Positions 1 to 64,000 of a DNA stretch of 64,000 nucleotides are shown here, in pieces (within the stretch, counting starts at the first letter, position 1; each line of letters opens with the position of its first letter). This DNA comes from Escherichia coli. GTDB lineage: Bacteria; Pseudomonadota; Gammaproteobacteria; Enterobacterales; Enterobacteriaceae. The notes below the pieces were generated by a model that had not been told where the DNA came from, ran no database searches, and saw nothing but the letters and a program-made list of their open reading frames with translations. Location: the NCBI RefSeq assembly GCF_030013595.1, contig NZ_CP122768.1, one strand, 5' to 3'. The translations under genes were made by a program, and so were the position numbers.

Positions 1-264
1 CGGTTTATCATGACGATCATTATAAAAGTTTTCCCAGTCGAAGAACCCGTACATTTCTCCCCAACTAAAGTTAGCGCCGCCTTCCAGTTCCAGATATCCA
101 AAATCATCTTTGTGTGATTTGGTCGACGATTTCTCAGTGGTTCTGCTAGTCCAGTCAAGATAATGAATACCTATATCAGCAAAACCGCCTTTAAATTCTG
201 CATGGGATACTGCTGGTATCGCCAATACAGAAGAGAGTGTCAGAGTAAAAAGATGTTTTTTCAT
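1..264 (-). CDS. yfeN: Tsx-family nucleoside-specific outer-membrane channel, 5' portion (gene runs off window start)
   Basis: Minus-strand translation from ATG at 262-264 gives MKKHLFTLTLSSVLAIPAVSHAEFKGG... with a signal peptide; open to position 1; adjacent to xapA as in K-12. Confidence 0.7.
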   Translation of the reverse strand, partial: MKKHLFTLTLSSVLAIPAVSHAEFKGGFADIGIHYLDWTSRTTEKSSTKSHKDDFGYLELEGGANFSWGEMYGFFDWENFYNDRHDKP

Positions 265-512
265 AGCATAATTCCCTATGCCGATCGTTATTAGTTGATT
301 GCTTAATAAAAAGGTTGATTAAAAGCGGCATATTGTTAATGCAAGGGAAAGGAGAGTACCAATACAGTTTTTTCAGCCTATTAATAGTGAAAAAATATAA
401 ATATATCGATATCGAATAACTATCGGATACAAGAAAAAAGTGTATTGGTATGAGGTAGGGCAATCTCGTTATAAAAAGGCGTTAGATTCCACCCTACAAA
501 AAAAGGATATAT

Positions 513-1346
513 ATGTCTCAGGCTCAGTTTTCTCATAACCAACTGTATTGCGTAGATATTATCAAGACTTATAAACCTGATTTCACGCCACGAGTGGCCT
601 TTATTTTAGGTTCCGGGCTGGGCGCGCTGGCCGATCAGATTGAGAACTCGGTCGCAATTTCCTACGAAAAGCTGCCTGGGTTCCCGGTAAGTACCGTACA
701 CGGTCATGCGGGTGAGCTGGTGCTGGGTTATCTTCAGGGGGTGCCAGTGGCGTGCATGAAAGGTCGCGGACATTTCTACGAAGGTCGTGGGATGACCATC
801 ATGATGGATGCAATCCGTACCTTTAAGTTGCTGGGCTGCGAGTTGCTGTTCTGCACCAATGCGGCTGGCTCACTGCGTCCTGAAGTGGGGGCCGGCAGTC
901 TGGTCGCATTGAAAGATCACATCAACACCATGCCGGGAACGCCGATGGTGGGTCTTAATGATGAACGTTTTGGTGAGCGCTTCTTCTCGCTGGCGAATGC
1001 CTACGATGCGGAATACCGCGCACTGTTACAAAAAGTGGCGAAAGAAGAGGGGTTCCCTCTGACGGAGGGCGTGTTCGTCTCGTATCCGGGTCCGAATTTC
1101 GAGACTGCGGCGGAAATTCGCATGATGCAAATTATTGGTGGGGATGTTGTTGGTATGTCTGTGGTGCCTGAGGTTATTTCTGCTCGCCATTGCGAACTTA
1201 AAGTCGTTGCGGTCTCTGCGATTACCAACATGGCGGAAGGTTTAAGCGATGTGAAATTGTCACATGCGCAAACGCTGGCGGCTGCGGAGCTCTCTAAGCA
1301 GAACTTCATCAACCTTATTTGTGGCTTTCTGCGCAAAATTGCCTGA
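513..1346 (+). CDS. xapA: purine nucleoside phosphorylase II (xanthosine phosphorylase)
   Basis: 277-aa ORF, PNP family, synteny with xapB and xapR. Confidence 0.95.
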   Translation: MSQAQFSHNQLYCVDIIKTYKPDFTPRVAFILGSGLGALADQIENSVAISYEKLPGFPVSTVHGHAGELVLGYLQGVPVACMKGRGHFYEGRGMTIMMDAIRTFKLLGCELLFCTNAAGSLRPEVGAGSLVALKDHINTMPGTPMVGLNDERFGERFFSLANAYDAEYRALLQKVAKEEGFPLTEGVFVSYPGPNFETAAEIRMMQIIGGDVVGMSVVPEVISARHCELKVVAVSAITNMAEGLSDVKLSHAQTLAAAELSKQNFINLICGFLRKIA

Positions 1347-1405
1347 GAAAAACAATAAGAAACGGCCTCGCGGGTGAGGCCAAATGATGCGACAAGGAAA
1401 CGATT

Positions 1406-2662
1406 ATGAGCATCGCTTTGCGCTTAAAGGTAATGTCCTTTTTGCAATATTTTATCTGGGGGAGCTGGCTGGTTACCCTCGGTTCTTACATGATTAATAC
1501 CCTTCATTTCACCGGCGCTAATGTTGGCATGGTTTACAGTTCCAAAGGGATCGCCGCGATTATTATGCCTGGTATAATGGGGATCATCGCAGACAAATGG
1601 CTGCGTGCAGAACGTGCATACATGCTGTGTCACCTGGTGTGTGCAGGCGTACTTTTTTATGCGGCATCCGTAACTGATCCGGATATGATGTTTTGGGTGA
1701 TGTTAGTCAATGCGATGGCGTTTATGCCGACTATTGCGTTATCGAACAGCGTCTCTTATTCCTGTCTTGCCCAGGCAGGGCTTGACTCGGTGACCGCTTT
1801 CCCGCCCATTCGCGTTTTTGGTACGGTGGGGTTCATTGTCGCCATGTGGGCAGTAAGCCTGCTGCATCTGGAATTGAGTAGTCTGCAGCTGTATATCGCG
1901 TCCGGTGCGTCATTGCTGCTGTCGGCTTATGCGCTGACTTTGCCGAAGATTCCGGTTGCGGAGAAAAAAGCGACTACATCGCTTGCCAGCAAGCTGGGTC
2001 TGGATGCCTTCGTGCTGTTTAAAAATCCACGCATGGCTATCTTTTTCCTCTTCGCCATGATGCTGGGCGCGGTGCTGCAAATTACCAACGTTTTTGGCAA
2101 CCCGTTCCTGCATGATTTCGCCCGTAATCCTGAGTTTGCTGATAGCTTCGTGGTGAAATACCCGTCCATTTTACTGTCAGTTTCACAGATGGCTGAAGTC
2201 GGTTTCATTCTGACGATACCGTTCTTTTTGAAGCGTTTCGGTATTAAAACCGTCATGCTGATGAGTATGGTGGCGTGGACGCTGCGCTTTGGCTTCTTCG
2301 CCTATGGCGATCCGTCAACAACCGGATTTATTTTGCTGCTGCTGTCGATGATTGTTTATGGCTGTGCATTCGATTTCTTCAATATTTCTGGTTCGGTATT
2401 TGTCGAACAGGAAGTTGATTCCAGCATTCGTGCCAGCGCGCAGGGCCTTTTTATGACGATGGTAAATGGCGTCGGCGCATGGGTTGGCTCGATTCTGAGC
2501 GGTATGGCAGTGGATTACTTCTCGGTGGATGGCGTAAAAGATTGGCATACCATTTGGCTGATGTTTGCAGGGTATGCTCTTTTCCTCGCAGTGATATTTT
2601 TCTTTGGGTTTAAATATAACCATGACCCTGAAAAGATAACGCATCGTTCAGTTACACATTAA
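1406..2662 (+). CDS. xapB: xanthosine/nucleoside MFS permease
   Basis: 418-aa multi-TM ORF directly downstream of xapA. Confidence 0.95.
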   Translation: MSIALRLKVMSFLQYFIWGSWLVTLGSYMINTLHFTGANVGMVYSSKGIAAIIMPGIMGIIADKWLRAERAYMLCHLVCAGVLFYAASVTDPDMMFWVMLVNAMAFMPTIALSNSVSYSCLAQAGLDSVTAFPPIRVFGTVGFIVAMWAVSLLHLELSSLQLYIASGASLLLSAYALTLPKIPVAEKKATTSLASKLGLDAFVLFKNPRMAIFFLFAMMLGAVLQITNVFGNPFLHDFARNPEFADSFVVKYPSILLSVSQMAEVGFILTIPFFLKRFGIKTVMLMSMVAWTLRFGFFAYGDPSTTGFILLLLSMIVYGCAFDFFNISGSVFVEQEVDSSIRASAQGLFMTMVNGVGAWVGSILSGMAVDYFSVDGVKDWHTIWLMFAGYALFLAVIFFFGFKYNHDPEKITHRSVTH

Positions 2663-2913
2663 AAGGATTCGCAGCTCTGTTCCTTGGGGCTGCTTTTATG
2701 ATAAAGGTTAATTAGTGAAAGATATTTTATTTTCTTCTGGCGTTGGTTTTGGCATTGGTGCTTTGTTTACAATCGTGCGCTTGCCTATTCCTGTACCAAA
2801 TGTATTACCGGGTATATTATCCATTGTGTTTATGTATGTCGGATATCTGGTGGTGAAATACTTTATGCCATGATAATTTAATACGATGTATTTATTATAT
2901 GGAGCACTTAATT

Positions 2914-3798
2914 ATGGAACGCGTATACAGAACAGATCTTAAGTTGCTCCGTTATTTTCTTGCCGTAGCGGAAGAGTTGCATTTTGGTCGCGCAGCAGCG
3001 CGTTTAAATATGTCTCAGCCTCCGCTCAGCATTCATATTAAAGAGCTGGAAAATCAACTCGGCACGCAGCTTTTTATTCGCCATTCGCGCAGCGTCGTAC
3101 TGACACACGCGGGCAAAATCTTGATGGAAGAATCGCGTCGATTGCTGGTGAATGCAAATAATGTATTGGCTCGGGTTGAACAAATAGGTCGGGGAGAAGC
3201 AGGGCGGATTGAACTCGGGGTTGTGGGAACGGCAATGTGGGGACGGATGCGCCCGGTTATGCGGCGATTCCTCAGGGAAAATCCTAACGTTGACGTTCTT
3301 TTTCGCGAAAAGATGCCCGCGATGCAAATGGCCCTGCTGGAACGACGTGAACTCGATGCCGGGATCTGGAGAATGGCGACAGAACCACCGGCAGGTTTTA
3401 CCAGCTTACGGTTGCATGAATCGGCGTTTCTGGTGGCGATGCCTGAAGAGCATCATCTCTCATCATTTTCCACCGTTCCGCTGGAAGCGCTACGTGACGA
3501 GTATTTTGTTACAATGCCGCCCGTGTACACTGACTGGGATTTTTTGCAGCGAGTTTGCCAGCAGGTGGGATTTTCACCGGTTGTTATTCGCGAAGTTAAT
3601 GAACCGCAAACGGTACTCGCCATGGTCAGTATGGGCATTGGTATCACATTGATAGCGGACAGCTACGCACAAATGAACTGGCCAGGTGTCATTTTCCGTC
3701 CGCTCAAACAGCGCATCCCTGCAGATTTATATATTGTTTATGAAACACAGCAGGTGACGCCCGCGATGGTTAAGCTGTTGGCTGCATTGACACAGTAG
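2914..3798 (+). CDS. xapR: LysR-type transcriptional activator of xapAB
   Basis: ORF 2899-3798; start refined to ATG 2914 (MERVYRTDLKLLRYF..., 294 aa); LysR-type HTH N-terminus. Confidence 0.9.
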   Translation: MERVYRTDLKLLRYFLAVAEELHFGRAAARLNMSQPPLSIHIKELENQLGTQLFIRHSRSVVLTHAGKILMEESRRLLVNANNVLARVEQIGRGEAGRIELGVVGTAMWGRMRPVMRRFLRENPNVDVLFREKMPAMQMALLERRELDAGIWRMATEPPAGFTSLRLHESAFLVAMPEEHHLSSFSTVPLEALRDEYFVTMPPVYTDWDFLQRVCQQVGFSPVVIREVNEPQTVLAMVSMGIGITLIADSYAQMNWPGVIFRPLKQRIPADLYIVYETQQVTPAMVKLLAALTQ

Positions 3799-3872
3799 GT
3801 GAGGAGACAGGAATTGCCGGAAATAGTAGTCTGCTAAGTGAAGCGCATCAGGCAATTTCGCAAATCGCAGAT

Positions 3873-3902
3873 AGCAAAAAAGCGCCTTTAGGGCGCTTTT
3901 TT
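3873..3902. terminator. bidirectional rho-independent terminator (xapR on one side, tRNA operon on the other)
   Basis: GC hairpin agcgcc-ttta-gggcgct flanked by A-run upstream and T-run downstream. Confidence 0.6.
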
Positions 3903-3906
3903 ACAT

Positions 3907-3982
3907 TGGTGGGTCGTGCAGGATTCGAACCTGCGACCAATTGATTAAAAGTCAACTGCTCTACCAACTGAGCTAACGACCC
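3907..3982 (-). tRNA. lysV: tRNA-Lys (anticodon UUU)
   Basis: Reverse complement reads GGGTCGTTAGCTCAGTTGGTAGAGC...CTTTTAA...ACCCACCA, 76 nt, cloverleaf-consistent. Confidence 0.95.
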
Positions 3983-3986
3983 GAAG

Positions 3987-4062
3987 TGGTGGGTGATGAC
4001 GGGATCGAACCGCCGACCCCCTCCTTGTAAGGGAGGTGCTCTCCCAGCTGAGCTAATCACCC
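3987..4062 (-). tRNA. valY: tRNA-Val (anticodon UAC)
   Basis: Reverse complement reads GGGTGATTAGCTCAGCTGGGAGAGCACCTCCCTTACAAGGAGG...CACCCACCA, 76 nt. Confidence 0.95.
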
Positions 4063-4108
4063 ACTTCGGTACTTCACATTTTTACAAGAAATTTAGCTGG
4101 CGAGAAAG

Positions 4109-4184
4109 TGGTGGGTGATGACGGGATCGAACCGCCGACCCCCTCCTTGTAAGGGAGGTGCTCTCCCAGCTGAGCTAATCACCC
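4109..4184 (-). tRNA. valX: tRNA-Val (anticodon UAC), second copy
   Basis: Identical 76-nt sequence to the copy at 3987-4062, separated by a 46-nt spacer. Confidence 0.95.
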
Positions 4185-4442
4185 CCGCTGTGTGGAGTCG
4201 CATTATAGGGAGAGTTCAAAATGAGTCAACGCATTTTCTAAAGAAATTGTTCGTTCGTCGTAAATTTAAGCAAGATGATCGCAAAACAGACCGTTTTGCG
4301 CAATTTGTCAACGAAAACAATAATGCGTAAGGTTGCAACCCGAACTACATTGAGGAATCAGGCGGGAGTGATAGAATATCGCCCACTCAATTTTTCCAGG
4401 ATTTGCCGGTTGTCGGCATCTTTCTAAACGTAAGGCCATTTC

Positions 4443-5858
4443 ATGAAAATCAAAACTCGCTTCGCGCCAAGCCCAACAGGCTATCTGCACGTTGGCGGCG
4501 CGCGTACTGCTCTTTACTCCTGGCTTTTTGCACGTAACCACGGCGGTGAGTTCGTGCTGCGTATTGAAGACACCGATCTTGAGCGTTCCACGCCGGAAGC
4601 TATCGAAGCCATTATGGATGGCATGAACTGGCTGAGCCTGGAGTGGGATGAAGGTCCGTACTACCAGACCAAACGTTTTGATCGCTACAACGCGGTGATC
4701 GATCAGATGCTGGAAGAGGGCACAGCTTATAAATGTTATTGCTCTAAAGAGCGCCTGGAAGCGCTGCGCGAAGAGCAAATGGCGAAAGGTGAGAAGCCGC
4801 GTTATGACGGTCGCTGCCGCCACAGCCATGAGCATCATGCTGATGATGAACCGTGCGTTGTACGTTTTGCTAACCCGCAGGAAGGTTCTGTTGTTTTTGA
4901 CGATCAGATCCGTGGCCCGATTGAGTTCAGCAACCAGGAGCTGGATGATCTGATTATCCGTCGTACCGATGGTTCTCCAACCTATAACTTCTGTGTGGTG
5001 GTTGACGACTGGGATATGGAAATCACCCACGTTATCCGTGGCGAAGACCATATCAACAACACGCCACGCCAGATCAACATTCTTAAAGCACTGAAAGCGC
5101 CGGTACCGGTTTACGCGCACGTTTCTATGATCAACGGCGATGACGGCAAAAAACTGTCCAAACGTCACGGGGCGGTCAGCGTAATGCAGTATCGTGATGA
5201 CGGTTATTTGCCAGAAGCACTGCTGAACTATCTGGTGCGTCTGGGCTGGTCCCACGGCGATCAGGAAATCTTCACTCGTGAAGAGATGATCAAATACTTC
5301 ACCCTGAATGCCGTCAGCAAATCTGCCAGTGCGTTCAACACCGACAAGCTGCTGTGGCTGAACCATCACTACATTAACGCGCTGCCGCCGGAGTATGTTG
5401 CTACTCACTTACAGTGGCACATTGAGCAGGAAAATATCGATACCCGTAACGGCCCGCAGCTGGCTGATCTGGTGAAACTGCTGGGCGAACGCTGCAAGAC
5501 GCTGAAAGAGATGGCACAGAGCTGCCGTTATTTCTACGAAGATTTTGCTGAGTTCGATGCCGACGCCGCGAAAAAACATCTGCGTCCGGTAGCGCGTCAG
5601 CCGCTGGAAGTAGTTCGTGACAAACTGGCCGCGATTACTGACTGGACCGCTGAAAACGTTCATCACGCTATTCAGGCGACGGCGGATGAGCTGGAAGTGG
5701 GCATGGGTAAAGTTGGTATGCCGCTGCGTGTCGCCGTAACCGGTGCGGGGCAGTCTCCGGCGCTGGATGTTACCGTTCACGCAATCGGTAAGACCCGCAG
5801 TATCGAGCGTATCAACAAAGCGCTGGCTTTTATTGCTGAACGCGAAAATCAGCAGTAA
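4443..5858 (+). CDS. gltX: glutamyl-tRNA synthetase
   Basis: 471-aa ORF; class I aaRS HIGH-type motif ([11 protein letters not shown]) and KLSKR motif. Confidence 0.97.
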
Positions 5859-5877
5859 TTAGCGCATAAAAGATAAA

Positions 5878-5908
5878 CGGCAGGAGAGATACCCCTGCCG
5901 TTTTTTAT
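5878..5908. terminator. rho-independent terminator after gltX
   Basis: Hairpin cggcaggagagatacccctgccg followed by TTTTTTATTT. Confidence 0.6.
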
Positions 5909-6301
5909 TTATTCTGATTCATCTATGTCGAGACGAGCAAGGAAATGACGAATTCCTTCGCGTGACAAAAATTGCGCAACTTTTTCCTGCTCACTGTGAG
6001 TCATATTGTCTATTGCGCTGATGATTTGCCGATAAGCAGGGGTGCGAATACCCGGTGCGTATTCGGCAAGGGGTTCTTCGGCTTCCAGAAGCATCGGTGT
6101 GTTATGGAAGGCTGGCGTGTTCTGAATAAACTCGCAAACTTGCGTATCGACCAGAATAAGTCTGGCACGACCGCCTTTCACGCCGGGAAATTTTTCCGTT
6201 TTCCAGCCTTTTTCTCTGATCCAACGGTTAACAGTTTGTTTAGCCACACCGAGGCATTCAGCCAGTTCTTCGGTGGTCATTTTATTGCGTAATCTTTTCA
6301 T
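5909..6301 (-). CDS. yfeD: putative DNA-binding protein YfeD
   Basis: 130-aa ORF, paralogous to adjacent yfeC (shared ...TVNRWIREKGW... motif). Confidence 0.85.
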   Translation of the reverse strand: MKRLRNKMTTEELAECLGVAKQTVNRWIREKGWKTEKFPGVKGGRARLILVDTQVCEFIQNTPAFHNTPMLLEAEEPLAEYAPGIRTPAYRQIISAIDNMTHSEQEKVAQFLSREGIRHFLARLDIDESE

Positions 6302-6302
6302 A

Positions 6303-6647
6303 TTATTTGCTATCGCGAATCCCTAAGCGTTGTAACAATCCGATAATCCCTTCCCGCAGAAGCAAGGATGTAAACTGTTTTTGTTCAACTGGCGTCATCT
6401 CTTTCGCCAGTGTCACCAGCAATACTTCAAGCGGCGCATCACCAGAAAGGGCAGGCGCTTCTCCCTGACCTTCTGGACGTTCAGCATTGCGAATATATTC
6501 ACGAACCTGTTCATTGACGTGAACCAGTCGGGCTTTGCCACCCTGGACGCCAGGTTTTGGTGACGTTGTCCAGCCTTCCTTGCGTACCCATTTATTAATG
6601 GTCTGGCGGCTATAGCCGGTCAGTCTGGCAAGTTCATCTGGCGTCAT
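6303..6647 (-). CDS. yfeC: putative DNA-binding protein YfeC
   Basis: ORF 6303-6662; start refined to ATG 6647 preceded by AGGAGAGG Shine-Dalgarno (114 aa). Confidence 0.85.
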   Translation of the reverse strand: MTPDELARLTGYSRQTINKWVRKEGWTTSPKPGVQGGKARLVHVNEQVREYIRNAERPEGQGEAPALSGDAPLEVLLVTLAKEMTPVEQKQFTSLLLREGIIGLLQRLGIRDSK

Positions 6648-6882
6648 CCTCTCCTTGAACATAACAATTCCCTGAATGTATGTGGGTCTATTAGTAGTTC
6701 ATTTTATAACACCACTTTACAGGAAACCGTGACATGAATAACTACTGAATGCGAGCGGTTTTCCAAAATTGTTCATTTGCCTGATTTTTCAGCGATTGAA
6801 ACTACACGTTGCAATTTGCCGTTGACACATTCGGGCGGAATTCATATGATGCCGCCCGTCAACTCGACAAGCTTTACGTGAC

Positions 6883-6958
<76 letters not shown>

Positions 6959-6997
6959 AATTTTGCACCCAACAAATTTGGTACGTAAACGCATCGT

Positions 6998-7073
<76 letters not shown>

Positions 7074-7082
7074 AATTTCAAA

Positions 7083-7110
7083 CCCTCGCTGTAAAGCGGG
7101 GGTTTTTTGT
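7083..7110 (+). terminator. rho-independent terminator of Ala tRNA operon
   Basis: ccctcgctgtaaagcggggg hairpin followed by TTTTTTG. Confidence 0.55.
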
Positions 7111-7280
7111 CTCTGCTTTTTGCCGCTTTTGTAATACAGTCTACGTCCGGGTTAGCGCCGCCTGGTGAAAACATCATTGGATGAAAAATCGGCAACAGGC
7201 TGGCCTCTGTTTGCTTCGCGATGCGAATAAACTTATTATTTGTGTGCCTGAAAACCCCGATCAGTGAGAGTAGTGTACTC

Positions 7281-9470
7281 ATGTTTGTGGAGCATAACCT
7301 GATAAAAAATATCAAGATATTCACACTAGCGTTTACGCTCACCGTGGTACTTATTCAGCTATCCCGTTTTATTTCGCCACTTGCCATTATCCATTCCAGT
7401 TATATCTTTCTGGCGTGGATGCCACTGTGCGTAATGCTGTCAATCTTGTTTATCTTTGGCTGGCGCGGTGTCGTTCCCGTTTTATGCGGGATGTTTTGCA
7501 CCAATCTGTGGAACTTTCATCTCTCTTTTTTACAGACTGCGGTCATGCTCGGCAGCCAGACGTTTGTCGTGTTGTGTGCCTGCGCAATATTACGCTGGCA
7601 GCTGGGGACGCGTTGGCGTTATGGATTGACCAGCCGATATGTCTGGCAACGTCTTTTCTGGCTTGGTTTGGTGACGCCTATCGGCATCAAATGCAGCATG
7701 TATCTTGTGGGGAGCTTTTTTGATTTCCCGCTAAAGATATCCACCTTTTTCGGCGATGCGGATGCCATTTTCACAGTCGTTGATTTACTAAGCCTTTTCA
7801 CCGCTGTGCTGATTTACAACATGCTTTTCTACTATCTCACTCGCATGATTGTAAGTCCCCACTTTGCGCAGATATTGTGGCGCAGGGATATCGCTCCGTC
7901 GTTGGGCAAAGAGAAACGCGCATTTACCTTAAGCTGGCTGGCAGCGTTAAGCGTGCTGCTACTTCTGCTGTGCACACCGTATGAAAATGACTTTATTGCC
8001 GGTTACCTGGTGCCCGTTTTCTTCATTATCTTCACCCTCGGGGTCGGTAAGCTCCGCTATCCGTTTTTAAATCTCACCTGGGCTGTTTCAACGCTTTGCC
8101 TTCTGAATTACAACCAGAACTTTTTGCAAGGGGTGGAAACCGAATATTCGCTGGCATTTATTCTCGCGGTGCTAATTTCCTTTAGCGTTTGCCTGCTCTA
8201 TATGGTGCGCATTTATCATCGCAGTGAATGGCTTAATCGCCGCTGGCATTTGCAGGCGCTGACCGATCCGTTAACGCTCCTACCCAACTTTCGTGCGTTA
8301 GAACAAGCGCCGGAGCAAGAGGCGGGCAAGAGTTTTTGCTGCCTGCGCATTGATAATCTTGAGTTTATGAGTCGTCATTACGGCTTAATGATGCGCGTTC
8401 ACTGTATCCGATCAATTTACCGTACGCTGCTGCCGTTGATGCAGGAAAACGAAAAGTTGTATCAATTGCCGGGTAGTGAACTGCTGTTAGTGCTGAGTGG
8501 ACCGGAAACGGAAGGGCGACTCCAGCATATGGTTAACATCCTGAATAGTCGGCAAATTCACTGGAACAATACCGGGCTGGATATGGGCTATGGTGCTGCC
8601 TGGGGGCGTTTTGATGGAAATCAGGAAACCCTGCAACCCTTGTTGGGGCAGTTAAGCTGGCTGGCGGAGCAATCCTGCGCACATCATCATGTGCTGGCGC
8701 TGGATAGCAGAGAGGAGATGGTTTCCGGGCAGACCACTAAACAGGTGCTATTGCTGAATACCATTCGCACGGCGTTAGATCAGGGGGATTTGCTGCTCTA
8801 CGCCCAGCCAATTCGCAACAAAGAGGGTGAAGGTTATGATGAGATCCTCGCGCGACTGAAATATGACGGCGGCATTATGACCCCGGATAAGTTTCTGCCC
8901 CTTATTGCTCAGTTTAACCTTAGCGCGCGTTTTGATTTGCAAGTGCTGGAATCCTTGTTGAAGTGGCTGACAACACACCCTTGCGACAAAAAAGGTCCGC
9001 GCTTTTCAGTCAATTTAATGCCGCTCACGCTGCTGCAAAAGAATATTGCCGGGCGGATTATTCGTCTGTTTAAGCGTTATCACATCTCCCCGCAGGCGGT
9101 CATTCTTGAGATCACCGAGGAGCAGGCGTTTTCTAACGCAGAAAGCAGCATGTACAACATCGAGCAACTGCATAAGTTTGGTTTCCGGATTGCGATTGAT
9201 GACTTTGGCACCGGCTATGCCAACTACGAACGGTTAAAGCGTTTGCAGGCTGATATCATCAAAATTGATGGCGTCTTTGTGAAAGATATTGTCACGAATA
9301 CGCTGGATGCGATGATTGTGAGATCAATTACCGATCTGGCGAAAGCGAAGTCATTGAGTGTGGTCGCGGAGTTTGTCGAGACGCAACAGCAGCAGGCGCT
9401 ATTGCATAAGCTCGGGGTGCAATATCTGCAAGGGTATTTGATTGGTCGCCCGCAGCCATTAGCTGATTAA
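7281..9470 (+). CDS. pdeA: c-di-GMP phosphodiesterase with N-terminal membrane sensor, degenerate GGDEF and EAL domains
   Basis: ORF 7221-9470; start refined to ATG 7281 (MFVEHNL..., 729 aa); multi-TM N-terminus; EAL-type C-terminus. Confidence 0.9.
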   Translation: MFVEHNLIKNIKIFTLAFTLTVVLIQLSRFISPLAIIHSSYIFLAWMPLCVMLSILFIFGWRGVVPVLCGMFCTNLWNFHLSFLQTAVMLGSQTFVVLCACAILRWQLGTRWRYGLTSRYVWQRLFWLGLVTPIGIKCSMYLVGSFFDFPLKISTFFGDADAIFTVVDLLSLFTAVLIYNMLFYYLTRMIVSPHFAQILWRRDIAPSLGKEKRAFTLSWLAALSVLLLLLCTPYENDFIAGYLVPVFFIIFTLGVGKLRYPFLNLTWAVSTLCLLNYNQNFLQGVETEYSLAFILAVLISFSVCLLYMVRIYHRSEWLNRRWHLQALTDPLTLLPNFRALEQAPEQEAGKSFCCLRIDNLEFMSRHYGLMMRVHCIRSIYRTLLPLMQENEKLYQLPGSELLLVLSGPETEGRLQHMVNILNSRQIHWNNTGLDMGYGAAWGRFDGNQETLQPLLGQLSWLAEQSCAHHHVLALDSREEMVSGQTTKQVLLLNTIRTALDQGDLLLYAQPIRNKEGEGYDEILARLKYDGGIMTPDKFLPLIAQFNLSARFDLQVLESLLKWLTTHPCDKKGPRFSVNLMPLTLLQKNIAGRIIRLFKRYHISPQAVILEITEEQAFSNAESSMYNIEQLHKFGFRIAIDDFGTGYANYERLKRLQADIIKIDGVFVKDIVTNTLDAMIVRSITDLAKAKSLSVVAEFVETQQQQALLHKLGVQYLQGYLIGRPQPLAD

Positions 9471-9476
9471 CAGGCG

Positions 9477-9510
9477 TAAAAAAACCGGGGAATTATCCCC
9501 GGCTTTTTTA
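9477..9510. terminator. bidirectional rho-independent terminator between pdeA and nupC
   Basis: A-run, ccggggaattatccccgg hairpin, T-run. Confidence 0.6.
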
Positions 9511-9519
9511 TGTATGGTC

Positions 9520-10722
9520 TTACAGCACCAGTGCTGCGATTGACGCAGACAGCACACTCACCAGGGTAGAGCCGTAAACCAGTTTCAGACCGAAGCGAGA
9601 AACCACGTTACCTTGCTCTTCATTCAGGCCTTTAACTGCACCTGCGATAATCCCGATTGAAGAGAAGTTAGCGAAGGAAACCAGGAACACAGAGATGATG
9701 CCTTCAGCACGCGGAGAAAGTGTAGAGGCAATTTTCTGCAGATCCATCATCGCAACGAACTCGTTGGAAACCAGTTTGGTCGCCATGATACTGCCCACTT
9801 GCAGTGCTTCACTGGAAGGAACACCCATCACCCATGCAATCGGATAGAAGATGTAGCCCAGGATGCCCTGGAAGGAGATGCTGTAGCCAAACCAGCCAGT
9901 CACGGTGGCAAACAGTGCGTTCAGCGCGGCGATCAGGGCGATAAAGCCGATCAGCATCGCGGCAACGATAATGGCGACTTTGAAACCTGCCAGAATGTAT
10001 TCACCCAGCATTTCGAAGAAGCTCTGACCTTCGTGTAGGTTGGACATCTGAATGTTTTCTTCACTGGCATCAACACGGTAAGGGTTGATCAGCGACAGCA
10101 CGATAAAGGTGCTGAACATGTTCAGTACCAGTGCCGCAACGACGTATTTCGGTTCCAGCATGGTCATGTATGCACCAACGATGGACATCGACACGGTGGA
10201 CATCGCCGTGGCAGCCATGGTGTACATGCGATTGCGGGAGATTTTGCCGAGGATATCTTTATAGGCAATAAAGTTTTCAGACTGACCCAGAATCAGGGAG
10301 CTGACGGCGTTAAAGGATTCCAGTTTGCCCATGCCGTTGACTTTGGAGAGCAGGAAACCAATTGCGCGGATAATCACCGGCAACACGCGAATGTGCTGGA
10401 GAATACCGATCAGTGCAGAGATAAAGACAATTGGGCACAGCACTTTCAGGAAGAAGAATGCCAGGCCTTGATCATTCATGCTACCAAAGACGAAGTTAGT
10501 CCCTTCGTTGGCAAATCCGAGCAGTTTTTCGAACATTTCGGAGAAGCCTTTCACGAAGCCTAAACCAACGTCGGAGTTCAGGAAGAACCACGCCAGTAAC
10601 ACTTCGATAACAAGCAGTTGAATAACATAACGGATACGAATTTTTTTGCGGTCGCTGCTTACCAGCAGTGCGAGAATCGCAACAACGGCAAGTGCCAGTA
10701 CAAAATGAAGGACGCGGTCCAT
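9520..10722 (-). CDS. nupC: nucleoside:H+ symporter (CNT family)
   Basis: ORF 9520-10761; start refined to ATG 10722 (MDRVLHF..., 400 aa) with GGAG RBS. Confidence 0.95.
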
Positions 10723-10992
10723 ATTTGCTCCAAATATGAGGCAGGTTAAATTTCCGTGCACATTCTATGTAACATGGTTAAGGAAAACGAGATCTGACAC
10801 ACACTATAATGACGTCCTGTGACAAGCTTCAAAAATAGTGAGCTGTCATACATTTCTGCTATGTTGTGTATGGAAGCTGAAAGTTATGTAAATGTGCTAA
10901 CATTAAACATAACCATAACATTCAAGTCATCAATCTTTTCGTAGTCATAATCCTGGTCTATCAGAGAAATCACCACAATCCATTTAAATGAA

Positions 10993-11011
10993 TTTGATAA
11001 TCATTCTCGTT
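10993..11011. promoter_or_regulatory. putative Fur box in mntH promoter
   Basis: tttgataatcattctcgtt resembles the GATAATGATAATCATTATC Fur consensus. Confidence 0.45.
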
Positions 11012-11023
11012 TGGCATAGCATG

Positions 11024-11045
11024 AAACATAGCAAAGGCTATGTTT
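11024..11045. promoter_or_regulatory. putative MntR operator
   Basis: Near-perfect palindrome AAACATAGC-AAAG-GCTATGTTT 12 bp upstream of mntH ATG. Confidence 0.6.
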
Positions 11046-11048
11046 TAG

Positions 11049-12420
<1,372 letters not shown>

Positions 12421-12436
12421 CCATTGGCAAATGTGT

Positions 12437-12763
12437 TTAATGGCGGTGTCCATGTCCGCGGCCTTTTCCGCGATGATCGTCACGATCGCGCCAGCCTTCA
12501 CGATAGCCACGCTCATACGCTTTACGCTTATCCCAGCCACGATGGTAGCCATTATCATGACGCCACCAGCGGTTCTTACGCCATTCATAATTGCGATGCC
12601 AGTAGTCACGGTCGCGCCAGTGACCACCGTCCCAGTAATTACCGTAATGATCGCGATCGCCAATTTGTAATTTGATTGATGGCAGTAGGGTGATTTCACC
12701 TGCGTTTGCCGCAAGCGGGGTAAATGCCATCAGGGCGGCCGCCAGAAACAGTGACCTGAACAT
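12437..12763 (-). CDS. ypeC: secreted DUF2502-type protein rich in His/Arg/Trp
   Basis: 108-aa ORF with signal peptide and [12 protein letters not shown]-type repeats. Confidence 0.85.
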
Positions 12764-12877
12764 TGTTATTCTCCTTCACGATCGAAGCCGTCAGCGGCCT
12801 GTTAACGCAATATTACGGGGAGGTAAAGCCCCGTATCATCGCCATAACTCTTAAATCATAAAGGAGAGCATTTTTTG

Positions 12878-14134
12878 CTAAACGTTATCGTGGGGTGGCT
12901 GTTGCTTCGGACGATTGACCATCATCATCGGCTTACCTGCTAATAACAGCCATGCCGGAAGCATGACGATACAGAGCAGCGGTAGCAATGTGGTATTGGG
13001 TACAACGACTGCCGCCATAAAAAGACTTAACCAGCCATCGCGTGTTACCACCAGCACGATGCCGAGAATAGCGCAGGAAACGGTTATTGCCGCTGGAACG
13101 GCGGGAACGTGCTCATGCAGCATCAACCCTAATGCCACGCCGACAAACACTGCCGGGAAGATTCGCCCACCGCGAAAGCCACTGGCGGCAGCAACGACCA
13201 GGGCGGCAAGTTTAATTACCGCCAGCAAAAAGTAATCGCTGGTGCTGAAAGCCTGATTTGCCACCATCTGCTGCATCTCATCCAGCCCTTTAAACAGCGA
13301 AACTGGTCCACCAATAACCCCCAGAATACCGAGAATAAATCCGCCAATACCCAGCACGAGCACCGGATTTTTCATTTGATGCATCATCGCGTGCAACCGT
13401 GGTAAGCACCATACGGCGACCATCCCTGCTGCGATGGCAATCGCCGCGACAATTGCACCGCTGAGAATATCGGTCATTTCCATTTGTCCGTAATGCGCAA
13501 TGGGCAGTGAAAAATGGGGATGGAAAAATAATCCGGTAGTAAGTGCACCAGCTGCTGCCGCCATTAACGGCGCAAAAAGACGATCCCATAGCGGAACTTC
13601 ACTACTACCATTTAAGGTTTGCGAAAATATCAACGCCGCCGCAACAGGTGTGCCAAACAGCGCGCCGATGGTTCCGGCAGAGGCTAAAATAGTCCACTCC
13701 ATTCGGTTGACGCGCGGTAACAGACGAGCGCCAATGGCAACCGCAAGGGCGATATTGACGGTCATGATCGGATGTTCTGGCCCCAGGCTGACGCCACCAG
13801 CAAGACCAAGAATTAATGCTACGATAAGTCCTGGTAGCGCAGAGGGCGGAACTGGTGCGCCGATCAGCGGTTCACAGGCGGGGTCTGGTCCGGCATGACC
13901 CTGGCTGAAACGGATAACCAACCCCACCGCAATACCTGTTAGCGTTAATATGGCGATGATCCAGAAAGGTGAATCCTGAGCTATCCCCAGAGTTCCCGGC
14001 AGTCGTTGCCAGAGCAAATTCTGTAATACCGAGGCGATTTTCATCACCACAATCAGAATAAGACTGGACGCAATCCCAATTGCCACGGCGGGGAGCGATA
14101 ATAACAACATGGTTCTGGCTCGCGGATGGAGCAT
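12878..14134 (-). CDS. yfeO: ClC-family putative ion channel/transporter
   Basis: 418-aa polytopic membrane ORF. Confidence 0.9.
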
Positions 14135-14337
14135 GTTCTATTCCTTATGCGGGGTCAGATACTTAGTTTGCCCAGCTTGCAAAAAGGCATCGCTGCAATT
14201 GGTGCTGAAACGATAAAGTAATTGTGTGACCCAGATCGATATTTACAGGGAGCCTGCCTTTCCGGCGTTGTTGTTATGCCCCCAGGTATTTACAGTGTGA
14301 GAAAGAATTATTTTGACTTTAGCGGAGCAGTTGAAGA

Positions 14338-15303
14338 ATGACAAAGTATGCATTAGTCGGTGATGTGGGCGGCACCAACGCACGTCTTGCTCTGTGTGAT
14401 ATTGCCAGTGGTGAAATCTCGCAGGCTAAGACCTATTCAGGGCTTGATTACCCCAGCCTCGAAGCGGTCATTCGCGTTTATCTTGAAGAACATAAGGTCG
14501 AGGTGAAAGACGGCTGTATTGCCATCGCTTGCCCAATTACCGGTGACTGGGTGGCAATGACCAACCATACCTGGGCGTTCTCAATTGCCGAAATGAAAAA
14601 GAATCTCGGTTTTAGCCATCTGGAAATTATTAACGATTTTACCGCTGTATCGATGGCGATCCCGATGCTGAAAAAAGAGCATCTGATTCAGTTTGGTGGC
14701 GCAGAACCGGTCGAAGGTAAGCCTATTGCGGTTTACGGTGCCGGAACGGGGCTTGGGGTTGCGCATCTGGTCCATGTCGATAAGCGTTGGGTAAGCTTGC
14801 CAGGCGAAGGCGGTCACGTTGATTTTGCGCCGAATAGTGAAGAAGAGGCCATTATCCTCGAAATACTGCGTGCAGAAATTGGTCATGTTTCGGCAGAGCG
14901 CGTGCTTTCTGGTCCTGGGCTGGTGAATTTGTATCGCGCGATTGTGAAAGCCGACAACCGCCTGCCAGAAAATCTCAAGCCAAAAGATATTACCGAACGT
15001 GCGCTGGCTGACAGCTGCACCGATTGCCGCCGCGCGTTGTCGCTGTTTTGCGTCATTATGGGCCGTTTTGGCGGCAATCTGGCGCTCAATCTCGGGACAT
15101 TTGGCGGCGTGTTTATTGCGGGTGGTATCGTGCCGCGCTTCCTTGAGTTCTTCAAAGCCTCTGGTTTCCGTGCCGCATTTGAAGATAAAGGGCGCTTTAA
15201 AGAATATGTCCATGATATTCCGGTGTATCTCATCGTCCATGACAATCCGGGCCTTCTTGGTTCCGGTGCACATTTACGCCAGACCTTAGGTCACATTCTG
15301 TAA
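14338..15303 (+). CDS. glk: glucokinase
   Basis: 321-aa ORF with N-terminal [12 protein letters not shown]-binding motif. Confidence 0.97.
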
Positions 15304-15521
15304 CTCCTTCCTGTTATATCGGGAGGTAACTCTCCCGATAATCTTTTAAATCATACAGTTAATTCAATTTTTCTTTGTGTCCCCTCACAAGGCCGACCTG
15401 CGTCACACTTCCGTACAGCGGGATTAATTCTCCAGTAAATGCATTATTTGTCTGGTAACGGCGATTTGTTTTGCACGTTCATAATTTCACTCGTCAACTA
15501 TCACTGAATGAGGAATTAACG

Positions 15522-15848
15522 ATGAGTAAGAAACTGATTGCCTTATGTGCCTGCCCGATGGGCCTGGCTCACACCTTTATGGCCGCTCAGGCGCTGGAAG
15601 AAGCGGCGGTAGAAGCCGGTTATGAAGTGAAAATTGAAACCCAGGGCGCGGACGGCATCCAGAATCGTCTGACCGCGCAGGATATCGCCGAAGCGACCAT
15701 CATCATCCACTCCGTGGCGGTTACCCCGGAAGATAACGAACGTTTCGAATCACGCGACGTTTATGAAATCACTTTGCAGGATGCAATTAAAAACGCTGCG
15801 GGCATCATCAAAGAAATCGAAGAGATGATTGCCTCTGAACAACAGTAA
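15522..15848 (+). CDS. fryB: PTS fructose-like IIB component
   Basis: ORF 15471-15848; start refined to ATG 15522 after GAGGAA RBS (108 aa); CxxC-type IIB active-site region LCACPMG. Confidence 0.85.
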   Translation: MSKKLIALCACPMGLAHTFMAAQALEEAAVEAGYEVKIETQGADGIQNRLTAQDIAEATIIIHSVAVTPEDNERFESRDVYEITLQDAIKNAAGIIKEIEEMIASEQQ

Positions 15849-15869
15849 TATTCGACAGGGATAATTGTT

Positions 15870-17117
15870 ATGGCCATTAAAAAACGCAGTGCAACCGTTG
15901 TGCCTGGCGCATCCGGTGCGGCAGCGGCAGTTAAGAATCCGCAGGCCTCTAAAAGCAGCTTCTGGGGTGAACTCCCGCAGCATGTGATGTCAGGGATTTC
16001 ACGCATGGTGTCGACCTTAATTATGGGCGGTGTGATCCTCGCTTTCAGCCAGCTTATTGCTTATAGCTGGCTTAAAATTCCTGCTGATATCGGCATCATG
16101 GATGCTCTTAATAGCGGGAAATTCTCCGGTTTCGACCTTTCCTTACTGAAATTTGCCTGGCTGTCGCAGTCCTTCGGCGGCGTGTTGTTTGGTTTCGCCA
16201 TTCCGATGTTTGCCGCTTTTGTGGCGAACTCTATCGGCGGCAAACTGGCGTTCCCGGCTGGTTTTATTGGCGGCTTGATGTCTACCCAGCCGACGCAACT
16301 GCTGAACTTCGATCCCAGCACTATGCAATGGGCGACCTCTTCGCCGGTGCCGTCCACCTTCATTGGTGCGCTGATTATTTCTATCGTTGCTGGTTACCTT
16401 GTGAAATGGATGAACCAGAAAATCCAGTTACCGGATTTCCTGTTAGCGTTCAAAACCACTTTTTTGCTACCGATTCTTTCCGCCATTTTTGTCATGCTGG
16501 CGATGTACTACGTCATCACCCCCTTTGGCGGCTGGATCAACGGCGGTATTCGTGCCGTGCTGACTGCCGCAGGTGAGAAGGGCGCGCTAATGTATGCGAT
16601 GGGGATCGCCGCGGCGACAGCAATCGACCTTGGTGGCCCGATCAACAAAGCAGCTGGTTTCGTTGCCTTCAGCTTTACCACGGACCACGTATTACCGGTC
16701 ACCGCACGTTCTATCGCTATCGTTATTCCGCCGATTGGTCTGGGTCTGGCGACCATTATTGACCGTCGTTTAACCGGCAAACGCCTGTTCAACGCTCAAC
16801 TTTATCCGCAGGGTAAGACCGCGATGTTCCTGGCCTTTATGGGGATTAGTGAGGGTGCGATTCCGTTTGCGCTGGAAAGCCCCATCACCGCCATCCCGTC
16901 GTATATGGTCGGCGCGATTGTCGGCTCAACTGCAGCTGTCTGGCTGGGCGCAGTGCAATGGTTCCCGGAATCCGCTATCTGGGCATGGCCGCTGGTCACT
17001 AACCTGGGCGTCTATATGGCGGGGATCGCGCTGGGGGCAGTCATTACTGCGCTGATGGTGGTGTTCCTGCGTCTGATGATGTTCCGTAAAGGCAAATTGT
17101 TAATCGATAGCCTGTAA
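15870..17117 (+). CDS. fryC: PTS fructose-like IIC permease component
   Basis: 415-aa polytopic ORF. Confidence 0.9.
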
Positions 17118-17131
17118 GAAGGAAAATCCAG

Positions 17132-18217
17132 ATGACATTACTCGCTTCGCTGCGTGACTGGCTTAAGGCGCAACAACTGGATGCGGTGCTTCTCTCCTCA
17201 CGGCAGAACAAACAGCCGCATCTGGGGATCTCCACCGGATCAGGCTATGTGGTGATTAGCCGTGAAAGTGCGCACATTCTGGTGGACTCGCGCTATTACG
17301 CGGATGTCGAAGCCCGCACGCAAGGTTACCAGCTACATTTGCTTGACGCGACGCACACGCTTGCAACCATCGTCAATAAAATCATTGCCGATGAGCAGTT
17401 GCAAACGCTCGGTTTTGAAGGCCAGCAGGTAAATTGGGAAACCGCGCACCGCTGGCAGTCTGAACTCAATGCGAAACTGGTAAGCGCCACGCCGGATGTG
17501 CTGCGGCAAATCAAAACGCCAGAGGAGGTGGAGAAAATCCGCCTCGCCTGTGGGATTGCCGATCGCGGAGCGGAGCATATTCGCCGCTTTATTCAGGCGG
17601 GGATGAGCGAATGCGAGATTGCTGCTGAACTGGAGTGGTTTATGCGCCAGCAGGGCGCAGAAAAAGCCTCTTTCGATACCATTGTCGCCAGTGGCTGGCG
17701 TGGGGCGCTGCCGCACGGCAAAGCCAGCGACAAGATTGTTGCAGCGGGCGAGTTTGTCACTCTCGATTTCGGTGCGCTGTATCAGGGTTACTGCTCTGAT
17801 ATGACGCGTACCTTGCTTGTGAATGGCGAAGGGGTGAGCGCCGAATTTCACCCGCTGTTTGACGTCTATCAGATTGTTTTGCAGGCACAGCTCGCAGCAA
17901 TCTCCGCGATTCGCCCCGGCGTGCGCTGCCAGCAGGTTGACGACGCCGCGCGCCGGGTGATTACCGAGGCTGGATTTGGCGACTATTTCGGTCATAACAC
18001 CGGTCATGCTATCGGTATTGAAGTCCATGAAGATCCGCGTTTTTCACCGCGGGACACCACGACGCTACAGCCAGGCATGTTACTGACCGTGGAGCCGGGG
18101 ATTTATTTGCCAGGGCAAGGGGGCGTGCGCATCGAAGATGTTGTGCTGGTCACCCCGCAAGGCGCAGAAGTGCTCTACGCCATGCCGAAAACAGTGTTGC
18201 TCACGGGAGAGGCATAA
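17132..18217 (+). CDS. ypdF: M24-family Xaa-Pro aminopeptidase
   Basis: 361-aa ORF with creatinase/prolidase fold motifs (HGxGHxxGIEVHE). Confidence 0.9.
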
Positions 18218-19254
18218 TGGATTTATCGTTATTAAAAGCGTTGAGCGAGGCAGATGCGATCGCCTCCTCGGAACAGGAAGTACGGCAGATCCTGCTGGAA
18301 GAAGCGGATCGCCTGCAAAAAGAAGTGCGATTTGATGGGCTGGGATCGGTGCTGATCCGACTCAATGAGTCGACAGGTCCGAAGGTGATGATCTGTGCGC
18401 ATATGGACGAAGTGGGATTTATGGTGCGCAGCATCTCCCGCGAAGGGGCGATTGATGTGCTGCCAGTTGGCAACGTGCGCATGGCTGCCCGACAGCTTCA
18501 GCCGGTGCGGATCACCACCCGTGAAGAGTGCAAAATACCTGGCCTGCTTGACGGCGACCGGCAGGGGAATGATGTCAGCGCCATGCGCGTGGACATTGGT
18601 GCGCGCTCGTATGACGAAGTGATGCAGGCGGGAATTCGTCCAGGCGATCGCGTCACCTTCGATACCACTTTTCAGGTTCTACCCCACCAGCGAGTGATGG
18701 GGAAAGCCTTTGATGACCGCCTCGGTTGCTACCTGCTGGTGACGTTACTGCGCGAACTACACAGCGCCGAACTGCCTGCGGAAGTGTGGCTGGTGGCCAG
18801 TTCCAGCGAAGAGGTGGGATTACGCGGCGGGCAAACCGCTACCCGTGCGGTTTCACCGGACGTTGCGATTGTGCTGGATACCGCCTGCTGGGCGAAAAAC
18901 TTTGATTATGGCGCGGCTAACCATCGTCAGATTGGTAACGGGCCGATGCTGGTGTTAAGCGACAAGTCGCTGATTGCGCCGCCAAAACTTACCGCGTGGA
19001 TTGAAACCGTGGCGGCAGAAATTGGCGTACCGTTGCAGGCGGATATGTTCAGCAACGGTGGCACGGACGGTGGGGCGGTGCACTTAACCGGCACTGGCGT
19101 ACCCACAGTGGTGATGGGGCCTGCCACCCGCCACGGACATTGCGCCGCATCGATTGCCGATTGCCGCGACATTTTGCAGATGCAGCAACTTTTATCTGCC
19201 CTTATTCAACGTCTTACCCGTGAGACGGTTGTTCAACTGACGGATTTCAGATGA
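18217..19254 (+). CDS. ypdE: M42-family aminopeptidase
   Basis: 345-aa ORF; start overlaps ypdF stop. Confidence 0.9.
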
Positions 19255-19278
19255 TCTCCTGATTAACCCGGAGCGGTT

Positions 19279-21774
19279 ATGTTAACGATTCAATTTCTCT
19301 GTCCTTTGCCTAACGGTATTCATGCTCGTCCGGCGTGGGAACTTAAAGAACAGTGCAGCCAGTGGCAAAGCGAAATCACTTTTATTAACCATCGCCAGAA
19401 CGCAAAGGCCGATGCGAAAAGTTCGCTGGCGCTGATTGGCACCGGCACTTTATTTAATGACAGTTGCAGCCTGAACATTAGCGGCAGCGATGAAGAGCAG
19501 GCGCGGCGCGTGCTGGAAGAGTACATCCAGGTGCGCTTTATCGACAGCGACAGCATCCAGCCAACACAGGCAGAACTGACGGCGCATCCGCTGCCGCGTT
19601 CATTAAGCCGTCTGAATCCTGATTTACTGTACGGCAATGTGCTGGCAAGCGGCGTCGGCGTGGGTACGCTGACCCTGTTACAGAGCGACAGCCTCGATAG
19701 TTATCGGGTAATCCCTGCCAGTGCGCAAGACTCCACCCGGCTGGAGCACAGCCTGGCAACGCTTGCCGAGCAACTGAACCAGCAACTGCGCGAGCGTGAC
19801 GGCGAAAGCAAAACTATCCTCAGCGCCCATTTGTCGCTGATCCAGGATGATGAATTTGCAGGCAATATCCGTCACCTGATGGCAGAACAGCATCAGGGGC
19901 TGGGGGCGGCGGTCATCAGCAATATGGAGCAGGTTTGTGCCAAACTTTCTGCTTCTGCCAGCGATTATCTGCGCGAGCGGGTCAGCGACATTCGCGATAT
20001 CAGCGAACAGCTGCTGCATATCACCTGGCCGGAACTGAAGCCGCGCAACAATCTGGTGCTGGAAAAACCGACTATTCTGGTGGCCGAGGATTTAACCCCA
20101 AGCCAGTTTTTGAGCCTCGATCTAAAAAATCTTGCGGGCATGATTCTGGAGAAAACCGGGCGCACCTCGCATACACTGATTCTGGCCCGCGCCTCGGCGA
20201 TCCCGGTTCTTAGCGGCCTGCCGCTGGATGCGATTGCCCGTTATGCCGGGCAACCGGCGGTGCTTGACGCCCAGTGCGGCGTGCTGGCGATTAACCCGAA
20301 TGACGCGGTGAGCGGTTATTATCAGGTCGCGCAGACGCTGGCGGATAAACGCCAAAAACAACAGGCGCAGGCTGCCGCGCAGCTGGCCTATTCCCGTGAT
20401 AACAAGCGTATTGATATTGCGGCGAATATCGGCACCGCTCTGGAAGCGCCAGGCGCGTTTGCCAACGGCGCGGAAGGCGTTGGGCTGTTTCGTACCGAAA
20501 TGCTCTATATGGATCGCGACAGCGCGCCGGACGAGCAGGAGCAATTTGAAGCCTACCAGCAGGTGCTACTGGCAGCGGGCGACAAGCCGATTATCTTCCG
20601 CACGATGGACATCGGCGGCGATAAAAGCATTCCTTATCTGAATATTCCCCAGGAAGAGAACCCGTTCCTCGGCTATCGCGCGGTACGTATTTACCCGGAA
20701 TTTGCTGGCCTGTTCCGCACTCAACTGCGGGCCATTTTGCGCGCCGCCAGTTTCGGCAACGCCCAGTTGATGATCCCAATGGTTCACAGCCTCGATCAGA
20801 TCTTATGGGTGAAGGGCGAGATCCAAAAAGCGATCGTTGAGCTTAAGCGCGATGGCCTGCGTCATGCAGAGACGATTACGCTGGGTATCATGGTGGAAGT
20901 GCCGTCGGTGTGCTACATCATCGACCACTTCTGCGATGAGGTCGATTTCTTCAGTATCGGTTCTAACGATATGACCCAGTATCTGTATGCGGTCGATCGT
21001 AATAACCCGCGCGTATCGCCGCTGTATAACCCGATTACGCCATCGTTCCTGCGCATGTTGCAGCAGATTGTTACCACTGCGCATCAGCGCGGCAAATGGG
21101 TAGGTATTTGCGGTGAACTGGGCGGTGAAAGTCGTTATCTGCCTCTACTGCTTGGGCTGGGCCTGGACGAGTTAAGCATGAGTAGCCCGCGCATTCCGGC
21201 GGTGAAAAGCCAGCTTCGTCAACTGGATAGCGAGGCGTGTCGGGAACTGGCGCGTCAGGCGTGCGAGTGCCGCAGTGCGCAGGAAATTGAAGCGTTACTC
21301 ACCGCCTTTACGCCGGAAGAAGACGTTCGCCCACTGCTGGCGCTGGAGAATATCTTTGTTGATCAGTACTTTAGTAATAAAGAGCAGGCGATCCAGTTCC
21401 TGTGCGGCAACCTTGGTGTTAACGGGCGTACTGAACATCCGTTTGAGCTGGAAGAAGATGTCTGGCAGCGGGAAGAGATTGTTACTACTGGCGTTGGTTT
21501 TGGCGTGGCGATCCCGCACACCAAATCTCAGTGGATCCGTCATTCCAGTATCAGCATTGCCCGGCTGGTGAAACCGGTTGACTGGCAGTCAGAGATGGGC
21601 GAAGTCGAACTGGTGATCATGCTGACGTTGGGTGCTAACGAAGGGATGAACCATGTGAAAGTCTTCTCGCAGCTGGCGCGCAAATTGGTGAATAAAAACT
21701 TCCGCCAGTCGTTGTTTGCCGCGCAAGATGCGCAAAGCATCCTGACGCTGCTGGAAACGGAATTAACCTTCTGA
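19279..21774 (+). CDS. fryA: PTS multiphosphoryl transfer protein (HPr-EI-IIA fusion)
   Basis: 831-aa ORF; enzyme I PEP-utilizing region (GGxxSHxxILAR) and C-terminal IIA domain. Confidence 0.9.
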   Translation: MLTIQFLCPLPNGIHARPAWELKEQCSQWQSEITFINHRQNAKADAKSSLALIGTGTLFNDSCSLNISGSDEEQARRVLEEYIQVRFIDSDSIQPTQAELTAHPLPRSLSRLNPDLLYGNVLASGVGVGTLTLLQSDSLDSYRVIPASAQDSTRLEHSLATLAEQLNQQLRERDGESKTILSAHLSLIQDDEFAGNIRHLMAEQHQGLGAAVISNMEQVCAKLSASASDYLRERVSDIRDISEQLLHITWPELKPRNNLVLEKPTILVAEDLTPSQFLSLDLKNLAGMILEKTGRTSHTLILARASAIPVLSGLPLDAIARYAGQPAVLDAQCGVLAINPNDAVSGYYQVAQTLADKRQKQQAQAAAQLAYSRDNKRIDIAANIGTALEAPGAFANGAEGVGLFRTEMLYMDRDSAPDEQEQFEAYQQVLLAAGDKPIIFRTMDIGGDKSIPYLNIPQEENPFLGYRAVRIYPEFAGLFRTQLRAILRAASFGNAQLMIPMVHSLDQILWVKGEIQKAIVELKRDGLRHAETITLGIMVEVPSVCYIIDHFCDEVDFFSIGSNDMTQYLYAVDRNNPRVSPLYNPITPSFLRMLQQIVTTAHQRGKWVGICGELGGESRYLPLLLGLGLDELSMSSPRIPAVKSQLRQLDSEACRELARQACECRSAQEIEALLTAFTPEEDVRPLLALENIFVDQYFSNKEQAIQFLCGNLGVNGRTEHPFELEEDVWQREEIVTTGVGFGVAIPHTKSQWIRHSSISIARLVKPVDWQSEMGEVELVIMLTLGANEGMNHVKVFSQLARKLVNKNFRQSLFAAQDAQSILTLLETELTF

Positions 21775-21776
21775 CG

Positions 21777-22634
21777 TTAGCCCTGAAAACGGGCGCTGTA
21801 CTCTCCCGGCGTCAGGCCAAACTGACGCCGGAAGACGCGACAAAAATAGTCGCTGTCCGGAAAGCCGCAACGCTGCGCCACTTCATGAATCGACAGATGA
21901 TATTTCTGCAAAATCATCCTCGCCTTCGCCATTCGCACCCAACGCACATATTCGATAAAACGCATTGTTCCATGCTGCGCAAACAGTTTTGACAGATGAT
22001 TGGGCGTGATATTAAAAAACAGCGCCACGCTCTCACGGGTGAGCGGCTGGGCATAATTATCCTGAACCCAGTTACAAATGCTGTGATAAAGAAAATCGCC
22101 GCGCGGCTGCGAATTGCCCGGCGGCATATTCACCACGTTGCGGCAAAGATGCAGCAAACTTAACACCAGCGGCTGAATGATATTCTGCTCCAGCGGCGAA
22201 CGGCTAAGATGGGTGAGGGCAGTAAGCATTGCTTCACCTTCGCCGCGTTGCAGGCTGGGAAGTTGGATCTGGCGAGCAGGATGCAACAACGACGTGGTGC
22301 GGCTATCGTAAAACGATAACCCAAGCCAGGTCGGCGCGAATACCAGGCTTAACAGCATTACCGGTTTGTTGTTGACCGGTAAATTAGCCGCGCGTGCCGG
22401 AATAAACAGCATTTCTCCTTCCACCATACGTTGCTGCTTTGCTTCCAGCAGATTGCCGTATTCGCCGCGTAGCACGATATCCAGACGGGGAAAATCAATA
22501 CATAAACTGCCCACTGGCAATGAGGCAGGCTGGCTGGCAAACCAGACGCGCCCCAGTAGTTGCGGGTTAAGCACCAGGCCGCTGAACAGATCGGCGAAAA
22601 ATTGTTGATCGGCGGGCAAGCCTGGTGCTTTCAT
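21777..22634 (-). CDS. ypdC: AraC-family transcriptional regulator
   Basis: 285-aa ORF with C-terminal AraC HTH. Confidence 0.85.
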   Translation of the reverse strand: MKAPGLPADQQFFADLFSGLVLNPQLLGRVWFASQPASLPVGSLCIDFPRLDIVLRGEYGNLLEAKQQRMVEGEMLFIPARAANLPVNNKPVMLLSLVFAPTWLGLSFYDSRTTSLLHPARQIQLPSLQRGEGEAMLTALTHLSRSPLEQNIIQPLVLSLLHLCRNVVNMPPGNSQPRGDFLYHSICNWVQDNYAQPLTRESVALFFNITPNHLSKLFAQHGTMRFIEYVRWVRMAKARMILQKYHLSIHEVAQRCGFPDSDYFCRVFRRQFGLTPGEYSARFQG

Positions 22635-22646
22635 GAAAGTTCCCGA

Positions 22647-23381
22647 TTAAAGATGCATTAACTGGCGGAATTCTTTAACTTTGCTGCGGCTGACCGGCAC
22701 TTCAAAATCCAGATCTTTCAGCCGCAGAATATAGGTGTTATTAAACCACGGTTCGATCTCGCGGATTTTGTTCAGATTGACACAAAATGAGCGATGGCAG
22801 CGGAAAAAATGCGACGGCGGCAGCTTGCTGCAAAACTCGGTAATGTTCATCGGCATTACGTAGGATTCACGCCGCGTATAGACAAAGGTCATTTTCTCGT
22901 GCGCTTCGGCGTAATAGATATCGTTAATTGGCGTGACAATGATTCGCTCATCTTTCACCAGATTAATGGTGTCATTCTCACGCGTTACCGTCGCGGCAGG
23001 CGTACTGCTGGTCTGCTGTTGTTGCCAGGCTGCTTCCAGTTTTTGCAGCATCCCGGTAATGCGTGACTCCTGATACGGTTTGAGAATGTAGTCAAACGCC
23101 TCCAGTTCAAACGCTTCTACCGCATGTTCTTTCCACGCGGTGATAAACACAATAAATGGTTTATGGGCGAACTGGCTGATGTTTTGTGCCAGCAACACAC
23201 CATCCAGCGACGGAATATTGATATCCAGAAAAATGGCGTCGACGCGGTTATGCTGCAAAAACTTCAACACGTCCAGACCGTCGTCAAAGGTGCCGACAAT
23301 CTCCATCTGGCTGTGCTCTTTAATTAGCCAGCTCAGTTCCTGTTGTGCCAGGAATTCGTCTTCAACAATGATGACTTTCAC
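22647..23381 (-). CDS. ypdB: LytTR-family response regulator of pyruvate-responsive two-component system
   Basis: ORF 22647-23399 (TTG-initiated in track); likely GTG start at 23381 after GGAG (MKVIIVEDEF..., 244 aa); REC plus LytTR domains. Confidence 0.85.
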   Translation of the reverse strand: MKVIIVEDEFLAQQELSWLIKEHSQMEIVGTFDDGLDVLKFLQHNRVDAIFLDINIPSLDGVLLAQNISQFAHKPFIVFITAWKEHAVEAFELEAFDYILKPYQESRITGMLQKLEAAWQQQQTSSTPAATVTRENDTINLVKDERIIVTPINDIYYAEAHEKMTFVYTRRESYVMPMNITEFCSKLPPSHFFRCHRSFCVNLNKIREIEPWFNNTYILRLKDLDFEVPVSRSKVKEFRQLMHL

Positions 23382-23395
23382 AATATCACTCCGGC

Positions 23396-25093
23396 TCAAA
23401 GCAATAATGTAGCCTGTGAGGCGACTGGGGTGCGTTGGTTAGGAATGTAAAACGCAATTTCCGTTCCTGGTTCCAGGCGGCGGATATGCAGCCCCTCGCC
23501 ATACAATAACTTCACACGATGATGGACATTCAGCAGGCCAATTTTATTGCCCGGCATTTCATTCGCTTCGACCCGCTCAATCACCTTTGGATCGATGCCG
23601 TGCCCGGTATCTCGCACCGCAATACGTACCCGATTACCGCACTCTGCAACGCTGATGGTGACAACGCCTTTACCTTTGCAAGGCTGGATACCGTGGACAA
23701 TGGCGTTTTCCACCAACGGCTGGATCAGCAGGCTGGGAATGCAGCAATTCACCTCTTCATCAATATCATAGATAACCGTCAGCTTGTCGCCAAAGCGGGC
23801 CTGCTCAATGGCAATATAGTCTTTAATTTGATACAGCTCTTTTTTGATATCGATTTGCTCATCGTCTTTTAATTCAATGTTATAGCGCAGATAACGCGAC
23901 AGATTAAAGATCAGCTGGCGAGCGGTATCCGGATTCAGACGGATTGACGATGAAATAGCGTTCAAAGCGTTAAACAGGAAATGGGGATTAATTTTGCTTT
24001 GCAGGGCGCGAAGCTCTGCCTTATTTGCCATTTCACGTAGCTGCTCGGCGCGTGAAACCTCCAGTTGCGTGGAGATGATTTGCGACAGACCGACCGCCAT
24101 TTCCTGTAATGATGACGTAATCTGATGCGCGTGGCAGTAGTAAATTTTCAGTGTTCCGGTCACAACGCCTTTCTCCCACAATGGGATCACCAGCATGGAA
24201 TGAATCTCTGGTGTGCGGTGGGCTTCATCATTGTTTTTAATGATGATTTTTCCGTAATTCATCGCCTGTCGGGTAGTCGGGCTAATGAAGTCATCGCCAT
24301 TCTGATAGTTGTGTTCACCCACGCCAACATAGGCCAGCACATGATCGGTATTGGTAATCGCCACCGCATCGGCATGAATATCATCGCGGATAATTTCACA
24401 AACTTTGCGTAATGACTCGCTATTGACATGGCGAAACAGCGGCAGCGTTTTGTTGGCGATATCCAGCGCCAGCTTGGCCTGCCGCGCGGCGCTGGCCTCT
24501 TTTTCGCCCTCAACGCTTTGCACCAGCAGCACAATAAAGCCGATACAGACGCTACCGAGGATCATCGGAATCCCGATTTTAGAGACGATATCGATCCCCA
24601 ACGCGGTAGTTGGTGCCCAGACAATCACCAGAATCATGGTCAACGTTTCACATAACATGCCGCCGAGAATACCGACGCGCCAGCGCTGTGCTTTGGGGAT
24701 TTTCAGGTTGATCCAGCCCGATATACAACCCGCCAGAATGCTGGTGATAAAGCAGGGGATCGCCGTCACGCCGCCGATATCAATTAAATACCGGTGAATA
24801 CCCGCAATCACGCCGGTAATGATGCCTACCCACGGGCCAAACAGAATCCCGCCTGACATCACCGCGATAATACGAACGTTCACTAGCGAGCCTTCTACGG
24901 GAACGCCGGACCAGGTGCTGAACAGGGCAAACAGCGAGAAAATGGCGGTAACAGCGAGCAACTCTTTTGGGGAGTGCGCCGACTTGTGCAACAGTTCGCG
25001 AAACAGGCGGATACGGATGAGAAAGAACAGGCAGATAAGCATTAACGCTGCCCGATCGAAGACCGCCAGCAGCATGTTGAATATTTCGTGCAC
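23396..25093 (-). CDS. ypdA: LytS-type sensor histidine kinase
   Basis: 565-aa ORF: multi-TM N-terminus, GAF-like middle, His-kinase C-terminus. Confidence 0.9.
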
Positions 25094-25469
25094 GGGTGAC
25101 TCTGAATAAGGATTAAACCTCTATGATAGGTAACCTGAAGGCTGATGACCAGCAGGCCGTTTTTGAGGAAAAACCACAATTTTAAAAGGGGATTGAAAGA
25201 TAAATGGTGTATTAGCAATGCATCTCTTGATAATGCACATCTGCTTGGTAAATTTATTGAAATTATAATGTTAATAAAATGAGTGGTAATTTTCTTGTTA
25301 GCGCAGATAAATTTCCTGTTTTTGAAGTGGAGTTCCTCATTTAAAGCCATTGATAAAAATGTTCTAAAACGCTGGACAGACAGAAATTAATCAGGCTATT
25401 TTCAAAACAGCCACCATCGTGGCAGCGTCGCTCGGACGGTCCGGGCGCTAACGTTAATCTGAGGAAATT

Positions 25470-26708
25470 ATGGCTGACACTCGCCCTGAACGTCGCTTTA
25501 CGCGCATTGATCGTCTCCCGCCCTACGTTTTTAATATTACCGCTGAACTGAAAATGGCTGCGCGTCGGCGCGGCGAAGATATTATCGATTTCAGTATGGG
25601 TAACCCGGACGGTGCGACTCCGCCGCATATCGTCGAAAAATTATGTACGGTGGCCCAGCGCCCGGACACGCATGGTTACTCCACGTCACGCGGCATTCCG
25701 CGGCTACGTCGCGCCATTTCCCGCTGGTATCAGGATCGCTACGACGTCGAGATCGACCCGGAATCAGAAGCCATCGTCACCATTGGTTCGAAAGAGGGAC
25801 TGGCGCATCTGATGCTGGCGACGCTGGATCATGGTGACACTGTACTAGTGCCTAATCCAAGCTACCCGATTCATATTTACGGCGCGGTGATTGCCGGGGC
25901 GCAGGTACGCTCAGTGCCGCTGGTGGAAGGTGTCGATTTCTTCAACGAACTGGAACGCGCCATTCGCGAAAGTTATCCGAAACCGAAGATGATGATCCTC
26001 GGCTTCCCGTCGAACCCAACCGCGCAATGCGTGGAACTGGAATTCTTTGAGAAGGTTGTGGCGCTGGCAAAACGCTACGATGTGCTGGTGGTCCATGACC
26101 TGGCCTATGCCGATATCGTCTACGATGGCTGGAAAGCGCCGTCAATCATGCAGGTGCCGGGCGCACGCGACGTGGCGGTCGAGTTCTTTACCCTGTCGAA
26201 AAGTTACAACATGGCGGGCTGGCGTATCGGCTTTATGGTTGGCAACAAAACGCTGGTCAGCGCGTTGGCACGTATTAAAAGCTATCACGATTACGGCACC
26301 TTTACGCCGTTGCAGGTGGCAGCGATTGCGGCGCTGGAGGGCGATCAACAGTGCGTGCGCGACATTGCTGAACAGTACAAACGCCGCCGTGATGTACTGG
26401 TAAAAGGGCTGCATGAAGCGGGCTGGATGGTCGAAATGCCGAAGGCTTCGATGTATGTCTGGGCGAAAATCCCGGAACCGTATGCTGCCATGGGCTCGCT
26501 GGAATTTGCCAAGAAGCTGCTGAACGAAGCGAAGGTCTGTGTCTCTCCGGGGATTGGCTTTGGCGACTACGGCGACACGCATGTTCGCTTTGCACTGATT
26601 GAAAACCGCGACCGTATTCGTCAGGCGATTCGTGGGATTAAAGCGATGTTCCGTGCCGATGGTTTACTACCCGCCAGCAGCAAACATATTCACGAAAACG
26701 CGGAATAA
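25470..26708 (+). CDS. alaC: glutamate-pyruvate aminotransferase (PLP-dependent class I)
   Basis: 412-aa aminotransferase ORF. Confidence 0.95.
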
Positions 26709-26727
26709 ACACCGACCTCAAAAATGC

Positions 26728-26755
26728 AAACAGGAGCCTGATGGCTCCTGTTTTT
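26728..26755 (+). terminator. rho-independent terminator after alaC
   Basis: caggagcctgatggctcctg hairpin followed by TTTTT. Confidence 0.5.
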
Positions 26756-26772
26756 CATTGCACAGTTTGCTT

Positions 26773-26844
26773 TTAGATCATCAGGGCAAAAGTACCGGCC
26801 CAAACGATGACCATAAAAGAAATGCCCATAAAGAAATATTTCAC
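26773..26844 (-). CDS. ypdK: 23-aa hydrophobic small membrane protein, GTG start
   Basis: Minus-strand reading GTG AAA TAT TTC ... ATC TAA gives (M)KYFFMGISFMVIVWAGTFALMI; below ORF-track size cutoff; identity from recalled YpdK sequence. Confidence 0.5.
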   Translation of the reverse strand: MKYFFMGISFMVIVWAGTFALMI

Positions 26845-27199
26845 TTTACATCTCTCCGCGTAATTACTGTTACGCCTGAATGACTTCATTACACCTGATA
26901 CAGTGAGTTGACACCGGGCAAAACGACCTTAAAAGTCCTGTATTTTACCGTGGGCATCACCCCAGAATTCTGAGCTAAACTGCTCCAGACGGCGCTAATG
27001 TACGCCTAAAACTGAAACGAGACAAGAGGCATTTTCTTATTTACTTTTAGTAACTTACAGGTGTCTCATATCGGCGACAGTTTAATTTCTGACGGTAATA
27101 ATTAGAGATTCAGCGAAGGAAAAAACCTTAAGAAAAAAGCCATAAAAACCATGAGGTTATTATGGCTGATTTGAGGAGGGAAAGAGTAAGAGCAGTTTG

Positions 27200-28120
27200 T
27201 TAAATGTATAGCGACGATTCTCCCACCGGGCGCGTTTTAAAGCGACGGTGGATCCAGAGGTACTGCTCCGGTGCGCGCATGATCTCTTTTTCGATAATCT
27301 TGTTCATATAGGCAGCGGCTTGATTTTCATCTGCCGGGTAGCCTTCCATCTCTGGGGTGATGTACAAACGATATCCGCTGTAATCCGCTTTTCTTACCAT
27401 CGTTACGGTTAACATGGCTGCGCCAGAGAGACGTGAAAGGACATACGTACCATTGGTTGTGGCGACATTTTCCACCGCAAAGAACGGCGCGAAGGAGCTG
27501 CCTTTACGACCATAATCCTGATCGGGAGCAAACCATACCGCTTCACCTTTCTTCAGTGCACCAACAATGCCGCGCAGATTATTTCTGCCGATCATCGCTT
27601 TGTTAGAGCGCATGCGCCCACGGGTCTGCACCCATTCCATCAGCTGATTATTATGTGGACGATAGGTAGCCATCATTGGTTGACACAGTCCCATCACGCG
27701 GCCGCCCAGTTCCAGCGACATAAAATGGACGCCGACAACCATTACGCCGCGATTTTGCATTTGTGCGTGTTTAAGGTTATCCAGCCCTTCAACATCAAAC
27801 CATTTGCGTACGCGACTGTCGGGCCAGAACCACGCCATGCCGGTTTCTACCAGCGCCATGCCGAGTGAACGAAAGTTTTCGGCGATCATCTTCTCGCGCT
27901 CTTCAGCAGAATGCTGCGGGAAACAAAGTTCCAGGTTTTTACGGGCGATAGATTCACGCCGTTTCAGGAATGGTCGCGCCATTGCGCCAATACGCGTGCC
28001 GAGAAAGCAGAGAACAGGATAAGGAAGCTGTACCCAAAGCCAGAGTACACCAAGCCCAAACCATGTGAGCCAGTAGCGAGGATGCAGAAACTCGCGGGAA
28101 AATTTGCATTTTGGAAACAT
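27200..28120 (-). CDS. lpxP: lipid A palmitoleoyl acyltransferase (cold-induced LpxL paralogue)
   Basis: ORF 27200-28186; start refined to ATG 28120 (MFPKCKFSREFLHPRYW..., 306 aa). Confidence 0.9.
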   Translation of the reverse strand: MFPKCKFSREFLHPRYWLTWFGLGVLWLWVQLPYPVLCFLGTRIGAMARPFLKRRESIARKNLELCFPQHSAEEREKMIAENFRSLGMALVETGMAWFWPDSRVRKWFDVEGLDNLKHAQMQNRGVMVVGVHFMSLELGGRVMGLCQPMMATYRPHNNQLMEWVQTRGRMRSNKAMIGRNNLRGIVGALKKGEAVWFAPDQDYGRKGSSFAPFFAVENVATTNGTYVLSRLSGAAMLTVTMVRKADYSGYRLYITPEMEGYPADENQAAAYMNKIIEKEIMRAPEQYLWIHRRFKTRPVGESSLYI

Positions 28121-28472
28121 AGTTACCTTCTGTAGATACGAATTGTTGTATCGCAGAAGATTCCATGTCGACAGCGGTACACTCAATTGGTTGGGCCATC
28201 ATGTACGACAATGGTTCCTGTAAAGAGTGTAAAGACTAGTCAGGACATAACCACGAGGAGCATGAATGCGGTATCTGTACTTTATCACTGGCTGACTGCT
28301 TTCAGCTACTGATTATTAATCGTGCAAAGTAAATATTTTTCCGTACGCAACAGTCTTGCATTTAACATGCTGTTTTCATTGATGCTTAGCAAAAATTGCC
28401 AGAGGTTAAGGATTGTCTTACTATTAAAGTGACTGAAGTTACAGGTTTTTTAGCGCGGCAGGAGGTTGAGCT

Positions 28473-28715
28473 ATGATTTATTTATGGATGTTTCTCGCCC
28501 TGTGTATTGTCTGCGTAAGCGGATACATCGGTCAGGTACTGAACGTGGTCTCGGCGGTCTCTTCTTTCTTCGGCATGGTGATCCTCGCTGCACTCATTTA
28601 CTACTTCACCATGTGGTTAACAGGCGGTAATGAACTAGTGACGGGGATATTTATGTTTCTTGCCCCGGCTTGTGGCTTGATGATTCGCTTTATGGTGGGG
28701 TATGGCAGGCGGTAG
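28473..28715 (+). CDS. yfdY: small inner-membrane protein (DUF2545)
   Basis: 80-aa two-TM ORF, conserved position. Confidence 0.8.
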   Translation: MIYLWMFLALCIVCVSGYIGQVLNVVSAVSSFFGMVILAALIYYFTMWLTGGNELVTGIFMFLAPACGLMIRFMVGYGRR

Positions 28716-28791
28716 TAGTTCAGGATGGATCATTTGGGCAGGTGCTCACATCATCAACAGATATGATTGTTCACCTGCCATGTGACAGACG

Positions 28792-29067
28792 CTATCGCAC
28801 AGGATGAATAAGATAATTCGCCTTTGTCGGAAAAGGGGGCGTGATGTCTTCTGTGAGATTTAATGGTGGCGCATCTTCTCTCATCTTAAACAAAATCGCC
28901 TGTGATGGCTGAAGTTTTGTAGAATGAGTTGTCGTCATCACTGACGTTTTTTCTGTCTCTTTATAGCTCGTCTCACTTCCACCACCAGAAATGGAAAATG
29001 CAAAAACATTGCATGCCATAATAGAGACCAATAAAAATAAGCTAAAAAGCATTAAGTTTACTTTCAT
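28792..29067 (-). CDS. ypdI: putative lipoprotein
   Basis: 91-aa ORF with lipoprotein signal peptide (LVSIMAC). Confidence 0.8.
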   Translation of the reverse strand: MKVNLMLFSLFLLVSIMACNVFAFSISGGGSETSYKETEKTSVMTTTHSTKLQPSQAILFKMREDAPPLNLTEDITPPFPTKANYLIHPVR

Positions 29068-29362
29068 AGAAAGTTATCCTGAGAATGGCTCACTGAGAAC
29101 CTACGATGTTATGGCTGTATTTACATTTAATTAATCAGTATTTACATCGATATAATAAATGACATCTCTTTGTGGTATATAAGAATAGTTCTCTGCGACA
29201 GGAAGCATATTCCTACAATTGTAAGACTAAAATACTTCTTGCGATAATAACTACAACTGTAAGATAACCCTTTCAAAATGACCGTTGCTCTCTGATTTCT
29301 CATTTCATGCTCACCCAATATGATGGCGGCGTTTTCTAAAACTGTTAAAGAATGAGGTAAGT

Positions 29363-29995
29363 ATGAAACGTTTAATTATGGCTACGATGGTCACAGCAAT
29401 TCTGGCATCTTCAACTGTATGGGCGGCTGATAATGCACCGGTAGCGGCACAACAGCAAACTCAGCAAGTTCAGCAAACCCAGAAAACGGCAGCAGCAGAG
29501 CGTATCTCTGAACAAGGTTTATATGCGATGCGTGACGTGCAGGTAGCGCGCCTGGCTCTGTTTCATGGCGATCCGGAAAAGGCAAAAGAACTGACCAATG
29601 AAGCTTCAGCTTTGTTGTCAGATGACAGTACCGAATGGGCAAAGTTCGCTAAGCCAGGTAAAAAAACCAATGTCAATGATGACCAATATATTGTCATTAA
29701 TGCATCTATCGGAATTTCTGAGAGTTATGTAGCGACACCCGAAAAAGAAGCCGCGATAAAAATTGCCAACGAAAAAATGGCGAAAGGGGATAAAAAGGGC
29801 GCAATGGAAGAGCTTCGCCTGGCCGGTGTTGGCGTAATGGAAAACCAATATCTGATGCCGCTCAAACAGACTCGTAATGCACTTGCTGATGCGCAGAAAC
29901 TGCTTGATAAAAAGCAATACTACGAGGCAAACCTGGCGCTTAAAGGTGCGGAAGATGGAATCATCGTCGATAGCGAAGCACTGTTTGTGAACTAA
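29363..29995 (+). CDS. yfdX: periplasmic YfdX-family protein (EvgA regulon)
   Basis: 210-aa ORF with signal peptide; synteny with frc and oxc. Confidence 0.9.
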
Positions 29996-30507
29996 TGCTG
30001 ACAGGCAGTATATTGAGGTAAAGGATTTAACTCCCTCCAGCCGACAATTTTTTATGACCACAATACGACAGATTGTGGTCATAAAATTATTTGGCGCTCG
30101 CGGTTCTATAAACTCGCATTTTATCTTCCTCAAAGTAAACCGCAATAATCCCGTGTCATCACAAATCATTTATTATGTTATGTTTTATGGTACGCTTTAA
30201 AAAGCGTAATCATACCCTTACTTGTAAATCACCGGCGCTTCTTACAGTTGTAAGAATAACATCACAAATGTCGCGGCTCTCTCTGATTACCGCGAACCAA
30301 TATTTATCATATTCTTCTTTTCGTCCTCACTACTTACCATGCAGAAAGGAATTGGAAGTGGCGATGAAATAATTTTCAGCACTTGATACAGGAATTTAAA
30401 AATATCGAGTGCAGCTACGACGATATTTTGCGGATTATTTATAGAGGGCGTTATGCCTTAAATAAACGCTAAATTAACATATATTTAATTAACTAATAGG
30501 TATTGCT

Positions 30508-31758
30508 ATGTCAACTCCACTTCAAGGAATTAAAGTTCTCGATTTCACCGGTGTGCAATCTGGCCCATCTTGTACTCAAATGCTGGCCTGGTTTGGCGCT
30601 GACGTCATTAAAATTGAACGTCCCGGCGTTGGTGACGTAACGCGTCACCAGCTGCGAGATATTCCTGATATCGATGCGCTTTACTTCACCATGCTTAACA
30701 GTAACAAACGTTCTATTGAATTAAATACCAAAACAGCGGAAGGCAAAGAGGTAATGGAAAAGCTGATCCGCGAAGCTGATATCTTAGTCGAGAACTTTCA
30801 TCCTGGGGCCATTGATCACATGGGCTTCACCTGGGAGCATATTCAAGAAATCAATCCACGTCTGATTTTTGGTTCGATCAAAGGGTTTGATGAGTGTTCG
30901 CCTTATGTGAATGTAAAAGCCTATGAAAACGTTGCTCAGGCAGCGGGTGGCGCGGCATCCACTACGGGTTTTTGGGACGGTCCGCCGCTGGTAAGCGCTG
31001 CAGCGTTGGGTGACAGCAACACCGGAATGCATTTACTGATCGGTTTACTTGCTGCTTTGCTGCATCGCGAAAAAACGGGGCGTGGGCAACGAGTCACCAT
31101 GTCAATGCAGGATGCCGTATTGAACCTTTGCCGCGTGAAATTACGCGACCAGCAGCGTCTCGATAAATTGGGTTATCTGGAAGAATACCCGCAGTATCCG
31201 AATGGCACATTTGGTGATGCAGTTCCCCGCGGAGGTAATGCGGGTGGTGGCGGTCAGCCTGGCTGGATCCTGAAATGTAAAGGCTGGGAAACCGATCCTA
31301 ACGCCTATATTTATTTCACTATTCAGGAGCAAAACTGGGAAAACACCTGTAAAGCCATCGGCAAACCAGATTGGATTACCGATCCGGCATACAGTACAGC
31401 CCATGCCCGACAGCCACATATTTTCGATATTTTTGCTGAAATCGAAAAATACACTGTCACTATTGATAAACATGAAGCGGTGGCCTATTTGACTCAGTTT
31501 GATATTCCTTGTGCACCGGTTTTAAGTATGAAAGAAATTTCACTTGATCCCTCTTTGCGCCAAAGTGGCAGTGTTGTTGAAGTGGAACAACCGTTGCGTG
31601 GAAAATATCTGACAGTTGGTTGTCCAATGAAATTCTCTGCCTTTACGCCGGATATTAAAGCTGCGCCGCTATTAGGTGAACATACCGCTGCTGTATTGCA
31701 GGCGCTGGGTTATAGCGACGATGAAATTGCTGCAATGAAGCAAAACCACGCCATCTGA
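30508..31758 (+). CDS. frc: formyl-CoA:oxalate CoA-transferase
   Basis: 416-aa class III CoA-transferase ORF. Confidence 0.97.
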
Positions 31759-31811
31759 TATTAACGGGGGCTTCTGGCTCCCAATTTATAAAAATTTCGA
31801 GGTTATTAATC

Positions 31812-33506
31812 ATGTCAGATCAACTTCAAATGACAGATGGTATGCATATCATCGTTGAAGCATTAAAACAGAATGATATTGACACTATTTATGGTGTTGT
31901 AGGTATTCCTGTGACGGATATGGCACGCCATGCCCAGGCGGAAGGCATTCGTTATATTGGTTTTCGTCATGAGCAGTCGGCAGGCTATGCCGCTGCGGCA
32001 AGCGGTTTTCTTACCCAAAAACCGGGGATCTGCCTGACAGTTTCTGCGCCAGGATTCCTCAATGGTTTGACCGCATTGGCCAACGCAACGGTAAATGGTT
32101 TTCCGATGATCATGATTAGCGGCTCCAGCGACCGCGCGATCGTCGACCTACAGCAAGGTGATTATGAAGAGCTGGACCAAATGAATGCGGCAAAACCGTA
32201 TGCCAAAGCAGCATTCCGCGTTAATCAGCCGCAGGATCTTGGCATTGCATTGGCACGCGCTATCCGGGTCTCAGTATCGGGTCGCCCTGGCGGAGTTTAT
32301 CTTGATTTACCAGCAAATGTCCTGGCCGCGACGATGGAAAAAGACGAAGCGTTAACCACGATTGTAAAAGTTGAAAATCCGTCGCCAGCATTATTGCCAT
32401 GCCCGAAGTCAGTCACTAGCGCAATTTCGCTTTTAGCAAAAGCTGAACGTCCATTAGTTATCCTTGGCAAAGGCGCGGCGTATTCACAAGCGGATGAACA
32501 GCTTCGTGAATTTATTGAAAGTGCCCAGATTCCATTCCTGCCAATGTCTATGGCGAAAGGGATCCTCGAAGATACACATCCACTTTCTGCGGCAACTGCG
32601 CGTTCGTTTGCCCTGGCAAATGCTGACGTTGTCATGCTTGTTGGTGCACGACTGAATTGGTTACTGGCACACGGTAAAAAAGGATGGGCGGCAGATACAC
32701 AGTTTATTCAACTGGATATTGAACCGCAGGAAATTGACAGCAACCGCCCCATTGCTGTGCCAGTCGTTGGCGATATTGCATCCAGTATGCAAGGTATGCT
32801 GGCAGAACTGAAACAAAACACATTTACGACTCCACTGGTATGGCGCGATATTTTAAATATCCACAAGCAGCAAAATGCACAAAAAATGCATGAAAAATTA
32901 AGTACAGATACTCAACCATTAAATTACTTTAATGCATTAAGTGCTGTGCGCGATGTATTGCGCGAGAACCAGGATATTTATTTAGTTAATGAAGGTGCAA
33001 ATACCCTGGATAATGCACGAAATATTATTGATATGTATAAACCACGTCGCCGTCTGGATTGTGGTACCTGGGGTGTCATGGGCATCGGTATGGGCTATGC
33101 CATCGGTGCTAGCGTGACCTCTGGTTCTCCGGTTGTCGCCATTGAAGGTGATAGTGCTTTTGGTTTCAGTGGGATGGAGATTGAAACGATTTGTCGATAT
33201 AACCTGCCGGTGACGATCGTTATTTTTAATAATGGCGGCATCTACAGAGGAGACGGTGTTGATCTCAGTGGCGCTGGTGCACCATCACCAACAGATCTAT
33301 TGCACCATGCAAGGTATGACAAATTAATGGATGCGTTTCGTGGCGTTGGCTATAACGTCACTACGACAGATGAACTTCGTCATGCTTTAACCACCGGTAT
33401 TCAGTCGCGCAAACCGACCATTATTAATGTGGTCATCGACCCTGCAGCAGGAACTGAAAGTGGCCATATTACCAAACTTAACCCAAAACAAGTCGCTGGT
33501 AATTAA
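31812..33506 (+). CDS. oxc: oxalyl-CoA decarboxylase (ThDP-dependent)
   Basis: 564-aa ORF with ThDP-binding motif GDSAFGFSGMEIETICRYNLPVTIVIFNNGG. Confidence 0.97.
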   Translation: MSDQLQMTDGMHIIVEALKQNDIDTIYGVVGIPVTDMARHAQAEGIRYIGFRHEQSAGYAAAASGFLTQKPGICLTVSAPGFLNGLTALANATVNGFPMIMISGSSDRAIVDLQQGDYEELDQMNAAKPYAKAAFRVNQPQDLGIALARAIRVSVSGRPGGVYLDLPANVLAATMEKDEALTTIVKVENPSPALLPCPKSVTSAISLLAKAERPLVILGKGAAYSQADEQLREFIESAQIPFLPMSMAKGILEDTHPLSAATARSFALANADVVMLVGARLNWLLAHGKKGWAADTQFIQLDIEPQEIDSNRPIAVPVVGDIASSMQGMLAELKQNTFTTPLVWRDILNIHKQQNAQKMHEKLSTDTQPLNYFNALSAVRDVLRENQDIYLVNEGANTLDNARNIIDMYKPRRRLDCGTWGVMGIGMGYAIGASVTSGSPVVAIEGDSAFGFSGMEIETICRYNLPVTIVIFNNGGIYRGDGVDLSGAGAPSPTDLLHHARYDKLMDAFRGVGYNVTTTDELRHALTTGIQSRKPTIINVVIDPAAGTESGHITKLNPKQVAGN

Positions 33507-33575
33507 ATACTGACATCGTCTCCTCTTGCCAACTCATTATGCGATGGTGAGGGGACCCTTATCGGAAATACTATT

Positions 33576-34520
33576 ATGCTAACATTTTTTATTGGCGATT
33601 TATTGCCTATTATCGTAATCATGCTGTTGGGTTATTTTAGCGGCAGACGAGAAACTTTTTCAGAAGATCAAGCCCGGGCATTTAATAAACTGGTATTAAA
33701 CTACGCTCTTCCTGCGGCTCTATTTGTATCTATTACCCGAGCAAACAGGGAAATGATTTTTGCGGACACTCGTCTGACCCTTGTATCACTTGTGGTTATT
33801 GTCGGATGTTTCTTTTTCTCCTGGTTCGGTTGCTACAAATTTTTTAAACGTACTCATGCAGAAGCAGCAGTATGTGCATTAATTGCAGGTTCACCTACCA
33901 TTGGATTCCTGGGATTTGCAGTTCTCGATCCTATTTATGGTGATTCCGTATCAACAGGTTTAGTGGTAGCAATTATTTCAATTATCGTTAACGCAATTAC
34001 TATTCCTATTGGTCTGTATTTGCTGAATCCCTCCTCAGGAGCGGATGGTAAGAAGAATAGTAATCTGAGCGCATTAATTTCTGCGGCAAAGGAGCCAGTA
34101 GTATGGGCACCTGTTCTGGCAACGATCCTGGTGTTGGTTGGGGTAAAAATTCCGGCAGCATGGGACCCAACCTTTAATCTGATTGCGAAGGCTAACTCAG
34201 GGGTAGCGGTATTCGCTGCGGGGTTGACTCTGGCTGCACATAAATTCGAGTTCAGTGCCGAAATTGCTTATAACACCTTCCTGAAGCTAATTCTGATGCC
34301 ACTGGCGCTGCTTCTCGTTGGTATGGCATGTCATTTGAACAGCGAACATTTGCAGATGATGGTACTGGCAGGCGCCTTACCGCCGGCATTCTCCGGAATC
34401 ATTATTGCCAGCCGGTTTAATGTCTACACCCGCACTGGTACAGCGTCACTGGCTGTGAGCGTACTGGGCTTTGTCGTCACGGCTCCTTTGTGGATTTATG
34501 TCAGTCGACTGGTTTCATAA
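33576..34520 (+). CDS. yfdV: AEC-family transporter
   Basis: 314-aa polytopic ORF. Confidence 0.9.
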
Positions 34521-34522
34521 TT

Positions 34523-34531
34523 AATCATGTT
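34523..34531. repeat. IS1 target-site duplication, left copy (AATCATGTT)
   Basis: 9-bp direct repeat identical to 35300-35308 immediately flanking the IS1 inverted repeats. Confidence 0.85.
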
Positions 34532-34546
34532 GGTAATGACTCCAAC

Positions 34547-35050
34547 TTACTGATAGTGTTTTATGTTCAGATAATGCCCGATGACCTTGTCATGCAGCTC
34601 CACCGATTTTGAGAACGACAGTGACTTCCGTCCCAGCCTTGCCAGATGTTGTCTCAGATTCAGGTTATGCCGCTCAATGCGCTGAGTATAACGCTTGCTG
34701 ATAACGTGCAGCTTTCCCTTCAGGCGTGATTCATACAGCGGCCAGCCATCCGTCATCCATACCACGACCTCAAAGGCCGACAGCAGGCTCAGAAGACGCT
34801 CCAGTGTGGCCAGAGTGCGTTCACCGAAGACGTGCGCCACAACCGTCCTCCGCATCCTGTCATACGCGTAAAACAGCCAGCGCTGACGTGATTTAGCACC
34901 GACGTAGCCCCACTGTTCGTCCATTTCAGCGCAGACAATCACATCACTGCCCGGTTGTATGCGCGAGGTTACCGACTGCGGCCTGAGTTTTTTAAGTGGC
35001 GGAAAATCGTGTTGAGGCCAACGCCAATAATGCGTGCACTGGCGCGACAT
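34547..35050 (-). CDS. insB: IS1 transposase InsB frame (expressed as InsAB' by -1 frameshift)
   Basis: 167-aa ORF matching IS1 InsB. Confidence 0.9.
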
Positions 35051-35244
35051 CCGACGCCATTCATGGCCATATCAATGATTTTCTGGTGCGTACCGGGCTG
35101 AGAGGCGGCGTAAGTGAACTGTAGTTGCCATGTTTTACGGCAGTGAGAGCAGAGATAGCGCTGATGTCCGGCGGTGCTTTTGCCGTTACGCACCACCCCG
35201 TCAGTAGCTGAACAGGAGGGACAGCTGATAGAAACAGAAGCCAC
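34969..35244 (-). CDS. insA: IS1 InsA transposition inhibitor/DNA-binding protein
   Basis: 91-aa ORF with CxxC...CxxC zinc finger; overlaps insB start. Confidence 0.9.
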
Positions 35245-35299
35245 TGGAGCACCTCAAAAACACCATCATACACTAAATCAGTAAGTTGGCAGCATCACC

Positions 35300-35308
35300 A
35301 ATCATGTT
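35300..35308. repeat. IS1 target-site duplication, right copy (AATCATGTT)
   Basis: Direct repeat of 34523-34531. Confidence 0.85.
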
Positions 35309-35370
35309 ATTGATTTTACATAAATGCCGAAGTGTCTTTTCACCTTCGGCTTTTTTCAAGGCATAAGCAA

Positions 35371-36516
35371 ATGACAAATAATGAATGCAAAGGGCCGTTT
35401 GAAGGCTTATTAGTTATCGATATGACACATGTCCTTAATGGACCTTTCGGAACTCAACTTCTTTGTAATATGGGCGCAAGGGTAATTAAAGTTGAGCCGC
35501 CGGGTCATGGTGATGATACCCGCACATTTGGTCCCTATGTGGATGGACAGTCACTCTATTACAGTTTTATTAATCATGGCAAAGAGAGTGTGGTTCTTGA
35601 TTTAAAGAATGATCACGATAAAAGTATATTTATAAATATGCTTAAACAAGCTGATGTATTAGCTGAGAATTTTCGCCCAGGTACAATGGAAAAACTGGGG
35701 TTTTCATGGGAAACGCTACAAGAAATCAACCCGCGTCTCATCTATGCTTCATCGTCAGGTTTTGGGCATACCGGCCCGCTAAAAGATGCTCCAGCCTACG
35801 ATACCATCATTCAGGCAATGAGCGGGATAATGATGGAAACAGGGTACCCTGATGCTCCGCCAGTGCGCGTGGGTACCTCTCTTGCGGATTTATGTGGCGG
35901 TGTCTATTTATTCAGTGGAATAGTGAGTGCACTTTATGGCCGCGAAAAGAGCCAGAGAGGGGCGCATGTCGATATAGCGATGTTTGATGCCACGCTGAGT
36001 TTTCTGGAGCATGGTCTGATGGCATATATTGCGACAGGGAAGTCACCACAACGCCTGGGAAATCGCCATCCCTACATGGCACCTTTTGATGTTTTTGATA
36101 CTCAGGATAAGCCGATTACTATTTGTTGTGGTAATGACAAGCTTTTTTCTGCGTTATGCCAGGCACTGGATCTGACGGAGCTGGTTGATGATCCCCGATT
36201 TATCAGCAATATTTTACGCGTACAAAACCAGGCTATTCTTAAACAATATATTGAGCGAACGTTAAAAACGCAGGCAGCTGAAGTTTGGTTAGCCAAAATA
36301 CATGAAGTTGGTGTGCCCGTCGCGCCGTTATTAAGTGTGGCTGAGGCCATTAATTTGCCACAAACTCAGGCGAGAAATATGTTGATTGAAGCCGGAGGAA
36401 TAATGATGCCAGGTAATCCGATAAAAATCAGCGGCTGCGCGGACCCGCATGTTATGCCGGGAGCGGCAACGCTCGACCAGCATGGGGAACAAATTCGCCA
36501 GGAGTTCTCATCATAA
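35371..36516 (+). CDS. yfdE: acetyl-CoA:oxalate CoA-transferase (class III CoA-transferase)
   Basis: ORF 35332-36516; start refined to ATG 35371 (MTNNECKGPFEGLLVIDMTHV..., 381 aa). Confidence 0.9.
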   Translation: MTNNECKGPFEGLLVIDMTHVLNGPFGTQLLCNMGARVIKVEPPGHGDDTRTFGPYVDGQSLYYSFINHGKESVVLDLKNDHDKSIFINMLKQADVLAENFRPGTMEKLGFSWETLQEINPRLIYASSSGFGHTGPLKDAPAYDTIIQAMSGIMMETGYPDAPPVRVGTSLADLCGGVYLFSGIVSALYGREKSQRGAHVDIAMFDATLSFLEHGLMAYIATGKSPQRLGNRHPYMAPFDVFDTQDKPITICCGNDKLFSALCQALDLTELVDDPRFISNILRVQNQAILKQYIERTLKTQAAEVWLAKIHEVGVPVAPLLSVAEAINLPQTQARNMLIEAGGIMMPGNPIKISGCADPHVMPGAATLDQHGEQIRQEFSS

Positions 36517-36571
36517 ATGTAAGATGTGCTGGTAAATAGCTCCCACATTTGAATATTGTGGGAGCCGCTAT

Positions 36572-39500
36572 TTAGTCATTTTGTTGACAGAAAACAGCTA
36601 TCTCCTGGTCCAGCTCTGCAATGTGTTCTTTAACAGAGTTCAGCAGCTGAAGAATTTCAGGCTTACTGTCATCTGAAACAGGTGTTATTTCTAACTGATG
36701 GCTAATATTAATCAACTTTTGCAAATTCAGGATGTTAGCCGCACCGTGGATGCGATGAATACACTGATGGAAAGTTCTGTTGTCGCCAGCTTCTAGTGCA
36801 TGAAACGCAGCGGGTAGATCTTTATGCGTTTCATGCTGGAAAGTCATGAGAATCTCCTGCATCAGTTGTAGATCGTTCGCCGTATTATTTTTCAGGGCCT
36901 CGATATCAAGGTGGCGATACTGAGGTGCAATAGGCGCAACCTGGTGTAACTGACTTAAATGTGTTTTCAGTACATCCAGGGTCAACGGTTTGAACAAACA
37001 TAAGTTCATGCCGCAATTTAACCCTTTTTCACGTTCGTTAGCCTGTGCGTTGGCTGTAAGCCCCCAGATGGGTAAGGCCGAATTTTGCTCACGGAGTTTG
37101 CGAGTCAACTCAAAACCATCCATATTCGGCATATTAACGTCAGTAATAAGCAGATCATAATGTTGCATACTGACTTTGTGTAGCGCTTGCACACCATCAG
37201 TGGCTTCATCAACATCATATCCTAATAGATTTAGCTGGCGTTTGAGTAATAGCCTGTTGGTCGGATGATCATCCGCGATTAATATGCTCAACTTTTCAGG
37301 GAGTGTCATAGGTTGTTCTGCTTTTGCCTCGACAGTCGCCACTTGTTGGGTAATTTCTACCGGGATTGTGATCGTAAATGTCGTTCCTATGCCTGGATGA
37401 CTTTCTAATGACAAATCGCCCTGCATGTTTTTAATTAATTCTTTGCAGATCATTAAGCCTAAACCAGAACCTGTTTGCTGACGACCTGCACTTGTTTGGC
37501 TATAGCGTTTAAACAGTTGTTGTTGTTCTTCCTGCGATAATCCACTTCCAGAATCCATAATCGTCATTTTGATTACAGCGTGGTTGTCATCAATGTTAAC
37601 CAGGGAGGTCGTAATTTTTACTGCCCCCTCGGTGGTAAATTTGAGAGCATTGCTCAGTAAATTAGATAAGACCTGCTTAAACGCCTGAGGGTCGATCTTA
37701 ACCAGGTAATGTTCAGGAAACGTACTGCTGCAACTTAATGCGATGGATTTGCTTGCAGCAATCGCACCGAAAGAGTGACAAGTGTTCTGGACTAAAGTAG
37801 GGATATCGACCCATTGTGGTTGAAGTTGATAGTTACCCGACTCAATTTTGTCGACATCAAGGATTTCACCAATTAAGCCGAGGAGTGATTGTCCGGTGGC
37901 GTAGGCAAGTGAAATCGCCTCCACCCGTTGTTCCTTGCTAAGACCAGAACCCGACAGAAGTTCCAGGAAGCCCATAATGGAGCTTATTGGTGTTCTTATT
38001 TCGTGACTCATTGTTGCCAGAAACTGACTTTTTGCGACAGTTGCATTGATCGCTTTATTTCTCTCTACTTCGAGAGCGTGAATTAAATCACGTGTCTCGG
38101 TAATATCTTGCCAACCACAAATATAAACAGCATGATCGCTGGCTGGCAGATTGCATAATGTATGCCAGTGATTAATGCATCTTTTCTCGATGCCATTATC
38201 AATTTCAAATACCTGTGTGTATATTGTTCGATTTTCTTTCGTTTCTGCTGTGACTTCATGCGCATTAGAAAAAACATCTTTAAAGGGTGAGTCACTGTTT
38301 TCTAATGGTAACATTGCATTTTTGTAGTAATCCGCAGTGAAATAATGTTCAAAAGCACTATTATGACTAATGACATTACCTTGCCAGTTTACAACATAAG
38401 TTGGATTCGGTAAGGAATCCGAGAGTGCTTTTCGGAATGATATTTGGTTTTCTAAATCACCCTGAATGACTTTACGACGACGAACTGAGCGTAACAGGTA
38501 GAATCCCCATAAAAGGCTACTGCCAACTAATAAAACGGATAATGTCGTGACAATATAAAATTGCTCGCTATAGAGGTCCCATGTGTCAATGGTCACATTG
38601 GGCATTTTAATCCATTTTTCCGTCAGGCGCAGAACTTCGCTTGGGGGAATTGCATTCAGAGCTTTATTAATAATATCCTTAAGTTCCGGTTCTCCGCGAG
38701 GAAAAGCGAACGAAAGCGATGCATTCTGAACGCCGGGAATAAGAAAATGATAAAGTTCATTAGGATAGTAATGGTCGATCATGTAACGCGAATTTAGCTG
38801 TGTCGCGACCAGAGCATCAAGTTCACCTTCCTTGACCTTGTGAAATGCAGCGCTGGCGTTATCGACTTTTATCCACTCTACCTCCGGATACATCTCTTTT
38901 AATTGCGAATGCAGCTCATAATAATATGGAATGGCAACTTTCATTCCTTTTTTTAATGTTTGTTCACTGTCAGGCGCTTTTTGCATGACAAAAACGTAAG
39001 GCGTTGTTATGAAGGCTTCAGCAAATAAAACATTATTTTCTCTATCTTCACTATAAATAGCACCGGGTAATATATCCCATCCGCCGGGATTCAGCTGTGT
39101 TCCAGCATGGATATTGTGTGAAACGGTGATCGGAGAAAAATTTAAACCTGTTTGCAAGGTAATAATATTAAGAATATCCCCCATAACGCCCCGAACCGAG
39201 CCATTTTCATCCGTCATAGAATAGGGAGGGGAGTAAGGATTTTCCAACACCTTTAAATCGGGATGCTGCTTAATCCACTGTTTTTCATGTTCAGTGAGTT
39301 CTAATGGTTTGTTCAGAAAGGCCAGGTTTCCTGTATCAAGCCAATTTTGTGATACTTCATAGCGAACTTCGTTTGTCAAAGCATCAACAAATCGATTGAG
39401 TACTTCATTAAGAACGACAGATTCTTTTCTGGTCAAGAAAAAATTATATTGACGCGGTGAGTTATAATATTTCACTACATTTAAGGAGTGAGTGAAATAG

Positions 39501-40165
39501 CGGGAAATCATACTGCTGGTAATAATGTTACTACCAATAAAGTAATCATTCTGTCCGGCTGAGACGGATGCTAATGCCTGATATAAATTTGTAAAAGAGA
39601 TAATTGTTGCTTTTGGAAATGATTGATGAATTACCTCATCTGGAGGGTAATTTGCTACCCGAGCAATATTTACTGGTTTTGATGAGGTAAGCGGTCTCAT
39701 TGAATCGTGAAGGGTGGTGACCAGCGCCGGAAAGGTAATTATCAGCGGTTTGGTTGCAGCAATGTCATCATTAAGAGGCGGCGAAGCAACTAAATGTGAT
39801 AACACTATATCGACTTCCCCTTCTGTAAGCGCGTCCATTGCTTTTTGATGATCTGCGTATTCCCGGAGTGTTAATTTGATATTTAACGCTCTTTTTAAAA
39901 GATTTAAATAATCAGCATTAATACCACGAACCCGTTGCTGCGAATCGGTACGCAACAAAGTAGCCGTTTGGGACTTGTGTACTGCAATCACAAGATTTTT
40001 TTTGCTCGCTAACCAACGTAATTCCTTGTTGCTCAGACGTAGTGGATCAAGCGTGACACGGTTGTTACTACTGATGCCACGATATTCGATGTAATCTTCG
40101 TCTGCGAAACTTATAGTCGACCAAAGACCACAACAGAGAAGAATAATATAGGGTAAAAACTTCAT
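36572..40165 (-). CDS. evgS: hybrid sensor histidine kinase (periplasmic SBP-like domains, HisKA, REC, HPt)
   Basis: 1197-aa ORF. Confidence 0.95.
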   Translation of the reverse strand: MKFLPYIILLCCGLWSTISFADEDYIEYRGISSNNRVTLDPLRLSNKELRWLASKKNLVIAVHKSQTATLLRTDSQQRVRGINADYLNLLKRALNIKLTLREYADHQKAMDALTEGEVDIVLSHLVASPPLNDDIAATKPLIITFPALVTTLHDSMRPLTSSKPVNIARVANYPPDEVIHQSFPKATIISFTNLYQALASVSAGQNDYFIGSNIITSSMISRYFTHSLNVVKYYNSPRQYNFFLTRKESVVLNEVLNRFVDALTNEVRYEVSQNWLDTGNLAFLNKPLELTEHEKQWIKQHPDLKVLENPYSPPYSMTDENGSVRGVMGDILNIITLQTGLNFSPITVSHNIHAGTQLNPGGWDILPGAIYSEDRENNVLFAEAFITTPYVFVMQKAPDSEQTLKKGMKVAIPYYYELHSQLKEMYPEVEWIKVDNASAAFHKVKEGELDALVATQLNSRYMIDHYYPNELYHFLIPGVQNASLSFAFPRGEPELKDIINKALNAIPPSEVLRLTEKWIKMPNVTIDTWDLYSEQFYIVTTLSVLLVGSSLLWGFYLLRSVRRRKVIQGDLENQISFRKALSDSLPNPTYVVNWQGNVISHNSAFEHYFTADYYKNAMLPLENSDSPFKDVFSNAHEVTAETKENRTIYTQVFEIDNGIEKRCINHWHTLCNLPASDHAVYICGWQDITETRDLIHALEVERNKAINATVAKSQFLATMSHEIRTPISSIMGFLELLSGSGLSKEQRVEAISLAYATGQSLLGLIGEILDVDKIESGNYQLQPQWVDIPTLVQNTCHSFGAIAASKSIALSCSSTFPEHYLVKIDPQAFKQVLSNLLSNALKFTTEGAVKITTSLVNIDDNHAVIKMTIMDSGSGLSQEEQQQLFKRYSQTSAGRQQTGSGLGLMICKELIKNMQGDLSLESHPGIGTTFTITIPVEITQQVATVEAKAEQPMTLPEKLSILIADDHPTNRLLLKRQLNLLGYDVDEATDGVQALHKVSMQHYDLLITDVNMPNMDGFELTRKLREQNSALPIWGLTANAQANEREKGLNCGMNLCLFKPLTLDVLKTHLSQLHQVAPIAPQYRHLDIEALKNNTANDLQLMQEILMTFQHETHKDLPAAFHALEAGDNRTFHQCIHRIHGAANILNLQKLINISHQLEITPVSDDSKPEILQLLNSVKEHIAELDQEIAVFCQQND

Positions 40166-40169
40166 GTGG

Positions 40170-40784
40170 TTAGCCGATTTTGTTACGTTGTGCGAATGTG
40201 TAAAGATCCATCAGTGATTTACATTCTAATTTTTCCATCAGGCGACTTTTATAAGTGCTGACAGTTTTGTTGCTGATGAACATTTTTTCCGCAATGTCAT
40301 TATTATCCTTGCCATCAAGAATATATCGCATGACACTAATTTCTTGTTTCGATAAGGAGTCGAGTTTTTGCTGGTCGGACGTTAAACTTCCAACAAACCG
40401 GTTGAGAGAGAAGGGGAAATAGCAGTAGCCATTTTTTGCAGCTTCAATAGCCGCAATGATATTGTTCATGCCTTCTTTTTTACTCACGAATCCATTAGCG
40501 CCAGCATCAGCACAATGTTTCCCGTAAAAATGGTCATTTTTAGCGGAGACGATAATAATAATTCCGCTATATTGGCGCTTCCTCAGCGTTTCTAACACCT
40601 GGATACCGTTAACTCCGGGGATATCGACATCAATGATGACGATATCAGGTTTAAGTGTTTCCACCCGCTGAACGGCACTTCCCCCTTCAGTCAACTCCGC
40701 TAAGATTTCAATATCGTTTTTGATCAATAAATTACGAATTGCTGCGATAGCAAGAGGATGGTCATCAATAATTATTGCGTTCAT
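40170..40784 (-). CDS. evgA: NarL/FixJ-family response regulator
   Basis: 204-aa ORF with REC and LuxR-type HTH. Confidence 0.95.
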   Translation of the reverse strand: MNAIIIDDHPLAIAAIRNLLIKNDIEILAELTEGGSAVQRVETLKPDIVIIDVDIPGVNGIQVLETLRKRQYSGIIIIVSAKNDHFYGKHCADAGANGFVSKKEGMNNIIAAIEAAKNGYCYFPFSLNRFVGSLTSDQQKLDSLSKQEISVMRYILDGKDNNDIAEKMFISNKTVSTYKSRLMEKLECKSLMDLYTFAQRNKIG

Positions 40785-41199
40785 AGATTATTCCCTTGGC
40801 AATGAAGCATCTCCCTTCTCCCTGTAGTAATACAGACATAAGGCATCATCTCATTTTCTCAATAAAAATAAGAAAATTTGAGCTTCCTTTAAGATAATTC
40901 GACAAGTATACCATATAAATAGTCGGCATAAATGAAATGTCAACAATAAAATCAGGGATTGTACCGATGATTTATAGTTTCACATTAGCACTATAAGTCT
41001 TCTCACTAATCCTACATGCGTAAGAATTGTATTGCAAAAGCTACGGTTTAGTCCTCTGTTGTTTTTTTTGCACCTCATTTAAATTAGGCCTCCAACGTTC
41101 CTGGGACAATGTGCAACACATGCACTGTGTTTGATATGAAGAATGAATACTCTTTTCATTCAATTCATAAATTTCATCTATGCGAAATGAGAGATAATA

Positions 41200-42363
41200 G
41201 TGGAACAGATTAATTCAAATAAAAAACATTCTAACAGAAGAAAATACTTTTCTTTATTGGCGGTAGTTTTATTTATTGCGTTTTCAGGTGCCTATGCCTA
41301 TTGGTCAATGGAATTAGAAGACATGATTAGTACAGATGATGCCTATGTCACGGGGAATGCAGATCCAATTTCTGCACAAGTTTCAGGCAGCGTCACTGTC
41401 GTTAATCATAAAGATACGAACTACGTTCGACAGGGTGACATTTTAGTCTCACTGGATAAGACTGATGCCACTATCGCACTCAATAAAGCTAAAAATAATC
41501 TGGCAAATATTGTTCGGCAAACGAATAAACTGTACTTACAGGATAAACAATACAGTGCCGAAGTCGCTTCAGCACGTATTCAGTATCAACAATCTTTAGA
41601 AGATTATAACCGTCGTGTGCCTTTAGCGAAGCAGGGGGTTATTTCAAAAGAAACGCTGGAGCATACCAAAGATACGTTAATAAGTAGCAAAGCGGCATTG
41701 AATGCCGCTATCCAGGCTTATAAAGCGAATAAAGCTTTAGTAATGAACACACCATTAAACCGTCAGCCACAAGTCGTTGAAGCTGCGGATGCAACCAAAG
41801 AAGCCTGGTTGGCGCTTAAACGTACGGATATTAAGAGTCCGGTTACCGGCTATATTGCCCAGCGAAGTGTTCAGGTCGGCGAAACAGTGAGTCCCGGACA
41901 ATCGTTAATGGCTGTCGTACCGGCACGTCAAATGTGGGTTAATGCTAACTTTAAAGAAACACAACTCACGGATGTACGGATTGGTCAATCGGTCAATATT
42001 ATCAGCGATCTTTATGGTGAAAATGTTGTGTTTCATGGTCGGGTGACAGGGATCAATATGGGAACCGGCAATGCGTTCTCCTTATTACCTGCACAAAATG
42101 CGACAGGGAACTGGATCAAAATCGTTCAGCGTGTACCGGTTGAAGTTTCTCTTGATCCAAAAGAACTCATGGAACATCCCTTACGTATTGGTTTATCGAT
42201 GACAGCAACTATTGATACGAAGAACGAAGACATTGCCGAGATGCCTGAGCTGGCTTCAACCGTGACGTCCATGCCTGCTTATACCAGTAAGGCTTTAGTT
42301 ATCGATACCAGTCCGATAGAAAAAGAAATTAGCAACATTATTTCGCATAATGGACAACTTTAA
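41200..42363 (+). CDS. emrK: multidrug efflux membrane fusion protein
   Basis: 387-aa ORF, GTG start, HlyD-family. Confidence 0.9.
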   Translation: MEQINSNKKHSNRRKYFSLLAVVLFIAFSGAYAYWSMELEDMISTDDAYVTGNADPISAQVSGSVTVVNHKDTNYVRQGDILVSLDKTDATIALNKAKNNLANIVRQTNKLYLQDKQYSAEVASARIQYQQSLEDYNRRVPLAKQGVISKETLEHTKDTLISSKAALNAAIQAYKANKALVMNTPLNRQPQVVEAADATKEAWLALKRTDIKSPVTGYIAQRSVQVGETVSPGQSLMAVVPARQMWVNANFKETQLTDVRIGQSVNIISDLYGENVVFHGRVTGINMGTGNAFSLLPAQNATGNWIKIVQRVPVEVSLDPKELMEHPLRIGLSMTATIDTKNEDIAEMPELASTVTSMPAYTSKALVIDTSPIEKEISNIISHNGQL

Positions 42364-43901
42364 TGGCAATCACTAAATCAACTCCGGCACCATTAACCGG
42401 TGGGACGTTATGGTGCGTCACTATTGCATTGTCATTAGCGACGTTTATGCAAATGTTGGATTCCACTATTTCTAACGTCGCAATACCGACAATATCTGGC
42501 TTTCTGGGAGCATCAACAGACGAAGGCACCTGGGTTATCACTTCGTTTGGCGTAGCAAATGCCATTGCGATCCCTGTTACCGGCAGGCTGGCACAAAGAA
42601 TAGGCGAATTAAGATTATTTTTACTTTCAGTCACTTTTTTTTCGCTGTCTTCCTTAATGTGTAGCCTATCGACCAATCTTGATGTGCTGATATTTTTTAG
42701 AGTCGTTCAGGGGTTAATGGCGGGGCCGTTAATTCCACTGTCACAGAGTTTATTATTAAGGAATTATCCGCCAGAAAAAAGAACATTTGCTTTGGCATTA
42801 TGGTCAATGACCGTAATTATCGCTCCGATATGTGGGCCGATATTGGGCGGCTATATTTGCGATAACTTTAGCTGGGGTTGGATATTTTTAATCAATGTCC
42901 CTATGGGGATTATCGTCCTGACATTATGCTTAACCTTACTTAAAGGAAGAGAAACTGAGACTTCACCGGTCAAAATGAATCTACCAGGACTGACCCTGTT
43001 AGTGCTCGGTGTTGGTGGCTTGCAAATTATGCTCGATAAAGGGCGCGATCTGGATTGGTTCAACTCGAGTACAATAATAATACTAACAGTAGTGTCAGTT
43101 ATTTCTCTGATCTCTTTAGTCATTTGGGAGTCGACCTCAGAGAATCCGATTCTTGACCTCAGTTTGTTTAAGTCCCGTAATTTCACCATTGGTATTGTGA
43201 GTATCACATGCGCGTATTTATTTTACTCTGGGGCAATAGTCCTTATGCCGCAATTACTCCAGGAAACGATGGGGTATAATGCGATATGGGCCGGACTTGC
43301 CTATGCGCCCATCGGCATCATGCCGCTATTAATATCACCTTTGATAGGACGTTATGGCAACAAAATTGATATGCGGTTATTGGTGACATTTAGTTTTTTA
43401 ATGTATGCGGTTTGCTATTACTGGCGTTCTGTGACATTTATGCCAACGATTGATTTTACAGGCATCATTTTGCCACAGTTTTTCCAGGGATTCGCCGTTG
43501 CCTGTTTCTTTTTACCCTTAACAACGATTTCGTTTTCAGGGTTGCCAGATAATAAATTTGCCAATGCCTCGAGTATGAGTAATTTTTTTCGTACCTTGTC
43601 AGGATCAGTTGGTACGTCGTTGACAATGACGCTGTGGGGACGACGCGAATCGTTACACCATAGTCAGTTGACAGCAACCATCGATCAATTTAACCCCGCG
43701 TTTAATTCATCGTCACAAATTATGGATAAATACTATGGTTCGCTTTCAGGAGTTCTTAATGAAATTAATAGTGAAATAACCCAGCAGTCACTTTCTATTT
43801 CTGCAAATGAGATTTTCCGTATGGCGGCTATTGCTTTTATCTTACTTACGGTTTTGGTTTGGTTTGCGAAACCGCCGTTTACAGCGAAAGGCGTTGGGTG
43901 A
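42363..43901 (+). CDS. emrY: MFS multidrug efflux pump (14-TM DHA2 family)
   Basis: 512-aa ORF; ATG overlaps emrK stop (TAATG). Confidence 0.95.
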   Translation: MAITKSTPAPLTGGTLWCVTIALSLATFMQMLDSTISNVAIPTISGFLGASTDEGTWVITSFGVANAIAIPVTGRLAQRIGELRLFLLSVTFFSLSSLMCSLSTNLDVLIFFRVVQGLMAGPLIPLSQSLLLRNYPPEKRTFALALWSMTVIIAPICGPILGGYICDNFSWGWIFLINVPMGIIVLTLCLTLLKGRETETSPVKMNLPGLTLLVLGVGGLQIMLDKGRDLDWFNSSTIIILTVVSVISLISLVIWESTSENPILDLSLFKSRNFTIGIVSITCAYLFYSGAIVLMPQLLQETMGYNAIWAGLAYAPIGIMPLLISPLIGRYGNKIDMRLLVTFSFLMYAVCYYWRSVTFMPTIDFTGIILPQFFQGFAVACFFLPLTTISFSGLPDNKFANASSMSNFFRTLSGSVGTSLTMTLWGRRESLHHSQLTATIDQFNPAFNSSSQIMDKYYGSLSGVLNEINSEITQQSLSISANEIFRMAAIAFILLTVLVWFAKPPFTAKGVG

Positions 43902-44008
43902 TGGTAAAAGCAGGGGGTTATAGCGGGTAAGACCGGGGATCTTAAGTCTGCGCCATCGGCAGCATCGCTCACCCAGGGAAAGGATGGCGATGCTGCATTG
44001 AAAATTAA

Positions 44009-45337
44009 TTAGCGGCCTTTTGCCAGATATTGCTCCATCTCTTCTTCCGGCACCATTCCACCTCCCGTCGCCCACACCAGATGAGTGGCATTACGCAGTT
44101 GTTCTGCGCTGAAACCGTGCATCTGTTGGTAACTTACTGATGCGCACACGCGCTGAGGCCCGGCCATACCCGCCAGTGCCGAAGGTTCAAGACGAATACC
44201 TTCTTCCTGCGCCAGCCAGCCAAGCATGTCATACATGGTTTGATCGCTAAGGGTATAGAAGCCATCCAGTAGACGCTCCATTGCCCGCCCGACAAAGCCT
44301 GATGCGCGACCAACTGCAAGGCCATCCGCTGCGGTAAGGTTGTCGATACCAATATCCTGAACAGAAATCTGATCGTGTAATCCTGTATGGACGCCTAACA
44401 GCATACAAGGGGAGTGCGTTGGTTCGGCAAAAAAGCAGTGAACATGATCGCCAAATGCCAGTTTAAGCCCGAATGCGACGCCACCAGGACCACCGCCAAC
44501 ACCACACGGCAGATAGACAAACAGAGGGTTATCAGCATCGACAATACGACCTTGCTCGGCAAATTGCGCTTTAAGACGCTGGCCTGCGACGGAATACCCA
44601 AGGAACAACGTGCGGGAATTCTCGTCATCAATAAAGAAACAGTTCGGGTCAGACTGCGCTGCTTTACGTCCTTCCTCGACTGCAACACCATAATCTTGCT
44701 CATATTCCACGACCGTAACGCCATGGCTGCGCAGTTTCGCTTTTTTCCATGCCCGGGCATCAGAAGACATATGTACTGTCACCTTAAAGCCAATGCGGGC
44801 GCTCATAATGCCGATTGATAACCCCAGATTTCCGGTTGAGCCCACAGCAATGCTGTATTGGCTAAAGAACTGTTTAAACTCCGGAGAAAGCAGTTTGCTG
44901 TAGTCATCTTCAGGCGTCAGCAACCCCGCTTCCAGAGCCAGTTTTTCTGCATGTGCCAGGACTTCATAAATCCCGCCGCGTGCTTTTATGGAGCCGGAAA
45001 TGGGCAAATGGCTATCTTTTTTCAGTAGCAGTTGCCCGCTGATCGGTTGTTGATATTCCTTTTCCAGCCGTTTTTGCATAGCCGGAATGGCAACCAGTTC
45101 TGATTCAATAATCCCCCCAGTCGCAGCAGTTTCAGGAAATGCTTTTGCCAGATAGGGTGCAAAACGGGATAAGCGCGCATGGGCGTCCTGAACATCCTGT
45201 TCGGTCAGGCCAACATAAGGTAAACCTTCAGCCAATGAGGTCGTGCCAGGATTAAACCAGGTGGTTTCTTTAAGAGCAACCAGATCCTTTACCAACGGAT
45301 ACTGGGCGATGAGCGAGTTCATTTTAGCGTTTTCCAT
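44009..45337 (-). CDS. dsdA: D-serine ammonia-lyase (dehydratase)
   Basis: 442-aa PLP-dependent ORF (..SGSIKARGG..). Confidence 0.95.
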
Positions 45338-45354
45338 AGTACGTCTCTTTGCGC

Positions 45355-45590
45355 TTAGATGATAAATGACAGCAGGAATGTGCCCGCCAGAGCGACGACT
45401 GAAGCGATAAATGTCGCGGTCGTATAGTATTTAAATGTTTCATTGAGCGTAGCGCCGCAATATTGCTTCACCAGCCAGAAAAGCGAGTCCGTAACGATCG
45501 TGCAGCCAATCGCACCTGAACCGATAGCAATCGCAATAATTTCCGGGCTGATGTCGGGATACAGCGGCAGCACAATGATCCATATTTATA
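45355..45590 (-). pseudogene. dsdX: 3' remnant of dsdX (GntP-family D-serine permease), truncated by the csc insertion
   Basis: Only a C-terminal hydrophobic stretch (...SPEIIAIAIGSGAIGCTIVTDSLFWLVKQY...TFLLSFII) remains immediately upstream of dsdA; no N-terminal part and no dsdC; upstream boundary approximate. Confidence 0.7.
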
Positions 45591-45815
45591 TTTTCTTCTC
45601 CAGATTGGCGATGCCAGTTGGCATGTTTTACCTACTTGTCTACATGGTTACTCGTTGGCGAGAACAGAGGCGGAATTGGGTACAATTGTCCGGGAATTAT
45701 TGTTATTTTTTATTGTATTGCCGTGTCGGGTGATAGGGCGTCGAGAATATCGTTGGATCTCGCCAGTGACGTCTGTTTCTGCTACAGTGCCCGTTTTACG
45801 GCAAACGGCTTGGGT

Positions 45816-46811
45816 ATGGCTTCATTAAAGGATGTCGCACGCCTGGCGGGAGTGTCGATGATGACAGTCTCCCGGGTGATGCATAATGCAGAATCTGTGC
45901 GTCCTGCAACGCGTAACCGCGTATTGCAGGCAATCCAGACCCTGAATTATGTTCCTGATCTTTCCGCCCGTAAGATGCGCGCTCAAGGACGTAAGCCGTC
46001 GACTCTCGCCGTGCTGGCGCAGGACACGGCCACCACTCCTTTCTCTGTTGATATTCTGCTTGCCATTGAGCAAACCGCCAGCGAGTTTGGCTGGAATAGT
46101 TTTTTAATCAATATTTTTTCTGAAGATGACGCTGCCCGCGCGGCACGTCAGCTGCTTGCCCACCGTCCGGATGGCATTATCTATACTACAATGGGGCTGC
46201 GACATATCACGCTGCCTGAGTCTCTGTATGGTGAAAATATTGTATTGGCGAACTGTGTGGCGGATGACCCAGCGTTACCCAGTTATATCCCTGATGATTA
46301 CACTGCACAATATGAATCAACACAGCATTTGCTCGCGGCGGGCTATCGTCAACCGTTATGCTTCTGGCTACCGGAAAGTGCGTTGGCAACAGGGTATCGT
46401 CGGCAGGGATTTGAGCAGGCCTGGCGTGATGCTGGACGAGATCTGGCTGAGGTGAAACAATTTCACATGGCAACAGGTGATGATCACTACACCGATCTCG
46501 CAAGTTTACTCAATGCCCACTTCAAATCGGGCAAACCAGATTTTGATGTTCTGATATGTGGTAACGATCGCGCAGCCTTTGTGGCTTATCAGGTTCTTTT
46601 GGCGAAGGGGGTACGTATCCCGAAGGATGTCGCCGTAATGGGCTTTGATAATCTGGTTGGCGTCGGGCATCTGTTTTTACCGCCGCTGACCACAATTCAG
46701 CTTCCACATGACATTATCGGGCGGGAAGCTGCATTGCATATTATTGAAGGTCGTGAAGGGGGAAGAGTGACGCGGATCCCTTGCCCGCTGTTGATCCGTT
46801 GTTCCACCTGA
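45816..46811 (+). CDS. cscR: LacI-family sucrose operon repressor
   Basis: ORF 45618-46811; start refined to ATG 45816 (MASLKDVARLAGVSMMTVSRV..., 331 aa); LacI-type HTH plus periplasmic-binding-protein fold. Confidence 0.85.
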   Translation: MASLKDVARLAGVSMMTVSRVMHNAESVRPATRNRVLQAIQTLNYVPDLSARKMRAQGRKPSTLAVLAQDTATTPFSVDILLAIEQTASEFGWNSFLINIFSEDDAARAARQLLAHRPDGIIYTTMGLRHITLPESLYGENIVLANCVADDPALPSYIPDDYTAQYESTQHLLAAGYRQPLCFWLPESALATGYRRQGFEQAWRDAGRDLAEVKQFHMATGDDHYTDLASLLNAHFKSGKPDFDVLICGNDRAAFVAYQVLLAKGVRIPKDVAVMGFDNLVGVGHLFLPPLTTIQLPHDIIGREAALHIIEGREGGRVTRIPCPLLIRCST

Positions 46812-46818
46812 TATTATG

Positions 46819-48252
46819 TTAACCCAGTTGCCAGAGTGCTCCATGTTGCAGCACAGCCACTCCGTGGGAGGCATAGAGCGACAGTTCCCGTTCTTCTGGC
46901 TGCGGATATATTCGGCTACTCATCACCGCCTCCCCGTCGTTAATAAATACTTCCACGGATGATGTATCGATAAATATCCTTAGGGCGAGCATGTCACCCT
47001 GCGGGAGGGGAATACTACGGTAGCCATCTAAATTCTCGTGTGGGTAATACCGCCACAAAACAAGTCGCTCAGATTGGTTATCAATATACAGCCGCATTCC
47101 AGCGCCGAGCTGTAATCCGTAATGTTCGGCATCACTGTTCTTCAGCGCCCACTGCAACTGAATCTCAACTGCTTGCGCGTTTTCCTGCAAAACATATTTA
47201 TTGCTGATTGTGCGGGGAGAGATAGATTGATGCTGCTGGCGTAACGACTCAGCTTCGTGTACCGGGCGTTGTAGGAGTTTGCCATTGCTCTCTGATAGCT
47301 CGCGCGCCAGCGTCATGCAGCCTGCCCAGCCTTCACGTTTTGAGGGCATTGGCGATTCCCACATATCCATCCAGCCGATAACAATACGCCGACCATCCTT
47401 CGCTACAAAGCTTTGTGGTGCATAAAAGTCATGCCCGTTATCAAGTTCAGTAAAATGCCCGGATTGTGCAAAAAGTCGTCCTGGCGACCACATTCCGGGT
47501 ATTACGCCACTTTGAAAGCGATTTCGATAACTGTATCCCTCGGCATTCATTCCCTGCGGGGAAAACATCAGATAATGCTGATCGCCAAGGCTGAAAAAGT
47601 CCGGACATTCCCACATATAGCTTTCACCCGCATCAGCGTGGGCCAGTACGCGATCGAAAGTCCATTCACGCAATGAACTGCCGCGATAAAGCAGGATCTG
47701 CCCCGTGTTGCCTGGGTCTTTCGCCCCGACTACCATCCACCATGTGTCGGCTTCACGCCACACTTTAGGATCGCGGAAGTGCATGATGCCTTCTGGTGGA
47801 GTGAGGATCACACCCTGTTTCTCGAAATGAATACCATCCCGACTGGTAGCCAGACATTGTACTTCGCGAATTGCATCGTCATTACCTGCACCATCGAGCC
47901 AGACGTGTCCGGTGTAGATAAGTGAGAGGACACCATTGTCATCGACAGCACTACCTGAAAAACACCCGTCTTTGTCATTCTCGTCTCCTGGCGCTAGCGC
48001 AATAGGCTCATGCTGCCAGTGGATCATATCGTCGCTGGTGGCATGTCCCCAGTGCATTGGCCCCCAGTGTTCGCTCATCGGGTGATGTTGATAAAACGCG
48101 TGATAACGATCGTTAAACCAGATCAGGCCGTTTGGATCGTTCATCCACCCGGCAGGAGGCGCGAGGTGAAAATGGGGATAGAAAGTGTTACCTCGGCGCT
48201 CGTGAAGTTTTGCTAGTGCGTTTTGCGCCGCATGCAATCGAGATTGCGTCAT
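46819..48252 (-). CDS. cscA: sucrose-6-phosphate hydrolase/invertase (GH32)
   Basis: ORF 46819-48261 (start 48252 or 48261); GH32 motifs WMNDPNG and RDP present. Confidence 0.9.
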   Translation of the reverse strand: MTQSRLHAAQNALAKLHERRGNTFYPHFHLAPPAGWMNDPNGLIWFNDRYHAFYQHHPMSEHWGPMHWGHATSDDMIHWQHEPIALAPGDENDKDGCFSGSAVDDNGVLSLIYTGHVWLDGAGNDDAIREVQCLATSRDGIHFEKQGVILTPPEGIMHFRDPKVWREADTWWMVVGAKDPGNTGQILLYRGSSLREWTFDRVLAHADAGESYMWECPDFFSLGDQHYLMFSPQGMNAEGYSYRNRFQSGVIPGMWSPGRLFAQSGHFTELDNGHDFYAPQSFVAKDGRRIVIGWMDMWESPMPSKREGWAGCMTLARELSESNGKLLQRPVHEAESLRQQHQSISPRTISNKYVLQENAQAVEIQLQWALKNSDAEHYGLQLGAGMRLYIDNQSERLVLWRYYPHENLDGYRSIPLPQGDMLALRIFIDTSSVEVFINDGEAVMSSRIYPQPEERELSLYASHGVAVLQHGALWQLG

Positions 48253-48286
48253 TTTAATCATCCTGGTTAAGCAAATTTGGTGAATT

Positions 48287-48298
48287 GTTAACGTTAAC
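48287..48298. promoter_or_regulatory. putative CscR operator (palindrome GTTAACGTTAAC), copy 1
   Basis: Perfect 12-bp palindrome in the divergent cscA/cscK promoter region. Confidence 0.4.
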
Positions 48299-48350
48299 TT
48301 TTATAAAAATAAAGTCCCTTACTTTCATAAATGCGATGAATATCACAAAT

Positions 48351-48362
48351 GTTAACGTTAAC
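48351..48362. promoter_or_regulatory. putative CscR operator (palindrome GTTAACGTTAAC), copy 2
   Basis: Identical 12-bp palindrome 52 bp from copy 1. Confidence 0.4.
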
Positions 48363-48467
48363 TATGACGTTTTGTGATCGAATATGCATGTTTTAGTAAA
48401 TCCATGACGATTTTGCGAAAAAGAGGTTTATCACTATGCGTAAGTCAGATGAATTTAAGGGAAAAAA

Positions 48468-49382
48468 ATGTCAGCCAAAGTATGGGTTTTAGGGGATGCG
48501 GTCGTAGATCTCTTGCCAGAATCAGACGGGCGGCTACTGCCTTGTCCTGGCGGCGCGCCAGCTAACGTTGCGGTGGGAATCGCCAGATTAGGCGGAACAA
48601 GTGGGTTTATAGGTCGGGTCGGTGATGATCCTTTTGGTGCGTTAATGCAAAGAACGCTGCTAACTGAGGGTGTCGATATCACGTATCTGAAGCAAGATGA
48701 ATGGCACCGGACATCCACGGTGCTTGTCGATCTGAATGATCAAGGAGAACGTTCATTTACGTTTATGGTCCGCCCCAGTGCCGATCTTTTTTTAGAGACG
48801 ACAGACTTGCCCTGCTGGCGACATGGCGAATGGTTACATCTCTGTTCAATTGCGTTGTCTGCCGAGCCTTCGCGTACCAGCGCATTTACTGCGATGACGG
48901 CGATCCGGCATGCCGGAGGTTTTGTCAGCTTCGATCCCAATATTCGTGAAGATCTATGGCAAGACGAGCATTTGCTCCGCTTGTGTTTGCGGCAGGCGCT
49001 ACAACTGGCGGATGTCGTCAAGCTCTCGGAAGAAGAATGGCGACTTATCAGTGGAAAAACACAGAACGATCGGGATATATGCGCGCTGGCAAAAGAGTAT
49101 GAGATCGCCATGCTGTTGGTGACTAAAGGTGCAGAAGGGGTGGTGGTCTGTTATCGAGGACAAGTTCACCATTTTGCTGGAATGTCTGTGAATTGTGTCG
49201 ATAGTACTGGGGCGGGAGATGCGTTCGTTGCCGGGTTACTCACAGGTCTGTCCTCTACGGGGTTATCTACAGATGAGAGAGAAATGCGACGAATTATTGA
49301 TCTTGCTCAACGTTGCGGAGCGCTTGCAGTAACGGCGAAAGGGGCGATGACAGCGCTGCCATGTCGACAAGAACTGGAATAG
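48468..49382 (+). CDS. cscK: fructokinase (PfkB/ribokinase family)
   Basis: 304-aa ORF with GAGDAF motif. Confidence 0.9.
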   Translation: MSAKVWVLGDAVVDLLPESDGRLLPCPGGAPANVAVGIARLGGTSGFIGRVGDDPFGALMQRTLLTEGVDITYLKQDEWHRTSTVLVDLNDQGERSFTFMVRPSADLFLETTDLPCWRHGEWLHLCSIALSAEPSRTSAFTAMTAIRHAGGFVSFDPNIREDLWQDEHLLRLCLRQALQLADVVKLSEEEWRLISGKTQNDRDICALAKEYEIAMLLVTKGAEGVVVCYRGQVHHFAGMSVNCVDSTGAGDAFVAGLLTGLSSTGLSTDEREMRRIIDLAQRCGALAVTAKGAMTALPCRQELE

Positions 49383-49453
49383 TGAGAATTAAACGGCGAA
49401 GTCGCTCTTATCTCTAAATAGGACGTGAATTTTTTAACGACAGGCAGGTAATT

Positions 49454-50701
49454 ATGGCACTGAATATTCCATTCAGAAATGCGTACTATCGTTTGGCATC
49501 CAGTTACTCATTTCTCTTTTTTATTTCCTGGTCGCTGTGGTGGTCGTTATACGCTATTTGGCTGAAAGGACATCTAGGATTAACAGGGACGGAATTAGGT
49601 ACACTTTATTCGGTCAACCAGTTTACCAGCATTCTATTTATGATGTTCTACGGCATCGTTCAGGATAAACTCGGTCTGAAGAAACCGCTCATCTGGTGTA
49701 TGAGTTTCATTCTGGTCTTGACCGGACCGTTTATGATTTACGTTTATGAACCGTTACTGCAAAGCAATTTTTCTGTAGGTCTAATTCTGGGGGCGCTCTT
49801 TTTTGGCCTGGGGTATCTGGCGGGATGCGGTTTGCTTGACAGCTTCACCGAAAAAATGGCGCGAAATTTTCATTTCGAATATGGAACAGCGCGCGCCTGG
49901 GGATCTTTTGGCTATGCTATTGGCGCGTTCTTTGCCGGTATATTTTTTAGTATCAGTCCCCATATCAACTTCTGGTTGGTCTCGCTATTTGGCGCTGTAT
50001 TTATGATGATCAACATGCGTTTTAAAGATAAGGATCACCAGTGCATAGCGGCGGATGCGGGAGGGGTAAAAAAAGAGGATTTTATCGCAGTTTTCAAGGA
50101 TCGAAACTTCTGGGTTTTCGTCATATTTATTGTGGGGACGTGGTCTTTCTATAACATTTTTGATCAACAACTCTTTCCTGTCTTTTATGCAGGTTTATTC
50201 GAATCACACGATGTAGGAACGCGCCTGTATGGTTATCTCAACTCATTCCAGGTGGTACTCGAAGCGCTGTGCATGGCGATTATTCCTTTCTTTGTGAATC
50301 GGGTAGGGCCAAAAAATGCATTACTTATCGGTGTTGTGATTATGGCGTTGCGTATCCTTTCCTGCGCGTTGTTCGTTAACCCCTGGATTATTTCATTAGT
50401 GAAGCTGTTACATGCCATTGAGGTTCCACTTTGTGTCATATCCGTCTTCAAATACAGCGTGGCAAACTTTGATAAGCGCCTGTCGTCGACGATCTTTCTG
50501 ATTGGTTTTCAAATTGCCAGTTCGCTTGGGATTGTGCTGCTTTCAACGCCGACTGGGATACTCTTTGACCACGCAGGCTACCAGACAGTTTTCTTCGCAA
50601 TTTCGGGTATTGTCTGCCTGATGTTGCTATTTGGCATTTTCTTCCTGAGTAAAAAACGCGAGCAAATAGTTATGGAAACGCCTGTACCTTCAGCAATATA
50701 G
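49454..50701 (+). CDS. cscB: sucrose:H+ symporter (MFS, LacY-like)
   Basis: 415-aa 12-TM ORF. Confidence 0.9.
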   Translation: MALNIPFRNAYYRLASSYSFLFFISWSLWWSLYAIWLKGHLGLTGTELGTLYSVNQFTSILFMMFYGIVQDKLGLKKPLIWCMSFILVLTGPFMIYVYEPLLQSNFSVGLILGALFFGLGYLAGCGLLDSFTEKMARNFHFEYGTARAWGSFGYAIGAFFAGIFFSISPHINFWLVSLFGAVFMMINMRFKDKDHQCIAADAGGVKKEDFIAVFKDRNFWVFVIFIVGTWSFYNIFDQQLFPVFYAGLFESHDVGTRLYGYLNSFQVVLEALCMAIIPFFVNRVGPKNALLIGVVIMALRILSCALFVNPWIISLVKLLHAIEVPLCVISVFKYSVANFDKRLSSTIFLIGFQIASSLGIVLLSTPTGILFDHAGYQTVFFAISGIVCLMLLFGIFFLSKKREQIVMETPVPSAI

Positions 50702-51143
50702 ACGTAAACTTTTTCCGGTTGTTGTCGATATCTCCATATCCCTCAACCGGAAAATAATAATACAAAAATGCTTAGCCCAACTAATAATCACCTAATCCAA
50801 ACGCCTCATTCATGTTCTGGTACAGTCGCTCAAATGTACTCCGGATACGCGGTTCGCTGATTTCCAGGACATTGTCGTCATTCAGCGACCTGTCCCGAGT
50901 ATCACGGGCCTGCGAATTCATCAAGGAATGCATTGCAGAGTGAAGTATCGAGTCACGCCATATTTCGCTATCAGGATTCTGTATGATGGTTACATCGCCC
51001 GGCCCAGGGCTGTTTAGTCATCAGCGCTTTCTGACAGTGCTGAGATTTCAACCTGTTGCAGTAAAAATGAGTAGATATAGGGCAAGTGTGCTGCCAAACC
51101 CATCTTTTACGGGGTGAAGGTAGATTTGGTTTGAAGGGTATCT

Positions 51144-51158
51144 GGTGTCCCCTGCAGA
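51144..51158. other. putative prophage att core (attR): 15-nt identity to the 3' end of tRNA-Arg argW
   Basis: Minus strand reads CTGCAGGGGACACCA, matching the argW 3' terminus as recalled, without the rest of the tRNA; lies about 70 bp from the torI-like gene. Confidence 0.45.
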
Positions 51159-51230
51159 CATCTACTTGAGGCGGCAGGGGATTGATTGGAATGGTGTTTT
51201 TTAGATGTGAAAAATATTTTACCCGCTATT

Positions 51231-51431
51231 TTACCCATTGGCGCGGCTTAAGAGCTTATTTTTGAATTCACAATGGTCACGATATAACCATCTTGCTCGC
51301 CCGTGGATAACTTTGGCTTTTGGCAGGTCGCCGGACTTAATCCGGTCATAGATGAAGGTTTTACCGAATCCAGTATCGGCCATGATGAATTTCAAATCAA
51401 CCAGTGAATCAGGCTGTAGTTCGTGTTGCAT
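51231..51431 (-). CDS. torI: AlpA/Xis-family excisionase (recombination directionality factor), TorI-like
   Basis: 66-aa ORF at the prophage edge next to the att core; size and position match KplE1 TorI; identity from recall. Confidence 0.6.
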   Translation of the reverse strand: MQHELQPDSLVDLKFIMADTGFGKTFIYDRIKSGDLPKAKVIHGRARWLYRDHCEFKNKLLSRANG

Positions 51432-51562
51432 GAGTGCTATCTCCGAATAGGGAATCGAACCTGCAAATCAGGCAATAAAAAACCGCCATCAGGCGGCTTG
51501 GTGTTCTTTCAGTTCTTCAATTCGAATATTGGTTACATTGTTTTAATATATGAATAAATAAA

Positions 51563-51775
51563 TTAGCTTTTTTCGTTGCCTTCGCGTTCTTTATTAATTT
51601 TAACAAACTCGTTTTTACCACGCTCTCCAAATGCGTCTTTAGAGTCGTTGTATCCGCAATCGCAGCACACATAATCACCAGACCATCCACGCATTGTTTT
51701 TTCTTTTGCAATATTTCCAGAACCGCATTTTGGACAAGACATATCACTACCTCCAAAGCATGAGTGAGATGACAA
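51563..51775 (-). CDS. small Cys-rich zinc-finger protein (lambda Ea8.5 position)
   Basis: 70-aa ORF with CPKCGSG...CCDCGYN zinc-ribbon-like motifs. Confidence 0.4.
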   Translation of the reverse strand: MSSHSCFGGSDMSCPKCGSGNIAKEKTMRGWSGDYVCCDCGYNDSKDAFGERGKNEFVKINKEREGNEKS

Positions 51776-51838
51776 CGTAACATTGATTGGAGATTAACAA
51801 TAGATTGCTGATGTAAAAGATATGTATAAGCTTCGCTT

Positions 51839-52393
51839 TCAAAGTGGAGGCTCTGGTAGCGGCATCCAGTGTGACGGCTCACATACCACCTCAACACCGT
51901 TCATGTAAAAGAATTGAAATAACCCTTTACCTTTGTGAAACCCTACCATCTGCTCTTTTGTGTCTGAACAATAAACCAAAACATCTTCTTCGTTTGGCAT
52001 CCACTCACTACAGCTTATCCAACCATCTGGAATTACCGGAGAGTTGCCCGACATCTCATTCAACTTGTAAGTCTGGCTTACAGGTTTGGCTTCCAGTTCT
52101 GCAATGCGCTTACCTCCATCCGCGATTACTCCCTCGTAATATTCACGCTGCTCGTTGAGTTTTGATTTTGCTTCCTCAAGCTCAACTCTCAGCTTCCCTA
52201 CCGTTAGCGCAATATCCTCGTTCTCCTGGTCACGGCGTTTGATGTATTGCTGGTTTCTTTCCCGTTCATCCAGCAGTTCCAGCACAATCGATGGTGTTAC
52301 CAATTCATGGAAAAGGTCTGCGTCAAATCCCCAGTCGTCATGCATTGCCTGCTCTGCCGCTTCACGCAGTGCCTGAGAGTTAATTTCGCTCAC
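51839..52393 (-). CDS. Ead/Ea22-like early protein (DUF551-type)
   Basis: 184-aa ORF at the Ea22 position of the lambda early-left operon. Confidence 0.55.
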   Translation of the reverse strand: MSEINSQALREAAEQAMHDDWGFDADLFHELVTPSIVLELLDERERNQQYIKRRDQENEDIALTVGKLRVELEEAKSKLNEQREYYEGVIADGGKRIAELEAKPVSQTYKLNEMSGNSPVIPDGWISCSEWMPNEEDVLVYCSDTKEQMVGFHKGKGLFQFFYMNGVEVVCEPSHWMPLPEPPL

Positions 52394-52611
52394 TTCGAAC
52401 CTCTCTGTTTACTGATAAGTTCCAGATCCTCCTGGCAACTTGCACAAGTCCGACAACCCTGAACGGCCAAGCGTCTTCGTTCATCTATCGGATCGCCACA
52501 CTCACAACAATGAGTGGCAGATATAGCCTGGTGGTTCAGGCGGCGCATTTTTATTGCTGTGTTGCGCTGTAATTCTTCAATTTCTGATGCTGAATCAATG
52601 ATGTCTGCCAT
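52390..52611 (-). CDS. TraR/DksA-family C4 zinc-finger protein
   Basis: 73-aa ORF with CxxC-17-CxxC motif (CCECGDPIDERRRLAVQGCRTCASC). Confidence 0.55.
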   Translation of the reverse strand: MADIIDSASEIEELQRNTAIKMRRLNHQAISATHCCECGDPIDERRRLAVQGCRTCASCQEDLELISKQRGSK

Positions 52612-52709
52612 CTTTCATTAATCCCTGAATTGTTGGTTAATACGCTTGAGGGTGAATGCGAATAATAAAAAAGGAGCCTGTAGCTCCATGATGATTTTGT
52701 TTTTCATGC

Positions 52710-52991
52710 TCACCGTTCCTTAAAGACGCCGTTTAACATGCCGATCGCCAGGCTTAAATGAGTCGGTGTGAATCCCATCAGCGTTACCGTTTCGCGGTGC
52801 TTCTTCAGTACGCTACGGCAAATGTCATCGACGTTTTTATCCGGAAACTGCTGTCTGGCTTTTTTGATTTCATAATTAGCCTGACGGGCAATACTGCGAA
52901 GGGCGTTTTCTTGCTGAGGTGTCATTGAACAAGTCCCATGTCGGCAAGCATAAGCACACAGAATATGAAGCCCGCTGCCAGAAAAATGCAT
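52710..52991 (-). CDS. hypothetical phage early protein
   Basis: 93-aa ORF, co-oriented in the early-left operon; start uncertain. Confidence 0.35.
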   Translation of the reverse strand: MHFSGSGLHILCAYACRHGTCSMTPQQENALRSIARQANYEIKKARQQFPDKNVDDICRSVLKKHRETVTLMGFTPTHLSLAIGMLNGVFKER

Positions 52992-53001
52992 TCAGTGGTT
53001 G

Positions 53002-53193
53002 TCATACCTGGTCTCTCTCATCTGCTTCTGCTTTCGCCACCATCATTTCCAGCTTTTGTGAAAGGGATGTGGCTAACGTATGAAATTCTTCGTCTGTTTC
53101 TACTGGTATTGGCACAAACCTGACTCCAATTTGAGCGAGGCTATGTGCCATCTCGATACTCGTTCTTAACTCAACGGGAGATGCTTTGTGCAT
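53002..53193 (-). CDS. hypothetical phage early protein (lambda orf63 position)
   Basis: 63-aa ORF. Confidence 0.35.
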   Translation of the reverse strand: MHKASPVELRTSIEMAHSLAQIGVRFVPIPVETDEEFHTLATSLSQKLEMMVAKAEADERDQV

Positions 53194-53354
53194 ACAGCCC
53201 CCCGTTTATTATTTATCTCCTCAGCCAGCCGCTGGGCTTTCAGTGGATTTTGGATAACAGAAAGGCCGGGAAATACCCAGCCTCGCTTTGTAACGGAGTA
53301 GACGAAAGTGATCGCGCCTACCCGGATATTATCGTGAGGATGCGTCATCGCCAT
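53166..53354 (-). CDS. hypothetical phage early protein (lambda orf60a position)
   Basis: 62-aa ORF overlapping exo stop. Confidence 0.3.
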
Positions 53355-54025
53355 TGCTCCCCAAATACAAAACCAATTTCAGCCAGTGCCTCGTCCATTT
53401 TTTCGATGAACTCCGGCACCATCTCGTCAAAACTCGCCATGTACTTTTCATCCCGCTCAACCACGACATAATGCAGTCCTTCACGCTTCATACGCGGGTC
53501 ATAGTTGGCAAAGTACCAGGCATCTTTTCGCGTCACCCACATGCTGTACTGCACCTGGGCCATGTAAGCCGACTTTATGGCCTCGAAACCACCGAGCCGG
53601 AACTTCATGAAATCCCGGGAGGTAAACGGGCATTTCAGCTCAAGGCCATTGCCGTCACTGCATAAACCATCGGGAGAGCAGGCGGTGCGCATACTTTCGT
53701 CGCGATAGATGATCGGGGATTCAGTAACATTCACGCCGGAAGTGAATTCAAACAGGGTTCTGGCGTCGTTCTCGTACTGTTTTCCCCAGGCCAGCGCCTT
53801 AGCATTAACTTCCGGAGCCACACCGGTGCAAACCTCAGCCAGCAGGGTGTGGAAGTAGGACATTTTCATGTCAGGCCACTTCTTTCCTGAGCGGGGCTTT
53901 GCTATCACGTTGTGAACTTCTGAAGCGGTGATGACGCCGAGCCGTAATTTGTGCCACGCATCATCCCCCTGTTCGACAGCTCTCACGTCGATCCCGGTAC
54001 GCTGCAGGATAATGTCCGGTGTCAT
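53345..54025 (-). CDS. exo: lambda-type 5'-3' exonuclease (Red-alpha)
   Basis: 226-aa ORF, YqaJ-type recombinase exonuclease; followed by bet and gam. Confidence 0.9.
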
Positions 54026-54807
54026 GCAGCCACCTTCTGTTCAGAGGCTTTCTGTTTCAGGAATCCAAGAGCTTTCACTGCTTCGGCCTGTGTCAGTTCT
54101 GACGATGCGCGAATGTCGCGGCGAAATATCTGGGAACAGAGCGGCAATAAGTCGTCATCCCATGTTTTATCCAGGGCGATCAGCAGAGTGTTAATCTCCT
54201 GCATGGTTTCATCGTTAACCGGAGTGATGTCGCGTTCCGGCTGGCGTTCTGCAGTGTGTGCAGTATTTTCGACAATGCGCTCGGCTTCATCCTTGTCATA
54301 GATACCAGCAAATCCGAAGGCCAGACGGGCACACTGAATCATGGCTTTATGCCGTAACATCCGTTTGGGATGCGACTGCCACGCCCCCGTGATTTCTCTG
54401 CCTTCGCGAGTTTTGAATGGTTCGCGGCGGCATTCATCCATCCATTCGGTAACGCAGATCGGATGATTACGGTCCTTGCGGTAAATCCGGCATGTACAGG
54501 ATTCATTGTCCTGCTCAAAGTCCATGCCATCAAACTGCTGGTTTTCATTGATGATGCGGGACCAGCCATCAACGCCCACCACCGGAACGATGCCGTTCTG
54601 CTTATCAGGGAAGGCGTAAATTTCTTTCGTCCACGGATTAAGGCCGTACTGGTTGGCGACGATCAACAATGCGATGAACTGCGCATCGCTGGCATCACCT
54701 TTAAATGCCGTCTGGCGAAGAGTGGTGATCAGTTCCTGTGGGTCGACAGAATCCATGCCGACACGTTCAGCCAGCTTCCCTGCCAGCGTTGCGAGTGCTG
54801 TACTCAT
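54022..54807 (-). CDS. bet: single-strand annealing protein Bet (Red-beta)
   Basis: 261-aa ORF; overlaps exo start as in lambda. Confidence 0.9.
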
Positions 54808-54812
54808 CCGTT

Positions 54813-55109
54813 TTATACCTCTGAATCAATATCAACCTGGTGGTGAGCAATGGTTTCAACCATGTACCGGATGTGTTCTGCCATGCGCTCCTGAAACTCA
54901 ACATCGTCATCAAACGCACGGGTAATGGCTTTTTTGCTGGCCCCGTGGCGTTGCAAATGATCGATGCATAGCGATTCAAACAGGTGCTGGGGCAGGCCTT
55001 TTTCCATGTCGTCTGCCAGTTCTGCCTCTTTCTCTTCACGAGCGATCTGCTGGTAGTGACGCGCCCAGCTCTGAGCCTCAAGACGATCCTGAATGTAATA
55101 AGCGTTCAT
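54813..55109 (-). CDS. gam: host-nuclease (RecBCD) inhibitor Gam (short form)
   Basis: 98-aa [24 protein letters not shown]... matching lambda GamS as recalled. Confidence 0.9.
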
Positions 55110-55184
55110 GGCTGAACTCCTGAAAATGGCTGTGAAAATAGCGCCCGCGAAATGCCAGGCTGATTAGGAAAACAGGAAAGGGGG

Positions 55185-55328
55185 TTAGTGAATGCTTTTG
55201 CTTGATCTCAGTTTCAGCATTAATATCCATTTTTTATAAGCGTCGACGGCTTCACGAAACATCTTTTCATCGCCAATAAAAGTGGCGATAGTGAATTTAG
55301 TCTGGATAGCCATAAGTGTTTGATCCAT
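55185..55328 (-). CDS. kil: host-killing protein Kil
   Basis: 47-aa [12 protein letters not shown]... within ORF 55185-55454; overlaps cIII by 32 nt as in lambda. Confidence 0.8.
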
Positions 55329-55461
55329 TTTTTGGGACTCCTGGCTGATTAAGTATGTCGATAAGGCGTTTCCATCCGTCACGTAATTTACGGGTGATTC
55401 GTTCAAGTAAAGATTCGGAAGGGCAGCCAGCAACAGGCCACCCTGCAATGGCATATTGCAT
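55297..55461 (-). CDS. cIII: cIII (FtsH protease inhibitor)
   Basis: Manual translation gives [54 protein letters not shown] (54 aa); below ORF-track cutoff. Confidence 0.85.
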   Translation of the reverse strand: MQYAIAGWPVAGCPSESLLERITRKLRDGWKRLIDILNQPGVPKNGSNTYGYPD

Positions 55462-55533
55462 GGTGTGCTCCTTATTTATACATAACGAAAAACGCCTCGA
55501 GTGAAGCGTTATTGGTATGCGGTAAAGCCGCGC

Positions 55534-55845
55534 TTAGGCGGCTGATGTTTCTTCTTTCAGGCTTTCGAGATATTTACGTGGGTCGTCGTAACATTGGCAT
55601 TCGCTGTACCAATCCACCCAGCGATCAGTAAGCCCCACCTCTGATAAATCTTCATCGGTAAGGCTCTCATCCCACATCTCAAGGCCGTTAGCATTGCAGT
55701 AATCAGGCTTGATGTTGTTGTCATACTGAAAGGCGTCATAATCAGCCAGTGCGTCCATCAGGCGAACACCCTCTTCAACACTTGCCACTTCTACAATGAA
55801 CGGCTTCATAGGTACTTGCGGGATATGCCAGACACGTAATTTCAT
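55534..55845 (-). CDS. hypothetical acidic protein (lambda ea10 position)
   Basis: 103-aa ORF, strongly acidic, Trp/Cys-containing. Confidence 0.5.
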   Translation of the reverse strand: MKLRVWHIPQVPMKPFIVEVASVEEGVRLMDALADYDAFQYDNNIKPDYCNANGLEMWDESLTDEDLSEVGLTDRWVDWYSECQCYDDPRKYLESLKEETSAA

Positions 55846-55989
55846 ATTTCCTCCGTCAAAAAAATGCCCTCACACTGGAGGGCAAAGAAGATTTCCAATA
55901 ATCAGAACAAGTCGGCTCCTGTTTAGTTACGAGCGACATTGCTCCGTGTATTCACTCGTTGGAATGAATACACAGTGCTTATTCGCAGC

Positions 55990-56316
55990 CTACATAATCA
56001 TTCCGGTTATTATTACCATTTCAATATCGCTATCTTTCATAATGATTGGAGTTGAGTTATCAACTTTACTTTTACTCCATTTTCCTGCATCAGTTTTTAC
56101 CGCTCCACAATAAGAAAGCCAATCATCATCACAATGTTCTGGATCACTAATTCTGACAAGAACACGTGATAGTGCTTTTTCGATACTTTCATCACAATTA
56201 GCATTTGTGTAATTGCCGTGAGACAATTTCAAATCGTTAACTTCATCTTCATTGGCATCAAAAATATAGATTTCAGTCGACTCTGGAACATTTTCATAAA
56301 CCATTAAAACTTTCAT
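55990..56316 (-). CDS. hypothetical protein, AT-rich moron-like gene
   Basis: ORF 55990-56397; likely start ATG 56316 (MKVLMVYENVPE...) after GGGG RBS; low GC relative to flanks. Confidence 0.45.
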   Translation of the reverse strand: MKVLMVYENVPESTEIYIFDANEDEVNDLKLSHGNYTNANCDESIEKALSRVLVRISDPEHCDDDWLSYCGAVKTDAGKWSKSKVDNSTPIIMKDSDIEMVIITGMIM

Positions 56317-56356
56317 TTTTACCCCATATTGTTTATGCCAAAAATAAAGGCCACCA

Positions 56357-56557
56357 TTAGGCAGCCTTGTTGTTCTGTTTACCAAGTTCTCTGGCAATCA
56401 TTGCCGTCGTTCGTATTGCCCATTTATCGACATATTTCCCATCTTCCATTACAGGAAACATTTCTTCAGGCTTAACCATGCATTCCGATTGCAGCTTGCA
56501 TCCATTGCATCGTTTGAATTGTCCACACCATTGATTTGTATCAATAGTCGTAGTCAT
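56357..56557 (-). CDS. ral: Ral-like small Cys-rich protein (restriction alleviation), tentative
   Basis: 66-aa ORF with CGQFKRCNGC motif at the ral position and size; identity from recall. Confidence 0.5.
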   Translation of the reverse strand: MTTTIDTNQWCGQFKRCNGCKLQSECMVKPEEMFPVMEDGKYVDKWAIRTTAMIARELGKQNNKAA

Positions 56558-56627
56558 ACGGATAGTCCTGGTATTGTTCCATCACATCCTGAGGATGCTC
56601 TTCGAACTCTTCAAATTCTTCTTCCAT
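56541..56627 (-). CDS. possible 28-aa acidic leader peptide (MEEEFEEFEEHPQDVMEQYQDYPYDYDY)
   Basis: Short ORF with strong GAGGTGA RBS 6 nt upstream of ATG; its stop overlaps the ral-like start. Confidence 0.25.
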   Translation of the reverse strand: MEEEFEEFEEHPQDVMEQYQDYPYDYDY

Positions 56628-56685
56628 ATCTCACCTCAAATAAGTGGTTTGCTGCCTAATTTCATTTTCTGGCGACCAACACAAG

Positions 56686-56958
56686 TCATCTTGCTGTCAG
56701 CTGTTTGGATTTCCTGTAGCCTGCCGCGTAAATGGCTACATTTGGAAGACAAGTTGAGCCTTCATATTTTCTGGTCAACGTTGTCAGTGTTATTACTTCT
56801 GCTCTCATTACTGGTTTGCGTTTGCATTGTAAGACCACTCGTGAAGGGGTTGGCCTGTGTAGCTTGTCAGAGCTGATCGCCTCCTGACTTTGCAGGTTTG
56901 CACGACGAGCTCTACGGCGAGAAGCTGCGGTGCCTTTAAATTCTGTTTTTCTGGACAT
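56686..56958 (-). CDS. N-like transcription antiterminator (P22 gene 24 type)
   Basis: ORF 56686-57030; start refined to ATG 56958 after GGGAGGA RBS; arginine-rich motif AASRRRARRANLQ; C-terminus ...IYAAGYRKSKQLTAR. Confidence 0.75.
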   Translation of the reverse strand: MSRKTEFKGTAASRRRARRANLQSQEAISSDKLHRPTPSRVVLQCKRKPVMRAEVITLTTLTRKYEGSTCLPNVAIYAAGYRKSKQLTAR

Positions 56959-57056
56959 AGATTCCTCCCGAATAAACTTTGGCGATGCAATCTCGAAGCT
57001 CCTCCTGAGACGGTTGCTTCGGCATTGCATCCCACAGCTTATATGGTTGGGTGATC

Positions 57057-57070
57057 TGGCTTTTCAGCCA
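57057..57070 (-). promoter_or_regulatory. putative nutL boxB hairpin
   Basis: Transcript-sense UGGCUGAAAAGCCA stem-loop between the putative pL and N start. Confidence 0.35.
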
Positions 57071-57148
57071 CGTAGTCGAGTGTTCGACGTTGTTTAAAGA
57101 GCCTGCCAGTCTGCTCCGTTTGGCTTACAGCGTCCTGCTGACGGTTAA

Positions 57149-57177
57149 ATAGTACGATATGTACTTTATTGGGTCAA
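57149..57177 (-). promoter_or_regulatory. putative pL promoter
   Basis: TTGACC -35 and TACTAT -10 with 17-nt spacer on minus strand upstream of N. Confidence 0.35.
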
Positions 57178-57397
57178 TACAATTTGTTCTAAAATGGGGT
57201 GATTTTTTATAACGCTTTGTATTTAATAGTGTTGTTTTTTAGCGTGGGTGTATCGCCTCGGCGATGTAAGGAGAGATCAGAATTGCGTGGTTTAGTGAGT
57301 TGTATCTATTTATTTTTCAATAAATACATTTGGTTATGTGTCTTTAGGTGGGGGCGTGAGGCAAAGAAAACCCGGCTCGGTGGCCGGGTTGATGGGA

Positions 57398-58255
57398 TTA
57401 TCGTTTATTTCTTTGATGTTTCTTTGCTGACTCAGCTTGAGTGTTTCCATACCTGCGTTTACCGCTATTGTTTTTTCCTCTAGGCTTGCCTTTTTTTCGA
57501 TCTTCCCACCAGTCAGGTGCCGGGTCTGGCTCAACATGTAAAGCATCGGCAAGTCCTGATATCAAGCTGTATGACTGAACTCCATCAATGTGCTCTGACA
57601 GTGATGGGGTAACATTCTGTCTTAGTGGATCAAGAATAAAATCAATACCTTTAATTCTGGCGTGTTTGGCGGCAGGCACAAAGTCTGAGTCCCCAGCAAC
57701 AAGGACAATTACATCAACAAGTTTTTCATAAGCTAAAGTCGTGATATCCATCCCTAGCTTGATATCAACTTGTTTTTGTTTGATGTCATAGTAAAAATCA
57801 TCATTTGTCAGTTCATCCCATTTTTTCGTTCCTTTCATCAGAGCATCAAGGGAGAATGTAGTTAGTTGCCATCGCTTATTATCAACAAGATTCCCTAATC
57901 TTAAGGCTGTTTTTCGAGTTTTTCTTAACTCTTCATGCAGCTCCGTTCTCAGAATATATGATTTTTCGAGTTTGAAATTCTTGCGACCAGGCGTCTTATT
58001 GCCAGGCTCAGGAAGTGGAAGGCGTGTTTGAATGTCGAGTGGTGGACAGTCATAGAAGTAAATTCTATAAAGCTCAAGCGGTTCCCTACGTTCTTGTGAT
58101 TGACGTTTTCCATTAAGATGGGAAAGAACCATTGACCATATTACTTTCATTATGCATTGCGCAGTCAGTTCATGCTCGGCGAAGTGTTTACGATGCGTAG
58201 CATGAACACGCTGCATGAAAAAACCCGCATCAATTAAAATTGCTGCTTTCTTCAT
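57398..58255 (-). CDS. NYN/LabA-like (PIN-fold) nuclease-domain protein with Lys/Arg-rich C-terminal tail; candidate prophage exclusion/defence protein in the rex position
   Basis: 285-aa ORF: N-terminal AILIDAGFF and central VLVAGDSDFVPAAKHARIKGIDF NYN-type motifs; basic tail; between cI and pL/N; AT-rich. Confidence 0.75.
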   Translation of the reverse strand: MKKAAILIDAGFFMQRVHATHRKHFAEHELTAQCIMKVIWSMVLSHLNGKRQSQERREPLELYRIYFYDCPPLDIQTRLPLPEPGNKTPGRKNFKLEKSYILRTELHEELRKTRKTALRLGNLVDNKRWQLTTFSLDALMKGTKKWDELTNDDFYYDIKQKQVDIKLGMDITTLAYEKLVDVIVLVAGDSDFVPAAKHARIKGIDFILDPLRQNVTPSLSEHIDGVQSYSLISGLADALHVEPDPAPDWWEDRKKGKPRGKNNSGKRRYGNTQAESAKKHQRNKR

Positions 58256-58382
58256 AAGAGTCCCAAAAAAATAGCCCAGAGCCGTTATGCAGATATTAAC
58301 AATTGTCTGCGAACGGGGCTGGGCTTGGTTTAATTAATCTATGCCAAGTTGACTGTGCCGTCAACATAAAACTTACTTCCTA

Positions 58383-59036
58383 TCACCCAAACGTCTCTTC
58401 AGGCCACTGACTAGCGATAACTTTCCCCACAACGGAACAACTCTCATTGCATGGGATCATTGGGTATTGTGGGTTTAGTGGCTGTAGAAACACCTGACCG
58501 CTATCCCTGATCAGTTTCTTGAAGGTAAACTCATCACCACCAAGTCTGGCTATACAGAAATCGCCTGGCTCAACAGCCTGCTCAGGGTCAACCAGAATTA
58601 ACATCCCGTCAGGAAAGCTGGGCTTGGATCCTGTTGGTGCGGTCATGGAATTACCTTCAACCTCAAGCCAGAATGCAGAGCCACTGGCTTTTTTGGTTGT
58701 GCTTACCAATCTCTCCGCATCGCCTTTGGTAAAGGTTCTGAGTTCTGGAGAGAACATCCCAGCCTGAACATGAGAAAATACAGGGTACTCATATTGTTTT
58801 TTAACTGGGGCCGATGAGTATTCGCCAACAGGTGAAAATGTCCCGTCGTGGTTGAATGATATGTTATCAATACCAAGGTATTTAAACACCACACCAATAT
58901 CACTAAGAGATGGATGACGAGATCCGCGCAACCAGTGTCCAATCCCACCCTGCGTCATACCTAGCTCTTCGGCTAACTTCTCTTGAGTTATGCCGAGCTC
59001 TTTCATTCTGGATCTAGCCAGTTCATACCATTTCAT
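58383..59036 (-). CDS. cI: cI-type prophage repressor (HTH plus S24 LexA-like peptidase domain)
   Basis: ORF 58383-59084; probable start ATG 59036 ([10 protein letters not shown]...) 7 nt after AAGGA; C-terminal GNSMTAP...KKL...PLNPQYPMI autocleavage domain. Confidence 0.85.
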
Positions 59037-59152
59037 TTTCATGTCCTTATTATTACGCTCTGTACTGGAACCATCAATGCACAATGTGTATTTTTGCTTG
59101 TATTTGGAAAGTACATATTGTATTTTTTATTCGAGGTTACTATGGAGGGCAT

Positions 59153-59368
59153 ATGAGCAACCTACGAAAATATCGAGAGTCACTGAATATCTCTCAAACA
59201 ACACTTGCTAAGGCAGTTGGATGCACACAGGGAGCTATCGGACATTGGGAATCTGGTCGTCGCTTCCCAGACCTTAAAACATGCCGTGCTCTTGTTGCGT
59301 GCCTAAATAAGTTAGGCGCAAAAGTAAGTCTTGATGACGTGTTCCCGCCGGAACACAAAGCCGCTTAA
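59153..59368 (+). CDS. cro: Cro-like HTH repressor
   Basis: ORF 59084-59368; start refined to ATG 59153 after GGAGGG; HTH QTTLAKAVGCTQGAIGHWE; divergent from cI. Confidence 0.7.
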   Translation: MSNLRKYRESLNISQTTLAKAVGCTQGAIGHWESGRRFPDLKTCRALVACLNKLGAKVSLDDVFPPEHKAA

Positions 59369-59509
59369 TAAGCGGAGCCGCTCTTTGTAACAACGGACAT
59401 TCGTCCTACGTCGCTGAAAAGCGAGTCCCAAGATATCTGACCAACTAAGGCCATATGCGTTTCCACGCATACCTTTCAACTAACTATTCACTATTGGAAA
59501 TCTTAAGAA

Positions 59510-59806
59510 ATGGAACGAACAAGTTACAGCAAACTATCACAGCGTGACGTTGATCGCGCAGAAACAGATTTACTCATCAACCTATCAACGCTTACCCAGC
59601 GCGGTCTGGCAAAGATGATTGGCTGTCATGAATCGAAGATAAGCAGAACGGACTGGAGATTTATTGCTTCGGTCTTGTGTGCTTTCGGAATGGCATCAGA
59701 CATCAGTCCGATTAGCAGGGCTTTTAAGTATGCGCTTGATGAAATCACAAAGAAAAAATCCCCGGCCGCCACCGAGGATTTTAAGCAAATTGATATGCAA
59801 TTCTGA
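59510..59806 (+). CDS. cII: CII-like transcriptional activator
   Basis: 98-aa ORF; C-terminus ...KKKSPAATEDFKQIDMQF resembles lambda CII ...KKRPAATERSEQIQMEF. Confidence 0.8.
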   Translation: MERTSYSKLSQRDVDRAETDLLINLSTLTQRGLAKMIGCHESKISRTDWRFIASVLCAFGMASDISPISRAFKYALDEITKKKSPAATEDFKQIDMQF

Positions 59807-59838
59807 GGGAATTACTGGATCAATCTACAGGGGTCATT

Positions 59839-60738
59839 ATGACAAATACAGCAAAAATACTCAACTTCTGCAGAGGTAACTTTGCCGAACAGGAGCGTAA
59901 TGTGGCAGATCTCGATGATGGTTACGCCAGACTATCAAATATGCTGCTTGAGGCTTATTCAGGCGCAGATCTGACCAAGCGACAGTTTAAAGTGCTGCTT
60001 GCCATTCTGCGTAAAACCTATGGGTGGAATAAACCAATGGACAGAATCACCGATTCTCAACTTAGCGAGATTACAAAGTTACCTGTCAAACGGTGCAATG
60101 AAGCCAAGTTAGAGCTCGTCAGAATGAATATTATCAAGCAGCAAGGCGGCATGTTTGGACCAAATAAAAACATCTCAGAATGGTGTATCCCTCAAAACGA
60201 GGGAAAATCCCCTAAAACGAGGGATAAAACATCCCTCAAATTGGGGGATTGCTATCCCTCAAAACAGGGGAACACAAAAGACACTAATACAAAAGAAAAA
60301 AGAAAAGATTATTCGTCAGAGAATTCTGGCGAATCCTCTGACCAGCCAGAAAACGATCTTTCTGTGGTTAAACCGGATGCTGCAATTCAGAGCGGCAGCA
60401 AGTGGGGAACAGCAGAAGACCTGACCGCCGCAGAGTGGATGTTTGACATGGTGAAGACCATCGCGCCATCAGCCAGAAAACCGAATTTTGCTGGGTGGGC
60501 TAACGATATCCGCCTGATGCGTGAACGTGACGGACGTAACCACCGCGATATGTGTGTGCTTTTCCGCTGGGCCTGCCAGGACAACTTCTGGTCCGGTAAC
60601 GTGCTGAGTCCGGCCAAACTCCGCGACAAGTGGACCCAGCTCGAAATCAACCGTAACAAGCAACAGGCAGGCGTGACAGCCAGCAAACCAAAACTCGACC
60701 TGACAAACACTGACTGGATTTACGGGGTGGATTTATGA
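59839..60738 (+). CDS. O: replication initiator O
   Basis: 299-aa ORF essentially identical to lambda O as recalled; contains ori iterons. Confidence 0.95.
   Translation: MTNTAKILNFCRGNFAEQERNVADLDDGYARLSNMLLEAYSGADLTKRQFKVLLAILRKTYGWNKPMDRITDSQLSEITKLPVKRCNEAKLELVRMNIIKQQGGMFGPNKNISEWCIPQNEGKSPKTRDKTSLKLGDCYPSKQGNTKDTNTKEKRKDYSSENSGESSDQPENDLSVVKPDAAIQSGSKWGTAEDLTAAEWMFDMVKTIAPSARKPNFAGWANDIRLMRERDGRNHRDMCVLFRWACQDNFWSGNVLSPAKLRDKWTQLEINRNKQQAGVTASKPKLDLTNTDWIYGVDL
60187..60270 (+). repeat. ori-lambda iterons (four approx. 18-bp repeats ATCCCTCAAAACGAGGGA-like) followed by AT-rich segment
   Basis: Directly visible repeats tccctcaaaacgaggga / tcccctaaaacgaggga / tccctcaaattggggga / tccctcaaaacagggg inside O. 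Confidence 0.7.
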
Positions 60739-61436
60739 AAAACATCGCCGCACAGATGGTTAACTTTGACCGTGAGCAGATGCGTCGGATCGCCAACAAC
60801 ATGCCGGAACAGTACGACGAAAAGCCGCAGGTACAACAGGTAGCGCAGATCATCAATGGTGTGTTCAGCCAGTTACTGGCAACTTTCCCGGCGAGCCAGG
60901 CTAACCGGGACCAGAACGAACTGAACGAAATCCGCCGCCAGTGGGTGCTGGCTTTCCGGGAAAACGGGATCACCACGATGGAACAGGTTAACGCAGGAAT
61001 GCGCGTAGCCCGTCGGCAGAATCGACCATTTCTGCCATCACCCGGGCAGTTTGTTGCATGGTGCCGGGAAGAAGCATCCGTTACCGCCGGACTGCCAAAC
61101 GTCAGCGAGCTGGTTGATATGGTTTACGAGTATTGCCGGAAGCGAGGCCTGTATCCGGATGCGGAGTCTTATCCGTGGAAATCAAACGCGCACTACTGGC
61201 TGGTTACCAACCTGTATCAGAACATGCGGGCCAATGCGCTTACTGATGCGGAATTACGCCGTAAGGCCGCAGATGAGCTTGTCCATATGACTGCGAGAAT
61301 TAACCGTGGTGAGGCGATCCCTGAACCAGTAAAACAACTTCCTGTCATGGGCGGTAGACCTCTAAATCGTGCACAGGCTCTGGCGAAGATCGCAGAAATC
61401 AAAGCTAAGTTCGGACTGAAAGGAGCAAGTGTATGA
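60735..61436 (+). CDS. P: replication protein P (DnaB helicase loader)
   Basis: 233-aa ORF; ATGA overlap with O stop. Confidence 0.95.
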   Translation: MKNIAAQMVNFDREQMRRIANNMPEQYDEKPQVQQVAQIINGVFSQLLATFPASQANRDQNELNEIRRQWVLAFRENGITTMEQVNAGMRVARRQNRPFLPSPGQFVAWCREEASVTAGLPNVSELVDMVYEYCRKRGLYPDAESYPWKSNAHYWLVTNLYQNMRANALTDAELRRKAADELVHMTARINRGEAIPEPVKQLPVMGGRPLNRAQALAKIAEIKAKFGLKGASV

Positions 61437-61723
61437 CGGGCAAAGAGGCAATTATTCATTACCTGGGGACGCATAATAGCTTCTGTGCGCCGGACGTTGC
61501 CGCGCTAACAGGCGCAACAGTAACCAGCATAAATCAGGCCGCGGCTAAAATGGCACGGGCAGGTCTTCTGGTTATCGAAGGTAAGGTCTGGCGAACGGTG
61601 TATTACCGGTTTGCTACCAGGGAAGAACGGGAAGGAAAGATGAGCACGAACCTGATTTTTAAGGAGTGTCGCCAGAGTGCCGCGATGAAACGGGTATTGG
61701 CGGTATATGGAGTTAAAAGATGA
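61433..61723 (+). CDS. ren: Ren (Rex exclusion protection protein)
   Basis: 96-aa ORF immediately after P with ATGA overlap. Confidence 0.85.
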   Translation: MTGKEAIIHYLGTHNSFCAPDVAALTGATVTSINQAAAKMARAGLLVIEGKVWRTVYYRFATREEREGKMSTNLIFKECRQSAAMKRVLAVYGVKR

Positions 61724-61749
61724 CCATCTACATTACTGAGCTAATAACA

Positions 61750-61780
61750 GGCCTGCTGGTAATCGCAGGCCTTTTTATTT
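61750..61780 (+). terminator. tR2-like rho-independent terminator
   Basis: caggcctgctggtaatcgcaggcc hairpin followed by TTTTTATTT between ren and ninB. Confidence 0.5.
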
Positions 61781-61796
61781 GGGGGAGAGGGAAGTC

Positions 61797-62237
61797 ATGA
61801 AAAAACTAACCTTTGAAATTCGATCTCCAGCACATCAGCAAAACGCTATTCACGCAGTACAGCAAATCCTTCCAGACCCAACCAAACCAATCGTAGTAAC
61901 CATTCAGGAGCGCAACCGCAGCTTAGACCAAAATCGGAAGCTTTGGGCTTGCCTTGGTGACGTTTCGCGTCAGGTTGAATGGCATGGTCGCTGGCTGGAT
62001 GCAGAAAGCTGGAAGTGTGTGTTTACCGCAGCATTAAAGCAGCAGGATGTTGTTCCTAACCTTGCCGGGAATGGCTTTGTGGTAATAGGCCAGTCAACCA
62101 GCAGGATGCGTGTAAACGAATTTGCGGAGCTATTAGAGCTTATACAGGCATTCGGTACAGAGCGTGGCGTTAAGTGGTCAGACGAAGCGAGACTGGCTCT
62201 GGAGTGGAAAGCGAGATGGGGAGATCGGGCTGCATGA
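61797..62237 (+). CDS. ninB: NinB recombination protein (Orf)
   Basis: ORF 61779-62237; start refined to ATG 61797 after GGGGGAGAGGG. Confidence 0.85.
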   Translation: MKKLTFEIRSPAHQQNAIHAVQQILPDPTKPIVVTIQERNRSLDQNRKLWACLGDVSRQVEWHGRWLDAESWKCVFTAALKQQDVVPNLAGNGFVVIGQSTSRMRVNEFAELLELIQAFGTERGVKWSDEARLALEWKARWGDRAA

Positions 62238-62761
62238 CTATCAAATCAAATACGCCAGCACACGACAAGGACTGCTGGCAAACGCCGCTTTGGCTTTTTG
62301 ATGCACTGGATATTGAGTTTGGATTCTGGCTGGATTCGGCAGCGAGCGACAAAAATGCTCTGTGTGCTCACTGGCTAACTGAGGCCGACGACGCGCTCAA
62401 TTCTGAGTGGGTAAGCCACGGTGCAATCTGGAATAACCCACCGTACAGCAATATCAGGCCGTGGGTGGAAAAAGCCGCTGAGCAGTGCATACAACAGCGA
62501 CAGACGGTAGTGATGCTTGTGCCAGAGGATATGTCAGTCGGATGGTTCAGCAAGGCTCTGGAGAGTGTCGACGAAGTTCGCATTATCACTGATGGACGGA
62601 TTAATTTTATCGAACCATCGACGGGGCTGGAGAAGAAGGGAAACAGCAAAGGCTCCATGCTGCTGATTTGGCGACCGTTCATCAGTCCTCGACGGATGTT
62701 TACTACCGTATCCAAAGCGGCATTGATAGCGATCGGGCAGGGCGTCAGGAGGGCGGCATGA
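62234..62761 (+). CDS. phage N6-adenine DNA methyltransferase (orphan)
   Basis: ORF 62174-62761; start ATG 62234 overlapping ninB stop; NPPY catalytic motif (IWNNPPYS). Confidence 0.8.
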
Positions 62762-62934
62762 GGCGACAGCGACGAAGTTTCACCGACATCATCTGCGAAA
62801 ACTGCAAATACCTTCCAACGAAACGCTCCAGAAATAAACGCAAGCCAATCCCAAAAGAATCTGACGTAAAAACCTTCAACTACACGGCTCACCTGTGGGA
62901 TATCCGGTGGCTAAGACATCGTGCGAGGAAATGA
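62758..62934 (+). CDS. ninE: NinE
   Basis: [27 protein letters not shown]... within ORF 62668-62934; ATGA overlap with methyltransferase stop. Confidence 0.75.
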
Positions 62935-62936
62935 CA

Positions 62937-63338
62937 ATGCTTTTAATTCAACCTGGATTTGGCCTTAGCATCAAAAAAGGACACATGTTTGGCGAGAAAG
63001 AGTCACAACGAAAAATGGTGTCTATCCGGTTGCCATTTATCAGTATTTATTGGCTAAACAGGGAGGCAACAAATTATTGGTATACATGCGCCAGAGCAGC
63101 ATTTAACGACCCTGACTGGTTTGTGAAAAACCACCATGCGGTTCGTCAGGCAAAGAGAAAGGCCAATACGACATACATGAAGGCGTATCGAAAAGCATGG
63201 AAAGAACACCGCGATCGATACCAGCAAGACATGGAAAAGCTTGAATCAGAAAACATGGAATTAAGACGAAAGCTTGGTGAAGCAAAACGAGACATTGATG
63301 CTTACAAGCGACTTTTTAATGGTGAAAGCCATGCTTAG
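62937..63338 (+). CDS. hypothetical nin-region protein with C-terminal coiled coil
   Basis: ORF 62895-63338; likely start ATG 62937 after GAGG; C-terminal QQDMEKLESENMELRRKLGEAKRDIDAYKRL heptad-like. Confidence 0.4.
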   Translation: MLLIQPGFGLSIKKGHMFGEKESQRKMVSIRLPFISIYWLNREATNYWYTCARAAFNDPDWFVKNHHAVRQAKRKANTTYMKAYRKAWKEHRDRYQQDMEKLESENMELRRKLGEAKRDIDAYKRLFNGESHA

Positions 63339-63507
63339 CCCATCCCAAACCCTTCAATACCAGAAAGAAAGCGTCGAGCGAGCTTTAACGTGCGCTAACT
63401 GCGGTCAGAAGCTGCATGTGCTTGAAGTTCATGTGTGTGAGCACTGCTGCGCAGAACTGATGAGCGATCCGAATAGCTCAATGTACGAGGAAGAAGACGA
63501 TGAATGA
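63331..63507 (+). CDS. ninF: NinF (Cys-rich)
   Basis: MLSPSQTLQYQKESVERALTCANCGQKLHVLEVHVCEHCCAELM... within ORF 63274-63507. Confidence 0.75.
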   Translation: MLSPSQTLQYQKESVERALTCANCGQKLHVLEVHVCEHCCAELMSDPNSSMYEEEDDE

Positions 63508-64000
63508 GTTAATAAATGGCAATGCCATCAAAATGACAAGCATTGAAATCGCTGAGTTGGTGGGTAAGCGTCATGACAATGTGAAACGTACCATCGAAAC
63601 GCTGGCTAAAAATGGTGTTATCCGGCTTCCTCAAATTGAGGTTTCCGAAAGAATCAATAACTTAGGGTTCAATGTTCAGTACGAGCATTACGTCTTCGAA
63701 GGCGAACAAGGTAAGCGAGATAGTATTGTTGTTGTTGCCCAGTTGTCGCCAGAGTTCACCGCTCGCCTTGTTGACCGCTGGCGAGAGCTTGAAGAAACTG
63801 CGGCTAATATCCCCAAAACGCTACCAGAAGCGTTGCGCCTTGCTGCTGATCTTGCTGAGCAGAAAATGCAACTGGAAAACCAGCTCGCAATTGCCGCACC
63901 TAAAGTTGAGTTTGCCGATCGTGTTGGCGAGGCCAGCGGAATTTTGATTGGAAACTTTGCAAAGGTTGTTGGAATTGGTCAAAACAAACTGTTTGCGTGG
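63500..64000 (+). CDS. Rha/Roi-like phage regulatory protein, 5' portion (runs off window end)
   Basis: ATG 63500 overlapping ninF stop; N-terminus MNELINGNAIKMTSIEIAELVGKRHDNVKRTIETL typical of the Phage_pRha family; open to 64000. Confidence 0.6.
   Translation, partial: MNELINGNAIKMTSIEIAELVGKRHDNVKRTIETLAKNGVIRLPQIEVSERINNLGFNVQYEHYVFEGEQGKRDSIVVVAQLSPEFTARLVDRWRELEETAANIPKTLPEALRLAADLAEQKMQLENQLAIAAPKVEFADRVGEASGILIGNFAKVVGIGQNKLFAW

Follow-up and report, generated by a model that had tools for sequence, protein, structure and literature searches.

What does a lambdoid prophage carry between its repressor gene cI and the promoter pL, and does that cargo act as a lone gene or as part of a larger unit? 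In lambda this slot holds rexAB as exclusion cargo; other cargo of the kind includes Stk of 933W, Nun of HK022 and BstA, which lies next to repressors. In a window of Escherichia coli DNA (the whole 64-kb stretch that was analyzed) the initial annotation had placed a NYN-domain gene in the rexAB-equivalent slot and had read it as a bare single gene.

A NYN-domain gene in a predicted lambda-type immunity region

The open reading frame (ORF) proved to be real and encodes the 285-aa protein quoted in the initial annotation. The slot assignment also holds: the flanking repressor and N-like antiterminator were identified by phrog_4 and phrog_271 and the pL-like promoter by a promoter scan (Table 1), and these neighbors confirm the predicted lambda-type immunity region. 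The repressor is labeled a LexA-family regulator in phage 2B8; Cro-like and CII-like genes diverge from it and are followed by O-like and P-like replication genes. An identical arrangement is found in phage 2B8 (NC_049952, gp46) and phage E212. The terminator 3′ of the NYN stop codon belongs to the phage backbone, being common to phage 1717 as judged from the boundary of BLASTN homology, and occupies the position of lambda t_imm. The moron-like composition ascribed to the gene was borne out, with a GC content of 40.8% for the ORF versus 46.7% for cI, 47.1% for N and 47.9% for the window.

Compared with RexAB, the likeness lies in the genomic slot, the co-orientation with cI, the terminator before pL and a slot content that varies at the same immunity. 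The differences are that there is no RexA/RexB homology (no PADLOC match), that one ORF takes the place of two genes, and that the NYN gene has its own promoter and leader terminator, as against simple pRM co-transcription, and is also found in other slots. Two other small genes of the region were recorded in passing: within 55534-56397 of the window, in the pL operon, a 103-aa gene matches phrog_1510 ('superinfection exclusion'), and just 3′ of ral lies a 108-135-aa gene (34-36% GC; phrog_4658, unknown function); neither has a PADLOC match.

Table 1. Predicted features of the NYN cassette and its surroundings (window coordinates, except for the last row)
Feature	Position	Strand	Basis	Details
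cI-type repressor	58383..59042	-	phrog_4 at 2.2e-60	HTH + S24 peptidase
Exchangeable cassette	57395..58384	-	BLASTN vs phage 1717	990 bp; promoter + leader RNA + NYN ORF
Sigma-70-like promoter	58336..58364	-	consensus scan	-35 TTGACG 58364-58359, 17-nt spacer, -10 TAGATT 58341-58336
Leader RNA hairpin	58273..58325	-	MFE fold + RNAalifold	53 nt, three helices
Helix P1	58325-58319/58279-58273	-		
Helix P2	58316-58312/58286-58282	-		
Helix P3	58310-58306/58293-58289	-		
Apical loop	58305-58294	-		12 nt
U7 run	58265..58271	-		intrinsic-terminator tail; ends 10 nt before ATG at 58255
NYN-domain ORF	57398..58255	-		285 aa; core residues 1-69 + 154-~245, insert ~70-153, tail 256-285
Intrinsic terminator 3′ of NYN stop codon	57369..57390	-	terminator scan	
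pL-like promoter	57177-57149	-	promoter scan	
nutL-like boxA	57102-57094	-	assigned by eye, known lambda consensus	
nutL-like boxB hairpin	57070-57057	-	assigned by eye, known lambda consensus	
N-like antiterminator	56958-56686	-	phrog_271 at 6e-26	followed by ral
Internal loop of the general leader form (A4/A7 example)	L156 3909-3914 and 3946-3950			

The NYN protein has an intact acidic cluster and a conserved insert

The protein displays the flavodoxin-like α/β fold of NYN/PIN nucleases with intact acidic residues, as the initial annotation had proposed. The Pfam NYN profile (PF01936) matches residues 158-205 only, with an i-E-value of 1.1e-8, and TIGR00288 matches at 5.5e-7, under its curated cutoff. 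PHROG 5783 matches over the full length under the label 'unknown function', and the RefSeq name is 'NYN domain-containing protein'. Across 124 distinct relatives from many phyla, seven aspartates (D9, D69, D164, D170, D189, D191 and D224) are invariant, as are R64, Y68, K115, R119, W129, Q160 and H222; the N-terminal DxxN motif lacks its usual asparagine, the stretch reading D9-A-G-F. Between core strands 2 and 3 lies a conserved insert of about 85 aa (residues ~70-153), which holds an invariant RKxALRxG stretch and W129. We regard the fold and the active-site residues as established at the level of sequence comparison, and the invariance of these residues makes a metal-dependent, catalytically competent nuclease the natural reading, the activity itself being a prediction.

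The Lys/Arg-rich tail that the initial annotation had singled out is present (residues 256-285), disordered and clade-specific, the median length being 274 aa in the enteric/Pseudomonas clade versus 220-241 aa elsewhere. This restriction to a clade makes it unlikely to be essential, and we rejected it as a defining feature. Another candidate complication arose in O121 strains, where RefSeq splits the ORF of NZ_CP027435.1 (L002 4001-4858) into a 117-aa 'NYN domain-containing protein' and a 'PIN domain-containing' pseudogene; the 285-aa ORF is in fact uninterrupted in that genome and departs from the window by a single synonymous change, and a disrupted gene was accordingly rejected.

The view that this is no characterized system is upheld by the searches. 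PADLOC 2.0 gave no significant full-length match to any system model, and the PADLOC comparison proposed in the initial annotation returned only motif-level matches, to HEC-09 (2e-4, 46 residues) and NYN (1.4e-3, 43 residues). Nothing beyond the generic NYN label was obtained from PADLOC, NCBIfam and PHROGs, no relative was found among solved structures by profile or single-sequence search, and no published study of the family was found in the literature on NYN together with prophages, defense, ncRNA or type III toxin-antitoxin (TA) systems (the 'NYN' of gene-birth papers denotes NYN codons and was set aside). HEC-09, an Hma-embedded NYN/MARF1-like candidate with an N-terminal HTH-like domain, is the only NYN defense candidate tested in the literature and gave no protection; it shares with the window protein an NYN/MARF1-like domain proposed to act as a defense RNase, the match being motif-level only, and is a different protein. 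From other NYN proteins (MARF1, Regnase-1/MCPIP1, LabA/VPA0982, YacP/Rae1) the present one differs in its ~85-aa insert, in having D9-A-G-F for DxxN, and in being encoded by a cassette of mobile elements that has a leader RNA of its own.

A conserved promoter and terminator-like leader RNA precede the gene

Upstream of the ORF we detected a sigma-70-like promoter with a predicted transcription start at ~58329, followed within a few bases by a three-helix hairpin (58325-58273) and, directly after it, by A+U7 (58272-58265). This conserved promoter and structured leader belong to the unit, so the gene is not the bare single gene of the initial annotation. A promoter-like element (at least 8 of 12 matches) is found in 41 of the 52 distinct proteobacterial-type leaders, ending a median of 11 nt before P1, versus 8/35 for control windows placed 70 nt further upstream. 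The Bacteroidetes -7 motif TAnnTTTG lies 12-21 nt before the hairpin in all 19 Bacteroidales leaders (at 12-13 nt in 18 of them); the predicted promoter position is thus conserved in two promoter dialects. We further observed that a palindrome, GTTGAC-N6-GTCAAC (58365-58348, minus strand), includes the -35 hexamer of the cassette promoter and recurs with a variable spacer in many but not all homologous cassettes (L162, L108, L015, L078, L076); an unknown dimeric regulator, or the NYN protein itself, might use it as an operator.

We aligned 22 distinct leaders of enteric, Pasteurellaceae-like, Pseudomonas, Acinetobacter and Halomonas origin (alignment A2), from which RNAalifold predicts the hairpin independently. 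In this alignment 94.9% of the cells are paired and 14 of the 17 pairs are changed on both sides (57 cells); none of 500 shuffles reaches the observed values, and slid controls pair in 28-45%. Among the non-Watson-Crick cells are 15 of the G·U type and none of the A·C type, and a covariance model of this leader type (R2) matches the window at 58331..58261 with 80.1 bits in the sense direction versus 26.1 antisense, with no other match in the 64 kb. Because of the G·U to A·C imbalance and the asymmetry of the sense and antisense scores, the leader structure is predicted to form in RNA transcribed in the gene's own direction, a sense-strand structure that we count as established by comparative analysis. 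Across types, almost every homologous leader has a U-run after its hairpin. The strand-specific G·U pairs, the U-run and the score asymmetry also led us to reject a DNA cruciform or attC-like recombination site. A search of the Rfam 15 families, including abiF (RF03085) and ToxI, yielded no match at E≤1 at the leader in the window, nor in seven diverse loci.

These features bear on how the gene would be expressed. The space before the ATG is too short for a second promoter, so the ORF should be expressible by read-through only, be it from its own promoter or from pRM/pRE, and is predicted to be reachable only through the hairpin and U7 terminator. The earlier remark that the gene is co-oriented with cI is correct as to orientation; simple rexAB-like co-transcription with cI does not stand, given the hairpin and U7 10 nt before the ATG. 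Since the hairpin ends in a U-run, most transcripts should stop there, giving an RNA of ~65 nt. The promoter-proximal, terminator-like nature of the hairpin is a firm outcome of the comparison. The main alternative to the function proposed below, and only somewhat less likely than it, is that the hairpin acts in cis only, as an attenuator of an autoregulated nuclease and possibly as a cleavage or binding site of NYN in its own mRNA; Regnase-1, a PIN-like RNase, acts on stem-loops in its own transcript. The nuclease would then be constitutively active, substrate-specific, kept low and non-toxic, and defense, if any, would consist in direct degradation of foreign RNA or DNA. Access to the ORF through the terminator alone, the conserved spacing of promoter, hairpin and ATG, and the lack of repeats or of a processing array would all fit such an attenuator. 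Conditional control by it is harder to envisage: the transcript starts a few bases before the hairpin, so almost nothing lies upstream of it from which an alternative antiterminator could form. Termination alone, moreover, does not need invariant loop nucleotides such as the UA of the apical loop in A2, or the conserved internal loop described below.

A more widespread leader form with a conserved internal loop

A second, more widespread form of the leader was recovered from Myxococcota, Acidobacteria, Alpha/Beta/Gammaproteobacteria, Elusimicrobia, Thermaceae and Rhodothermales. Its two helices, P1 and P2, measure 8 bp each and are separated by an internal loop; a variable loop and a U-run complete it. 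In alignment A4 the 5′ strand of the internal loop has an invariant GUA and the 3′ strand an invariant GA. We offer as a lead only the resemblance of this GUA/GA loop to the sarcin-ricin/loop-E (bulged-G) motif, which binds protein. In the window, the enteric type has an extra helix where the loop would be. The invariant loop nucleotides (UA in A2, GUA/GA in A4) go beyond structure alone.

From 20 sequences of the general form we built a covariance model, R1. In A7, an alignment of the general and Bacteroidales types fitted to the model, 85.5% of the cells are paired and 14 of the 16 pairs are compensatory (120 cells). R1 recovers the Marinomonas and Bacteroidales types and scores only 13-15 bits on the enteric/Pseudomonas type; a single covariance model for all leader types was rejected for this reason, and two models were used.

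The leader is tied to the gene

Most of our statistics rest on loci collected through the protein, and among these a promoter and a structured RNA precede the ORF on the same strand in nearly all. When 628 kb was searched on both strands with R1, all 33 matches with E<0.01 lay directly upstream of a NYN start on the sense strand, among them Marinomonas/Proteus-type and Bacteroidales-type leaders absent from the seed. Of 41 such matches in another set of 478 kb, which overlaps the first, 39 were so placed, the two exceptions being weak (19.7 bits at L081 5885-5926 and 18.3 bits at L089 1337-1368). A pattern built on the RNA only retrieved 54 stretches from IMG/VR; a NYN ORF follows in 51, one of them with an internal deletion, and the remaining three are orphans representing two distinct loci. 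At the level of these sequences, we take the leader's obligatory position between promoter and ORF as established. The 115-nt leader occurs in 274 of the 5426 complete E. coli genomes, which is also the number holding any part of the ORF. In the CP-933H remnant of O157:H7 EDL933 (L178 3501-4005, by tRNA-Thr/proA) the leader is 100% identical, the ORF is cut to 129 codons and it abuts a truncated integrase; this remnant explains most of the ~200 E. coli genomes with a partial ORF match only.

The orphan hairpins, which persist without the gene, speak against an exclusively cis-acting attenuator. Both loci have an enteric-type hairpin with U-run; as to their settings, one (L211 3550-3720) has a tRNA gene directly after it, and the other (L184 2790-2860, with L192 identical) follows another hairpin at the end of the upstream gene. 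The converse case is seen in Rhodanobacteraceae (Rhodanobacter, Dyella and relatives; L117-L154, L167), where syntenic chromosomal orthologs of ~220 aa, with a LysR-type gene among their neighbors, keep all catalytic residues and show a clade-specific K161T; the leader motif is absent from them, and only a GC-rich hairpin without a U-run was found. This looks like a domesticated, vertically inherited form, and it indicates that the RNA is tied to the mobile form of the gene and is not universally required. That motif-less orthologs keep their catalytic residues is what would be expected if the RNA were regulatory rather than a neutralizing partner, as the cis-acting attenuator would have it.

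Architectural parallels and a proposed function

In its architecture the cassette appears to match most closely the type III TA modules and, among these, AbiF/RCd22. Classical type III modules (ToxIN, CptIN, TenpIN) occur on plasmids and prophages, act in abortive infection and consist of a promoter, an antitoxic RNA, a terminator and an endoribonuclease gene; their antitoxins are tandem repeats that the toxin cuts into pseudoknot units, and their toxins have the ToxN/AbiQ fold. The NYN cassette likewise has a predicted RNA upstream of the nuclease gene, on the same strand and behind the same promoter, and, judged by its sequence, a Rho-independent terminator (hairpin plus U7) between the two. 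It differs in that its leader is without tandem repeats, and in that its protein has the NYN fold instead of that of ToxN/AbiQ/CptN/TenpN, with no match to a PADLOC type III toxin. Neither tandem nor direct repeats were found in 57300-58500, which contains a single hairpin, and a tandem-repeat antitoxin was rejected on that ground. As both the repeat-array antitoxin and the ToxN-type fold are absent, the cassette may be said to work like a classical type III module, not to be a member of that class.

Repeats are not universal in type III-like antitoxins, as AbiF/RCd22 and AvcID illustrate. In the phi027 prophage of C. difficile, the Abi_2 HEPN RNase AbiF and the 'abiF' RNA motif (RF03085) form a type III-like TA system, in which a SigA promoter drives a conserved hairpin ncRNA that closes with a Rho-independent terminator, read-through of which yields the toxic RNase; the RCd22 RNA both attenuates transcription and neutralizes the AbiF protein. 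The NYN cassette, known from sequence only, shares the prophage location and the order promoter, hairpin RNA, terminator and nuclease gene. Unlike AbiF, which has a HEPN fold, its protein is NYN/PIN-like, its leader does not match RF03085, and a single three-helix hairpin that doubles as the terminator stands in place of two abiF hairpins and a separate terminator. That RCd22 is itself a transcriptional attenuator lends some further weight to the cis-only alternative.

We tentatively propose, at a little short of an even chance, that the cassette is an RNA-plus-nuclease module like the type III TA systems or AbiF/RCd22, serving abortive infection or competition between mobile elements. A constitutive promoter would start transcription a few bases before the ~53-nt three-helix hairpin with its U-run; most transcripts would stop at the U-run, yielding a structured RNA of ~65 nt, and the NYN endonuclease would be made only from the read-through transcripts, its ATG lying 10 nt past the U-run. 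The abundant leader RNA would limit NYN synthesis and also bind and restrain the protein, probably via the conserved basic insert. An incoming phage or plasmid that shuts off host transcription, or otherwise upsets the balance of RNA and protein, would set NYN free; free NYN would cleave RNA, and the invader would be blocked or the cell killed, so that the lysogen population and the prophage are protected. The nuclease activity, toxicity, RNA-protein binding, trigger and anti-phage phenotype are what we infer in this scheme; the abortive-infection or exclusion role that the initial annotation had thought plausible is likewise suggested by the context of the gene.

Several points count against this TA-like proposal. 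Compensatory changes would be expected of an ordinary leader terminator as well; NYN is no known type III toxin fold, and there are no repeats for the toxin to process; the Rhodanobacteraceae orthologs do without the RNA, and HEC-09 gave no protection; and the ORF is truncated in the decayed prophage of ~200 O157:H7 genomes.

Mobile cargo in many phyla

The phage and plasmid contexts indicate that promoter, leader and ORF move together. In BLASTN comparison with Stx2 phage 1717, homology ends at 58385, the cI stop codon, and restarts at 57394, so that the cassette amounts to the ORF and the 129 nt upstream that hold the sigma-70-like promoter and the long hairpin; phage 1717 has a different, 173-aa gene in the cI-pL slot. 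More generally, the slot holds other genes in phages whose cI and N are 96-97% identical. In the prophage of O121 strain 2014C-3599 a DUF3024 gene (L002 4987-5376) stands between a different cI and the NYN cassette; such DUF3024 genes in O121 prophages match the PADLOC candidate PDC-S43. On either side of this gene lies a copy of the final ~18 nt of cI (GAAGARACGTTTGGGTGA; L002), which suggests that cargo is exchanged by recombination at the conserved cI 3′ end.

The surroundings are as varied elsewhere. Of 79 viral loci, 31 have the NYN gene directly downstream of an S24 repressor, in several immunity types. It is further seen between the Q antiterminator and the holin (Pfam-labeled in Edwardsiella, and in ~20 viral loci by reading of the neighbors). 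Other copies lie in prophages or islands at the end nearest the integrase; Acinetobacter Rep3 plasmids and a Pseudomonas plasmid/ICE have the gene next to HigBA or other TA genes, and in Proteus it is found downstream of glmS. Residence in mobile-element accessory slots we consider established from these contexts. Neighbors differ in every motif-bearing locus and no conserved protein partner was found among them; such a partner was rejected for that reason. The varied locations, together with the other genes in the slot of phages with near-identical cI and N, mark the NYN gene as predicted exchangeable cargo.

These observations make a core function in lambda-like development, such as the processing of pL or pRM transcripts, very improbable: in its favor is only the location in the immunity region, co-oriented with cI, and set against it are the phages with near-identical cI and N that lack the cassette, the occurrence of the same cassette in unrelated slots and on plasmids, and the damaged copies of the ORF, cut short in O157:H7 remnants and with an internal deletion in one contig. 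We also judge it improbable, to a lesser degree, that the gene is not anti-phage at all and encodes an RNA-processing or lysogenic-conversion factor, or a counter-defense or addiction factor benefiting the mobile element, for instance one that modulates transcripts of the host or the element or destroys a host defense RNA. Such a role would agree with its presence on plasmids, an ICE-like element and chromosomal islands, with the syntenic chromosomal copy kept in Rhodanobacteraceae, with the lack of a significant PADLOC system match and with the negative result for HEC-09. Its patchy occurrence among near-identical phages fits conflict systems better, however, and it sits in exclusion or defense cargo slots, with PDC-S43 beside the cassette in O121 prophages; as for counter-defense, the orientation and position of the gene would give lysogen-type or autonomous rather than early lytic expression.

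The family as a whole is large. We retrieved 7035 clusters of NYN relatives from the protein database, at least 557 contigs from IMG/VR and at least 591 loci from the GTDB species set; full-length structural relatives in AFDB50, all unnamed, come from Proteobacteria, Firmicutes, Actinobacteria, Bacteroidota, Spirochaetes, Planctomycetes and Deinococcus-Thermus, and the leader accompanies the gene from Enterobacterales to Bacteroidales and Acidobacteria. It is possible, and we hold it with some doubt, that the cassettes make up an undescribed, phylum-spanning RNA-protein TA or abortive-infection family, in which a single RNA antitoxin is at once the terminator and a NYN toxin has an RNA-binding insert, borne as mobile cargo by lambdoid prophages, plasmids and islands; the same reading would have the antitoxin RNA carry the sarcin-ricin-like GUA/GA loop in most lineages.

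The NYN domain and the generic protein name were already known; the libraries and literature covered contain no description of the family, the insert, the dedicated leader RNA or the cassette as a whole, and PADLOC and Rfam lack this family, whose members number in the thousands across many phyla. If the pairing of RNA and nuclease is functional, the few RNA-antitoxin or RNA-regulated defense modules would gain NYN as a new toxin fold, along with an RNA partner that is new and very compact. A function would then be assigned to the common 'NYN domain-containing protein' of prophages and plasmids in E. coli, Salmonella, Klebsiella and Pseudomonas, and to the CP-933H remnant of O157:H7. The pairing would also be the second independent case, AbiF being the first, in which one leader hairpin serves as attenuator and as partner of the protein, and would bear on the origin of RNA-guided or RNA-controlled nucleases.

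One further locus is worth recording. In Pseudomonas yamanorum (L102 6509-6708), at a distance of 2.5 kb from the NYN cassette, we obtained strong Rfam matches to C4 antisense RNA and to the a1/b1 targets of this RNA, known from immunity of the P1/P7 type, which suggests that this locus too is a prophage immunity region.

Follow-up and report, generated by a model that had tools for sequence, protein, structure and literature searches.

A second GATC methylase, apparently convergently evolved, is encoded by many lambdoid phages whose host is itself dam+. Why should such a phage encode an activity that the host already supplies, and what kind of enzyme is it? The locus that raises this question lies in the nin region of a prophage near the end of a 64,000-nucleotide stretch of Escherichia coli DNA (contig NZ_CP122768.1, hereafter the window), where a small adenine methyltransferase gene, here called dam, is inserted between ninB and ninE. 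We consider it about 85% probable that this gene is a copy of the phage enzyme M.EcoVT2Dam, that it methylates GATC, and that it boosts GATC methylation in lytic growth.

Read directly from the window sequence, the dam open reading frame is intact and runs from an ATG at 62234 to a TGA at 62759-62761 on the plus strand, a 528-bp gene for 175 amino acids. RefSeq uses the same ATG form (528 bp, WP_000153277.1). The ninB stop TGA (62235-62237) overlaps the dam ATG (62234-62236), and the dam stop (62759-62761) overlaps the ninE ATG (62758-62760), with ATGA as the junction in both cases. Direct reading confirms the preliminary description of a 175-residue, NPPY-containing frame that overlaps both neighbours at its start and stop. 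The gene and its immediate surroundings are as follows.

61797 to 62237, plus strand: ninB (orf), recombination mediator gene (Pfam PF05772, E 1.2e-54)
62218 to 62223, plus strand: Shine-Dalgarno-like GGGGAG within the end of ninB, 10 nt 5' of the dam ATG, read from the sequence and of putative function
62234 to 62761, plus strand: dam, encoding a 175-residue phage N6-adenine DNA methyltransferase, 174/175 identical to M.EcoVT2Dam
62747 to 62752, plus strand: AGGAGG Shine-Dalgarno sequence of ninE within the 3' end of dam, 5 nt ahead of the ninE ATG, read from the sequence
62758 to 62934, plus strand: ninE (Pfam PF05322, E 4.2e-43), with DNA 97% identical to that of ninE in lambda

The ATGA overlaps suggest that dam is translated in step with ninB and ninE. 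A GTG at 62174, which would give a 195-residue product, was rejected as the true start, because matches to the family profiles set in at residue 2-4 of the ATG-initiated protein. A GATC site, the reported target of the dam product, is present at 62223-62226 between the Shine-Dalgarno-like run and the dam ATG, and its position is probably coincidental. A 233-residue database protein with 41 member sequences carries both the methyltransferase family PF05869 and PF05322 (NinE), and its length equals that of Dam (175) plus NinE (58). This form could have arisen by a frameshift or by loss of the stop codon where the two genes overlap at ATGA, or it may be an artefact of gene calling.

Comparison with phage lambda defines what the gene replaces in this slot. 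The window is 98.3% identical to lambda 40247-41084 over 61400-62237 (blastn), and this homology ends at the ninB stop (62237, corresponding to lambda 41084) and resumes at 62765, corresponding to lambda 42097, inside ninE. Two features frame the comparison.

61749 to 61782, plus strand: intrinsic-terminator-like hairpin and T-run upstream of ninB, with an 8-bp stem containing 6 GC pairs (hairpin 61749-61772) followed by TTTTATTTGG
62238 to 62764, plus strand: mosaic cassette relative to lambda, in which 527 bp replace lambda 41085-42096 (ninC and most of ninD, to 7 bp into ninE)

Relative to lambda, this is a clean mosaic cassette exchange at gene borders. Lambda ninC and ninD fill this ninB-ninE interval with borders identical to those of the window dam; their products are unrelated to the methyltransferase: NinC is PAPS-reductase-like (PF01507) and NinD belongs to PF17466. 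In the pR operon, dam follows cro, cII, O, P and ren, and the hairpin presumably sits where lambda tR2 is expected. Given a terminator-like hairpin 5' of ninB, the genes downstream should need N antitermination. The earlier placement of dam in a delayed-early operon holds on these grounds, whereas the translational coupling proposed with it is a suggestion drawn from the overlaps.

Several other parts of this prophage also depart from lambda or bear on its completeness. A 133-residue open reading frame lies between ninE and ninF (62937-63335, plus strand), where lambda has only 33 bp (lambda 42264-42296). It lacks a Pfam family and has a sub-threshold CagS match only; phage E212 carries a 100% identical copy with the annotation hypothetical. 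Between N and cI, in the position of lambda rexAB, a 285-residue frame (57398-58255, minus strand) encodes an NYN (predicted ribonuclease) domain with a weak PADLOC match to the candidate defence family HEC-09 (E 2e-4), and may be a prophage-borne defence or exclusion gene. On the left side, sucrose-utilisation-like genes (46819-51431) abut the first early-left open reading frames of the prophage at ~51.2 kb.

46819 to 48261: GH32 invertase
48468 to 49382: PfkB kinase
49454 to 50701: LacY-type permease

An integrase frame and a tRNA gene are absent between the sucrose-like genes and the early-left frames, and the prophage may be without its int end, or may be a remnant.

The identity of the gene product is clear from family searches, in which its match is far beyond chance. 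It matches Pfam PF05869 'Dam' with an E-value of 1.6e-64 and 217.1 bits (cut-off 28.1; profile positions 1-167 of 169), NCBIfam TIGR01712 (phage N-6-adenine-methyltransferase, an equivalog model) with 264.3 bits (cut-off 97.05; profile positions 1-165 of 165), and PHROG 111 'DNA methyltransferase' with an E-value of 4e-87. Among individual proteins, it is identical at 174 of 175 residues to orf32 of phage VT2-Sakai (BAA84315), which is M.EcoVT2Dam. The sole difference, I165 in the window protein in place of M in VT2-Sakai, is conservative and falls in the C-terminal helix, in a variable alignment column. The VT2-Sakai gene order, nin146 (ninB)-orf32-nin60 (ninE), reproduces the slot of the window dam, with equal protein length and the same overlaps. 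The two genes differ in their carriers, as M.EcoVT2Dam comes from an Stx2 phage, whereas the window phage is not an Stx phage and has its best DNA match in the Lederbergvirus phage E212 (61433-63338).

According to PMC6602927, M.EcoVT2Dam of prophage VT2-Sa is an orphan methyltransferase 'known to target 5'-GATC-3'', a statement for which that article cites Radlinska & Bujnicki (2001, Acta Microbiol Pol 50:161), who cloned the enzyme in 2001 as cited there. From the reported specificity of this near-identical enzyme, the window protein is predicted to methylate GATC. Because a single residue separates the two proteins, the determination of a target motif proposed in the preliminary description has in effect already been done; and because GATC is the site that host Dam already methylates, the gene brings no new specificity. 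The window dam is already known, being routinely annotated, covered by curated family models and one residue from a cloned enzyme. It carries little weight as a discovery, and its remaining value is that of a minimal GATC methylase duplicating host Dam activity.

Conserved residues and a structural model define the kind of methyltransferase involved. We aligned 33 sequences (alignment A1): 31 homologues whose identity to the window protein is 33-86%, together with that protein itself and the YfdM fragment of K-12. Among the homologues, 7 belong to distant phages of Proteus, Vibrio, Serratia, Klebsiella, Shigella, Actinobacillus and Lactococcus. Six residues are invariant across all 33 sequences (T17, D34, L55, N68, P69 and P70), and Y71 is at least 90% conserved. 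An AlphaFold2 model built on A1 (mean pLDDT 91.7, pTM 0.88) folds as a single alpha/beta domain, on which two conserved sites are placed as follows.

62333 to 62335, plus strand: codon of D34, at the end of the first beta-strand (31-34) in the AlphaFold model and within the motif LD(S/A)AA; invariant in A1 and presumed to be the SAM-binding acidic residue
62435 to 62446, plus strand: codons of N68-P69-P70-Y71, the NPPY catalytic motif IV of N6-adenine methyltransferases, conserved in A1 and directly after model strand 64-67

Compared with solved structures, the AlphaFold model shows the class I (Rossmann-fold) SAM-dependent methyltransferase fold and is closest to N6-adenine methyltransferases; motif IV directly follows the fourth core strand, as expected of class I N6-adenine methyltransferases. 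The structural matches, each with its score, are listed here.

PCIF1/CAPAM cap adenosine-N6 methyltransferase: 11.3
M.BseCI: 9.4
M.TaqI: 9.3
MmeI: 9.2
CamA: 8.7
Type I HsdM subunits: 7.5-8.7
E. coli Dam (9% identity): 8.2
T4 Dam: 7.7

A phmmer search of the dam product against all PDB sequences gave chance-level matches only (E 0.24 or worse), and by this search the family has no member with a solved structure. We take the order of W-Q-T-P, then LD(S/A)AA, then NPPY to resemble the gamma-class motif order X-I-IV of M.TaqI and HsdM. Family, motif and predicted fold agree in bearing out the assignment of the gene product as an N6-adenine DNA methyltransferase. The preliminary description had named the absence of a methyltransferase fold as grounds for giving up this assignment; the model shows the fold, so it is not refuted.

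A separate target-recognition domain is absent from the 175-residue, single-domain model. This economy would fit an enzyme whose specificity in vivo is broader than GATC or different from it, serving as a general anti-restriction methylase against several host restriction-modification systems, and some prophage adenine methylases, M.EcoGI and M.EcoGII, are indeed listed as non-specific (Table 3, PMC6602927). Such relaxed specificity is nevertheless very unlikely for the window protein, as M.EcoVT2Dam, reported to be GATC-specific, departs from it only by a single conservative substitution in the variable C-terminal helix. Furthermore, the O111 strain 95NR1 carries two copies, and its new motif, CRARCAG, was assigned by the authors to another enzyme. 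M.EcoGI and M.EcoGII presumably belong to a different family than the window protein.

The genomic surroundings support the view that dam is an orphan methyltransferase. Its neighbours are NinB, NinE, the 133-residue frame without a family and NinF, and Pfam and PADLOC scans recognised no restriction endonuclease gene among the prophage open reading frames of the window. The window ends 1.2 kb downstream of dam, and HNH or NUMOD4 endonuclease genes adjoin dam in some Stx phages, so one might picture the gene as the methylase half of a restriction-modification system with its nuclease nearby or just past the window end. We give this arrangement next to no chance. The annotated continuation in phage E212 contains NinF, Roi, a junction resolvase, NinH, Q and lysis genes, and that in the CP53 prophage contains NinF, NinG, Q, tRNAs and lysis genes, with no restriction enzyme downstream of dam in either; HNH and NUMOD4 proteins are homing-endonuclease types and are absent from the window; and the best PADLOC matches of the dam product are 'orphan methyltransferase' models. 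The earlier remark that no restriction partner is nearby is borne out in the window, in E212 and in CP53, as far as families are recognisable.

The same gene is widespread. At a threshold of at least 95% nucleotide identity, dam is present in 1565 of 5426 complete E. coli genomes (~3 in 10), where copies are annotated as 'phage N-6-adenine-methyltransferase' and usually lie between ninB and ninE; few accessory genes of E. coli lambdoid prophages are as common as dam. When window 61433-63338, a 1.9-kb query reaching from ren to the frame that follows ninE, was searched, 449 phage records matched, many of them Stx1- and Stx2-converting phages. Phage E212 DNA is 100% identical over this interval, and for dam alone a prophage of E. 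coli CP53 carries a 100% identical gene. This record bears on whether the window frame might be an inactive relic carried along with the nin region, a view to which lambda, which lacks the gene, and the duplication of a host function lend something. Several observations make inactivity highly improbable. Firstly, the frame is full-length, covering profile positions 1-167 of 169, and has all invariant residues of the family. Secondly, nucleotide identity of 95-100% has been kept in more than 1500 genomes. Finally, truncated forms such as yfdM are easily recognised by contrast.

Relatives that carry dam show further rearrangements around it. In the CP53 prophage, an IS5 element interrupts cro (7762-9161 of the CP53 stretch examined). 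An HNH/NUMOD4 homing-endonuclease-type gene directly adjoins dam in many Stx phages and O157:H7 prophages (e.g., KU238067.1, phage P27, and NZ_CP027435.1), and the nin region of dam-carrying relatives has further insertions, for instance of ant. The neighbourhood of dam appears to be a hot spot at which cassettes insert.

The yfdM gene of the K-12 prophage CPS-53 had been proposed as a methyltransferase fragment at a comparable place, with the window dam as its ancestral intact form. The first part of this proposal stands, since YfdM (91 residues) matches PF05869 at profile positions 3-69 of 169, ending just past NPPY. The second part does not. A search of the phage collection shows residues 1-89 of YfdM to be 100% identical to Dam of phages SfV, SfII and many E. 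coli phages, whereas YfdM is only 38% identical to the window protein over 82 amino acids. SfV Dam is a 217-residue, full-length PF05869 protein (E 9.7e-46) that is 31% identical to the window protein over 143 amino acids. The neighbours of yfdM also differ: in place of ninB and ninE, it is flanked by yfdO and a PerC-like gene, yfdN, at one end and by the tail-fibre fragment yfdL at the opposite end, and SfV dam, which sits after a replication gene and a PerC-like gene, mirrors the yfdO-yfdN-yfdM order of CPS-53. The window dam was accordingly rejected as the ancestral intact form of yfdM, which, by sequence identity with SfV-type Dam over its N-terminal 89 residues, is a remnant of a different lineage within the same family.

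The SfV-type enzymes, YfdM included, share with the window protein PF05869, the motifs W-x-T-P, LD and NPPY, and the status of an early-region accessory gene downstream of replication genes. SfV Dam differs in an insertion after NPPY and in its flanking PerC-like and repressor-like genes. In RefSeq, the product of SfV dam (SfVp41 of NC_003444; 3001-3654 of the SfV stretch examined) is named 'phosphoadenosine phosphosulfate reductase', a name also found on the SfII and Stx2a_WGPS2 copies; the SfV protein is without a PAPS-reductase match, and the name is probably a mislabel.

What, then, would a GATC methylase do for a phage of a dam+ host? The role of phage Dam enzymes 'is still not well understood' (PMC7556043), and the lambda annotation contains no dam gene, so the gene is dispensable. 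Supplementing host Dam in lytic replication is the likely function. In the mechanism we propose, dam would be a delayed-early lytic gene, reached by transcription from pR only once N allows polymerase to pass the terminator ahead of ninB. Lytic phage replication would outrun the limited host Dam, and a phage-made GATC methylase would keep progeny DNA fully methylated. Two benefits may follow: methylated progeny DNA would be protected in the next host from methylation-sensitive restriction enzymes that cut GATC, and full methylation would spare phage DNA MutH cleavage and SeqA binding at un- or hemimethylated GATC. The virion DNA of lambda and P22 is undermethylated according to the literature. 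The role suggested in the preliminary description, 'anti-restriction or epigenetic regulation', is plausible.

GATC frequency in the window speaks neither for nor against selection. The prophage part has 3.67 sites per kb (44 observed, 54 expected) and the host part 4.26 per kb (213 observed, 240 expected); GATC depletion or enrichment as a signal of selection was rejected, there being no informative difference between the two parts.

Expression data come from the Stx phage Phi24B, whose dam coding sequence (17559-18086) has the same length and is listed as 100% to VT2-Sakai NP_050531.1 (PMC3342100). In that study, dam (CM2) was one of five CMAT genes, four of which followed a lytic pattern, and its expression changed significantly on prophage induction (PMC3342100). 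The dam product was also recovered from Phi24B lysogen cultures, and the authors suggested that it may supplement host Dam (PMC3342100), on which stable 933W lysogeny depends according to Murphy et al. (2008), cited in that article. These points invite a reading in which the enzyme acts in the lysogen as an epigenetic regulator, adding to host Dam activity to stabilise lysogeny or alter host expression. We regard a lysogenic role as quite improbable, as the pR operon, in which dam follows cro, cII, O and P as well as a terminator-like hairpin, should be silent under cI repression, and the lytic pattern of four of the five CMAT genes and the response of CM2 to induction also speak against it. 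Spontaneously induced cells are therefore the best explanation for the signal from lysogen cultures.

A variant of the lytic reading is conceivable, if unlikely: the main job of the enzyme may be a timed override of host sensing of GATC hemimethylation (SeqA sequestration, nicking by MutH, or a defence system responding to unmethylated GATC on phage DNA as it replicates) rather than classical anti-restriction, or its recognition of GATC may use a structural solution unseen in solved methyltransferases. The preferred reading of a copy of M.EcoVT2Dam that supplements GATC methylation in lytic growth can be set against other known Dam enzymes, within the family and beyond it.

Within the family, T1 and HP1 Dam are, we presume, relatives of the window protein. 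Homologues from the T1-like Drexlerviridae (SFP17, GH-K3) and from phage Aaphi23, which represents the HP1/Aaphi23 type of Haemophilus phages, are 33-39% identical to it in A1 (31-35% by tblastn) and have in common the invariant T17, D34 and NPP. They differ in that some are longer, with an insertion between strands, and in their genomic contexts, which are other than the nin slot and partly those of virulent phages. The literature also mentions two other phage enzymes: HP1 Dam is cited in PMC7556043, and the prophage methylase of the ST131 methylome paper belongs to a different family, PF02086 (PMC4659465).

PF02086 is the family of the alpha-class enzymes E. coli Dam and T4 Dam, which are without detectable sequence relationship to the window protein and only 8-9% identical to it in structural alignment. 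A Pfam scan of the window protein gave no PF02086 match, which places it outside the alpha-class Dam group of E. coli Dam, T4 Dam and DpnM. Because the sequences are unrelated, the GATC specificity shared with E. coli Dam looks convergent, a point also made for another phage GATC methylase (PMC7556043). The architectures differ as well. Alpha-class enzymes follow the order FxGxG, target-recognition domain, DPPY, whereas the window protein has an N-terminal W-x-T-P, then LD and NPPY, without an inserted target-recognition domain; and in structure it is matched best by M.TaqI, M.BseCI, HsdM-type enzymes and PCIF1 rather than by Dam. GATC specificity thus appears to have arisen independently in a minimal methylase that is nearer to M.TaqI and the HsdM-type enzymes than to Dam.

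Follow-up and report, generated by a model that had tools for sequence, protein, structure and literature searches.

A stretch of 64,000 nucleotides of Escherichia coli DNA (the window) ends inside an open reading frame, for which an earlier note had proposed a phage regulatory gene of the Roi or Rha type. The question raised by this locus is which gene is cut by the window end and how the expression of such a gene could be controlled. Judged from its sequence, the gene is roi, and the window holds the 5' two-thirds of an ordinary, already annotated regulatory gene of lambda-like phages. Taken together, the data very probably describe a truncated delayed-early roi of a lambdoid prophage, including a proposed complex of Roi and IHF on the gene itself. 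The features of the locus are collected in Table 1.

Table 1. Features of the roi locus in the window and dyads at the homologous centre of related genes.
Feature	Position	Strand	Basis or remark
tR2-like intrinsic terminator, 5' of the nin genes	61749..61772	+	Scan: 8-bp stem, 6 G-C pairs, T-run
ninF, upstream neighbour	63298..63507	+	Pfam NinF, 46.8 bits; RefSeq ortholog annotation
roi translation start region	63487..63507	+	GAGGA at 63487-63491, 8 nt 5' of ATG; read from the sequence
roi CDS, codons 1-167 of expected 240	63500..64000	+	Cut by the window end; open frame and homology
Rha-type winged helix-turn-helix domain (aa 12-99)	63533..63796	+	Pfam Phage_pRha, PF09669
Hypervariable roi segment (nt 62-198, aa 22-63; recognition helix and wing)	63561..63697	+	HK620/E212 allele type
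Candidate Roi operator, 25-bp dyad CGGCTTCCTCAAATTGAGGTTTCCG	63623..63647	.	Centred on nt 136 of roi
Predicted IHF-binding consensus core AATCAATAACTTA (WATCAANNNNTTR)	63652..63664	+	4 nt 3' of the dyad
Start of KilAC/ANT domain (aa 126-167; domain ends near aa 228)	63875..64000	+	Pfam PF03374
Dyad in APSE-3			CCTCAA-A-TTGAGG
Dyad in Stx1_499			CAATTTCCACAGACTGTGGAAATTG, perfect (12/12)
Dyad in D6			CCTCCA-A-TGGAGG
Dyad in HK629			CCCCCA-A-TGGTGG
Dyad in Stx2_14040			CCCCCA-A-TGGGG
Dyad in HK022 and mEp506			CCTGCA-T-TGCAG
Dyad in 933W			CAACTT...AAGTTG
Dyad in three homologues, 46-60% aa identity (metagenomic and genomic contigs)			Falls exactly on the aligned codon; top-scoring dyad within the first 300 nt

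The reading frame starts with the ATG at 63500 (ATG AAT GAG) and runs for 167 codons without a stop up to base 64000. The list of complete open reading frames contained only short ones at 63500-64000, of 31-91 aa, in other frames or on the minus strand. The start agrees with the CDS start given by RefSeq/GenBank in E. coli M9, E212, and HK620. It shares an overlap of 8 nt with the stop codon of ninF (TGA, 63505-63507), and the same overlap of ninF and roi is annotated in E. coli M9, E212, HK620, HK97, and HK629. Among phage records, E212 matched the 501 bases with 99.8% identity, and HK620 and HK633 with 98.8%; the HK620 ortholog carries the name roi ("DNA-binding protein Roi"). The 167 amino acids are exactly residues 1-167 of E212 Roi, with one synonymous difference in the DNA, at nt 423. 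HK022 Roi had 82% amino acid identity to the window protein, and the divergence was confined to residues 22-63. The peptide TSIEIAELVGKRHDNVKRTIETL, quoted earlier as the N-terminal motif, represents Roi residues 13-35 (63536-63604). The proposal of a Roi/Rha-like regulatory gene truncated by the window is thus borne out by a 167-codon open frame and by close identity to proteins named Roi at both the nucleotide (HK620) and the amino acid (HK022) level.

The window comprises a part of the E. coli chromosome with emrKY, dsdA, and the csc (sucrose) genes, after which a lambdoid prophage begins. In order, its genes are those of a TorI-like excisionase, exo, bet, gam, kil, cIII, and N, then the gene of a CI-like repressor (minus strand), cro, cII, O, P, and ren. 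Next comes the tR2-like terminator, and the HK620 annotation places tR2 at the equivalent site. The nin genes follow in the order ninB, a Dam-type methylase gene, ninE, a hypothetical gene of 133 aa, ninF, and roi. On the upstream side of roi the overlap with ninF was seen; the downstream side lies beyond the window, and the closest relatives have there, as expected, a DUF1364/HNH-like gene, rusA, ninH, and Q. Because these genes come after roi in the relatives, roi belongs to the middle of the nin region, and its earlier placement at the end of that region is true of the end of the window only. A scan of 61400-64000 for sigma-70-like promoters found none, including none for roi itself; roi is presumably a delayed-early gene transcribed from pR. 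An Rfam scan of 56000-64000 gave no match.

Several other features of the prophage were observed. The 133-aa hypothetical gene between ninE and ninF (62937-63338, plus strand) gave no Pfam match that passed the threshold; E212 and HK629 also have it, whereas it is missing from HK620, HK97, and HK022, where ninE abuts ninF. The left edge of the prophage lies directly after cscB (50701-51431), with the TorI-like excisionase gene at 51231-51431 on the minus strand. Neither an integrase ORF nor a tRNA gene was found in 44000-64000. A prophage devoid of integrase is the less likely reading; more probably, the integrase gene sits beyond the window, at the other extremity of the prophage, and such a layout, with excisionase and integrase at opposite ends, presumably recalls that of KplE1/CPS-53. 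Directly to the left of the CI-like repressor gene there is a 285-aa ORF (57398-58255, minus strand) with an NYN (PIN-like nuclease) domain (Pfam, 36.8 bits). In lambdoid phages this slot often holds exclusion or defence genes. The PADLOC search with this ORF gave weak matches only (HEC-09, 2e-4; NYN/LabA-like, 1.4e-3), and in a related prophage a gene of a Clp-fold serine protease takes its place. In the early-left region, the ORF at 51839-52393 (minus strand) represents an Ead/Ea22-like domain fused to DUF551 (Pfam, 100.7 and 63.8 bits, respectively).

Two Pfam domains were recognized in the window fragment of Roi. Phage_pRha matched residues 12-99 with 37.8 bits (gathering threshold 29.9, E 3e-9), and ANT/KilAC (PF03374) matched residues 126-167 with 37.7 bits (threshold 25.3), covering profile positions 1-43 of 108; matches of this strength are not to be expected by chance. 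In the full-length E212 Roi, the scores were 36.7 bits for pRha, again above 29.9, and 115 bits for KilAC (aa 126-228). An architecture of an N-terminal HTH and a C-terminal KilAC domain is thus visible on the fragment and seen with its full KilAC domain in E212. Full-length relatives have 240 aa and consist of a weak Rha-type winged HTH, a long helix, and a strong KilAC/ANT domain. This confirms the fusion to an antirepressor- or KilA-type domain that the earlier note had considered. The same note placed the full architecture beyond the window, which is correct for the completion of KilAC but not for its start at residue 126, already inside.

The relationship of Roi to Rha, to judge by the profile scores, is real but marginal. 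On PF09669, phi80 Rha scored 107 bits and the Roi alleles 25-38 bits, with those of HK022, 933W, and HK629 (25-29 bits) below the threshold of 29.9. The cut-off of the NCBIfam subfamily model TIGR02681 (phage_pRha) was not reached (18.7 bits vs. 45.95), and BLASTP of Roi against phi80 Rha gave no whole-domain alignment, only a 28-residue HTH stretch with 46% identity. We call the link marginal because of these low scores, the three sub-threshold alleles, the unreached TIGR02681, and the short alignment. The claim that the N-terminus matches the Rha family can be kept in so far as the fragment and the full-length E212 protein both match pRha and the quoted motif is the very stretch aligned with phi80 Rha.

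The family itself is very large: at E ≤ 1e-3 it has 7300 cluster representatives, and proteins of 225-250 aa with both domains are numerous among them. An AlphaFold model, calculated with an alignment of 64 sequences (mean pLDDT 85, pTM 0.47), has an N-terminal helix-turn-helix with a beta-hairpin wing, followed by two helices, a long helix (approximately aa 108-144), and a C-terminal domain of helices and a beta-hairpin. Among solved structures, none was related to Roi by sequence; fold searches gave weak matches only, mostly to winged-helix, MerR, or MarR DNA-binding domains. The PADLOC search with Roi returned no defence family at E ≤ 0.01.

Alignment of nine roi alleles revealed a mosaic. 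In nt 1-61 the other alleles were 95-100% identical to the window. In nt 62-198 the identity to other allele types dropped to 50-68%, and four types were distinguished. Two types were found in nt 301-400, which encode the linker helix, with 65-67% identity of the window to the HK629, PA11, 933W, and Stx1 alleles. The remaining segments were 86-97% identical to the window. The variable segment of the window allele was found, with at least 80% coverage, in 555 of 5426 complete E. coli genomes (about 10%); the gene is therefore already known. A megablast search with 62900-64000 detected the gene block ninE-hypothetical-ninF-KilAC in 1823 of the same 5426 genomes. Roi-like genes were also noticed in Stx1_499 and Stx2_14040, with 64-67% amino acid identity in the N-terminal domain, each followed by another Ant-type or regulatory gene. 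Their 5' neighbours are repressor-proximal early genes (a hypothetical gene in Stx1_499 and cro in Stx2_14040), so the Roi family is not restricted to the nin region.

HK022 Roi reportedly binds within its own gene near an IHF site, and IHF is said to stabilise this binding. A candidate Roi site and a predicted IHF site are both present inside the window roi, as sequence features only (Table 1). The consensus WATCAANNNNTTR has one perfect match in the whole window, and it lies inside roi; by chance about 4 matches are expected in the window and about 0.03 per 500 bases. The sole match to the consensus in 10.7 kb of HK022 is located at the same offset (+152) inside roi, and in E212 the match is likewise single and at the same offset. 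Overall, 7 of 12 alleles carry the consensus at the homologous place. Its perfect form is missing in 933W, Stx1_499, and APSE-3, as well as in the distant homologues P0130 and P0147.

The 25-bp element CGGCTTCCTCAAATTGAGGTTTCCG is the top-scoring dyad in roi, with 9 of 12 arm pairs and a perfect inner palindrome, CCTCAA-A-TTGAGG (63629-63641). A single 9/12 dyad somewhere in the gene is reached by about 40% of codon shuffles and is unremarkable alone, and short palindromes are common in roi genes (10-14 per gene at 6-nt arms). For these reasons, we rely on no single palindrome, and the argument for an operator is made by positional conservation and covariation, not by the score of one dyad. 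At the homologous centre, a dyad was present in all 12 divergent alleles examined, with differing sequences, and at least 8 of 12 pairs were formed there in 11 of the 12, compared to 0.34% of other positions. Covariation is visible in the DNA between the third base of the Pro45 codon, which is synonymous, and the second base of codon 48 (T:A, A:T, and C:G). Moreover, two independent pairs, window/APSE-3 and HK629/Stx2_14040, each agree in the recognition helix as well as in the inner palindrome. From this, we infer that a protein dimer binds the dyad, Roi itself being the simplest candidate.

Two further observations concern palindromes in roi. A perfect 13-bp palindrome, ATGGCA-T-TGCCAT, is present at 63516-63528, in the near-invariant first 61 nt of the gene; HK022 and HK629 have it too, and 933W carries an altered form. 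In the Stx1a-converting phage Stx1_9793, codon 45 of roi is an in-frame TAA produced by a C-to-T change within the dyad (CCTTAA for CCTCAA), which disrupts the ORF and the palindrome together.

We propose the following mode of action. Transcripts from pR would reach roi once N allows the tR2-like terminator to be read through, and translation of roi would be coupled to that of ninF. A Roi dimer would bind to the dyad in its own coding sequence, aided by IHF 4 nt downstream, and the Roi-IHF complex would limit the expression or activity of Roi. When IHF is absent, uncontrolled Roi would block lytic growth; an effect on transcription toward Q may also be possible. For HK022 Roi, a block of lytic growth was reportedly seen when IHF was missing, and the mutants that grew on IHF-deficient hosts are said to be single-residue changes in Roi. 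An extension of this scheme to the whole clade is tentative, and we would put its chances at somewhat below even: an operator may lie within the codons after the recognition helix throughout the Roi clade, usually with an IHF site adjacent, so that helix and operator would form one cassette of about 140 bp. This reading covers homologues with as little as 46% amino acid identity, in hosts that range from E. coli to Hamiltonella, a symbiont of aphids.

The proposed binding of Roi to its own gene has to be weighed against other readings of the protein and of the dyad. One is that Roi is a true antirepressor: like P1 Ant, it would bind and inactivate a CI-type repressor, in this case through the KilAC domain, and that repressor could be its own or belong to another prophage in the same cell. 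Current names agree with this: the RefSeq product is "phage antirepressor KilAC domain-containing protein", and Roi matches phrog_63 of PHROGs ("anti-repressor Ant") at 1e-99; these names, however, were transferred from the domain and not from experiment. At the DNA level, the part of roi for the C-terminal half matches P1 kilA and P7 ant1. In the P1-like phage D6, a Roi-like gene (84% amino acid identity over aa 12-99; positions 471-1178 of the D6 stretch examined) is located directly 3' of icd, a slot which in P1 we take to be the position of ant1/ant2, and this placement suggests by analogy that Roi-type proteins can serve as an immI antirepressor. A CI-like repressor of 233 aa is encoded by the prophage in the window (58383-59084), but within the pR operon roi comes late, after a terminator, and it lacks a promoter-like site of its own; Roi would therefore be made only after the resident repressor had already been lost. 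The experimental work cited on Roi concerns only growth inhibition in IHF mutants, and the link to IHF is left unexplained by antirepression. The study of AriS, furthermore, calls the exact function of these domains still unclear (PMC9043618). We consider an antirepressor role of the window Roi unlikely. The same study offers another possibility, namely that Roi is a dual regulator of the AriS type, with the N-terminal domain acting on phage genes and KilAC dampening the host SOS response (RecA), which would tune the induction of multiple prophages. The ANT/KilAC domain of Listeria phages suffices on its own to block SOS induction, and AriS-like proteins have alternative N-terminal domains, AntA/B, Bro-N, or pRha (PMC9043618). 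The combination of pRha and KilAC is the architecture of Roi, in which both Pfam domains were found; the activity, however, is documented solely for Firmicutes proteins that are very distant from Roi, and it explains neither the IHF dependence nor the intragenic dyad. This role appears to be just as improbable as antirepression.

The dyad could also be something other than a Roi operator, namely a hairpin in the mRNA or a site for a different protein, with the IHF consensus being a by-product of coding for I-N-N-L-G. The IHF core does overlap conserved residues (INNLG or INDLG), and protein constraint could keep it; however, Leu is encoded by TTA in every allele that keeps the core. RNAfold pairs CCUC with GAGG, but the RNA fold of the dyad region was no better than that of shuffled sequence (z = -0.26), which leaves the hairpin unsupported. 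The symmetry extends to the two innermost pairs, complementary in 9 of 9 alleles, a property that a hairpin loop would not need and could not use. The sequence of the dyad tracks the recognition helix of Roi itself, which also speaks against a different protein. All in all, a non-operator origin of the dyad is quite unlikely, and binding of Roi to its own gene is the reading we prefer.

For gene discovery, the locus carries little weight: roi has its name and annotation in HK022, HK97, HK620, and 933W as well as in hundreds of prophages, Stx and others. To the known gene, the family-wide intragenic dyad predicted here is a modest addition. The principle of an intragenic operator was reportedly published for HK022; the family-wide conservation of the dyad and its covariation may be unpublished. 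Literature searches on Roi function yielded nothing further. If the clade-wide reading is true, the part of the protein that reads DNA and the DNA it reads would be inherited and exchanged together as one cassette, a compact autoregulatory module hidden in coding sequence. The dyad and the IHF element also offer a concrete and cheap experimental handle on the control of Roi and the part of IHF in it. In Shiga-toxin phages, Roi-type genes are located between the replication genes and Q, and the authors of one paper speculate that disruption of roi alters toxin output (PMC4587872).

The closest known counterparts are the roi genes of the P22-like phages (Lederbergvirus) HK620, E212, and HK633 and of many E. 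coli prophages, which represent the same gene and allele (98.8-99.8% nucleotide identity over the 501 bases). The start and the overlap with ninF in HK620 and E212 are as in the window, and nothing of substance differs, except that the window copy ends at codon 167; the 133-aa hypothetical gene between ninE and ninF is common to the window and E212, whereas HK620 lacks it. The experimentally studied Roi of HK022 (Clerget & Boccard 1996) occupies the same slot after ninF and has 241 aa vs. 240. Residues 1-21 are identical to those in the window and only 3 differences occur in residues 64-167; the IHF consensus has the same offset and the dyad the same centre. In contrast, residues 22-63 differ (57% nucleotide identity in the segment), and the dyad is CCTGCA-T-TGCAG in HK022 vs. 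CCTCAA-A-TTGAGG in the window. Since both the recognition helix with its wing and the dyad are different, the DNA specificities of the two proteins are probably different as well. With phi80 Rha, Roi shares the HTH signature TS..(I/V)A...GKRH.(N/D)V.R.I..L, and the literature and annotation connect both with an inhibition of phage growth when the host is deficient in IHF. Unlike Roi, phi80 Rha has no KilAC domain, and its gene is located after the lysis genes, outside the nin region. The C-terminal KilAC/ANT domain is common to Roi, Ant1 of P1 and P7, KilA, and Listeria AriS, whereas the latter proteins have N-terminal Bro-N, KilA-N, or AntA/B domains and differ from Roi in control and genomic position. 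Antirepression and SOS inhibition are the activities reported for Ant1, KilA, and AriS; for Roi, they are suggested by analogy, through the domain it shares with these proteins.
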